A DNA stretch of 61,243 bases, the filler included, from Jimgerdemannia flammicorona (lineage: Eukaryota), in the NCBI GenBank assembly GCA_003990765.1. It is 3 parts of 3 records of this genome, joined end to end, with 100 filler letters (N's around TTAATTAATTAA, not from the genome) between each part and the next. Parts side by side here need not be neighbours in the genome. Positions count along the whole stretch, not along the records: positions 40,899 to 61,243 come from RBNJ01001704.1; 2 more parts are not named here. One strand, 5' to 3'. The notes under the pieces are model-generated. The model was not told where the DNA came from. It searched no databases and was given only the letters and a program-made list of their open reading frames with translations. The first letter of the stretch is position 1; every line of letters starts with the position of its first letter. Position numbers and translations under genes: made by a program. Shown one piece after another: positions 1 to 61,243 of the stretch.

Positions 1-1088
1 CCTACCCCTTCTCTGTGAAAGACCACTTTGTCGAACACTATCCCCACCCTCCCACCACTCTGCTCACAGATCTTCACCACCAAACCATAATGTTGTCCTC
101 TCTGAGGACTCCAACCCACCCACCATCCAGTCAGCAGATCCCCCACCAGCTCCTCCCACCTTAACACCTTCTTATCCAGCCCCAACCACTGCCCCTCCTC
201 AAATATAAAAAGCCAATGGCCCACCAATCCCACCCACACTATTAACATCCATCCTACAGTGAGCCAACTATCCCCCACCCCACCTATAAGCCGAGATCTT
301 AAGTCCTCCCAGCAACCCCCCTCCCCCACCCACTGATGTCCCACACCCAGTCTATCCCCTATCTCAGCCCAAAATTCCCCCAAGACCTCACACTCTCCCA
401 GCCAATGTTCCGGCATCTATACATGACCCCCAGCCTGCCCAACATCACAACACTCCTCGCAGTCAAATTGTCCACCCTCCACTAAATGCCCCAAGTGGAA
501 ATTCAGCATGATATTTCTCTGCAACATTTGCCACCATACCACCCAGAACTTGGGAGGAAGCCACCTCCATACCTCAGCACTCCAAGATCAGATGCCTGCC
601 CAGTCCCACTCCTTTCCAATTCCAACCGCCTGCCAGCTACTCAGCCAAAGGTCCCGGCCAAGCCCCTGCTGACACTCCACTCCCTCCCCAATATCAAATG
701 CAGCCAGTGGAGTACCCCCCAGGAGCAGTCTATCCCAATGCCACATATTAGGCCCCCACGCCGCTTTCCCCTTGTTACCTTGCCATTGCAGGCCAATTCG
801 GTGTGCTCCATCGGCCACTCCCCACCAAAAGCCCTTGAACTGCAGCCTCTGAACTCCATTCAGCCCCACCAAAGAGAGCAGATCTCCAGAGGACCCTCAG
901 GGGGATGTCCGCATCTCCTATACCTTCTGCAGCAGAGGCACCCAACCTCCGCCCTGCAATTCCACAGCTCTCTTCAACCACCAGGCTCTCAAGCAGCACA
1001 GCCTCTTAGGGAAATCCACCAGGCCAAGACCTCCCCTGACTACCAGTCTCGCAAGAGTATTCCAACTGACCTGGGACCTCCTCCCCAC

Positions 1089-2330
1089 TCAAATCCAATC
1101 CCTAGCCACCTTCATTAGCTTCTTCACCACCCATGCTGGGAAGTCGAGGTGATATACCACATACCATAGCTTCGGGAACCAATATATGTTCAGGATCGAC
1201 ACCTGCTCTGCTAGAGAGATATGGCGGCCTCCCCATCCTTGAAGGGCCTCCCCCCAACTATTCACCCTGCCCTCCCACCACACTTGTGGCAAGACAGAAC
1301 CATATACAGAGAGGAAGATGCCCAGATATCGCACCATCTCACTAGTAGGGACAATTGTTCCAATAACATCCCCACCCACTAGCCCATTCCCTAGCACCAT
1401 TGTCTCACACTTATGCCAGTTGAGTTTCGCCCCTGAGTGAGCCTCATACCATTCCACAGTCTCCTGAAGTGCCTCTACATCCGCCACAGACCCAAGTCCA
1501 ACCACCATATCATCAGCAAAGGCCCCCACCTTCCACACTATTCTATATATAGAGAGCCCTACTACCTTCTGGCGAATCCTATCCATCAATGGCTCCAGAG
1601 ATAGGGCATAGAGAATCAGGGATAGAGGGTCCCCCTGAGGTACCCCTCTTCCCAAGGGAAATGCCCTCCCATGGTGACCATTATACATCAGAGCTGCCCA
1701 ACTACTTTCCAGCAAACTCAACATAGAGGCCCGAAATGTTGGGGGAACACCAATTTGGTCCAATACCTTTCCCAGCCACACCCGCCATACATGGTCATAG
1801 GCCTTCTCCTGGTCCAGAAAGACCAACCTTCCATCCAGTCCACAGGCCCGGGCCCCTTCAATGACACCATGAACCCATACAGTCCCATCTCTTATTAGCC
1901 TGCCCCCAACAAAGCCCCTTTGCTCTTCCTCCAGCACCTGTTGGGCAATCTTCTGCAGCCTTGTGACAATCACCTTAGTCACCATCTTCCTGTCTATATC
2001 CAGAAGCATGATCAGCCTCCAGTTCTTCCAGTCTTCCCTCCTTTCCTTGTCTTTGTACAGTAAGGCCACCAGTCCCAGATCCTGCTCTCCAACCCACTCA
2101 CTACTCTGAAGGATATGGTCACAAAGATCAGCCATCTCGCCCAATACTCTGGGGACATTTACTATCTTCTTCCAGAAGTCCCAAGGCAATCCATCCTCCC
2201 CTGGTGTCATCCCAAGCTTAGTTGCTACCAGGACACTCTGGATCTCCTCCCCCTGCACTGGTAAGATCAAGTCCCTCAGTCCAGCAACCTGCAGTGGCCC
2301 CCACTCCTCTAGTGTATTCACAATTTCCAT
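1089..2330 (-). pseudogene. LINE ORF2 reverse transcriptase domain
   Basis: 413-aa ORF with QRGFVGGRLI, FLDQEKAYDHV, RGVPQGDPLSL, AFADDMVV, VRYLGI. Confidence 0.95.
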
Positions 2331-2714
2331 CTCATCTGCACCCCCTTCTCCCTCACTCTACAAACCCTGCCATCTCTCCTTCAAGACCCCCAGGATTTGT
2401 TGCATGCTATGAACCATATCCCCATCAGCATCCAGGACTCCATCCCACCAATGACACACTCTCCTAGCTTTGAGAAGTCTCAATAAGTACCTAGTAGACT
2501 GCTCACCCTCCTCAAGCCCCTGCCACTACAGCCTAGCAGCCATGCCCTACATATGGGTCTCCACCTCTTCCCTCAGCACCTGTTGTAGTTCCACTATCTC
2601 CAATTTCGCCCTCTCTATCCTCCAATCCTCCACCCCTACAACAGTGAGCAGATCCACCCAATCCATTTGTAGTCTCCTCAGCCTGCTGGAAGCACACCTC
2701 ATGTGCCTCCTTCT

Positions 2715-3629
2715 CTACCTCCCAGCCTCTCTACCAGCCTCTCCCCAATAAACCCTTGCAGTCTCTTTCAACCTCATCCAGCGGACAGCTACAGGCAAAC
2801 CCTCATGCTTCCAGATAAAAACTTTTGCCTGAATGTCCTCCACCCGCAGTTCCCACAGCCCCTTCTCAGCCAGCAGGGAGGAGTTAAGGTGCCAATGTCC
2901 GGGTCCATCTCCACTCCCCCCAAACTGCCCCTGCCCCAACAGTCCCCAGTGATCAGACCATAGGCACCACTCTACTTCCAATGTCTTCTAAACATCCAAA
3001 CCCCAGCACTCTGCCATCAGAATTCAGTCAATCCTTGTGCCCAGGCCATTTACCCAATGCGTGTAAACTCTGGTGTCACCCCACCTTGTTCTGCCCATAT
3101 CCCCCAAGGAGCTCAATGTCTCCACCTTCTCCCATGCATCCAGACCTCCACTTCTACCCCTGACACGCCTCCCTCCATCAGTTCTGTCCAGACACTGATC
3201 CTGAACCATATTAAAGTCCCCACCGAGAACATCAACCCCTTCCTCCAAGAGAATACCCTCCTCCAGCAATCCCCTAATCTATGCAATCCTCTCACCCCTA
3301 GCCACAGGGCAGTAGCAAGAGCCCACCTTCACTGATTCCCACCCTGGCCGATGCCAATCTCCCCAGACCAAGCAATCACCCCAGCTCCTGATTCTCCCCA
3401 AGTCTCTTCTGCCCTTTCTTACCAGAATTGCTACCTTTCCAAACCAAGCAGCAGCCCCCCCCCACTCCCTAGTCCACTCTGCCCGATTGTCCTCATCCTC
3501 ACATCGAACATCCTGCAATAAAAAGAGATCAGCCTCCAATCTCTTGAGCCAAGTAAAAATGTTCCTATGCTGCCCAGATCCCCTTAGCCCATTCACATTC
3601 AAGGAAAAAATGTTGGTTGTACTGTTCAT
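2715..3629 (-). pseudogene. LINE ORF2 apurinic endonuclease domain
   Basis: MNSTTNIFSLNVNGLR...LLQDVR, VLGGDFNMV, YTHW...TRID, WSDH motifs. Confidence 0.9.
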
Positions 3630-3661
3630 AAAGAATAATGATATATATCTAAGCCTATCTT

Positions 3662-5717
3662 CTAAAAGTCAGCATCCTGCCTCTCCTGCACCAAGTCCAA
3701 GTTAAGTTCAGCAGCCAGTTCCCTCTCCCCAGCTTCCCGTGCCTCCAACTCTCCCAGAAGTTCTACCATTGCCCCATCCTCACACTCCTCAAAATCCTTG
3801 CGATACTCCAGACTGGTCTTCTGCCAGAGCTGCAGACCCTGATGCTCCACCCAACAATAGTCTGCCTGCTCAGCAGTGACCACCCCCAGCTCTGCCTTCC
3901 TCATCTCATCAACCTCATATCCCTCCTCCTCTAGCAAAATTGCCAGAATCTCCACCTTCAGTGCCTCCATCATTCCATCCCCATGCAGGATCCTTGCCCA
4001 ATGCTCCTCAGGCATCGCCTGCAGGTCTACCTCCCCCAATGCTTCTGCTGTGAGGTTATCCATCACCTTGCGTACCCATAATAAGTTCCCCACCTCCTTC
4101 TCTCCTGGAGTCCCCAGTCACCCTGCATCCAACATTATGGTGTCAGCACCTATACTAGCAGTCTCATCCCACTCCTCCCCAGGGACATCCACCAGCTCAT
4201 CCTCGCCAACTGCCACCACCTGACCCCCTTGAGCCACATCTGAGACCCCAAAGTACACCTGCTGGGCCCCCTGCATCCGTGTATCCTCCGTCCTCCCTCT
4301 CTTCCCCACTGGGCCCCTCCTGATAAGTGGGGGGGGGGGTGGCATCCAACTCCAGCTCCCACACTTCAAAGGTACTATCAGCAAATGGGTCCTTGTCCAG
4401 CCCCTTCCCAGCCCCTGCCTCCTTCACTTCTACCTCCTCTCCTCCTTTACCAGCTCAGACACTGGCCTCAGCACCTCCAGACTCCTCAGCTTCACCCAAC
4501 TTCTTCTTCCCCCCACCTGTCATACTCACCAACAGCTCCTTCTGCCTCTTGTGTCCCTGGACCCACTCCCACTGCTTCTTATCCATATGGATATGTCTCC
4601 CGCCCACAACCTCCAGATGCATCAATTCCTCGTACAGTTTTCAGGCCTTCGCCCTCCTCTCCACAGCACCACCCAACTCCTCCAGCGCCTCCAACAAGTC
4701 CTCCTCCTCCTCTTCGCTCCCCTTCACCCTTGACACCTTGCAGATGATGGCCCCCCACATCAGCACTGAGGGCCAGTCACTCATCTTCCCTGTGGCCTCC
4801 TTCCCTGCCAACCGAATCCTGATATTGATGTCGCCCATCCGGATAGTTGTCCCCTCCCACAACTGAAATCCAATGTCCACCACGTCTCTATACTCTATCA
4901 TCACCTCCTCTACCCTCCTCCTAGTCTCCTCCTTAGTCACTGTGGGCACCCCCCTCACCAGAAGCTGCACCACCCTAGAGTCCCACCTCAAGCACCTTAC
5001 CATGGGGACCACCACCTCTCCAACCACCACTCCTGTCTTCATGGCCTCGTCCAGTAGGCCTGCCTCCTCAAAGCCCACCTCAACCCCCTCCATGCTCTTC
5101 AAGAACTTCATCAAGGCCGCACCAGCCACCTGCCTTGAGATAAGCCCCAGGACCATCCTTGCCATCACTACCAAGCTCTGGAAGCACAAGGTAGCCGTGA
5201 ACTCTGAGATTGACTTCTTGAGCAATGGGGCCACCGCCAGTCCCGTTACACCATCAGGCAGGTCCCCCTTCCACATCGGGAGCCCCTGCCCCCCCTGGCC
5301 ATCAGCCATCATATCTCTTTTTTTTTCCTGATTCACCGTAACACTACCATCAGCAGTCCTGCCACTACTCCCAGCCACTACTCCACTCCCTCCACCTCCC
5401 ACCAGCAAAGGCCTGGCTCCCCCAGCATTGTCAACCTTCTGCTTCCCCTTTCCTCCTGCCTGTCCACTGTGGGCACCCCTCGGCCAACCCCCAGCCTTAA
5501 GTGCATCTGCAAAGCTCCCTCCCTGCTGCCCTCCAGCCCCCCCACCAGTGTCTCCTCTACTCCCCAAGCTGCCCAGTTCACTCAATTCACTGAAAGACCC
5601 CATCCCCAGTCCATACCCTCTCCTGACATGCTGCCAGTTAAAGGCCCCAGGTCTACCCGACCTAGGATATGCATCGGCTTGCTTGCTGGTTGACATCTCC
5701 TTAATATCTTTCTCCAA
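3662..5717 (-). pseudogene. LINE ORF1 (gag-like), fragmented
   Basis: ORF pieces 4641-5717, 4118-4427 and 3662-4093 lie directly upstream of the endonuclease start. Assignment is by position only. Confidence 0.7.
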
Positions 5718-6721
5718 TAAACGATTTGAAAGTGTGTTGTAAAGTGCATGTAACGTGAATTGTAGCAGAGAGAGATGATCTTATTAATTATCTCAAGCTA
5801 TTTCAGATATATTTTCTTGTACTCTCTTTTATTAAAAGTTCTTAATAAGGTATCAGGCCAGATAATATAATTCAGCTATAATTATATAAAGAGATAAGTA
5901 TATGCTAAATAAGAATATACTAGAAAATATAAATCTATGAACTTGAAAATATATTTACAAACATATAAATAATAACAACTATATGGTAGTTAATATTTTC
6001 ATCTTTTTGAAATATGTTTATAAACTAAGATTTCCATTTGAAGAATATGAAATAGAGTAGTTATTTTATATAGTTGCTATAGAATAGCTTACTGAGCTCA
6101 CCCTTATCATCCTTCTGATAAATGAAATTATTCTGGACTTGCAAATATTGAACTGCTTGTTGGCAAGTATGAGTAAGATCTTTTGGAGCTATAGATTTTA
6201 ACTGATTTATATTAGAGAGGATTTGATTAAACTTTTTATTAAAGACTTTACAAATGTGGGAATAGTGGATTAAAATTTGATAGTGTAGCTATTTTTTTAA
6301 TAAAAATAAAAATAGTTAAGTTCATAAACTGCCAAATAAATATATGAACAGAATGTAAATAAAACTCACTATAGTATAAATTGAACCATCACTATCTTTA
6401 ATCTTTAAGCCAATATTTTTTAAAATTTTAACAATAATATTTGTTTTTAGATTACTGTTATACTTTGGAAAAAGATCTTTAAGAAAAATATATTGAAGAA
6501 GCATATCTACTGCAAGCTTTCAGATCACTTCATTAATCTTATATTTCTAGCAGAGATTGCTGATACTCATAAATCTGCTAAATTATGATATAAAAATTCA
6601 ATTTATATTCATAAATAAGCTATAATATATAAATTATAATTCATGAACTCATTACCAAAAACAACTTATCTATTTCTTTTCTTGTTTTACTTAACTATCT
6701 ATCCTCTACATTATTATTCTA

Positions 6722-6835
6722 AAGCATCTCATTATCTGGAAGCACCTCATCATCTGGAAGTACCTTATCATCTAGAAGTATCTTATCATTTGAAAGTACC
6801 TTACTATATGGAAATATCTGATCATTCTGAATTAT
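6722..6835. repeat. 21-bp tandem repeat, about 5 degenerate units
   Basis: AAGCATCTCATTATCTGG / AAGCACCTCATCATCTGG / AAGTACCTTATCATCTAG...; reads as HLEVPY-like heptads. Confidence 0.8.
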
Positions 6836-7272
6836 AAGCTTGTATCATTCATCATCCTCTTCTCTACTCCTGCCTTATTTATCCTCATTCTGTTTATCTT
6901 GATCTTGTATAGTTTTCTACCATTTGGCTGCTCTCTTGTCTGAGTATAATATACTTTCATAGTCTAGTATAGTCTGTCTATGGTCTACTCCTTAGTTTCA
7001 TATACTTTCATAGTCTGATGCAGTCTATCTGTAGTCTGCTGCTTCTTGGTTTCATAAAACTATTGTGATTTTTTCATAGCTTAGTATATATTATTTATAA
7101 CTTAATATTTACTATTTATACTAAAGCATATTTTGTTTATCTTAGAATATGATCTGTTATCTTTAGATATAAAGAGATTGTAGTAGGGGGAGGGATAAGA
7201 AAGATATAATTCTTCTAGATGAAGATCTCTTTTTATATCTATAATATTTATAATTGATATATATATATATAT

Positions 7273-7739
7273 TGTGATGGTATAGCCAGATTCGGAAGAA
7301 GGAAATAGAGAATAGACACTTGATTGCACCCAGTCCCAAAGTAGTATAGCCACATAGTTAACAGTCCTCGATTTTGCAACTTGCTAAATATTTCACAAAG
7401 TGCAAGATTGAGCTCCCCGATATAGTATAGCATTTCGCAACTTGCTAAATATTTCGCAAAGTGTTAAATGACTCATAACTTAGCCATATAACCCAGTAAC
7501 TATCTCATAGCTAGCAAACTTGTATAAATAACCCAGTATCTTCAAGTGAATAAACCTCAGATCGAAATAGTTCAAAGCAAAGAGATAGCAAAGGAACTAG
7601 TAAGCCTGTGGGCAGATACACTTCGAACTCACCCACCCTCCCCTGCAACTTCAAGAGACTCTGCAAGAGTCAGAACAATCAAGTTTTCAAGATACAGAAA
7701 TCCGACATACTTTCAAGAGTAAGCGTCCACTATGTTACA
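7273..7739 (+). mobile_element. Solo LTR of the Gypsy family at 52960-57500
   Basis: TG...CA ends inside a (TA)n tract (ATAT on both sides). Its 3' half aligns with 53180-53416 (GCTAGCAAACTT.TATAAATA, GTGAATAAA.CTCAGAT, AAGATACAGAAATC.GACATACTT). Confidence 0.8.
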
Positions 7740-7834
7740 ATATATAGATATCAGAAAGTCTAATAAGTGAGCTTACTTATATTTATATAATATAATGACA
7801 TAATGAGTTTAGTTAATATAATGATTTATATAAG

Positions 7835-7970
7835 CATAAGTACATTAAGTAAGTATATTAAGAAAATATAAGTATATTAAGTAAGTATAAGTATATTAAG
7901 CAAGTACAAGTATATTAAGCAAGTGCAAATATATTAAGTAAGTACAAGTAAATTACATAAGTACAAAAGT
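7835..7970. repeat. ~19-bp tandem repeat (AAGTATATTAAGYAAGTAC)
   Basis: About 6 visible degenerate units. Confidence 0.7.
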
Positions 7971-8799
7971 ATAAAGTCAATCAGATAAAGAATTCTATTT
8001 TAGGCCAGCATATTTCATAATTATGAACTTACTAATAAACTTACTATTAAAATTTACAAACTCAAAATATTATACTTCAAATTCTTCTCTATTTTTCAAA
8101 TGTAATATAAATATAAAGCTTTCTTATTCATACTATGTATAACCTAAAGTACAAATCTATCTCAGGATTGACTCAATATATCTGTAAGATGCATGATATA
8201 CTTATATGATATCAGAATGATAAGTCAATCCTTGAATTTCTAGTTTATCAAAATTTGGTAACTTTAATAATATACTACTATTGTTTATAAATTTATCCAT
8301 AGTTCATAAGTTAATCTTGAATTCTATATATATTTTAAGTTCAAGTAATCTATATAAATAAACTTGAAAGATTTTAAATAATTATGCTAAGTATATATAT
8401 AATTCAAGATAACATCAACAGTAATAGTTTATTTTCAATTCAAGAAAAGAAAAACCCATCATTTAATAAAAATGACAATTCAAATTATGAGAAAATATAA
8501 TTGTTCAGAGAGATTAACAATTTTATTCAAGATTAGAGAAGCCTATCTACTATATTGGAGTTTGGTGAGGATCATATTACCTACAAACCAACTAGTAGTC
8601 AGATTATTAATAGCAAGAAAGTACTTATATAGTATAATGAATTTATTTCAAAACTTAGATAGATATTTACAACTAATATAAATAATTCTTAATATATTGA
8701 AAGAATGATAGAGAAATTTAGCTCATAAATCTATTATTTCAAAGTAGAAATATATTTTGAAAGATTGCAGATAAACTTCTTAATATATTTGCAGATAGA

Positions 8800-10950
8800 A
8801 GAATTTCAATAACAAATGAGCCCCTCTGGTTCCCAAACTCAAGAGAGATAATAAAACTTTTAGATATAGTAGCTGAAAATAGAGTAGTCTATAATTAAAC
8901 AGTTAATATTCCTGTTAAATAGATGAATATTCAGTAATTCTCTTTTTCAAATCAGCCCTTCAGTTGTAAAGTTTTTAATATTACTTATATATCTAAAACT
9001 TAGATTAATGAATATATGCTGTTCTATCAAGATCTACTTACTGTTCTATACAAACTAATATCAAATGCTTTATTCAAAGATAATATGAAATTTAAAGTAG
9101 AGAAACACTATACTGCAGATAGTATATGAAAGAACTCTAAGATAAATTGGAGTAATTTTATTAGCAAATATAGGTAAAATAATAATTAATTTTAAGTTCA
9201 CAGGTAATTAGTTAGTATACTCACTATTTGTAAACTATAATTCTTTTTTCAAACTATAGAAGAAACTTCCACTTAGTGTAATAGTAATTCCAGTATTATT
9301 TGAAATTGATCAAATATATTATAATCTGCTTAGATATATCAAAATATATCTACTCTATATATCTATTAGTAATTCCTCTAAATGTATTTGGTTAATATAC
9401 TCATAAAATTCATTTCCAGTAATTGCATACATATTTCTGATTATTGAAGAGACTCTCAAGGAGACCAAAAAAGACTCCTTCAATAAAGCAAAAGCAGTTC
9501 TATAGCATAGATATATATTATGAGTACTTTGCAGACTATCTGTAGTAGAAAAAAGATAATATTTATAATTGTAAAATTATTTTGATAAAAATTTAATTTG
9601 ATAGCTAATCATGAATATATTTTGTAATAATATTATTATATATAGGTCAGATGGTAAACTTCATAATTGCTATTCAGTAGTTATGCCCTTTATGGTCAAT
9701 TATTCAGAGATATATTTGATCTATCTGATCTATATAAATCAGTCTGCACAAAATATATAGCCCCTTACTTGCAATTTTTATATCTTGATAAGATATATTC
9801 TCTATAAATAGTTTCTGAGATATAGGGAGTATTTGTAAATATACAGATTTATAATTCAAAAGATAAATATAAAATAGCTGAGAGAGTCTTCAAGAGTATA
9901 AATTGTGAGAACTAACTATATATATTAATTTTACTTGTTTTTGAATAAATATTTTTTACTAAAAATTATATCATCTATCAACCAAACTCTAGAATATATT
10001 ATGAAAACTATCTCTTACAAATATTTATTCAATAATTATATCTGATATACTTCATTAAGTAAAAAATAATATCCTGAAATACTTAGTTAATCTAACGCTT
10101 AATCTTATTAAAAGTTCATTTGATATATATATAGCAAATCTGCTTATACTAGAGCTAGATCTCTGTATTTAGCTTATTTCTCAATATTCTAGACTCAAAA
10201 AATTCTCTACTGAAATTTCAAAATTTAGTTAAATAACTATAGCCAAATATTAATAACTAATATATGTGAGTATTATATATATTATAGTAAGTTCATAAAC
10301 TGTTTATTAACTCTTTAACTAAAAAAAAAAAAAATTCTTTTAAAAGATATTTCTCCTATATGAGAGAGATTTTCAAATTATTTAATATTGTTAAATATTT
10401 CACAATATTCATTAAGTGGTACTTTTATGTCTAGACTGAAAAAACACTAATAGATCAAGATATACTATTACCTCAATTCAATAAACTAAAAGTAAAGTTT
10501 GTAGAGATCTTACTAAGTTCACTGAACTTTGAAAAACTCTACTCTCTATAGCATATTTCTGAGTTAACTTAAATATTTAGTATATTAGATAATGCTGATA
10601 TAGAGATAACTGAACATTAATATTATATAGAAGTTAAAATATCATATTGATAAATAAACAAATATGATTCTCTTCTCCAAGTTATCAAGTTTATAGAGTG
10701 CTAAATAGTACTTAAGGCTAAACTTAATTATATTATAGCCAGCAAGTTCATAGATATCTTAAGCTCACCAATAACTAAGAAATACTGATACATACTAGTA
10801 TCTCTGAAAATATACTCCATATTGATGAAGTTTCAAAATTGTTTGGGCTATATGACCTTGAACTTATCACTTAGATCTTTTTTCATAATCTCTAGTTTAC
10901 ATCTAGAAATAGATATTATCATTGAGTGAATAGGAAGAATCTTTCCAAAC
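8800..10950 (+). mobile_element. Plavaka-type transposase remnant, heavily mutated, with introns; boundaries approximate
   Basis: YQDLLTVLYKLISNALFKDNMKFKVEKHYTADS...INWSNF (~9025-9160) and LPLSVIVIPVLFEIDQ...LLYISISN (~9265-9375). These match Plavaka YRD..L..P.F...ERHY..E.W and LP.GATVIPV...SD.T...PLY.SIGN once C-to-T/G-to-A changes are reverted. Confidence 0.65.
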
Positions 10951-11811
10951 TTTTAAATCTAACAGTAAGTTATTTATACTAAGTTAGTCTGTGAACTTTT
11001 TTTCAATATTTCTAATATCTCTCTTTAATTTCTATAGATTAATATCTTTACTACTTTATCAATTAGAGTTCATAATCTATTTGCAGATATAAAATTAGAT
11101 TTAGCTATATTTTACCAACTTGTCTACTATAAGTGATAGTTTTACAGAAGTCTATAATATGACTAAGTAGTATTATATAATCTCACAAACAAACAGTTTG
11201 AGATAAGATAAGATATAGATAAATATATTTTTGCTTATTCACCTTCTCTTCAAAATTGAGTAAGATTACTAAGTTTATTGACTTGTATACTTAGAGTAAT
11301 ACAATATAGTAGATATTGAGGTTAGTACTCCTAACAAATCAAATTGAATCAAATTTGACCCTAATTCAATTTGATTTGATTCAAATCAAATCAAAGGTCC
11401 AATTTGATTCAAATCTAAATATAGTAGTAATTCACACATATAGTTTAATATACAACAATACTCTCTCAAAGTAATCAAGTATATTTGATATACTTTTGAT
11501 ACTACTATCTATAGAGGATACTATGGTATGTAATAGCTTTAGTGTCAGATGTAAGTATAGCTATAACAAGTATAGTCTCATCATGGGTCTCATCATAGTC
11601 TGAGAAAGAAAAAGAATACTCTGATATTTAGAAAGGAACATATAGAAAATGGAGATATTCAAATCTAATATAATCACTATAAAGTATTATATAAGACTAT
11701 TGGTAGTTCAACAACAAATTTGTGGACACATTTTAATAAGTATCATAAGAGTCATCAAGGAGGAGGAGAGATAGAGTTATTTTTTTCATAAGTATGTTTT
11801 TTATATAACTT

Positions 11812-11862
<51 letters not shown>

Positions 11863-13310
11863 TAATTTATTATTACTTTAAAATATTCAAAATAGCCAAA
11901 ATTTTCCATACTATTATTTTGAGAAAAGCTTGTTTGCTGGATTATTAGTAACAGTCAGCCTTTTATAGTTGTTGAGAATTTAGAGTTGAAAGATCTTTTT
12001 TCCCTTTTGAAATCAGATATTATTATACCTTCTACTGGAACTATATGAAATAAAATTAAACTGGACTTTCAACAGAAGTGTAATACCATCAAAATTATGC
12101 TATAGGTAAGATCTAATATTTTGACATTGAATATTAATTCAAATATTTCCAAGTTAAATATTTATTTGAATTAATCTTATTATATTCAAAAATAGAATGT
12201 ATGAGATCAAATATCCTTCACTGTTGATATATAGATATCTCCAAATATACATGTATTTCTTGGAATTAATATACATTAGATCTGTCAGAATTGATAACTC
12301 AACTGTATGCTGATTGATTTTGTCAAGCTATTAAGATCTCATTTAGGTGAAAATCTTGCTGATACCTTTGGAAGATATGTTTGAGATTTTGGCATATAGA
12401 CAAAGATATGTAGATCATATTTTGAAAAGATAAAAAAAAAAAAAAAGTCAGAATAGTTAGGATTTTTGAAAAAGGTCAGAATTTTTGACAAAGGTTGGAA
12501 TTTTTGAAAAAGGTCAGAATTTTCGAAAACTTATATTTCAAATTATTGATCTTTTACTCTAGATATTAGCTATAATAATAGATAATGCATTCAATAACAA
12601 TACATTTTTTTAAGTAAATAGAATGGAGTTTGATACTGGCCTTTATCAGCTAATACAATATGTTCACTGCCTGGCTCATATTATTAATCTGGCTACTTAG
12701 GCCTTTTTAGTTTATATGAAGGCTGATGATAATGGAGAACTAACTTCAAAACTCTGGATAAGTATTATCAAGATCCAGTCATCACCATAACATCTTGATT
12801 AATTTAAAGTACAATATAAAGCTTTTGGAATCAGCAATCTAAAAGAACTTATTCTGGATATTAAGACTCAGTAGAATTTGATATATTTTATAATTGAATA
12901 GGCCTTAGAATTATTAGAGTTATGTATGAACATAGATCAAACTACAGCAAAGTCCCTGAGGCAGAAGGAGCCTAGAATAGTCTGTTTCAGTATATATAGT
13001 ATAGTTTTAGCTAGGGCTTCAGTCCATTTTAGTTTACCCCAACCATAGTATACTTAGTTAGTACAATTCAGGGATGCCTTTATTTGCTGCAGGGCAGACA
13101 CCCCACCCCTCATTATCTAGCTAAAAAATAGGCTAAATAATAGTTTAGCATTAGTACTTCACATAGCATTAGTCTCTAGTAGTAGCTCCTAAGCTGTTTT
13201 CATATATACATATACTCTCTACTTACCATTCTCAAGGTATTTAGCCAGCACCTATACTGGCTCCATCTTATATATGCTCACTAATCCTGAATACAGCTAG
13301 CTTATATGTA

Positions 13311-14420
13311 TTGTGGAAGAAGCATCTCATCACACTCTACTATAAATATGAGTTACCCACTGATGGTACTAAAAATATGTTGATTATATGGCTTAAAGAC
13401 TCTCATCTGTTATTTATTCTGGTGCCTCAGGTTGGTTCACCTATAGATGATACATTAATTGAGTGTCCTCTCTCCACTATCATAGCATGCCTCACAGGCA
13501 ACCCTCCCTCAGTCCCAACACCCACACCTCTAGCCTTCTCCTCCATGGTATCATTCAGCCTGGCTCTAGATGGTCTAAACTCTATTATCTCACTTCCAGC
13601 CCTTTCTCTTGGCCCACAGGTCTCTGCCATGCTAGTGCCATATGGTGAGTCTCAGTCATCTTTCATTTCTGATATGGTTTTACAATATGACTGAGTACTG
13701 GCAGATCTTCTGGCCTCTCTTGATGCAGGAGATTATCAAATCCTAGCTAAATGAACAGGCTCTGTACTACTCTCACAGGTCAATACCAAGTAGAAAATAG
13801 ATAACTCTCTGTCCAATCACAATCTCAACTTCCCCTTCTGGCTTGAGGTCTTCTTCAATATTCACAGTATACTGCTGGCCCTTGGGACCATGAAGTCTGC
13901 AACCCACATGGCATATACAGCCCACCTCTTAGCCTATATCATCTTTATCATTAAAGCCATTAATGACCACTATGACTGGGCTGCACTACAGCATTTTGAC
14001 TGCCAGGTCCATACCTTGAAGGCTTCCTTCCCAGAGCTGGACATTGGCAATCTAGAGGCAGTGTGGTATATCTTTGAGACAGTCATCTGTAAACTGGCAT
14101 CTACCCCAGTAGTATATCAATTGAACTGCTGTATCAATTCTGCTACCTTGTCCACCAGCTCCAAAAACTTGTCCACACAATCTCTTCTATACTTTTGGTG
14201 TGGGGTGTAGAGATATTCATCTATTTTCTGCACCCAAGTACCTCTCCAATGCCTGGCATTTCCCACCAAACCAGACAACCCCTTATCCTATGATGATATC
14301 CCCAGCTCCATCTGCTGGAACTTCAATAGCTACAGCTATCACAGCAACTGTGGCAGATCCCACATCTGCATTTTCTACTATGAGCCCTACACAGCCATAG
14401 CATATCCTGCTTGCTGTGGC
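13311..14420 (+). pseudogene. Ngaro ORF1 (gag-like) with SAP/HeH-like N-terminus and Cys/His finger C-terminus
   Basis: KKHLITLYYKYELPTDGTKNMLIIWLK (SAP-like) and ICWNFN...NCGRSHICIF (finger). Confidence 0.65.
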
Positions 14421-14439
14421 TAATTTGGCTATCCCTCTG

Positions 14440-16000
14440 CCAGCTTCCAACCCTCACATTCTTTACCACTTGGAGACTTGGCACAATGCCTTATACACTC
14501 ATCTGAACTAATTGCTAGTTCAGTATCATCTAGCTGGCCTTCAATGTAACTACTTCCACAGCAACCATTCATACTCAGAACTCTACATCAATCTTCTATC
14601 TGACAACATCCTTTCAGTCTTTGCCCATTAGACAGTTCTTTCTAACAACATTTTGACTGAACTGGTTGCCAAGTGATACCTTGGCCCCTTTACATTGCTC
14701 TCTAATCTTCTCCCAAAATTTCATCTCTTTTTCAATGCCCCCCTAGGCATCATTCCCAAGAGAAATTCTGCCAAATTCTATATGATCTAATACTTATCAT
14801 TTTCTGAGGGCACCTCTATCAATGATAGTATTAATTCTGAGAAGTTCTCCATCCATATAAGAAATCATCCAGCTTCTTATTTCCATCAGCTCCACTGCCC
14901 TCTTCTGAAAGTCAGATATCACTAATGCATTTCAAACCATTCCAGTCAATCAAGCCAATTGGACCATACAGAGCATCTGCTGGCTTGGTCTGTTCTTTCT
15001 CAACATGTATCTCTCATTTAGCTTATGCTCTGCCCCCTTCATTTTCACCTTACTCATAGATCTCTTTATATAGATATGCTGCCAGTTGTATGACCTTCCC
15101 AATTTGGAACATTTCATTAATGATTTCATCTATGTGTCACAGGCAGCACATGCTCACATGACATATGCCCACTTCTATACAGTCGCTGACCAGTTTGGCC
15201 TCCCACTTAAGCTGCTCAAGGATGTCTCTCTCTCTCCAATCATTGAATATATAGGTTTCCTACTAGATGCTCCCAACATGACCATCAGCCTTCCTGCAGA
15301 CAAATGCAAGTACATCCTCACCATTCTTGCAGACTGACTCATCCTCTTGGACAAGTCTCGCGGTCCTCACCCATGGTAGTACCACAAGGCCCAGTCATTG
15401 CAGGGCTATTTAATACATGTCATCCAGGTCTTATCCAATGGAAAAGTATTCTGTGACTCTATCATTCACTTCATGGCAGTGTGGAAGCCTCCATATGCTG
15501 GGCACTGCTACCTGTCTAATCATCTTGTCACTGACTTACTTTGGTAGCAGGACATACTATGCTCATAGATAGACCATCACCTGCTTTTCTACTCTGACTG
15601 GCTCAACTGTAGCTTTTTTACAGATGTATTGGGCTTACTCAGCACTGGCACTTGGTTCAGTCAGTGCTGGTGGAGCACTCATTGGGCCCCATTATTCTCT
15701 GCTCTGGGCAGATATGATATCTTCTAAAAGAAAATGTTTGCCATTAGGATCTTACTCATACTTTGGAGTCTGTCATTCTGCTCTCATCGGATCATCCTAT
15801 AGTGTGATAGCCAACCTTGTGTCAAATCTTTAACCAGTGGCCACACCTCTCACTATCCTCTTATCAATGATCTCCTTCATTAGATTATCATTCTTTGTCT
15901 TGAATTCAGCTTTGATATCTAAGCCAGGTACATCCCTTCAGAGTCTAACCCTGCCAATTCTCTGTCTTATTTTGTATACCTCTTAACCCATCTACAGGAC
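14440..16000 (+). pseudogene. Ngaro RT-RNase H
   Basis: PLGIIPKRNS, HLSF-like YLSFSEGTSIND, DITNAFQTIPV, SAPFIF, HFINDF (decayed xDD), IEYIGFLLD, FFTDV (FTDAS). Confidence 0.85.
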
Positions 16001-16049
16001 CTGCTTCCATCTTAGGTATCATCCCTCTTTGGCTTCATGATTGATTTGA

Positions 16050-16945
16050 AGTATGCTTGTATCAATGTACCCATACCTGCACTGGTAGTCTCTGCCCAGA
16101 GATCAACTCTCTCCTCTGATTCCTTGACTCCTATTATATTCCCAAGCAGGTGGCCTTCCCTTTGACTGATGACCTCCTCAGTTACTGAGCACTGTGGGTA
16201 GCCAATGACAAGAAGCTCTATATGACAATAAAGAACTACTTCTATGACCTAGCTGCTTACCAGGTGACTCACTGGCAGGGCTCCACCCTACAATGCACTA
16301 ACCTACCTCTATTCAACATAGTCTTAAAAAACATTGCTACCAACTCCCTCCTTGATGTCCCATCACTCAAATGCCTTCCTATTACCCACCAATACCTCTG
16401 GTACATCTGTCTTTACTTATGCCTCAACACTCTGTCCAGTGCTATAGTCTGGGCTGCTATATATACAGCCTTCTATGGCCTCATGAGAATAGGTAAATTA
16501 ATGATCCAGGATGGTCAGGTTTTTAATTGGTCCCAGCAAGTTTGTTGTCATCATCTTCAATACTGCTAGGACCCCACCCTTGCTTGCCCATTTTGGTTAA
16601 TTCACCTATCTTGTATGAAGATAGGCTCTACTAACAAGGTGTTCCTGGGGTTTTCCAAGGCTTTCAATTGCCCTTGCCTGGTGATCAATAATATGGTTTA
16701 GGTCATTTTGGCTCAGTTGGATGAATCTGCCTTTTGTCTTAGGCCCATACAGCTATTGTTTCATATGAACTTTATCAATATCATTCAATCTACTTTATTC
16801 AGCTCAGTTCTTACATCAGGGATCTATGGCCATTCCTTCCATATTGGCAGCACCACTCTGCTGGCTTCTGCTGGTTACTCTAACCATATTATCCAATTGG
16901 CTGACCACTAGAAGTCCTCTGTCTTTTTGCATTACATTCAGTAAC
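16050..16945 (+). pseudogene. Tyrosine recombinase
   Basis: AFYGLMRIGKL (catalytic R), YGHSFHIGSTT (HSFRIG), IQLADH*KSSVFLHYI (GRWKS...Y). Confidence 0.9.
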
Positions 16946-19099
16946 TTGATCATATCATCTCTTGCATAATAGCTACACTTGCAGCACTGCCCTTCCCAGT
17001 GCTCCCACAGGCCATTGGTTTGGCTAGTGGTGGCCAGGTGTCATCCATAAGTAGTTAGTGGCATCTCATGAAGCCTCAACTGCTCCTTAGGCCTGCAATG
17101 GTTGGTCTTCTTCGCCATAGGTAAGGGCAGACCTGGGAAGCATGTGCTTTACCCAGCCAAACCCAATGTTCACTTGGTTGCTCATTTTGATATCCTCTTC
17201 TTCTTCTCTTTCATTTTGTTCTCCTCACTTGATCAGTACAATCTTCTCTTTTTTGAGCAGTATCTAATTTTGGTGCATCTGGGGATATTGTCAGAGTTAT
17301 GAATATAGTTCAAACTATAGCAAAGTCCCTGAGGTGAGAGGAGCCTAGAACAGTCTGTTTTAGTATATATAGTATAGTTTTAGCTGGGGCTTCAGCCTGT
17401 TTCAGTTTACTCCAATCATAGTATACTTAGTTAGTACAATTCAGGGGTGCCTTTATTTGCTGCAGGACAGCACACCCTACCCCTCATCATCTAGCTGAAC
17501 AATAGGCTGAACAATAGTTTAGCATCAGTACTTTGTATAGCATTAGTCTCTAGTAGTAGCTCTCAAGCTATTTTTGTGCACCCCTCTCTCTCATCTCTAG
17601 TAAAATATAAATAAAGGTTGGCCTTCTTCACTATAGGTGAGGGCAGACCTGGGAAGTGCATGCTTACCCAGCCAAACCTAATATTCACTTGGTTGCTCAT
17701 TTTTATGTCTTCTTCTCCTTCTCTTCCATTTCATTCCTCTCACTCAATCAGTGCAATCTTCCCTTTTTTGGGCAGTACCCAATTTTGGCACATCCAGGGA
17801 TATTGTCAGAGGTAAGATTTATAATATATTACATTATATTATATTATATTATAATTTATATTATAATAATTTATTTATTAATAAATTAATTTTTATTAAT
17901 AGTTCTTAAACACAATAATTATGACTGATAAAGATTTACAAAAATATGTCATTGAAGATGATACTTGGCAGATGCTAAAAGATATTATAAAAATTCTAAA
18001 GAACTTTCAAAAGGCAATAGATCTTACAGCTAAGCAGAAATATACAATAGTTTATACAGCTATTCTAATTTACAACTATCTGCTGAATAAGTTGGAGGAT
18101 GACAAAGATATTCAAATACCAAAGATGGGAGAGCTGATGGATATTATTCATCAGATAATAACAGCAGCTATTGATAAGTTGAAGATATATTATTCAATAA
18201 CAGATGGTCTTTATTATATTGATACTAGTAAGTAAATATTTCAATAAATCTATTTCGAAATTTGCTTGATGCTAAGATAGTTTCAAAATTTGAAATTTGC
18301 TTAATTGGTTGATTACTATGAATTTATTTTTTGGAATGAAAACCAGTTCTCAATCCTAGGATTAAACTAGGATATTATTCATCCCATAGTTGGGAAGACA
18401 TTTGGATTCAAGAGGCTGAAAACACACTTTATACAGTTTATAATAAAAACTATATCCCTCTATCTGGATTAGTTTATTGCACAATTTTCAATATTAATGT
18501 CAATGTCAATATCAGTGCTGCAATTGAAGATAATAATAACATCCTTGCTGAATTAGATGAACATATATTCTATGGTAACAAAAGACAAAAACTGACAACA
18601 AATTCTGAGCCGAAGGTAGATGCTTATTTAAAAAGTAAAATTGTTAAATTTCAATTGAGAGTTGATACATTATCATGGTGGCAAGTGAGTTGGGCTTTCA
18701 TATTCGAATTTGATCTATATATTTCGAAAGTTTTTTCAAATTAATTTATTTTATTAGAACATTAGAGCCATAGCAGAGATTTCCAAAATCTAGCAAAAAT
18801 AGTATATGACTATTTAGCTATCCCAGCAATAAGTGCTCTGATTGAGCAGGTTTTTTCAAGTGATACAGATCTTGTAATACCCAAAAGAGGTACTTTAGAC
18901 TCTGAAATAATCCATGAATATATGTATTTAAAGGTATGGCAATTAGTCTAGTATTCTGATCTTAAAATATAGTGTAATCTCAAAATATAGTTACTTGAAA
19001 TACCAAATATATATACATATCTGATTATTATATTGGAATTCTGAACAATGAAGTATCTATATTCCAAGCTCTTGGCTTGCTTATCTGTATCATATTAGT

Positions 19100-19870
19100 T
19101 CACTACATTACCATCAAAGCTACCTGTTTATACTATTGATACTACTGAAGCTTCCTGATGGTATAATTGCTTTGAAGCTCTCTTGTTCTATGTTATATTG
19201 ACTCCATCAAAGCTACCTATCTCCCAAAGCTTCCTGATGGTATAACTGCTTTGAAGCTCTCTATTTTGCCTCACTATATTACTACTATATTCAAAGCTCT
19301 CAGCATCACAGCTATATTTGAAGTTCTTGACTTAACTGCATTACCACTATATTTGAAGCTCTCCATATTGGCTCATTGTATCATCACTACTATATTCAAA
19401 GCTCTCAACATCTCACTGGCTTGACTGTATTACTGCTATATTTAAAGCTCTCCATATTGGCTCATTGTATCATCACTACTATATTCAAAGCTCTCAGCAT
19501 CATGCTATATTTGAATCTAAGCATCAGATAAAAAAATATAAATAGGCTATCTTGAAGACTTGTCTGAATACTTTGAGGAAATGAATGAGACCATCAGCAA
19601 AGTTTTCAAATAGCTAAATGATAACAATGATGATAAGAGTAATGAAAATTACAAGAAAAATAAGAAAAAAATAGAGAAAGCACTTGAGAGATTTATCTCA
19701 GCCAGTCATACCCTTACCAGCCCTCAAGTCTAAGCCTCTGCCAGCCCTCAAGCTCAAGCTCCTACCAGCCATCAAGTCTTGGCCCTGGCCCCTCAAGCCC
19801 CAGCCCCTCAAGCCCTAGCCCTGGCCCCTCAAGCTCTAGTCCCTCAAGCCCTGGCCCTGAAGCCAAGAAG
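19100..19870. repeat. Tandem repeat tracts in the hAT right arm
   Basis: Repeated TCAAAGCTCTC/TTGAAGCTCTC units at 19100-19510, and CCCTCAAGCCC units (APQALAL-like) at 19720-19865. Confidence 0.75.
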
Positions 19871-20349
19871 AGGACAATATACTACAAGTTACTATAATTG
19901 CAGAGTGTATGGTAAAACATGCTGTACCATTTCCAGGATTTATCAATATCTTGATCCAACCATTTCTGACATTCCTTCAGGCAAAAGACCATATGATAAT
20001 ATATATATATCAGATAGTAGCTACTGTGGCTAGATATGCTGCAAATACTTGAATGAATGCAGAATTATGCTGAGAATGCTTGAATTTGTATATTGGATGC
20101 TGGGATCATACTGGGAATACTGAATTGTGAATAAATTAGGATAGGAATTAGGATGCTTGAATGAATAGCATGAAAATGAATAGACTAATAATTACAAATA
20201 AAAAGATTGATAATATAAGATTGATGATGTAAGATTTGAATTGAATTGAACCCTCAATTTGATTCAATCAAATCAAATCAGACCCTCAATTTGATTTGAC
20301 TTTAATTCAATTTGACTTTAATTTGAATCAAAAAATCCTCTTTTTTTTT

Positions 20350-20449
20350 NNNNNNNNNNNNNNNNNNNNNNNNNNNNNNNNNNNNNNNNNNNNTTAATTA
20401 ATTAANNNNNNNNNNNNNNNNNNNNNNNNNNNNNNNNNNNNNNNNNNNN
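20350..20449. other. Artificial scaffold gap with TTAATTAATTAA spacer
   Basis: 100-bp N block with a central six-frame-stop linker. Confidence 0.97.
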
Positions 20450-21558
20450 TTTTTTAATAATAATAATAATAATAATTCCATTAATTTTAGAAGTGGTCAT
20501 TAAGAGTTATTCTTTCAATACATTTCCTATTTATGTTCTAAGATGCAGATTTAATTTAGCTATTATTAATTATATCAAAAAAAAAACCCCCCCTATCTTA
20601 TTTTGCTACCAAGGCACGAGAGATGAGAAAACGCCCGTTTCGTTGGCGTGAAGCATAGCTACATTTCGATTTTTCCAAACTGGGAGAGCAGTTGATCAAG
20701 CCCTGGCTCAGCAAGCGACGGGAATATGATTCTGTATGATGAGATCGATTTAGCCATGCGCGAGAATTGTCATTTTCTTATTATTACGTTTTCAACGAGA
20801 ATTCGGTTTGTGTATGAACAAAAGTGTGAGGGTGAGATGTACCTAACCTTAAGATTTATAAGTATTCTTCCAACTAGGGCGTGCCCAGACAAAGTGAACA
20901 TGTGACGTCACACATTACATGGTTAAAATCTGATTGGGCAACACGCAACAAACCATGTTTATTTCTCTCCATGGCACCCAGGCCACAAAGGTAAAAAACT
21001 GCCAATACTTCATCTTTTATCCCCATTCTGCGTGTTCCCATGTGCATTACTGACACTTTGCCACGCGATTCCCTCAGCGGTGATCGCGTATTTCCGCGAT
21101 GTAGACAGTGTTGACTGCGCCTACCCACATTTCCTAGACGCGCTTTGAGACATCATCCTGGAATCACCGCCCTTCACCGAAGATTGGACCGGGCTCGACG
21201 GAATTTGGTACAAGCGGTACGCGCGACTGGCGAAGGAGGTATATATAAAAGAGGTAGGGTTTTTAAAGGCGGAGGAGGGCGCTTCACAGCTGTCTGATAT
21301 GTCCTTCACATGGAACAGCTCGAGAGGTTTTGCCGGTGTTCCGGTGCCCGAGTGACGAGGGAAAGGCATCTCGTGGCCGTATGTTATGTGGCGCATTTCT
21401 ATATCGCCAACATTTAACGGCCCGCGAGGTTTTCCTGCCGATGTATCCGGTGCCTTCCTCGTTGCGATCTCCACCGAGATCACAATTTTCTTTTGTTTGG
21501 ATATGGAACCCTTGATATGAAAACCCTTGTCCTTCGACAGCCACCCATCCATCCGCCA

Positions 21559-22260
21559 ATGAAGTCATTTTTCGAAGGCATTATCAGGGAACGTAAAAAG
21601 CTTCAAAAGGAGGAGCCGGAGAAATATCCCGATTACTCGTGTAAGTGTCATCAATGATAGTCCATGTCCAAAGTCAGGGATCAGTATTTTGGTTATACCA
21701 GTAAGGCAATTTACAAAAAAATTACATTCCTTCTAACTTACCAACGAACATTCTAGCTCTTGTATCCTACCTGAAGGAGCATGAAGTCTGGTCTTACATC
21801 GAATTTTTGAAATGCCATCGCGATGTCAACACCGGTTTCCGGCGACTGGGCGGTACTTGACAGTGCCTGGTTCCGTCGCTTTAAAGGTGCAGCAAAAGTG
21901 CTCAGTCCAGATAATTACAATGAGAAGGTATAGTACGTTTTTTTTTTTTTTTTTTGTGCTTAGTGAAGGGCGCCCCTGGTCTGCTACCTATCGGACTTCG
22001 GGGGTATTCCATCGGCTACCTATCCGAGCCCAAGTGATTGTGGTGGCGCCCCTGGTCTGCTACCTATCAGACTTAAGGGGTATTCCATCGGCTACCTATC
22101 CGAGCCCCACTATTGCGATTTGTGATTTGCATTCTTTTACTTTAATACCAAGTTGTTCTCTAGTATATCTTCATATTCTCTTAATCGAATAGATGGTGTC
22201 TAATCATGCAAATAATAGCAGAAAACTATTTTGGGAGAATGTCATCTTTGAGTAGAAGGT
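21559..22260 (+). pseudogene. Spliced host gene fragment of unknown function, frameshifted and disrupted by TE insertion
   Basis: TATATAAAA at ~21242. Exon 1 MKSFFEGIIRERKKLQKEEPEKYPDYS, then a GTAAGT...CTAAC...TAG intron. Exon 2 LVSYLKEHEVWSYIEFLKCHRDV, frameshift, GDWAVLDSAWFRRFKGAAKVL. Exon 3 ...KLFWENVIFE*K. 5' part is CpG-rich. Confidence 0.7.
21969..22108. repeat. Two ~63-bp GC-rich direct repeats next to a poly(T) run, intronic
   Basis: GGCGCCCCTGGTCTGCTACCTATC.GACTT..GGGGTATTCCATCGGCTACCTATCCGAGCCC twice. Confidence 0.9.
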
Positions 22261-22282
22261 GGTAAATTATATCTTATACTAT

Positions 22283-24106
22283 TTTTTTTTTTTTTAATAG
22301 ACTCAATATTCCATGGATTTTTATTAGAAGAGAACCTAGACTATATAGATCAAAACCCTTTCCCACTATCCATCAAGCACTGCTCCCTTATTAATCTAGA
22401 CTAGTTATTGTTCAGCAGCTCAACTATGCTAGATATAGTAGAGTCTATATTGGTCTGTATCTCATTTTGTATACCATGTTCTCTCTATTATTAGAGGGAA
22501 TTCAGCTATATGCCAACAACTGAAAGTGTATACTCAAGACTTCAACATATGTATAAGGCCATATTTAAGTTAAATAGAATAGCTTCTGCTATCTCAAAGA
22601 GAATAACAGACAAAGAAAAAACTCTCATCAAAGTATATCAGGTGGGTAGGGTCTAGTTCTCTCAGTTGAGATAAGTAAAGAACTTATATATGAGACAAGA
22701 GAAGACTCCCGATATCTCACTACTTAAGTTTATAAGTCTTGATCATATTGCCATGTCAGCTTCTGGTTTCAGTTGAGTGTAGTCAAGATATCTGAAATAA
22801 GTAGTCTTGGGCCCCCCAACTCTTCCCAATGACTAGGTGAATTACCAAAAGAAGTCGAGAGTGATACCTATTATCTAACTGCTCTGCACCAATCAAAAGG
22901 CCCCACTGAAGTAGTATCTGCCTCAGCCCTGATGACTGCCCCCAGCCTAGTACCCTACTGGTTCACTATTATTGTCCTTCCTCCTATCTATGATAACCAT
23001 CTCTCCTCCCATCCTGATAATACTCAAAAAGCAATTACTTATATTAAAACCACACTCACCAGAAAGCTCACCAAAGCCAGAGGGCCCCACTATAGGTACT
23101 AAGAACCTACAGATAACCTATACTGAGTACTTGATGCTCAAGATTGGCCAACTCCCTATACAGCCTATAATATACTGAGACAGCACTATATTGGTGATGG
23201 CAAAAGGAAGAAGGTGCTGCACCAAAATGGATGTACTCTAGATATAGCTAAAAGTACCAGAAACCATGAAAAAGTAAAGAAGACACCAATCTGATACTGA
23301 TAAAGAGGCAACTCATCACTATTGCCTCCTACCCACTGCTCTATAATAGGTATAGCTAGTGCTCCTAACGAGTCAATTTAATCCGGATTGGATTCGGATT
23401 GATTCAGATTGAATCCCATCCGAATCAACTCGGATGGGATTCGAATCAACCATTGTTTTGATTTCCAAATTAAATAATTAAATGTTTACATCAATAACTC
23501 AATAAATAATCATCCAAATTTGATGATCTTGGTGTCATTTGAAAGCCCTTAATAAGGCCTATCTAATGATACCAAGAACATTGAAATCCGATCATGCGTT
23601 GCTGAGTTATGAAGGAAACTGTCTGAATCGCCGATTTTGGAAATTCTTCGATTTGCCGATTTTGGAAATTTCGTCAAATAGAACGTTTTCTTTAATATAT
23701 CGGCAACGCACAATCCGATTTTAATGTTCTTGATATCATTAGAAAGGCCTTATTAAGGGCTTTCAAATGACACCAAGATCATCAAATTTGGATGATTATT
23801 CATCGAGTTATTGATGTAAACATTTAATTGTCCAATTTGGAAATCAAAACAATGGTTGATTCGAATCCATCCAGATGGGATTCGAATCCATCCCGAGTTG
23901 ATCTGGATGGGATTCAAATCCAATCCGAGTTGATCCAGATGGGATTTGAATCCATCCGAATCCCATCTGGATTGACTCGTTCGGAGCACTAGGTATAGCA
24001 AACCAACCTAAGATAGAGGAGGTAATAATTATAGAAAGTGGACTCAGAAGATTGTCTACCAAACTATTATGACTGGTAAGATAGTGGAGAAAGAGGTATA
24101 TATTTT
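22283..24106 (-). mobile_element. ~1.2 kb poly(A)-tailed retroposon, copy 1 (contains the hAT MITE)
   Basis: Poly(T) at the left end and ~16-bp TSD TATAT(C/T)TTATACTATT. Homologous to 32195-33291, 33750-34290 and 42476-42705. Confidence 0.85.
23357..23991. mobile_element. hAT MITE (635 bp), largely palindromic
   Basis: 21-bp TIR TAGTGCTCC(T/G)AACGAGTCAAT and perfect 8-bp TSD GGTATAGC (23349-23356, 23992-23999). Long internal inverted arms; CpGs retained. Confidence 0.95.
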
Positions 24107-26169
24107 ATACTATTGATATTTATCTTAATAGATAATTAATTTGTATTATAAATATAGCTATAGAAGAATAAAAAAAACTTATTAATTAGAATTATTTTAT
24201 ATTAAAAGATAAAATACTAAATTATGATATTAATATAGTTATTAGTGTTTTTATTTTTATTTTTTAAATTAGGTTTAAATTAAATTGAGTTCAAATTGAA
24301 TTAAGGTCTGATTTAATTCAAAATTTTTATCTCAACTTCAAAATATAATAACTCAATAAAAATATATCTAAATTTAATATTTTTTATTATACTATACTTA
24401 TTTTATATTAGTAATAAGTAGCTTACTATTGAGTGAGTTTTAGTAGTATAAGTAAGACTGATTGGACACTAGTTATATATATTTGAGAAGAAGAGACAAA
24501 TGTGTTTAGAGGAGTATTTAGTAAGATAGAAAGAGTTGTTAAGAGATATTATATCTAGTTAGTTAGTAGGGCAAGATCTTTAGAGTAGTTCTAATAGAGG
24601 AGATTTGTAAGTAGAATAGAGAGAGTGTGATAATAATTAATAGTTTAGTAACTATTAATTATAAAAGAATAAGAGGTGGTCTCTTAAGAGAGATTAGTTA
24701 GAAATAAGGTTACTATATTATATTGAGAATTAGAAGAGTTTAGTAATAAATATTAAACTTATTTAGAAACCTTCTCTTGGTATCTAGACATTACTAGAAC
24801 ATTCTTATCTTTCCTTGGCAAGTATCTTGTCTTAGCTAGATATGAAACCTTTTGGAACATTGTAGAATAGTATTAGTCAGCTTTGCTAAGAACCTATTTT
24901 TTGATATTTCTCTTTTTTTCTAAGATCCTTCCAGATTTTTCTTTCAGATTATATATAAATATTCTTATTCTTTACCTAAATAAAGCTGAGGATATTTTTT
25001 TCCAGAAATTCTTTAAGAATACTTGAATCTTTAAGTATCTCTTTAGTCAACTAGAACCTCCAGATTTAGTCACTTTCTCATAAAGAAACTAGAACTATTA
25101 CACTTAATAGCAATAGTGGCATTATACCTTACCTTATTAAGAAATCTCATATAAATTCAGAAATCAGTTACAAATAGTCACATAAATCTAAAATGAGCTG
25201 TGAAGAGTCAGTCTACCAGCCACACCCCTCTGCTACAGAAGAAGTAAGAGAATCATAGCTCAATATAGAGGATATGATTAATGCTATAACTCACTAAATT
25301 CAAGAACTTCAAGTACAACTAGAATAGCAGAAAACAAAAACTGCAAGTATATCACATTCTGCTGTAGTATTAGTTAGATTCAAGCTACTTAAGCCAGATA
25401 CCTTCAACAGCTATTGAGGAGAGCTATCTACAAATATATGGACCTTTCAGTTGGACCAATACTTCAAGCTCACAAGAATGGAAGAAGACATGTAAGTCCA
25501 ATTTGCTGCCACACTTCTCTAAGAAAATGCAGTCATCTGGTGGTATAATCATATCATAGTTATCTTGGTATACTCATATATATGAATCAGAGACTAGAAA
25601 GCCTTCAAGAGAGCCCTTTATAAGCAGTTCAAGTTTACTAATACTACCAAACTAGCCAGAGACAAGCTAGTAAACATCAAGCAACTCAAGTCTGTGCAAA
25701 GCTATAATATATAATTTTTATCAATCCTACTTGAGCTACCAGTAATATCTAAGAATGAAAAGATAGACTGCTATATCCAAGGTCTGAAAGGAAGCACATG
25801 AGTCAAGGTTGAGCTAGAAGAGCCCAAAAATCTTAATGAAGCTATAAGAATTACTGATAGGTTTGATGTCATCACCTTTGGTAACTACTTTGAACTAGAA
25901 TACTGCAAGAAGAACTACTTTGAGAACTGCCACAAGAATCAACCAAGAATAGTTGACCTGGCACCAATGGACCTAGACACTATGAAGAAAAAGAATACCA
26001 AGCTTACCTCTGAAGAAAAGGACTATCTAAAGAAATCTGGAGCCTATTTCTTCTATTACCAAACAGGATACATTGTAACCAAATGTCCTAAGAAGACTAG
26101 TGAACCCTCAAGACCAGTCACTATGTTGTCCAAAGACACATCTATCAACCCTACTACCAGTCAATCTGA

Positions 26170-26580
26170 GCTTAAGATTAAGAAGCTTTATTCAAGAGCC
26201 CAGACCTCTCAATATTAAACAGAAAGAGCTATTGGTCTCAATCTATACTCTGTCAAACAAGTCACCATTCTAGCCAAGGGCCAAACTCTGGTATCTACTG
26301 GAATTTCAGTTCAATGTTCTGAAGGATATTATGCCAGAATTATACTATGATCAAGACTCAGTGTCAAACATCATTTAGTTATAGATGCTGGTGTCATTGA
26401 TCCAGACTTTTGAGGATAAGTTCAAGTTCTACTTATCAATCAGAAGGATTAAGACTATACAGTCAAAGAAGGAGACCAAGTTGTGTAAATAATTCTAGAA
26501 AAAGTCAGTCAACTCAAGATTATAGAAGCCCAAGAACTCTCTGAGACCAAATGAGATCAAAAAGGTTTTGATAGTACTGA
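26170..26580 (+). pseudogene. dUTPase domain between gag and protease
   Basis: AIGLNLYS (AGLDL), VSTGISV, *SRLSVK (RSGL), DAGVIDPDF*G, GDQVV*II (GDRIAQ), KGFDST (GFGST). Confidence 0.92.
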
Positions 26581-29500
26581 TCAAGCAGCAAGTCTTAGTG
26601 AAAATTAAGCTCAAGCTATACTCATTTTTAAAGGCCTAGTCAAAGGAAAAGAAGTTTAAGTACTCATAGATAGTGGAGCTGCAGGGAACTTCATCAATTA
26701 GAATCTCATCAAAAGTCTCAAGATCTTTACCAAGCCTATACTTAAGAATAATAGTATAGTTACTATAGATGGTACTCTACACCCCATTGAGTCAATTGCT
26801 GCCAAACTACCCATCAAGATTCAGAAATATTGAGAATAAGTAGACTTTGAGATTGTACTACTAGAAGATCATGACCTGATCTTAGGAAAATCCTGGCTTA
26901 TGAAATACAACCTAGATATCAATTGGTATAAGAATAAAGTCACTCTACTTCAAGATAGAGCCAATATCACTATCAAGACAGACAAGACTATAAATAAGAC
27001 CCAGATTGCAACACTGTCAGCTATATAGTATAAGAAAGCACTCAAGAAGGCAATATATATCTTTATTATAATGGTCCATTTCAAGAAATAAGACAAAAGA
27101 CTATTAGTCAATGAAAGTGTTAAGTTATTGCTAGAAGATTCAAGAATGTCTTTCCAGACAAGCTATCTGGTCTACCATCTATATGAGAAGTTGATCATGA
27201 AATCAAACTGACCCCAGGAGTTGTATCATCTAAAAAATATATGTACCACATGTCACTACTTGAAATTGAAGCAGTCAAGAAGGAACTAGAAGAACTACTT
27301 ACATGAGGAGCCATCCAGCCAAGCAAATCTCCTTATGGCTCACTAGTCTTATTTATCAAGAAGAAGAATGATACTCTGTGAATATGCATAGACTATTATA
27401 TACTCAACAAACTCACTGTTAAGAATCACTATCTGCTACTCTTAATTGATCAAATCTTTGATACTCTCAAGAATGCCAAGTACTTCACCAAGTTAGATCT
27501 TATGTCAGGATACCACCAGATTCAAATCAAGTCAGAAGATATTTCCAAGACTACATTCATGACCTTCTTTGGACTCTACAAATTTCTAGTCTAAGCATTT
27601 GGTCTCACCAATACACCCACCACATTCCAGATCCTAATGAATAAGATATTTAAGGACTAACTATTTATTTTTCTGTTGGTATATCTTGATGACATCCTGA
27701 TCTTTAGTATAACTAAAGAAGAATACCTCAAATACATTCAAATAGTCCTGGAGATCCTGTGAAAATACAAGTTTTATACTAAGCTTAAGAAGTATAAATT
27801 CTTCAAAGAATAAGTCAAATACCTTGGTCATATTATCTCTACACAAGGAATTCAAGTAGACCTATACAAGATAGAAGCAATTGAAGAATGGTCTATTCTG
27901 TCAAACTTCACAGAACTCTGATCCTTCCTTGGTCTAGCTGGCTACTACTACTGCTTTGTCAGAAACTTCTCTGGTATTACTGAGCCACTGACTAACCTCA
28001 TAAGAAAGACTCTACACTCAGACCACTATGTACTCTACACCTAGGACCTCTTCTGTCAACAAGCCTTTCAAGAACTCAAGAACTGTCTGATCTATGCTCC
28101 AGTCCTATGTAATGCAGATCAAGGCCTAAAATTCACAGTCACCACTGATGTATCAAATTTTGCCATTGGAGTAGTCCTATCACAAGATGATGGTAAAGAA
28201 AATCATCCTATTGTTTTTGAGTCCTACAAGTTGGCTCCAGCTAAACAAAAGCTAGCCACTCATGAGAAGGAACTACTGACAATAATATATACACTAGACC
28301 ACTGGTGATGCTATCTAGAAGGTATAGAGTTTGATATCATCACTGATCATCAATCTCTCAAGTATATCAATACCCAATCTACTCTGTCATATCTATAAGC
28401 CAAGTAGAGCCTTAAGCTTCAAACCTTCAATCTAATGATCATCTACAAGCCTGGCAAGACACTTGTAATACCAGATATCTTATCAAGATATTCAGACCTT
28501 ACTACAATCATACAGATCACCTTGGCATCAGAATTTCTAGACCAAATCAGGCAAGCTTACAAAGAAAATATAGTTACTATTAGAGTTTTCTTGAATGAGC
28601 TCAAGGATATATACATATACTGTCAAGAACAATCTGATCTATTATCAATAACAAGTCTACCTACTTAAAAACATAAACCTATACTATAAGATTTTATAAG
28701 AACACCATAACTCCCCTCTTACTGGTTATCTGAAAATTGAGAAGACTGTCAAGAACATTCAATACTGCTACTATTGGCCAAGTATGATCAAGGAAATCAA
28801 GAACTATGTTACCAGCTGTAATCTATATCAGCACAATAAGTCTACCAACCAAGTATCAGCCAGTTTGCTGCAACCACTATCAATTCCTCCTAAGAAATTC
28901 AAGTAAGTTATCATGGACTTTGTAACTTAACAACCATAAACTCAATCTGGTACTGATACTATCATTATATTCATTGACTACCTGACCAAGACTATGATTA
29001 CTAAACTAACTACTATTAATGCTACTGCACTCAAGATTACAAGAATCTTCTTCAAGTTCATCTTCCATCACTATGGCCTACTATAAGTAATTGTCAGTAA
29101 TTGTGACTCCAAGTTCACCAGTCACTTCTGAAAAACTCTCTTCAAGACCCTGGAAACCCAATTGGCTATGTTTACTATCTTTTACCTACAAACTGATGGA
29201 CAAACTAAGTATATGAACAGAACTCTAGAACAAATACTTAGAAACTATATTTCTTATGAGTAAGATAATTGGAACCACTATCTAACTTATATGGAATTTG
29301 TGTATAATAATGTCATCCAATCATCTACTGATCTTTCTCCTTTTCAGTTACTTTATGGTCAAGATCCCAAGACCTCTGCAAGTCTATTCTCTTTTAAGAA
29401 AAACAGCTAAATATAAGTCCCAACTGCCAAGACCTTATAGATAAAATGGACAAACTACTCAAGATTGCTACCATGAATCTTCAGAAGGCTCAATAGCATC

Positions 29501-29811
29501 AAGCTAAGTATGCTGATAAGAAACACTGTGATGTCACTTATACTGTTAGAGATCAAGTCTTACTATCTATCAAGAATCTCAAAATATAATCTCAAGTCAA
29601 CCACTCTTTGAATAAGTTCCAACCTAAGTATATTAGACCTTTCAAGATCACTGAACAAGTCTCTACATCCTCCTACTGCCTCAAGCTATCTGAAATTATA
29701 AGAGTACATCCAGTCTTTTATGTATCACACCTCAAGACCTGGAACTAGTCACTACCCTACCCTGGTCGAATTCCTAAGTCATCTGTTTCTGTGATTATTG
29801 AAGATCATATT

Positions 29812-29960
29812 AATTACAAAGCTGAAAAAATCCTTGACAAATGAATCTGCTACTGCCATCCTGAATACCTAGTTAAGTAGATAGGTTACTCTATATATGA
29901 TGCTATCTGAAAACTACTGATTAATCTCAAGAACTCTCAAGATCTAATTCAAGACTTCAC
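29812..29960 (+). pseudogene. Integrase C-terminal chromodomain
   Basis: YKAEKILDK...EYLVK*IGY...DAI*...NL matches YEVEKIL...YLVKWKGY...TWE..NL. Confidence 0.85.
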
Positions 29961-31843
29961 GGCAAAATACATTGTCTAATCCCTGTAGTGACTTCTTTGG
30001 ATTTTTAACAACCTATAGCAATAATCAGTATCTTATGTATCAGAAGTTTACTTTGGGACCCTGGAACTAGCAGAACATTTAATGAACAAGAAGTTCACCA
30101 AAATGAAGCTACTAGCCGGATTCAAACTCCTCCCAGTTGGTTAGTCTAATAATAGGCTCTCTGTCCTATATAAGGATGGCTAATCTCTACTAATATACTA
30201 ATATAAGTTTGAGAAATTTTGGTTAAGTATATCTAGTCTTATATTACCTAAGAACTCAATGAGGATATTAGTTCTTAAGGAGGGAGGGATGTAACAATTT
30301 CACAGTTATATTTAGTCTTAGTATATTTTTGTGTCTTTTAGTTAGTCTTTTCTTATTATTTCTTGAACATTCTACTATAATCCACTACCTTTTACTTACT
30401 TAGAAATCTTTTCTCAATGCCTAGACACTACTAGAATATTCTTATCTTTCCTTGGTACCAAATATCTTATCTTAGCTAGTTATAGACCCTTTTGGAACAT
30501 TGTAGAATAGTATTAGTCAGCTTTGCCAAGAACCTATTTCTTGGCATTTCTCTTTCTTTTCAAGATCCTTCTGGATATTTCTTTCAGATCATATATAAAT
30601 ATCCTTGTTCTCTATCTAAATAAAGCTTAGAATATTTTCTTCCAGAAATCCTTCAAGAATACTTAAATCTTTAAGTATCTCTTTGAGCTACTTTAGACCA
30701 ACTAGAACTTCTATATTTAGCTGCTTTCTCTTAAAGAAACTAGAATCATTACATCTCTCTATACTATAAATTAGAGAATTGATAACTATCTCCAGACTCT
30801 TGTCCTTAGTTTCTTTCAAGCTCTACTAGTTCCCCTGTCACAGTTCTGAGTACCCAATGGAATATATCTTTAAAGAATCTGAGTTCATCAAGAAAATCTC
30901 ACTCTGGCTAAGAGATTGCTCCAGATCTACTAGCTGTAAGTCTACTATATAATTGGAGAACAGTTGCAGAATCTTCCTCTTCTAGACCTGGCCTATATCC
31001 ACAACACCACTGGTCTGAATAGAAGAAATATCACTGCTGCAGAAAGACTATACACAATCTACAAACAGAATTCTTCAGCTCTGATCCAGGCTTAGTTCTC
31101 TCTAAATGATCTTTAAAAAATAACTCTACCCACCTACCTCAGTATTATCTACTAAGTTTGAGACCCTATTTTCTGAAAAAGAAGAGGAGTTCCTAGAATA
31201 GAGTGATTATAGTACAGATAATGAAGATGATGTAACAGATATAGATGTAGAAGCTACTTATATTTATTGAGATAATAACTGAAGAACAGTCTGAGAGACT
31301 ATTCTTTAGTGGGGGCTGATATGATGAGCAAATAGTATAATATAGCCAGATGATATGAACTCTCAGTATAGCATAGTTACTTATATCCATCATACTTATA
31401 ATTAGCTAGAATATCAAATCAGGGCTATTTATCTATATCTTGAGAATACACTTATATCCTGCAGACATACTCATATTCTACAGATATACTTATATCCTAT
31501 AAATATACCCAAATATTACCAGAGATGGTAAATCTATAATTATCTAGATAGCAACCAGATAGCAACCAACTTGTATAAAATATTCCAGAGATAAGAGTGA
31601 ATAAACCTCAGTCTGAAATTGAATCTAAAGCAACAGCATTCTCTTTCTACTCTAGTTCACTTTCCAATACAAAGATTGAATAATATGCTTGCCAGATAAG
31701 CCTAAAGAACTTGAGTATTTTGCTATCAAAGTTTGAGTAAAGAACTTTGCCACCTTTTGAAGAATCTGCTGCTTAAGGAAAAGCTGCTATTTTTAAGTTA
31801 CATATCTGCTATTCTCAAAGAGCCTACTATAAGGAATCTTGCT

Positions 31844-31981
31844 ACAAAGTCAGTCTATTGATATAACTTTATAGTAGAGCCAGTTTAATGATATAACTCT
31901 ATATAAACAAAGTCAGTCTATTGATATAACTTTATAGTAGAGCCAGTTTAATGATATAACTCTATATAAACAAAGTCAGTC
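31844..31981. repeat. Perfect 63-bp tandem duplication
   Basis: ACAAAGTCAGTCTATTGATATAACTTT...CTCTATATAA starts at both 31844 and 31907. Confidence 0.92.
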
Positions 31982-32194
31982 TTGATACAACTTTGCTCAA
32001 GAAACCCACCATTTCCAGAGAGCTGCTGATTCAGGAAGAATTTATGATATCTAAGCTATCTGAGTTATCTGAATTATTTATATTATCTAAGTTATTTACT
32101 TATTCTCAGTAAGTCTGATTCAGAAGAATCCACACTATTCTCTATTTCTAGTAAGCCACTGATTTAGAAGAATCTGTACCAAAACTGAGTTATC

Positions 32195-33291
32195 TTTTTT
32201 TTTTTTTTTTTTTAACGGACTCATGTCCTGCGGATTTTTATTGGAAGGGAACCTAGACTATATAGGCCAAAACCCTCCCCCACCACTCACCAAGCACTGC
32301 CCCCCCATTAACCTAGGCTAGCTATTGTCCAGCAGCTCAACCATGCCAGGCGCAGCAGGACTGATAAGCCTGTACCTCATTCTGTGCACCATGCTCTCCC
32401 TACCACCAGGGGAAACCCAACCATATGCCAACGACCGAAAGCACATGCCTGAGAACCCAACGTATGTACAAGGCCATGCCCGAGCTGAATAGAATAGCCC
32501 CTGCCACCTCAAAGAGAATGATAGGTAAATAAAAACTCTCATCAAAGTACAACACGGTAGGTAGGGCCTGGTTCTCCCAGATGAGGTGAGTAAAGAACTT
32601 ACACATGAGGCAGAAGGAAACCCCCAATACCCCACTACTCAAGCCTGCAGGCCTCAATCACATTGCCATGTTAGCTCCCGGTTCCAGTTGAGTGTAGCCA
32701 AGATGCCTGAAATGGGTAGCCTCGGGCCTCCTGACCCCCCCTGATGACTGGGGCCCAACCCCGCTGACCACCAAAAAAAGCCGATAGTGACACCTACCAC
32801 CTAACCATGCCACACCAATCAAAAGGCCCCACCAAAGCAGCACCTGCCCCAGCCCTGATGACCACCCCCAGTCTGGCACCCTACTGGTTCACTGTAATCA
32901 CCCTTCTGCCTATCTGTGATGGCCATCTCCCCTCTCATCCTGACAATACCCAAAAAGCAGTCACATATACCAGAACTGTGCTCGCCGGGAAGCTTGCCAA
33001 AGCCAGAGGGCCCCACCACAGGTACCGAGGACCTGCAGGTAACCTACACTGAGCACTTGATGCCCAAGGTCAGCCAACTCCCTACGTAGCCTGAGACATA
33101 CCGAGACAACTCCTTATTGGTGACGGCAAAAGGAAGAAGGCGCTGCACCAAAATGGGTACACCCCAGATGCAGCTGAAGGCACTAGAATCTGTGAAAAAG
33201 TGGAGGAAGCACCGATCCAACACCAATAAAGGGGCAACTTATCACCATTGCCCTCCTCCCACCATACCCCTACAGGCACAGCAAACCAACC
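32195..33291 (-). mobile_element. Retroposon copy 2 (least mutated), slightly 5'-truncated
   Basis: Poly(T) tail and TSD (ACC)AAAACTGAGTTATC(T) at 32178-32195 and 33289-33306. Confidence 0.9.
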
Positions 33292-33749
33292 AAAACTGAG
33301 TTATCTATCAGACTGAGTTATCCACTAAATTGAGTTATCTGCCAAATTAAGTTATCTGCTAGAAATTATATACTTTTGGAGATCATCACACTATACAAGA
33401 TTGTTATACAGAAATCACATAAGAGAAACTATTAAATTGCCAGATCATCTCACATAAGGAACCCATTCCACTATTTAGAGATCATTGTACTACATAAGAG
33501 ATTGTCATGCAGAAATTGCATACTTTTGAAGAATACCTATACTATACAAATTATTACTATATCTAGAGAACTATCCCAATAAGGAAATCACTCACAGATA
33601 TTTAGCTTTAACTATTATACCACTAAACACCAAGGACCTCAGGAATCTTAAAACATTTTATTGCTTTTTAACAAAGTAACTGAGGGGGCTCAAGCCAAAC
33701 TATATTAACTCTCAATTTTATAATTTCTATTGAGCTAGGCATATTATAC

Positions 33750-34290
33750 TAGATTAGATATTTAAACTGTATTTAACTAGAACTGAGAGCTAATATAATA
33801 ATATGTATTATTGAGATCTATAGACTTAAGTAGTAGAGTATTGGAGGTCTCCTTCTATCTTATATATAAGTTCTTTACTCACTCCATCAGAGAGAGCTAG
33901 ATTCTACTTATTATTCTATATCTTTTAGAGAGTTTTTCTTTATCTGTTACTCTATTTAGAGTAGTAAGAGCTTTGCTATCTGACTTTGATATAACCTTGT
34001 ATATATATTGAGGTTTTGGATATATACTTTTAATTATTAGTATATAGTTGTTTTCTCTCTAATAGTAGAGAGAATATAGTATATAGAATGAGATACAGAC
34101 TTTTTAGTCCTATTATATCTGATATAGTAGAGTTGTTGAATAATAATAAGTCTAGATTAATGGGAATATAATATTTAAAAAGGAGTAGGGAAGGGTTTTG
34201 GCCTATATAGTCTAGGTTTTCTTTTAATAAAAATTAGTAAAATATAGAGTTTGTTTTTAAAAAAAATAAAATAAAATAAAATAAAATATT
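33750..34290 (+). mobile_element. Retroposon copy 3 (3' half, heavily mutated)
   Basis: Reverse complement of ~32215-32700, ending in an A/(TAAAA)n tail. Confidence 0.75.
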
Positions 34291-34399
34291 ATTTAGAAAC
34301 TTGATACACATATAATATATCAAGAGACCTCTCAATTATTCTTTTACTTAGTTGTATTTACTAAGATTGAGAAAGTATAGTTTTTTATAGTAAAATAGA

Positions 34400-37300
34400 G
34401 ATATTGTCCTTCTTTAGTAACTATAGTTACAAGAAACTTATTCTTACTATATATAGACTAAATCTTTTATAATTTAGGTTTAAAGGAATTTTCTTTTAGA
34501 TTTATATACTAGTTCACAGTTCTGGCAGAAGTTAGCTAGGTTTCTAGAGTTTAGTCAGAAACACTCTTATCTACTATATTTATCTCTCTTTTTATCTATA
34601 GTTATCTAGATAGTCCTGAGGAGACTGGAATTCTAAATTCTAGTTTTTTATTTCATACTATATTAAAGTTCTTTTCCAAAATGTCCCACACAACTTTCTC
34701 TCAATTCTCTTATATTATCTATCTCTTTAGCTATATTTTTACTCTCTACTTACTACCAGAGGATATACAGAGCTCATCAGCAGCCCATCTCTCATATCTC
34801 TTTTCAATCTACCCCAGATTAGCTACTTTTTAAAGATCCTGATATCTACCAATTTATCCTTTCCTACTCCAACCAGAATACCAACTTACCTATTCTATCT
34901 AGTACTTCTAAGCTATTTCTTATTCTATTCTATAAAGTCTTTCTCATTATTAGCTCTAATATCTTACAAGAGACCCACTCTTCTCTTCTTAACACTATTA
35001 TATTAAGAGATAGTATTTATAATCCTTTTATATCAAATAGTAAATAGCTCAAATTGTCTCAATACTTTCTATAATTTTCTCAGTCTTAGTAATAATAATG
35101 TTTTTCTACTTCTTACAAATAGTCTTTTAGATATATTTTCTCTTCTCACTATTATAGAATTTAGTCATCTACATAGCTATCTCTCTTTTTATATCTGCTA
35201 TCTATGACTAATCTATCTTATAGTCTTTTATCTTTTACTTCTAAAATATAATATTTAAAAAATTATTCCACTTTTCTTATAATCTATAAACTACATCTAC
35301 CTCTCTAATATTCTTCTCTATTAGCTTCTCTAATATTAGTTTAAACTATACTATCTCTATATATTTCTTAGAAACTAGTATTAGTAGTCTAGGGGTCTTG
35401 CTTAATTTCTGAAGTACTACTCTATTCTCAGATATATCTCTATTAGATTAGATTTATTATTAGCCTTTACTAATCTCACTATCTTATCTATCTTAGAGTA
35501 GACTTAATATATCTTTACTATATTTATTATATATTTAAATATCTTTTACTAGAATTACTAATACTATCTTCTATTTTTTCTCAAAATCTCTTCTTACTAT
35601 TAACTTACTTTCTGATCACTGGTATATACTACAAGTCTCCAATACCCTCTAGCTATGAAAATGACACCTTGGTCTCCTCTACTATCTTTATTCTATTGCT
35701 CTCTATCTGGGCCCTCTTCTCAGTCTCAGCTACTATATATATATTCTATTACTTTTTTCAGTCTCTTCCAACCAGCTCTTTTTACTCTCTTTCTCTTTTT
35801 CTTCTTTTGAATCTAAACTCAGTTCTTAGCTATCTTTTTTCATTTCTTTTAATATATTATCTTTACAGTCTCTCTCTTCTCTAGAGTCATTATTAGTTTA
35901 TTTTTTTCTACTTAGAATTCTTTTTTCTCTATACTTTATAATTCTGCTCAGTAATATAGATAATATTTAACTATTTTCTCTTTAATTATATTATCTTCTA
36001 GCTCTTTAGATATACTATTGCCTCATAATTATAATTTCTCAACTTAGTATTCTCTTAGAATATAAAGTCAAAATCCACTATCTCTCTATATTTCTCTAAT
36101 ATATATATTAGATAGAGCACACCAAATTGGCCTACACTGGCAGGGCAATGAGGGGGAGGTGCCTTGGGGTCCAAATATGTAGCAATGAGACAGATTGCTT
36201 CTGGGGGGCACTCTGTTTACTGAGTTTGACATTGGGGATAGAGTGGAGTATCAGCAGGGTCTTGGCCAGGATTTTTGGCCAAATAGATGATAGGTAGTGA
36301 GGATTGGTGAGGAGTGGGACTGGGCAGGTGTCTGGTCATAGAGTGCTGAGATGCGGAAGTGGTTTCCTCTCAAGTTCTGGGTGGTATGGTGGTAGATGCT
36401 ATGGAGGAATATCATGTTGAACTTCTATGCAAGGCATCTGGTAGAAGGTGGTCAATTAGATTGTGAGGAGTATTATAATATGGAGTAAGCTGGGGGATTT
36501 GTACAGATACCAGAACATTGGCTGGAAGAGTGTGAGATGCTGGGGGACTTTTGAATAGAAGTAGAATATTGGCTGAGTATGGAGCAGCAGCCAGATAGTA
36601 AGCAAGGCTGCTGGGAGGATTTGAAATCTCAGCTAGTGGGGAGTGTGGGTAATAGTTGGCTCACTGTAGAGTAGGTTTTGGTGGTGTGGGTAGGATTAGC
36701 TAGACATTGGCTCTTTGTCTTTGAGGAGGAGTGACAGTTGGGTTTACAGAAGAAGTTGTTAAGGTGGGAGAGATTGATGGAGGATCTGCTGACTGGGTGG
36801 TAGATAGGATGGAGTCCCCAGGGTGGGTGACATTGTGGTCTGGTGGAAGGGATCTGTGAACAGAGTGGTGGGCAGGTGGTAATAGTGTTAGACAAAGTGG
36901 TCTTTCATCAAGTGGAGATAGGAGAGAGAAGTCCCTCTAGAGAGATTAGATAAGGGGTGGACTCAATGTATTTATATAGGATAGATTGGTATATTCATAA
37001 AGGAAGGAGTCCAAGAGACTATAAATATATATATATATACATATATATATATATTTCTCTAATATCTCAGCAATTATCTCTTTGGTTTTCTATCTCTCTA
37101 AAGTAGATATTCTCTCTACTATTAGCTATATTGTCTTTAAATATTACTATAGATATCTTGCTATTTCAATCTTAACTCTCTTGACTATTAGTTTCTTTAA
37201 GACTGATATTATCTTATTTTTCTCAACAATACTTATATCTACTGTCTTCACTAAAGAGATAAATTTTAAGAACTCTGTACTATCAACTACCTTACTAATA

Positions 37301-37850
37301 ATCTTCAGTACCTCTTTAGTAGATAGTTCTAGACTTAAAAAATTTACTAAAATAGTTTATAAAGATACTAACTTATAAAAGAAAGACTATACTACTAGCT
37401 CTTTAGATCTTACTATTAGAAGTATTCTCTCTCTTTCTTTAGAGATCTCTCTAGTCACACTTTTAGTCACTCTACTTTCAATTCTGGTCCTACTCTCAGT
37501 TACTTACTCAGCCCTGAAATTCTCAGTTACTCTTGATCTCTATTAGTTATCTGACTTATTATCTGACTCTTCCCTCTATTAATACTATATATCCTCCTCT
37601 TTACTATTATAGATCTGGTAGTCTCACTCTTTTCTTTAACTATAGTATACTATCAATTTACTCTCTTCAGTCTCTCCTATATTTCTCTATTTTCTCTAAC
37701 TCTTTCAGAGCTCACTACTATTATAAAATTTCTAGACAACTCTAGCCCAGATCTTCTTCTCTTTAATCTCTTTAAACTAATTGATTTTTAGCTTACTATA
37801 CTCTCAAAACTCAATAGATTTTAATAAAATTAATTTCAACTAGAGGATAA
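34400..37850 (-). mobile_element. Heavily mutated L1-type LINE (ORF1-EN-RT start), split by an insertion
   Basis: Pyrimidine-rich plus strand colinear with ~2000-5700. The TSD of the nested insertion confirms the two halves are continuous. Confidence 0.6.
36103..37050 (+). mobile_element. 5'-truncated copy of the L1-type LINE 3' end
   Basis: Homologous to the reverse complement of 1-810. (TA)n tail and 15-bp TSD ATATTTCTCTAATAT (36088-36102, 37051-37065). Confidence 0.9.
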
Positions 37851-37869
37851 ACTTATTCTCAATAGAGTA

Positions 37870-38860
37870 TATATATATTTATATTTTATATATAGTTACT
37901 TAGACTCCCTTATTTATTATCAATTTAATCTATATCTATATAATATAATAACAAGGTCTAACCTCCTACTCACCTACCTATAGAACTTACTCTCAACTTC
38001 TTCTTTATAGAATTCAACTATACTCTCAATTGTCCAAATCTTCCTCCCACTCTTTATATAGATTCACTCTACTAGTTCTCAGCACAGACTCCTCCTGAAG
38101 TCTTATCTCACTCACTACCTATTCAACAATTTTACTAATAACTACTCTCATCTTATTACTCATGCACTTAGTAGTAGTCTCTGACTATTCTTAAAGATAA
38201 ATAGTCAATATTCAGAAAGACCAACTTATACTATAAGAGTCTACTCTACAGAAAGCCACTTATTACTAACTCTCTCTATCAGTTATAACTAGAGGGCTCT
38301 CCACCACTCTCCATCTATTTTACCTAATAACTATATCTCTAGCTAGCTCTCAATAGCCAATTAGAAGTCTGACAGTATCTTGTACTTCTTTAGCCAATAT
38401 TTTGAAGTCTGTATCACTCTACTCTTCTGTTCAACATTGAAATATTTCTTATATTCAAATAATTCTTCTTCCACCAAATATTCTGACTTAAAGTTTAGTA
38501 TCATATTCTGATATAGAAGTTACTACTATACTACTCAGTACTTAGGCAGAAGCTATCTTAATACTTTCTCTCTCTATAACTAGATACTAATTTAGTTCTA
38601 AGTCTTGTTAATTTCACCCTTTGCTAACTTTCAGACCACAGATCTCTACTCTGCTCTCACTGATACTCTATACTATCTTTTAGCTAAAAGTAATTACCAG
38701 AGAACCCCTCAATAGAAGATAATTCCACCTTTATATTTCTGGTCCTCAGACTATCTCTTTCTTATTATTACATCTAGCAGATTTCAATCTAATGGGCTCT
38801 ATCTACTACTTCTACTAGAAGCTCTTATATTATATTAAATAACTACTATCTAATACTCAA
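37870..38860 (-). mobile_element. Degraded L1-type 3' fragment
   Basis: Begins TATAGTTACTTAGACTCCC, as at 57527; colinear with 57530-58560. Confidence 0.65.
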
Positions 38861-39908
38861 TAGAGTATATCTGAGAAGATAAAGTAAAAACTATTAAATA
38901 TATTACTTTTTATAAAATAATATATTTATAGCTTAGCTATCTCTAAATAGTTTAAGCAAAAGAAGTCTTCTCTCAATTTATATAAATAGTATTCTCTCAG
39001 ATCTTAATTCTCTCAGATAGTTTAGATAATTCTAATATATAAATCTCAGAATACTTTCTCTATATAACTACTTCTAATATAGTAATATTCAGAATAGTAA
39101 ATAAATCTATTAAATAACTTTAATATTATTCTTAAGTAAACTTAAATATCTTTAAGTTTTATACTTAAATCTCAAAATAAATTTTCTAATTGAGTATTAT
39201 CTATAGTAATATACTAATTTAATTAAGCTGATCTTAATATCTAAAATCTTCTAAAATATAAAACTTCAGAACTTTAAAAAGTTTATAAAGAAAAACTTAG
39301 ATTGAAATATCAACCTTCTTTTAAAATCAATTATATAAAAAAATACTATATATATATAAATTAATTTAGACTAATAATAAAACAGACTCCAAAATATCTA
39401 ACAATTTAAAAAACTTTTTTAGAAATATAGTATATTTTAAAACTAAACTAATGTTTTATTAAATTTTATATTTTAATTATTTAAATAAAAATACTCTATA
39501 TAAATATTTTTTATATTATAACATATTATAGTTTTATATAAGAGATATTTAAAAATATTAAATTTATTATTTTTAATTTTTTATTTTATCTTTAAAAAAA
39601 ATTCTAAAAAAAAATTTATTGGTTTAATTTTAGAATAAAATTATTTGTAAATATTCTTTATTTAATAGACAGACAATAAATTAAGATATATTGTGATATC
39701 TACAATTGACCCTGTCCAAATTCGGAGTACCCTGTAATCACAAGATCAGATGACATAATGGCGTAACAATCAAATAGACAGCCCAACCCATTAGGTGATC
39801 ATCCCAAAAGAAGACAAGAAGATCCGAGCCAAAATGAAGACCACGTTATTTAAGGAACCCTACTTCGCCTCAGAGATCGGCACCAAAGAACCAAGTACCC
39901 ACCACACA

Positions 39909-40798
39909 ATGCCTCCCATTCGCCGAACCAACCAGACCTCCCGCCGCTCTATTTCTTTGCCTGGCCCAAAGACCCTGATCTTTGAAGCTATCAAGAAGGC
40001 CATCTGGCGCCCAGATACTTCCGAATACTTGAACTTCTACACTGAGGACCTTGGACACTTCATCAACTACCGGTATATAATGACCCAACAGCTCAAAGAC
40101 ACTACTGAATGAATGACCCTCTGGCATGACTATGAAATTGGACACCGCCTTCACAATGAGACTCAAGAAGGTGACCAGGAAGACCTCATTGCCGAAATGT
40201 TAACTACCAGTCAGCTAATCAAGAGAGCTCTCCATGTCCATCAAATCTTCCGCCATATTCCCTGGGCTATAGCACACTTGCAAGGAGTAACAGCTGGCAG
40301 CCTCTCCCACCTTTCAACTGAAGATGCTGACTGGATAGAATTTGAAATAGCCAATGCTATTGGCAGCAACTGCATTGCTGTAGGAAGCCAACAAACTGAA
40401 CCTACTCAGCCAGGTTTTCACACTACCCCACTCTGAGACAACCATCAAGGCCACCTAATGAGTCTCATGGAGATATTTGAAGGACCGCCCATCACTATAG
40501 AGACACCTGTTGGAGCTACCCCAACCACCCACCACCCTGTCAGCCACAATTCACACCTCATCATTTGGGAACCGAATCAAGAAGAAGCCCAAGAAGTTCC
40601 TGTCTTTAAAGAGGAAACCCAAGAACTCCAAGACCCTGCCCCTGAAGAAACTCCCTCTGACACTGAAACTAATGAGTCTTCAGAAGAAGAAGAGGAGCAA
40701 CAGAGAGTCTATCAGTCCTCTGTCCGCATTCAAGCTGTTCAAGGGTTGGAGAATGTTGTTGAAGATGACTGGCCACTTTTCTACCCCCTCACCTCTTG
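39909..40798 (+). pseudogene. Unknown ORF of ~296+ codons with two TGA interruptions, cut by the gap
   Basis: Track ORFs 39795-40112, 40113-40436 and 40458-40850 are all in one frame. TATTTAAG lies ~60 bp upstream of ATG 39909. Confidence 0.6.
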
Positions 40799-40898
40799 NN
40801 NNNNNNNNNNNNNNNNNNNNNNNNNNNNNNNNNNNNNNNNNNTTAATTAATTAANNNNNNNNNNNNNNNNNNNNNNNNNNNNNNNNNNNNNNNNNNNN
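40799..40898. other. Artificial scaffold gap with TTAATTAATTAA spacer
   Basis: 100-bp N block with linker. Confidence 0.97.
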
Positions 40899-42475
40899 TT
40901 TTTAAAAAAAAAAATCTTCAATCATCTAAAACAAGTTACTTCAGCTGACTGAAGAAAGAAGAATGCATACCACAGCAAACTTCAGTATATGCTGGATCAT
41001 TGCAAATATTGAGTTCCAATGTGTATAGATATCTAATATAAGCTCTTTTGGGGCTAAACTGATTGCCCTACACTGTACAGTGAATTTGTCTCATATGATT
41101 AGACTGATACAACCAGTTTGCACAGCTTGGAAATTATACTTAGGGCCCCTCCTCTCTTGGATGTTTTATCTATATATGTAAGATAGTCCTGAATAGTGAG
41201 ATTCAGTATGTGGGCCTGGCATTATACATGGCAGCTTTTTGCACCAAAGGCCATGTTTTCCTATTTAAGGCTGGCTGCTAAAACTTGGAAAAATATTGAG
41301 TTGTTTATAGCATTGTCTATTATAATGGCCAAAATCTATTTTTAAAATATTCAGTTGGCAAATTTACACTAAAATATATAGCTAATAAAATATGGTTTAT
41401 TTTAGGATCTCCTTCAAAATGCTGACCTGATGGCAAGTCCCCCTTTTTTATCTTAGTTGTGATCCCAAGCTCCTAGATACAACTAATAAAAGCATCTGCA
41501 ATATTGTCTCCAAAATGAGGGCCAGCAAGTTTGATGAAGTCAAGGGTGAGAGATTTAAGCTGCTAATCAAGATCAATCCAATAACTGGTAATGCCCAGAA
41601 ATGAAATTGTATTGGAGGATATCTATGTATCAATCGTAAATGAAATTTTATCTACCAAATTCTACTTATTGAATGTGAGGTTAAATTAGTGAGCTCTTTA
41701 TAAAAATATATATATAATTTAGCTTGCAAAGATCATAGTGCTACTCTTATTTTATCTGAAGTATCTGGTGGAGATTGTTGTGCTTCTTCTTATAGATCTC
41801 CAGGATATCTTTGTAAATAGTATTGGTACTTAATAAATATAAATCATACTTGAGGAGGCCAATGATGCTATGCAATAATTACAAACAACATCATCTCCTA
41901 TCTTAGCACAATGTTGCCAGATTTCAGAGCAAAGATTATATAGAAGGTGTAGAACTATTAGAGATGTTTGACTTAAAGCATCGTTGGTATTGTGAACTGT
42001 TGCAGACTGATCTGTCAACATATATTTGTGTGTACATGCATGTGTATTTGCATGTGTATTTACATATATATGTATTGTATATATAGATATATCTGGTATA
42101 TGAATTATGTGGAGAATTCAGATTGAATAATTTGGATTAGAGGATTTAGATTAGAGGATTCAATTGAAGGATTCAGATGAGGATTCAGATCAAAGAATTC
42201 AAATTAGAGGATTTGAATTAGAGGATTTGAATTGGAGGATTCAGATTGAGTGATTTAGATTGAGTGATTTAGATTGAGTGATTCAGATTGAGTGATTCAG
42301 ATGAGGTGGTTTGGATAGGGTAATTTGGATGGGTGATTCAGATGGGGTGATTCAGATGAGGTGATTCAGATTAATCTGAGTTGATTTGGATGGCTTCAGA
42401 TTTGAGATTTGGATCAAACTATTATATAATGAATCAAATCCAGATTTGCTTTGAATTGACTTATTCAGAGTACTA
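40899..42475 (-). mobile_element. Second hAT transposon (5' half), with transposase remnant
   Basis: Terminus ATTGACTTATTCAGAGTACTA (42455-42475) is the deaminated MITE TIR; 14-bp subterminal repeats at 42115-42410. Minus-strand SEIWQHCAKIGDDVVCNYC (BED), FLGITSYWID, IIDNA, CQAHILNL, THWNS. Confidence 0.88.
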
Positions 42476-42705
42476 ACCAAAATAGACATACTCCAGATAC
42501 AGCTAAAGGTACCAGAATCTGTGAAAAAGTGGAGAAGACACTGATCTGACACTGATAAAAGAGCAACTCATCACCATTGACCTCCTTCCACCATGCCCCT
42601 ACAGGTACAGCAAACCAACCCAAGGTAGAGGGGGTAAAAATAGAGGAAAGGGGACTTGAAAGGTCACCTACCAAACCTTGTGACTGGTAAGGTAGTGGAG
42701 AAAGA
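42476..42705 (-). mobile_element. Retroposon copy 4 (5' end, left behind after the hAT insertion)
   Basis: Matches 23221-23356 joined to 24000-24095. Confidence 0.85.
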
Positions 42706-42839
42706 AGCTGGTGATATTTATCATTATTAAAATTGCCAGTTGCATGGTGCACAATATATATTTTATTATGATATATTATTTTACGTCACCATTGAAAGCC
42801 ACAATTGTAAACGTCAACGTTTTTTTTTTTTTTGTCTAC

Positions 42840-45120
42840 ACAGGCCAGTCACGTGCAGAAATCATAAATCAATCATTTCGAGATTCTCGTTTCGCCTAAG
42901 CTCTTTCGCTGCTGCCCTGTGTCGACAAATCTCGAATCTCTTTCCCAGCCGACAAGTCGTGAGCATTCGGTGGCCGGCGAGTCCGCGATAGGACACCAGA
43001 ACCGTCGCCTTCGCTGGCCTGTGTCCATCAAATTTCCGCTGACAAGATGTCGGCGGACCGCTGACAAGTCATTAGGTCTTTAGGCCGATAAGTCCGGAGG
43101 GACGCCAGCAAGTCGACATCACTAGCCAGTGTCTACCTCTTTCCGCTGACAAATCTTCGGGGCTGACAAGTGTATACCTCGCATGTGATGACACTCGTTA
43201 ACCGTACTGGTTTTCCAGGTATTGCGTGGAGGTAAGATCACGTTCAACACGTGGTGCGGCAAGTTGTGTGGCTGGCTAGGGATCTGGTGTGATTGAGGTT
43301 GCCGGCAAATCTCAACCTATTTCAGCACAAAAGGCACTGGACCAGCGACTGCCGCTTTTATCGTAGACAAGTCGTGAGCTCACCCAGGGCGTCGTGAGCT
43401 CATTTGGGCCGACATTTGAGGCCGATTTGTCTTGCAATTTTCGGGGACAAGTTGTGAGGGCGATTTGTCTCGCAAGTCGGTATGCCTGGACAGTGATGAT
43501 TGTGCTTGTTTGATGGTTGAGAGTGTCTAGTATTGATTTTCCTTTATCCTATCGGTATGTTATCCGTTTTGTGTTTTTATATGTCTCTTGATATCATTTC
43601 CTTTACTGAATTCTTTTTTTATTTTTTTTTGAAAATATTTGTGTGGCATTTTGTATCATCGCAGGGATCCGAAGGGATTTTGGAAAGTCGATATCGTTTG
43701 GAGGTACGTATTTTACCTATTCGCATTATCTAGCTTGTTGTCTTATTCATTTATCATTTCTTTGAAAACAACACACTAACACCTTGTCTGCCTCTTTTAG
43801 CCATACGGATGTAGGTTTTGAAGGAGTCTAGTACGCAATCATAGGGCGGAAGCACACCTTCTTACGGACACGCTCCAAGGTACTGGATTCATTGGCCCTT
43901 GGCAACGGACGGTTGCCTCCTCAGTTGGGTTGGGTTCCCAGAACGTGTTTGGTTGATTGCCATTGCTGTTCAAGGTGACGAGAGGTTCATCCGCTGAATT
44001 CCTAGGACCCTTGGGCATGCAGTGACAGGAAACTCTCTCCGGGCACACTTGGCGTGGTTCCATCAATCGTAAACATAAGTATTAGCAACTGTTATTATTA
44101 TTATTTATTTATGCTCTTGTTTTAGTTTTGTTCTAATTTTGTTTATAATGGTACTGATTATCCACGGCCTTCTCCGTCGAGGGGCGGGGATTGGCCGTTC
44201 TTGGTTGCTCTCGTGTTGTAGGTAATTACAACGTGACAAACCAACTGATGAGTCCCTTGAGCAAGGACGAAAACGGTTCCAGATAATACACTTCTGCATC
44301 GAATAAGTCCTTTAGCAGGTATGTTTTCTGCATTCTCGTTCGTCGGGGGTGGAGGGAGGGGGGGGAGGGGGTGTTACAGAAAAAAACCGGAATTATTTTC
44401 TTTTAGTTTTTCTCTCTTCATCTGTGAACGTTTTCATTCTGTTTTCCATCCATCCATCCATCTGCCATGCCGCTCATGCAAAACCTATTCAACCAATTAA
44501 CGAACTGGAAGAAACTTCAAGCCGCCGTTTCGTTCTAGTCCATGTAAATAAATAAATAAATTATTCGTCAACCGAAGACAATGAGCTTCAGGGCGACGCT
44601 TGGTATGTAAGTGATTGGGAGGGAAATAGTGGAATGAAAAAACTCCTTGGCAAAGAGGAGCGACAATTACATTATAGGTCATCAATTGTACAGTGTGAAA
44701 ATTGATTTTCCATAATTATATTGGTGATGTCTAGATGGACAGTGCCCTTGTCTTGGCCCTCGAAATGGCATGGTTCTGATTGCTGAATCTGCCTTCGCCC
44801 CACCGCCAGCGTGTTCAAATTAGGATTACACATTCCGTATATACGCCATTGGCCACAAATGTGACGGCGGTGGCATTCTTGATCAAGGATAGGACGACTA
44901 GGATAGTTCCACACGTCGGTTAGGGCGATATGGATGTTTGAATTTCGATTCACAAGCTAACTGGATTGATCGCAGTGTCGAGGCACAAATAAAGCCGAGC
45001 GAAATATCTTCCACGATCGGAGGTCAAAGAATGACTGTCAACTCCTTCGCGCAGGGCATTGCCGTGAACGTAGAATCCGATTTTGCGCTCGTGATAAGGT
45101 TTAAATAAAGTGCACCACAT
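42840..45120 (+). other. CpG-rich non-repeat island with plus-strand introns but no coherent ORF
   Basis: GTATGT...CAG (~43555-43664) and GTACGT...CTAAC...TAG (~43704-43800). The exon after 43800 has stops in all three frames. Confidence 0.45.
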
Positions 45121-45293
45121 CTATAGTCATATGTTCATTTATTACTAAAAAATAAATGTAATAATACATAATAAAATTCTACAGGCTGATGGAAAACTCT
45201 CTTAAGTTTATTTCTATAGAGAGTTTCTTTTATATTTATAATAGTTGTGAAAATTCGCCAATTTTGTGGCTTAGAATATATCACATGACTATG

Positions 45294-45798
45294 TGTAGAG
45301 GCACGTGGCCAAAAATAGGACGCGTCCAAATCAGGCAAGAATCCTGGATTCTGAAAGAAGTCCTGTTCCATTTCCATTTCTATCAGTAAAGCGCTCTAAT
45401 TACTCAGTGGAGTGTTCCAGACACTTCTTGGGGTTCGTAGAAGCATATGGAGAAAGATTACTCAGTATTTCTAGCAGTTTCAAGGATAGGAGGGCTTCCA
45501 TGTATAAATAGCATAGGCTCAAGCATGCAATAAAGGACAGAGTTAGTTCAGTAAGAGAATTGGAATTTATTGAGAATTGGTAACTAGAAGCGCATATCCT
45601 GAGGATTCGTAGATCTAAGGATTTGGTGTACAAGCAGTCGTTTTTCAAGCCTTCCAAGAGGTTCTTCCAATACTTTACTTAGCGAATTCCCTAGCAAATG
45701 CATCACGATTACCACACACCCTTTCAATCTACAACCAGTCCAATTACTGCCCCTTTGACAGTCAAGTGATTTCAGGTGGAAATTTGCTAAATTTCACA
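45294..45798 (+). repeat. 5' LTR (505 bp)
   Basis: Colinear with 52090-52594; contains TATAAATA and AATAAA. Confidence 0.97.
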
Positions 45799-45865
45799 TT
45801 GGTGGAGACATCAAGGAATAATTCTCAAAATCAAGCATTCAAGTGAAACCCACAACTACATCAAG

Positions 45866-48800
45866 ATGTCGCCAGCACAGGAGGCTCCGCTACACTATGC
45901 TGGTGCATACCACAAAAATGTCATCACTTTCTTTGAAGATCTAGAAACCTATATAGTCAACTATCGTATCTGTGCCAATGATGAAAAGGTGGACATGCTC
46001 AAAGCCCACCTACACAACGAAGCCCTGACAGTTGCCAATACTGCAGTTCCATCAGGAAACCCCTTTGTTGTCTTCGCCGGACCTATGTATGACACAATTA
46101 AGGCCTGCATTATCGGCCACTTCACCAAGAATCAAGGGCTCACAGCACTTAACATCGGCCTTGACAACATCGTGATCGGCCCGGGGGAGAGCCCTGTTAC
46201 TTTCTGGACCCATGTGCAGAAGAACTGCAACCTATACAGCATTGATATAAGGGAGCTGAGAGAGCAGACATTCTACCAAGGAGCCATGAAGATCTACAGT
46301 AGTGAGATATGTCAAAATTATCGGAAGGGGTTCAATGAAGTACTCCTTGCCACTCAGAACATATGGGAAGACTATGCGGGACAAATAGGAATGTCCAGGC
46401 CAGCAGTATACACCCCGAGAATCCCTCCATTTGTCTTGGACTCTTTGCTGGCCACCGGTATGCCAACCAATCCTCTGGTGGCTCACTTGATGGAGTTCCG
46501 GGCTGCGACGGCAACAGTGGCAAGCACCTACATAGCTCAGCCGGCAGCCTCCCCTATGTCTACGACCAGCGACGAGCTAACGGAGTTGATCAAAAAGGCT
46601 GTTAGTCTGGTGGTGAACAATAAAATACAGCAAAATCAATGACAAATTACAACAGTTCGAGAAACGCACCTCGAGCAGTCCCCGGAAGTGCTACGACTGT
46701 GGAGAGGTCGGCCACGTGGCAAGATATTGCCCGAACCGCAAGCAAGAGGATGGATCGGGACCAGCAACAGACAGTAATCGTATATCAGTCCAAGTGGTGC
46801 CCACCAGCTGTACCCCTTCCACCAATCATGTGGGCATAAGCGAGCAGTCAGAAGGTTCAGCAGAAGCTTACCCAGTTGTAAAGGATGTCCATTTTAACCT
46901 GATAGCTGGAAGGACACAGGGAAAATAGGTGGCAACTAGAACCGGTGGGGCCAGCAGAGCCAGCAGGGCCGTTCAGAGTGGAACAGCACCAGATGATGAG
47001 GTAATGGCAGATGTAGAAGAAGGAAACAAGGAGCCAGCTGGTGAGCAAGTGGTGGAAATTCCCATCCTCCCAGTACCGAAGAAGAAAGCAAAGCAAGCTC
47101 AGAAGAAGTTTGGGATGATCAACATGATGAACGATGGGGAACCTTACTCGATTGCAGCATCCCTGACCAACACACCTGCTGGTATAACCTACAGATAACT
47201 CCTAGCCATCTCCCTGATTGGCCGGAAGGAGTTCAGGCAAGGGCTGTGGCGCGGTGTCATCGCGGTGGAACCAGCAGAAGAACCCATGGTCGAACTGGTC
47301 ATCCAGGAACCCACCGTCCAAGACCCTGCCAAGGGACCAGCAGGAGCAGCTGTAATGGCCTCCACTGTTATCATGAAATCCACCACAGTCCTGTATGGAG
47401 AGGTAGAAGTAGGCAGCAGGAGGTATGAGGTCATCTTTGACACCAGCGCCTCGGAGAATTGCATCCCGGAACATGTGGCCAAAACTACGAGAAGGGCGAT
47501 CAAGTCTACTAACCTTGTTGTAAGCACAACAAACAGAACCCTATGCCTGCGCGGAATGATAGAAGGACTCAGGTACCAAGGAATACTTACTCGACGCTAT
47601 TGTCTTCCTGGACACCTCGTTAGCAACCATCTTAATCGGCATGGCTTGGTTGCAGCTGCAAGGTGCCCACATCCGCTTGGACACTATACAATTAGTCCTA
47701 AGGGATGGCAATAGCATTCCAGTACAGACCGGAGCCTGATTAATGCAGGCCGAAGGCATCAATGAGGATGATAGCGGAACGGACAACACCTTGGATGAAG
47801 AAAACAACAAAAAAGGTGACGAGCAGGTGCATGCCATGACAATGAACCTAATAGGTCCTGACCTGGATAAGGAATAACTGCATGACCTCACGCTTGTACT
47901 AGGTGATGCCCCATTCGCTGACAGGGTAGAAGATTTCGGGTATTGTAACCTTGTCCAACATCGCATATACACAGGCAACACGGTCCCGATTAGACAAAAG
48001 GCATATAGGCTTAGCCCGCGGAAGAAAGCCTTTATACAAGAAGAATTGGAAAAATTAACAATGCTTGGAGTAATACAATTATCGGAGAGTCCCTGGGCCT
48101 CTCCTGTTGTCATTCCGGACAAGAAGGATGGAAACTTATGACTTTGCGGCGATTTCCAGAAGCTCAATCTGGCAATGGTCAAGGATGCATATCCCTTGCC
48201 TAGAATCAACAAGCTCTTGGACACACTAAGTAGAGGCACGTGGTTCTCCACCTTGGACCTGAAGAGCGGGTTCTGGCAGATCGAACTGGCTCTGGAGGAT
48301 AGGTCAAAAATGGCATTCATCATGGTGTTTGGACTATACGAATACCAGCATATGCTGATGAGTCTCATGAACTCCCCGGCAATATTCCAGCGCCTTATGG
48401 ACCTGATCCTATGACCATACATCAGCAAGTTCGTACTGGTCTACGTAGATGATGTCATCATATATTCAGCAACCTATAATGAGCATATGGAGTATTTAGC
48501 TGTCGTAATGGAAGCCTTTCAGCATGCCAACCTTACACTCAACTGTAAGAAGTATTTCTTTGCTCAAAAGCGGGTTGCTTACTTGGGACATATCATCAAC
48601 GGTGCTGGAATACATGTGGATCCCACCAAAATGCATAAAATTAGCACGTTTCCCATTCCAAAGAACCTCGAGGACGTACGCCGGTTCCTAGGAATCATGG
48701 GGTATTATCGCCATTTTGTGCCTGGCTTTGCAGCGGTGGCACAGCCCCTTACGAAGTTGACATCCAAGACACATGCCTTCAAGTGGTTGGAGGATGTGCA

Positions 48801-50500
48801 GCAAGCATTCGAGGAATTGCGGGATCACCTGATTCAGGCACCCATCCTGGCATATCCATGCGACGGGGCCCTCTCTATCTTGCAAATGGATGCCTCAGAC
48901 TACGCGATTGGCTGTGTGCTCACACAGATAGGGGTCGACGGTCTTGAACACCCTGTCGCTTATGCAAGCAGAACTCTAAATGGCGCTGAGCAGAAGTATA
49001 CAATAACGGAAAAGGAAGGATTAGTGGTTGTTTGGGGTATAGACCAGTTTCATTACTATTTGGACACCGGTCAGCCTTTTGTCATACAGACCGACCATGC
49101 AGTGCTCAAATCTATCCTCACTACCAAAGAACCCAAGGGACATATAGCTCGATGGATAGTCAAGCTGATGGCTTACCAGTACACTGTTGAGCTTCACCCA
49201 GGTCGAGTTCACTCGAATGCCAATGCATTGTCCTGGCTGATAGAACCCGAGCAAGAAGAACCAGTGGAAGTCTATGTGGCAAAGAAAAGAGTGGAACATG
49301 TAAGCACAAAGTGGACCCCAGAAATATACAATGAGACCCTCGCCAAAATTACCGATTCCCCATCCAGCCCACTTCTTGCTGCCCCAATTCTGAGGAAAAT
49401 AAGAGAAATAGTCCAGAAGCTCGAGCTCAACCAGCAGACCCTTCCCTTCGCTACATCAAAAATAAGCACATCTTACCTCATCCCAACCAGGTATCTCCCC
49501 TGATAGACCGATTCCACGGGATGGTATATTTCAGGCTCAAGAACACCTTGTGGGCAGTGCAATGTGAATACTGGTGGCCAGGAATGTTTCAGGATGTACA
49601 ACAATATGTAGCCTCCTGTGAAGCTTGCCAGGCATGCGTCAGCCCAAAAAGGCATGAGAACTTGATGCCTATCGAAGTGATGGGCCCCTTTGACAGGGTC
49701 AGAGTGGACTTTGTTGGACCGTTGCCACAAACAGACTGTATGAACGCATATATTATTGTTGGCATAGACTACCTTACGAAGTGGGTAGAGGCACATGCTA
49801 CCGTCAATGCCACCACCACCACCACTGCTAGGTTTATATATGAGGACATAGTTTGCTGACACAGTTGCCCTATAATCTTGCAGAGTGACTGGGGGAGCCA
49901 TTTTGTGGGGAATGTTGTCAGCGAGCTGACTGCTCATTTCGGAATTACCCACAAGTTCACGATGCCATATCACCTCCAGTCTAACGGCCTTGTGGAGAGA
50001 TTCAACCAAACCCTAAAAGGAGTGCTAAAAAGGCTAGTGTTAGAACACGACAATGACTGGGATCTACATCTCTCCATTATTCTTTTTGCATACCGAACCA
50101 TGACCCAGGCAACCACTTGTCATTCCCCATTCGCACTTACCTATGGGCGGGAGGCACAGCACCCCTTTGGACCCACCATCAGTCTGGTTGACAAGCCCTC
50201 GGAGGATACCTTAGCAGAGGCTATCCTTAGGCAAGCCGAGGAGGTTGCCCATCTCGACGAGAAGGCTCGTAAGTAGGCCCTTGAGTGAATCAGGAATGAG
50301 CAAGTGAAACAGAAGGCTTGGTATGATGCTCAGAGAGTTTGGGGCCTCATTCCGCCATTGGCGGAAGGAGATCTAGTGATGCTGTATAAAGAAACTGCGG
50401 GGGCATGGGAATCTTAGTGGGCAGGGCCATATACAGTCAAGATTGTCTACAGAAATGGCACTTATTCACTGACGGGGCCTGGCGGAGTGGACCTAGAGGC
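45866..50500 (+). pseudogene. gag-pol polyprotein (gag, CCHC knuckle, protease, RT, RNase H, integrase)
   Basis: CYDCGEVGHVARYC, VIFDTSASENCI, DAYPLPRI, LDLKSGFWQI, YVDD, MDASDYAIG, VDFVGPLP, QSDWGSHF, SNGLVERFNQTL. Several stops and frameshifts. Confidence 0.95.
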
Positions 50501-50912
50501 TCCCCAATATGGAAACAGGTTCCAGGCATATATTCCGAGGGTGTAGGGGCTGAATGAGGGCTGATGCAAGAGGATGCGGGCAGAATGGAGTGTGGGAAAG
50601 AGCTTAAAGATAGGTGGCTGAGTGGCGGGAGACAAAAATTAGGTACTGGCGGGACTGGCAAAAGCTGTTATTGGAGGGAATCGGCATAGATTACCACCGG
50701 AGGAATATTTGCGGATGTATAGCAGTCCAAGGAGTGGGCTGAAATAGATGACAACAAGGTAGCAGCATAGAGCAGACTGAAACCTATCGAATGAGCTTTT
50801 CAGAAGAAAAATCAGGTGTCAATTGGGCCAGATAACCCCAGATAAAGAACAGACCCTTGGTAGCCCACCAGAATGCGCAGACATTTCATTATTCCTCTTT
50901 TAGTTAAACTAG

Positions 50913-50920
50913 TATAAATA
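50913..50920 (+). promoter_or_regulatory. Putative internal TATA box for the cyclin-like ORF
   Basis: TATAAATA followed by a CT-rich tract, 80 bp before ATG 51000. Confidence 0.5.
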
Positions 50921-50999
50921 TGCATCGAATACGTGACAAATCCTCTTTATCCTTATCAATCCTGTCTCTCTTCTTTCTCTTTTCCTTCATTATATCATC

Positions 51000-52058
51000 A
51001 TGACTAACTCTTCGGTACAAGCCCCCCTTTCCTGCTCCTCTTCAACTATCGTACCATCAACTCCACCCTTTTACCATGCTATCCTGAACCAGGGCACCAC
51101 AGCCCCAGCATCTCCCTCGACACCGCGCTCGGCTTTCACCACCCTGGAACCTGATAATGGTGGCTCCTCGACGGATCACTCGAGCCACAACGGGTTCTCT
51201 CCCTCTGACCTTTATGAAGAAGGAGAAGCATAATGACCCCTTTGGATAGAACCCTGTACTCCGCCCCTCAAGGAAAACTGTTACGAGCGATTCTGGTCGA
51301 CTCCTGGCCACCTAGATGGCATCGTCGATTGGCAAGAAAGATATCTGCATTGGCAAGAGCATGGAAAAAAACTGGAAAGTGAGGCAAAGGGCGTCCAAGT
51401 CAATATTAGAATAATGCTGATGCGTAACCCATATGCTTGGCACCAATGGAAGGAAATGTTTTTATGGTTGCTAGTTCTAGCATCCACGTATGGCGCAGAT
51501 CAGCAAATATCGATGTCCTTCGTAGCGTTGAATATCCTAGACCAATTCATGACGAGGGGTCCGTTGGAAGAAGACTGTTATCAAATCGCCAGTGTAGTGT
51601 GCTTTGGACTGGCATATAGGGCAATGACCCCTTATCTAGATTGTCATTGGTCCTCGGAACAAGCAAAAAGACTGCACGATGAATGATACGAGGAGAGAGA
51701 AAATGAGGAGGTCTTTTGTCAACTGGAGCATGAGATCCTATAACTGTTAGAATGGCGTTTGGCACCCAAGGCCTCCGCAGAAAGCGTCCTTCAGTTCCTG
51801 GGGAATGAGCAAGGAATATGACCAGAAGAAAGGCTATATGCCAGAGGACGAAACGAATTGGCAATCTTTGACCAGGACTTGGCCAAATTCGATGCATGGA
51901 CCCTGGTGTCATCCAGTCTATACATTGCCAGAAAAGGGAATGCAGGGCCTCTGACCCCGGACGACCCTCGTTTTCCATGTCTTTACTGTTTCTCACAATG
52001 CTTATGTTCCTCGGCGCCCCCCATGGTCCACCGGCATTATCTGCAGTTGTTCTTGTAA
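51000..52058 (+). pseudogene. Cyclin-like protein (Cyclin_N + Cyclin_C), ~352 aa, five C-to-T-type internal stops
   Basis: One frame throughout: WKEMFLWLL...FVALNILDQFM...YQIASVVCFGLAYR...LEHEIL*LLEWRLAP...ELAIFDQDLAKFDAWTLVSSSLYIARK. Confidence 0.82.
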
Positions 52059-52089
52059 GGAAGGATGCATCCAAAGAAGGGAAGATGGA

Positions 52090-52594
52090 TGTAGAGGCAC
52101 GTGGCCAAAAATAGGATGTGTCCAAATCAGGCAAGAATCCTGGATTCTGAAAGAAGTCCTGTTCCATTTCTATTTCTATCAGTAAAGTGCTCTAATTACT
52201 CAGCGGAGCGTTCCAGACACTTCTTGGGGTTCGTAGAAGCATATGGAGAAAGATTACTCAGTATTTCTAGCAGTTTCGAGGATAGGAGGGCTTCCATGTA
52301 TAAATAGCATAGGCTCAAGTATGCAATAAAGGACAGAGTTAGTTCAGTAAGAGAATTGGAATTTATTGAGAATTGGCAACTAGAAGCACATATCCTGAGG
52401 ATTCGTAGATCTAAGGATTTGGTGTGCAAGTGGTCGTTATTCAAGCCTTCCGAGAGATTCTTCTGACACTTTACTTAGTGAATTCCCTAGCAAACATGTT
52501 GCGATTACCACACACCCTTTCGATCTACAATCAGTCCAATTACCGCCCCTTTGACAGTCAAGTGATTTCAGGTGGAAATTTGCCGAATTTCACA
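52090..52594 (+). repeat. 3' LTR (505 bp)
   Basis: Follows the PPT; followed by TSD CTATG at 52595-52599. Confidence 0.97.
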
Positions 52595-52959
52595 CTATGT
52601 TAGTTTCAATTTCCATGTCTATACTCAATGATTTTAACCCTTTCTTTCGGCTTTTATTACTCCATAATAAGAGCTCAATATCTAAATATATTAATATATA
52701 CTAAAAGAGTATTATCTTTACTTCAACTCTATCAAGAGATTTTTTTAAATTCATTATATTTATATAAGTAATAATATTTTGAAATATATATAGTATAGTT
52801 ATATTACTATAAAGTAAAAATAAATTTAAATTAGATTTTATTTAAAATAAATAAATAAAATTTAATAAAAATTATATTATATACTCTGATGAAATTCATT
52901 AGTAAAACAAAAAAAAAATAAAAAACAAAAAACAAATTATTAAATATATTTTATTAATA

Positions 52960-55325
52960 TAAATAAGATAGTTAATCTGAATTAGGAATATGAATCAGGA
53001 GAATATATATTTGATCATAATATCTGAATCTGATTTCCAAATATAGTATAGCCTTACAAATAGCAGTCATTTCAAAAATATAGAAACTTTAACAAATATT
53101 AAGATTTTACAAATATTGAAATTTTACAGATATCAAGAATCTATACTTATGAAGAGTTACTCACAGAAGATATAGTTATAACTTAGCCACCTTATAGCTA
53201 GCAAACTTATATAAATATCCTCATTATCTAGAGTGAATAAATCTCAGATTAAAATAGTTTGAAATAAGAGAAAGTAGAACTAGTAAGTCTATAGGCAAAT
53301 ATACTTTAAACTTATTCACTTCTATATTCCAAGAACTCTGTAGAGTCAAAGAAGATTAAGTTTTTAAGATACAGAAATCTGACATACTTACCCAGTTACA
53401 CATCAACTATATTACAACTTAGTATCTATTAGCTAATAATTTAAGATAAATTTCTCACTTTCATACTAAATAACAAATAACTACTGACTAAAAAACAACT
53501 ATATAAATTGAATCAAGACATCTAGACAAGATAGATATAAGACTGTCAGTATTCTATAGATATACTTCAGATAAATTAATTATTACCTTTATTAATAATT
53601 TTGAGCAATATATATAGCTATAAAGATTCTGACAGCAAGACATTAAGTAGCCCTCATGTCTTTTAGTCTCTGAGGTCTTGCAAGAGTAGTATTTACAGTT
53701 ATAACTCATATAGAAAATAATAATAATACTATGCTGATACATAGTATAGAAGGTCTGGCTCTAAACTCTCTACTATATAGATAAGATCAAGCAAGTTTTA
53801 AAGAATTAGCTCAATACTATATACTAAGAAATGAGTAAGAATCCAAATATATTCTACACTAGAATCTAATATCAGATTATTCTTATAGATTATACTGATA
53901 TTATTTGAGACCAAGTAGCTAAGGCAACCTTTATAAAAAGAGTCTACTTAGAGATAACCATGACCATCTACTTATCACCAGTAGTTCTGGATTTATCACA
54001 GAAGGTCACCTATGCCCAGTGATACTAAATAGGCAGACATTTATAAGATTATATAATAGAAAGAGTCACTGAAGTCAGAATTGAAGCACTCAAGATAACT
54101 AGTATAATTTTTACCACAATAGTCAATCAAAATATATTATATCAAAAGCTATAGAATAATAAAAAAATAGTGATATTATGGAAGAACTTGTCAAGAGATT
54201 TGCAGAAATAACTTCCATTTAGGAGATATAGTAAAGAAAATCAGAGTAAGAGACTACTATCTAGTTTAAATGTTTACTATCACCTCAGATAAAAAGAGAG
54301 GTATCTGTAACATCTGTAGAGAAGAAGGCCACTACTTATATAAATATATAAGTGAGACCAAGTATAAGATCTGACTAAGCAATACTTCTCAAAATAAGAG
54401 ATATACCAATACTATCACTTTTGAAGAAATTGGAGAATCTGATGAAAAAGAATGAGAGATCTATCCTGCCCAGATTACTAAAAAAAAGTATCTATAAGAA
54501 GTCCTACAGAAGACTACTAGGAAAACCTAAGAAGAATCTAGTAGAAAAACAGATAGAGACTAATATAGAAAGCTAAGCTAAAGAAATAGATCAAGATATG
54601 AAATTGGAACAAAATGTCTAAGATATCATTCAAGGAACTACTCCAGCCAGCAAGAGAGAAAAGAAGAAGAAGCTTTGCAAAACTAAGACCTTTAAGTATA
54701 ATATTTTCAAAGATCTCAGCTAACAAAAAGTCAATGCAACCTTTGGCCAGCTAGCAGAAATTCCCACATTTAAATAGCAAATAAGATATGAACTTACCAA
54801 AACAACTAAGGATCAAGATCAGAAGATAACTGAGACCAATAATATTCAAGAATACTTTAGAGAGAAAAGTAAAGATAATTACAAGATCTTTGCCTATATA
54901 ACCTATTATATTAAAGATAGCATCTTTGAAGCCATTATTGATAGGAGAGTAAGAGGATGTCTTCTTAGTAAGAAGACAGCAAACTGTATAGGTTGAGAAG
55001 TTGAAGAAGTAACCAAGTTAGTGTTCATTATAACAGAAAATACAAAAGTAATACCTTTAAGAAAAATCCAAGATATTCTCATCAAGTTTGGAGGAGTACT
55101 ATTCTAGTAAATATAATTGTAACCAATGCTACCAATTATGACATCCTTATCAGCAATCAATGGTTTCATAAAGCCAGAACAATCATTAATCTGAATATCT
55201 AGAAAGTATAAATTATCTACTGAGGACAGAAGATGCAAATCTCCATCAATGTTAACAAAAGAGTACTTTCTGAAATAGAGAAAGAAAGAAGTAAGCAAGA
55301 AGAAGCTTATATAATAACTATTCAG

Positions 55326-55361
<36 letters not shown>

Positions 55362-57500
55362 AAAAAAAAAAAAAACAAAAAAAAAAAAAAAAAAAAAGTT
55401 AGATAGATGAGTGAAGAAGAGTAGTGCAAGTAGATTATTGAAGAATATATACTATAAGAAGTCTGCCTCTATAAGATTAAGATATACTGTATAGAGTATA
55501 TTAATGATTACTATCAGTATATTAGTAGAATCAAGAAGATCTATAATAAAAGAAAACAGAAGGTCTTTGAGAAACAGCCAAGAGAAGAAAAGAAGAAGAA
55601 AGAGGATAATGAACCACCAGCCCTCCTAGAAGACAGTAATGATGAAAAAGAAATCAAGGTCAAGATTTGGAAGATTTATTCTGATATAGTTCCATCAGAA
55701 TATAAGTTAGAGAATACAGCTAGAATAAATATCACCATAGTAGAAAAAACCATACTTGAACTCCAGACAACTACCCTACTTACAACTAGTCTAGAGATAA
55801 CTATTCCAAGAGACCATATCAGAATTCTCAAGATAAGAAGCAGTCTGATTAAAAGTAAGATTATTATTAGAGGAGTTATTGATTTAGACTATATTAGAGA
55901 AATACTACTTATTGCTAGGAACCACAATTCTATAATCCCAATCCCAATCAAGAAGAAGAACTAACTGATGAAGATATTAATCTTCTCAGTCCTTTAGCTA
56001 AAGATCATAAAAGTCAAGAAGTTGGAGAAAACAGGAAGAGAAAAGAAAGGATTCAGATCTATAGGAAAAGGAGTATTCACTAGTACCAAAATTACCAAAC
56101 TGAATCATGAAAAGGAGGAAACTATGAATAAGTATAGCTATACTATTAGAAATAAATTTCTATACAAGAAGGAACTCAAGGAGATACTTTATAAATTTGA
56201 GAATATTCTGGTTACAGATTTTAAAAACACTAAGAAAAAGACTCCACACTACTATTATAATATAGATATAGGAAATACTGAACCAATATATCAAAAAGTA
56301 AGATCAATTTTGCTAGCCTACTGTGAATTGCTTAGAGAAGAAATCAAGCAAATAGAAGAAGTCAGTATTATTAAAGAAGCTAGTAGTCCTTGGGCTTCAC
56401 TAGTTATACTAGTCTCCAAAAAAGAAAGCAAGCTAGGAGAATTTGCCCTAAGACTCTGTATTGATTATAAAAAGCTCAACCAAGTTACTAAGTAGGACTA
56501 TTAACTACTCTTACTCATCGATAATATCCTTGTAACTCTAGAAGATAAGTATAGTATTACAGCACCTTGAATTTATATTCAGAATTCTACCAAATTGGTC
56601 TCATAGAAGTAGCAAGTGAGAAGTTATTCTTTATCACTCTAGATGAAATCTATGTCTATCTATGAATATTATTCAGAATATATAATATACTAGTAAGTTT
56701 TCAGCAAATAATAAATAAAATCTTCTGTTATAATATAGGAAGATAGATAATGGTTTATATAGATAACATAATTATCTATAGCTAGATATTAGAGAAATAT
56801 CTATAGTATATTCAGCAGATGATAGAGAAGCTAAGAAAGTATAGCCTATATATCAAGTTTAAGAAATGTAAATTTGTAGAAATTGAGATCTTCTACTATA
56901 TCATCAACTGAGATAGAATATATATAGACTCCCTCAAGATATAAGTAGTAGTAGTATACTCAAGACCTACTACTATTACTGAAGCTTAAGCTTTTGTAGG
57001 ACTTATCTTATATATATTATTGCAGATTTATTAGAGAGTTCTCTAATATTATAGGCCTAATCTATGAACTCAATAAGAAGAATATCAAGTTCTAATAAAC
57101 TGATAGGTAATAAAAAGTATTTGGTGAGCTCAAAATCAGACTGACCTAAGTACCTATCCTCAGAAGACCCAATTGGACTCAAGAATTTATCTTGAAGACA
57201 GATATAAGTATATAAGAACTAGGAGCAGTTTTGGCTTAGAAAAAAGATAAAGTAGAGTATATCATTATATATTTTAGCTAAGGGACTCAAGAAGCTGAAA
57301 AAGAATATGAATCCTATAAGTTAGAATGTCTTATAGTTATCTGAACTATAGAAAAGTTCTACTACTATCTTACTAGAAGATACTTCACTATTCAGACAGA
57401 TTACTCAGCCCTTACCTAGCTACTGGCTACTGTATAATCCAAAGAAATCTATGCTAGATAAATTATGAAGTTATAAGTCTATGATATAACCATCATACAC
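52960..57500 (+). mobile_element. Third Ty3/Gypsy element with dUTPase between PR and RT, decayed, 3'-truncated
   Basis: LTR ends at 53416. CNICREEGH knuckle, AIIDR protease, dUTPase, SPWAS..LRLCIDYKKLN, VYIDN, RNase H. Confidence 0.87.
55650..56070 (+). pseudogene. dUTPase domain between protease and RT
   Basis: IRSSLIK, RGVIDLDYIRE (GVIDxDYxGE), GREKKGFRSIG (RG..GFGSTG). Confidence 0.8.
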
Positions 57501-58855
57501 TATTTTATTTTATTTTATTTTTTTTTATAGTTACTTGGACTTTGCCATTTTATTACCAATCTATCACCTAAAATTACATTACTCCATTACCCTACCCAAT
57601 ATCCCTAGAGAGCCCTCCCCTACACTCTCACACTTGAATACCACTCTATCACCCAATATTCTCTTCACTCTGCCTACAGATTTTCTCTACCAAATAGTAT
57701 CACTGACTCCTCTGCAGACTCCATCCCAACCACCAGCCTATCAAGGTGTCCTCTATCAACCCTTCCCACCTCACCAACTGCTCCCTCAGACTCAAATACT
57801 TTCTATCCTCAAATACAAATAATCAGTAATCTGCTAGTTCTACCTATACTGCTAGTACCAAACCCAAAGTCAGTCACTCCCTCTCCACCCCCCCCCACCA
57901 ATCTATCTCACAGATCCTCCCATCAATCCTGCTCACCATTCCTTCTGCAAATAATACCAAACCTATTCCCAACTACTAACCAAAAGTCTCCAAGTATCTT
58001 ATACTCTCCTAGTCAATGTTCTAGTATCTATACCAATCCCTCTGCCTGTCCTACATTATAGCACTCCTTACAATCAAAGTTCTCTTCCTCCATAAGGTAG
58101 CCCAAGTGGAAGTTGAGCATGATATTTCTCTACAGCATGCACCACCAAACCACCCAGTACTTAGGTGGTAACTATTGCTATATTGCTACACTCTAGGCCC
58201 AGATGCTATTCTAGTCCCAATCCTCTTCAATTCCTGCCATCTGCTAGCCACTAGGCCATACATCCTGTCCTATCCCCCTCTGGTACTCTACCCTATCACT
58301 CATATCAAAGTCTAAAAGAGGGGCACCCTCCAGTAATACTCAATCTCATCTCCACATTACTAGGCCTCAAGACATATCTCCTTTATCCCCCTATTAGCAA
58401 ATCTCAATACAGTGAGCCCCATTCACTACTCTCTACCAGAAGCCCTTATATCTCATTTGCCCCCTATTAGAAAGCCTAACTAAGGACAGTAAATCTCCAG
58501 TTGCTTCTCTTGGTGAGCACTATATCTCCCAGACCTTCTTCATCAGAGGGACCCAGCTACTATCTCTCAATTCCACCACTCTTCTCAGCCACCATGCTTG
58601 CAGACAATATAGTCTCTTCAGAAAGTCAACCAGCCCAAGACCCCATCTAGCTACTTGCAATGATAAGATTTTCCAGCCAATCTGACTCCTCTGCCTAGCC
58701 CAGATCCAATCTTTTGCTAACTTCAATAGCCTCTTCACCACCCAGACTAAAATGTCCAGGTGATATACTAAATATCATAACTTTGGTAATTAGTAAATAT
58801 TCAAAATAACAATACACTCTGCCAAAGACAGATGGTGGCCTCTCCAACCTACATT
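57501..58855 (-). mobile_element. L1-type LINE 3' fragment with A-rich tail
   Basis: (TTTTA)n/poly(T) at the left. VKRLLKLAKDWIW...GLGLVDF is homologous to ~900-1200. Confidence 0.85.
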
Positions 58856-58859
58856 TATA

Positions 58860-61243
58860 TGCTTTAGTATAGCTTATATAGTCCTGATATTACTATCTAG
58901 AGCATGTTAGTATATTCTAATAATTTTCTAATTCTGAATAAATTTCTCAGTAAATGTTAGAGTACTTTTGCTTATGTATTCTTCATAAAAGATCCCTCAT
59001 CACTAGAGAGCTCACTATTATCTTCATCTTTGATCTCTATTATTTTTGGCTCAGATATCTCTAACTTAAATATATATAGCAGTTGAAAATAATTTCAATT
59101 AACTACTAGAGAGATAGATAATAGTTATTATACTTATACTAAGAGATATAGAAATCCTAATAGATTCATCTATGTAAGATTCTTAATTTCTTTTTTCTCT
59201 AAACTATATATTATATATATAACTATATATTACTCTTATGTGGATTCCAAAGTTGATATATCTTGTCAGAACACTTAAGAAACATATGCTTACTGGCTTT
59301 TAACTCAAATTTATACTAATTGATATTAATCTTATTGAGAATATATACATTATATTCAAATATATATAGATGTGATTCATCAGGCTTAGTTCTACTTCAT
59401 AATTCTTCAGAGCTAAGATTATCATTCTTTTGCTTATTATTACCAGACTTCTTGCTAAGTATTTGAGAAATATATTAATTATAGATATATACTACTATGT
59501 TAATAGCTTCAGCCTAATAAGAATATGATAATTCAGTCATATTAATTATCATTCAAGCCATTTTAATAATCATATAATTAAATTGCTTGTTCATACCATT
59601 CTGTTGGAGTATATAAGAAGCTATTATTTAATAGTATATATAGTAGTTTTTCAGAAATTGCTTGAATACATTCTTGATGTATTCACATCTATTATCTGAT
59701 TATATAGCATATATTCTATATTCTGTCTCATTCTTGGTGATCACTTTGAATTCTTTGAATTTATTCAAGACTTTACTCTATACTAATAGGAAATATATAT
59801 ATATCCTGCCTATATAATTATTGATAAATGTGATGAAATATTTCTTCTCAGAGTATAATTATATATATATCAGCATATATATATATATAAGATTGAGGAT
59901 CCCAGATATATACTTTAATTATTTCTCAAATAGTTAGTGAGAAGCTTTATTTTCCATATATATCTTATAAAAGCTATTCTCTAGAAATATATATTTTGAT
60001 AATCTATTCATCAAACCACTTCAGATTATCTTTCTGAGACTTGATTTGCTGATATATCCTAAGTGTTGATACCATGTATTAGATGTATTAGATATTGTTA
60101 TTATATATATAGAGACTTTTATATTATCTCTATTTAGTGTACTATTGATTGTATAAAGATTACTATATTTTGAAGCTATCATCAACTTATTATCATCTAA
60201 ATTATACACTGTTATACCCTTTGAATATATATGTATCTCTTTGTTGTTATGAGATATCATCTTGTCTATTGAAAAGAGATTTTTACCAATTTCTAGAGTA
60301 TATAGTATATCTAAAAAGGTACTGATAGATACTATAATATTACTATAGAGATATATCTTCACATTTCCCTTTCCTTAAGTATAGATGATATTGTTATCTT
60401 CTAGTTTGATAGATACAGAATACTCAAAAGACTCATATATAGAGAACTATTTCCTATATGACATTATATATTATATGACTCCAGAATCTATTAGTTAGAT
60501 ATCATTATCATCAGCTATATTTACAGTATATTTACTACTAATAGTACTGATATCATTGCTACTTTATATTGACCCAAAAGTATTTTGCTGACCAGGATTT
60601 ATAGATGACAGATTGGTAGATTTGGTGGTAGAACTGCTTATAGATCTCATAATAGTAGCCAAATTGTTATCTATATATTACTTATATGAAAAACATACTA
60701 CTGTTATTAATTTCAGTAATGTTTATATTATCACACTTCTCTTTGCCTCAATAATTCTTTCTGCTGCCCCTATATTACTAATACTGACTTTTATATTATT
60801 TATTTTTACTACTCTTCTTATTATTTTCTCAGTAATAATAATGATACTTTCTGTATTCATACTTACTATAGTATTCATAGTAATAATTATACTTAATTGA
60901 TTGGCTACTATTATGTTAATTTTGGGTTTAAGTTTATTGATCTTATTGTCTATACTTTTGATATTATTTGGTGCTACTACTATGTTTACAGGATTTACAA
61001 AAGATATTTTTATCATTATTACCACTATTTTCTTAACATATTTTCTCATTTATAAGGCTCATTATCATATAGATATAGTTTATGAGTCTGTCACTCTTAA
61101 ATATAGCTATAATAATAATATTATATATATTCAGAAGTTCCCTTATAAGTACTATAACCTTTTCTTTATTGCTAATACAATCTATAGATATTCTGAGAAA
61201 ATTTACTTAATTTACCAGATTGTTGATATAACTTTTTTTTTTT
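58860..61243 (-). mobile_element. Ty1/Copia remnant (gag end, protease, GAG-pre-integrase, integrase)
   Basis: LIDSG (~60490), TWYQHLGYIS, SDNRCEY (SDNGGEY), QQNGM. Integrase directly follows protease. Confidence 0.85.

Follow-up and report, generated by a model that had tools for sequence, protein, structure and literature searches.

Viral cyclins are a textbook case in which parasites take charge of the cell cycle of their host. The v-cyclins of gammaherpesviruses and the cyclins of giant viruses derive from hosts, and in each case a mobile genetic parasite retains them to direct the CDKs of its host. Both groups are large DNA viruses whose cyclins are of D-type or other clear ancestry, whereas the element described here is a 7.3-kb retrotransposon. 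To our knowledge, cyclins in reverse-transcribing elements have been described only in three fish retroviruses.

The rv-cyclins (orf a) of walleye dermal sarcoma virus and of walleye epidermal hyperplasia viruses 1 and 2 share less than 20% identity with any metazoan cyclin; the rv-cyclin is made from spliced transcripts and associates with cdk8, according to PMC3185748. The third ORF of the present element is like the epsilonretrovirus rv-cyclins in being a cyclin-like, putatively accessory gene of a reverse-transcribing element, placed beside gag, pro and pol. Both lie too far from host cyclins for a recent transduction (<20% identity for the rv-cyclins according to PMC3185748, 23% here). 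The walleye epsilonretroviruses are infectious vertebrate retroviruses with env, whereas in the present Ty3/gypsy element no env-like ORF was found and the copy of the third ORF is a pseudogene.

ORFs beyond ORF1 and ORF2 are borne by bdelloid rotifer LTR retrotransposons, as PMC5408684 states. Additional ORFs of LTR retrotransposons, such as the bdelloid ones, share with the third ORF its sense orientation and its place after pol and ahead of the polypurine tract. No description of a cyclin in an LTR retrotransposon was found in the full-text literature searched, a body of text outside which subscription journals and Repbase lie; a "cyclin" match in PMC4427930 turned out to be the word "cycling". 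The present element carries, in the env position, a third gene with a two-domain cyclin likeness, an arrangement for which a few fish retroviruses are the sole described parallels.

Anatomy of the element and frame of the third ORF

The window analysed is a stretch of 61,243 nucleotides of DNA from Jimgerdemannia flammicorona. Nucleotides 45294–52594 are a complete, decayed Ty3/gypsy LTR retrotransposon of 7.3 kb, with the following features.

45289..45293, + strand: target-site duplication CTATG, 5′ side (identical 5 bases at both element ends)
45294..45798, + strand: 5′ LTR, TG...CA, ~505 bp, with TATAAATA at ~45503 (direct repeat with 52090–52594)
45800..45817, + strand: putative primer-binding site, starting TGG one base past the LTR (sequence reading alone)
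45866..46642, + strand: gag-like ORF, 258 aa, intact (ORF listing)
47265..47714, + strand: aspartic protease region (weak gag-asp_proteas match, E 0.0058, under the cut-off)
47893..49500, + strand: reverse transcriptase and RNase H, 2 in-frame stops (RVT_1 3.4e-25, RT_RNaseH 5.2e-33; tblastn with related polyproteins)
49521..50543, + strand: integrase, zinc-binding H2C2 and rve core, 4 in-frame stops (Integrase_H2C2 7.9e-10, rve 4.4e-09; frame reading)
50544..50999, + strand: spacer, 456 nt, whose integrase/ORF3 frame has many stops (translation)
51000..52058, + strand: third ORF, cyclin-like pseudogene, 352 codons and stop, 5 internal stops (translation, profile and pairwise comparison)
51000..51389, + strand: N-terminal 130 residues of the third ORF, S/T/P-rich at the start, without detectable relative
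51390..51761, + strand: first cyclin-box domain, residues 131–254 (Pfam Cyclin_N and Saitoella alignment)
51762..52037, + strand: second cyclin-box domain, residues 255–346 (Saitoella Cyclin_C alignment)
52073..52089, + strand: polypurine tract, adjoining the 3′ LTR (sequence reading)
52090..52594, + strand: 3′ LTR (direct repeat of the 5′ LTR)
52595..52599, + strand: target-site duplication CTATG, 3′ side (same 5 bases as the 5′ flank)

The paired TG...CA LTRs, the target-site duplication and the PBS-like and polypurine tracts are those of an LTR element. The pol domains follow the Ty3/gypsy order PR-RT-RNaseH-IN in the Pfam search, with which tblastn with related polyproteins agrees, the protease match being weak. 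The first-pass annotation had called the host element a gypsy LTR retrotransposon, and all these features bear it out. Because the CTATG flanks match, both LTRs belong to one insertion; they differ by 27 substitutions in 503 aligned bases. The runs of N in the window, 20350–20449 and 40799–40898, are both outside the element. For the gag-like ORF the Pfam search gave no family; its closest Atlas clusters bear Retrotrans_gag, an observation that serves as a lead only. The integrase has no chromodomain match, and its final matched residues are near 50486–50543.

The first-pass annotation had joined three shorter ORFs into one frame between the integrase and the polypurine tract. This is what translation gives: nt 51000–52058 are a single sense frame of 353 codons, 352 for residues and the terminal TAA at 52056, ending 14 nt 5′ of the purine-rich tract 52073–52089. 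The internal stops are exactly the five it had listed (TAA 51231, TGA 51234, TGA 51684, TAA 51741 and TGA 51819), which make the third ORF a pseudogene in the present copy. Each of the remaining five frames over the same nucleotides has 8 to 17 stops. Five stops or fewer occurred in none of 5000 mononucleotide shuffles of the ORF stretch (mean 16.8), and in 1.6% of 1002 background windows taken elsewhere in the window. The openness of the frame exceeds chance.

The ORF had also been called intronless, and no sign of an intron was seen; the cyclin alignment is collinear in one frame and contains no visible frameshift. The region 3′ of the terminal stop holds neither a poly(A) remnant nor a 3′ UTR remnant. 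Upstream of the frame, as had been reported, stands TATAAATA; it lies at 50913–50920, about 80 nt 5′ of the ATG, and is followed downstream by a CT-rich leader at ~50941–50999. On the opposite strand, an ORF of 206 aa at 51547–52167 has no Pfam family and was taken as chance.

Relation of the third ORF to cyclins

The third-ORF protein was compared as the decayed copy encodes it, with X at the five stop positions. Pfam Cyclin_N (PF00134) matched residues 151–254 with an E value of 2.8e-4 over profile positions 32 to 126/127, at 21 bits against a gathering cut-off of 23; Cyclin_C (PF02984) was not reported in this search. A HMMER scan of 1.84 billion representatives, which stand for clusters of ~15 billion proteins, gave two matches at E ≤0.001, and no rv-cyclin was among them. 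The sole non-repetitive match is a 441-aa Saitoella cyclin (E 3.9e-4, query residues 144–345), a fungal protein which has both Cyclin_N and Cyclin_C (207–272) and whose closest solved structures are cyclins A2, B1, F, E and D. The other match, P0002, is a repetitive protein of 1875 aa that aligns in four stretches with query residues 7–61; it was rejected as a compositional match to the S/T/P-rich N-terminus. With phmmer, the third ORF had no match at E ≤10 among solved structures.

Pairwise comparison with the Saitoella cyclin gave a BLASTP E value of 8e-12 at 23% identity, and a Smith-Waterman score of 129, compared with 33 ± 4.7 (maximum 58) in 1000 shuffles, that is, z 20. The two halves match independently and in order. 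Residues 131–254 align with Saitoella 92–204, its Cyclin_N, at z 6.1, a score reached by 1 of 1000 shuffles; residues 255–352 align with Saitoella 208–303, which covers its Cyclin_C, at z 11.2, a score that none of 1000 shuffles reached. The third ORF thus has two tandem cyclin-box domains collinear with those of a genuine cyclin. The likeness ends there: residues 1–77 have no Pfam family, and the N-terminal 130 residues score z -0.6 against the Saitoella protein.

The claim that the relation to cyclins spans both cyclin-box domains is upheld by the Cyclin_N match, the Saitoella match, the overall z and the order of the halves. The first-pass annotation had said that its proposal would fall if no cyclin-fold hit were found; at the sequence level, cyclin hits are at hand in Pfam Cyclin_N and the Saitoella protein. 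The cyclin motifs it quoted are present, apart from the residues in brackets. ALNILD.F and LE.EIL.LLEW are legible in the sequence as it stands, and the bracketed residues are hypothetical reversions that the sequence does not contain: it has W150, Q182 and H244, and a stop at 248, in their places. AlphaFold2 models of the third ORF are all-helical at a confidence too low to serve in a fold search, with pLDDT 35.2 when run with no alignment and 38.7 with a 4-row alignment.

By sequence comparison, the third ORF is best read as the remnant of a highly diverged two-domain cyclin gene, the two halves of its C-terminal 220 residues being collinear with Cyclin_N and Cyclin_C of the Saitoella protein. 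It has the two collinear cyclin-box halves of cellular cell-cycle cyclins, of which the 441-aa Saitoella protein is the nearest. It differs from them in its 23% identity, its Pfam score below the gathering cut-off, its unrelated 130-residue N-terminus, its intronless frame and its place inside a transposon. The cyclin-like third ORF is a real feature, on a basis that is promising and single-copy.

Decay of the present copy and search for relatives

The LTR pair gives per-site rates of change of 0.24 for CpG, 0.04 for CpA, 0.02 for CpC and 0 for CpT, and about 2.7% of sites have been altered since insertion. Like the third ORF, pol is broken by CpG/CpA transitions. From the LTR rates, 2.6 new stops are predicted in the third ORF vs 5 seen (P 0.12), 2.1 vs 4 in the integrase, and 2.5 vs 2 in RT-RNaseH. 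The stop count of the third ORF fits the post-insertion rate of the LTRs and pol, and therefore the gene was probably open at insertion. Most likely, it was open when the present copy was reverse-transcribed and inserted, and was co-transposed with the element; the count is compatible with this and does not prove it. The third ORF has 5 stops in 352 codons, a density somewhat above the 6 in ~1284 codons of gag-pol, and therefore some decay before insertion is possible. A change of ~2.7% since insertion is too small for decay to account for an identity of 23% to the nearest relative.

Searches of the window with the element and with the ORF (blastn, tblastn) returned a single copy, the element itself. 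Further gypsy pol remnants in the window, at 27727–29365 and 56807–57494, are distant and contain no cyclin-like stretch. A word-indexed protein search (193–616 aa; 30–192 aa) gave no relative of the third ORF at E ≤0.01. Contig scans confirmed none in viral contigs or in metagenome contigs, and a viral-contig scan with a 3-row alignment also gave none, the patterns chosen for it falling outside the cyclin box. The related elements compared have a pol identity of 30–46%; PF00134 was in none of the 120 listed pol relatives, and a cyclin-like stretch in none of nine distant metagenome loci with related elements. Those pol relatives that bear names are of fish, insect or plant origin or belong to one bacterial metagenome bin, and none exceeds 46% identity.

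Accessory gene or captured passenger

The third ORF is an addition to the element and not a replacement, since the element retains gag and every pol domain and the ORF ends just before the polypurine tract. With a nearest relative only 23% identical, its recent source was no ordinary conserved host cyclin. We infer that it is an accessory gene rather than a dead passenger, and we judge the chances to be about even that it is a diverged, CDK-directed cyclin serving a Ty3/gypsy element, seen here in a single, decayed copy. In the mechanism that we propose, the message for the third ORF would be a subgenomic or spliced RNA begun or accepted in the 456-nt spacer 50544–50999, where a TATA-like box and the CT-rich leader are the candidate signals and may act as promoter or splice acceptor. 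The partner of its product would be a Cdk1/Cdc28-type cell-cycle CDK of the host. By analogy with viral cyclins, the pair might then push the cell into, or hold it at, a stage that suits the element's expression, reverse transcription or integration. Somewhat more tentatively, a Ty3/gypsy lineage, probably fungal, may have long kept, as its third gene, a rapidly evolving cyclin with which it takes over a host CDK and thereby couples retrotransposition to a favourable stage of the cell cycle, or forces such a stage.

The single copy in the window can also be explained by a one-off transduction, in which an unusual, fast-evolving cyclin-like host mRNA or gene was caught a single time, through template switching or recombination, travelled without a function in one or a few copies, and then decayed. 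The lack of ORF relatives in the protein, viral-contig and metagenome-contig collections searched would fit such an event, as would the stop density slightly above that of pol. Capture of host sequences by LTR retrotransposons and retroviruses is itself established and is the topic of PMC5408684. Several observations are at odds with a one-off capture, none of them decisive: the best cellular relative is only 23% identical; gag and pol are all retained, whereas in classical transduction the captured sequence usually takes the place of genes of the element; the 14 nt between the ORF and the polypurine tract hold neither a 3′ UTR nor a poly(A) remnant; and the number of stops is compatible with a frame open at insertion. 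On balance we regard this origin as rather unlikely.

An accessory cyclin need not act on the cell cycle. It could be of the transcription type and tune transcription from the element's LTR or of host genes, like the walleye cyclin that binds CDK8 (Mediator). The sole described retroelement cyclins act in this way, the rv-cyclin associating with cdk8 and affecting transcription according to PMC3185748, and cyclins have nothing that corresponds to the 130-residue, S/T/P-rich N-terminal extension. However, the nearest relative of the third ORF is of the cell-cycle type (A2, B1, F, E and D rather than C, H and T), although an identity of 23% is a weak guide to the kinase, and we consider a transcription-type cyclin improbable. 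Least of all do we credit an artefact, be it an assembly chimera, two elements around a host gene, or a chance likeness to cyclins. The N runs in the draft assembly and the Pfam Cyclin_N score under the cut-off might raise such a suspicion, but the N runs are far from the element, the CTATG flanks bind both LTRs to one insertion, and the cyclin likeness stands at z 20 against shuffles with both halves matching independently; an artefact is thus very improbable.

If the CDK-directed accessory gene that we favour is real, non-infectious retroelements would have their first cyclin, one that arose independently of, and in parallel to, those of fish retroviruses and herpesviruses, and the short list of Ty3/gypsy accessory genes would gain a new class. 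A cyclin kept by an LTR retrotransposon would imply that a purely genomic parasite, without an infection step, also profits from CDK manipulation, and would offer a direct handle on how retrotransposition is linked to the cell cycle. If the ORF is instead a one-off capture, it would still be a clean example in which an LTR element has transduced an entire intronless gene of host type and kept its own genes. Elsewhere in the window, in which Rfam detected no RNA genes, a LINE RT ORF was looked up in the Atlas and led to RVT_1 clusters.

Cyclin homology of the third ORF

The third ORF of the Ty3/gypsy element (window 45294–52594), hereafter the cyclin-like ORF, lies at 51000–52058 (+) and reads as a single frame of 352 codons plus a terminal TAA. 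It carries five internal stops, while the remaining five frames contain 8 to 17. Five or fewer stops occurred in 0 of 5000 shuffles of this stretch (mean 16.8) and in only 1.6% of 1002 same-size background windows elsewhere in the window. Integrase and the cyclin-like ORF are in the same phase, but because a 456-nt spacer (50544–50999) with ten stops parts them, the latter is a separate ORF and not an extension of pol.

Landmarks of the cyclin-like ORF
50913–50920: TATA-like box TATAAATA, then a CT-rich tract reaching the ATG
51231 (TAA), 51234 (TGA), 51684 (TGA), 51741 (TAA), 51819 (TGA): internal stops
52073–52089: purine tract adjoining the 3′ LTR, 14 nt past the end of the ORF

The first-pass annotation had placed a cyclin-like gene here and quoted cyclin motifs from it. 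The frame, the five stops, the box and the position before the polypurine tract are as it described. The residues it had supplied by hypothetical reversion of decayed codons are absent from the sequence, which has W150, Q182, H244 and a stop at 248 in these places. In addition, an antisense ATG-initiated ORF of 206 aa, 51547–52167 (-), overlaps the latter half of the cyclin-like frame and extends into the 3′ LTR. It matches no Pfam family and probably arose by chance.

P0001, the ORF product with X at the five stops, was compared with known proteins. Pfam reported Cyclin_N as the sole family (residues 151–254, profile 32–126 of 127, E 2.8e-4). Its score of 21 bits falls below the curated cut-off (23), the query being a decayed copy with X at its stops; Cyclin_C, which the first-pass annotation had also named, was unreported. 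A phmmer search of solved structures returned nothing. HMMER over 1.84 billion representative proteins gave two proteins at E ≤0.001. One, a repetitive protein of 1875 aa, aligned in four stretches on the S/T/P-rich N-terminus and was rejected as compositional. The other, P0003, a 441-aa cyclin of the fungus Saitoella, covers P0001 residues 144–345 (E 3.9e-4). P0003 contains Cyclin_N (3.1e-36) and Cyclin_C (6.7e-11), and its nearest solved structure is cyclin A2 (4e-26), then B1, F, E1 and D1.

BLASTP aligned P0001 with P0003 at 8e-12, with 23% identity over 183 columns. The Smith-Waterman score was 129, compared with 33 ± 4.7 for 1000 shuffles (maximum 58; z 20) and 30 for the reversed sequence. 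Residues 131–254 matched P0003 92–204, its Cyclin_N (z 6.1, 1 of 1000 shuffles as high), and residues 255–352 matched 208–303, over its Cyclin_C (z 11.2, 0 of 1000). The first 130 residues showed no similarity to P0003 (z −0.6). Two structure models (pLDDT 35.2 and 38.7) were too poor for use. With both halves matching in order, the cyclin relationship first proposed from motifs is borne out by these alignments: homology of the product to two-domain cyclins is well supported on sequence grounds, at a very great distance from all sampled cyclins.

The host element and its state at insertion

Features of the element
45294–45798 and 52090–52594: LTR pair, direct repeat of ~505 bp, TG at start and CA at end
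Both element ends: target-site duplication, identical five bases CTATG
One base past the 5′ LTR: putative primer-binding site, a TGG-initiated stretch
45866–46642: gag-like ORF, 258 aa, intact
47893–49500: RVT_1 (3.4e-25) and RNase H (5.2e-33)
49521–50543: integrase zinc and core domains

The gag-like ORF had no Pfam match; its Atlas neighbours are of the Retrotrans_gag type only, which is a lead. The protease match is weak. The reading frame shifts from PR to RT and from RT to IN, and tblastn with related polyproteins agrees with the domain order. From the LTR pair, the CTATG flanks and the gag/PR/RT/RNase H/IN content, the element is therefore a complete yet decayed 7.3-kb Ty3/gypsy insertion. 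The window's N runs at 20350–20449 and 40799–40898 are distant from it; each site is a pair of 44-base N runs with 12 bases between, taken as either scaffold gaps or masked sequence.

Between the two LTRs, 503 aligned bases contain 27 substitutions, 26 of them transitions and one a T/A transversion. Change since insertion is ~2.7% of sites; the per-copy rates by context listed below take C and G as ancestral. The five ORF stops are all TAA or TGA, types producible by such transitions. The expected new stops in each frame were obtained by applying the LTR context rates to its stop-prone codons.

Changes in the LTRs by context, and stops by frame
CpG: 19 of 80 changed, rate 0.24
CpA: 5 of 118, rate 0.04
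CpC: 2 of 98, rate 0.02
CpT: 0 of 144, rate 0
Cyclin-like ORF: 2.6 stops expected, 5 seen (Poisson P 0.12)
IN: 2.1 expected, 4 seen
RT-RNaseH: 2.5 expected, 2 seen
PR: 0.5 expected, 0 seen
gag: 0.6 expected, 0 seen

No frameshift is visible over the alignment to P0003. Given this and the stop counts, the frame is preserved as well as the element's own genes. Thus the cyclin-like ORF was probably open at the time of this copy's insertion, and its modest stop excess leaves room for some decay beforehand.

Resident gene or captured passenger

LTR elements are known to capture host sequence, and the cyclin-like ORF could be such a passenger; the window holds only one copy of the element, and the stop density of the ORF is slightly above that of pol. 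However, the nearest cellular cyclin is 23% identical, a distance that the ~2.7% post-insertion change cannot account for, and the recent source is therefore no ordinary conserved host cyclin. Gag and pol are both complete, so the gene was added and replaced nothing. The ORF also fills the interval before the polypurine tract, with no UTR or poly(A) remnant ahead of it. These arguments for a resident gene of the element are indirect.

The word-indexed protein collection, covered for near and shorter lengths, yielded no relatives of the ORF, and viral and metagenome contigs yielded none either. The element's pol has 387 relatives at E 1e-10; among the 120 listed, the best is 46% identical, those named belong to fish, insects and plants, plus a single bacterial metagenome bin, and none of the 120 carries PF00134. 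Nor was a cyclin-like stretch present in any of nine metagenome loci found with pol (30–36% identical). Since the collections searched leave the whole element family unsampled, absence of the ORF elsewhere carries little weight.

Searches of the openly available full-text literature turned up no LTR retrotransposon described as carrying a cyclin. The closest known case is the epsilonretrovirus rv-cyclin, encoded by a retroelement as an accessory gene; PMC3185748 makes the same distance argument against a recent host source for fish retroviral cyclins. The cyclin-like gene holds up as a feature of the sequence, on the basis of a single dead copy.

In its most likely mode of action, the product of an intact copy would partner a Cdk1/Cdc28-type kinase of the host and shift the cell-cycle state to the element's advantage; P0003, its closest relative, belongs to the cell-cycle-type cyclins by its best-matching solved structures. 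Alternatively, it could act in transcription through a CDK8-type kinase, which would match the sole described retroelement cyclins (PMC3185748). Expression may proceed from a subgenomic or spliced RNA, using either the TATA-like box of the spacer or a pyrimidine-rich acceptor within it.

Remainder of the window

The window is transposon sequence throughout, with AT-rich blocks. Two nested LTR elements occupy 22315–33069, with outer repeats at ~22315–23143 / 32232–33069 (72–84% identity) and an inner LTR pair at 24819–25044 / 30459–30684 (88%). Between the inner LTRs lies a distant gypsy pol (27727–29365), 29–37% identical to the element's RT/IN; no cyclin-like stretch was found in the nest. 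A third gypsy-type RT/RNaseH remnant, strongly decayed and 24–33% identical to the element's pol, lies at 56807–57494, and no LTR pair was found in 52600–61243. Positions 1–6000 (-) look like a non-LTR (LINE-like) element. This region is GC-rich (52–54%; GC skew ~−0.43; CpG observed/expected 0.19) and holds two ORFs: one of 413 aa (1089–2330), with RVT_1 reverse transcriptases as its sole Atlas neighbours, and a glycine-rich one of 351 aa (4641–5696). Atlas neighbours of this 413-aa ORF and of the gag-like ORF pointed to no informative taxon.

The AT-rich blocks 6001–12000 and 52600–61243 have a GC content of 23–29%, CpG observed/expected of 0.01–0.02, TpA/ApT of ~1.05–1.09 and (CpA+TpG)/(ApC+GpT) of ~1.1. 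Together with the LTR spectrum (CpG 0.24 versus CpA 0.04), these CpG-poor blocks point to CpG-directed hypermutation or methylation decay over classical CpA-type RIP.
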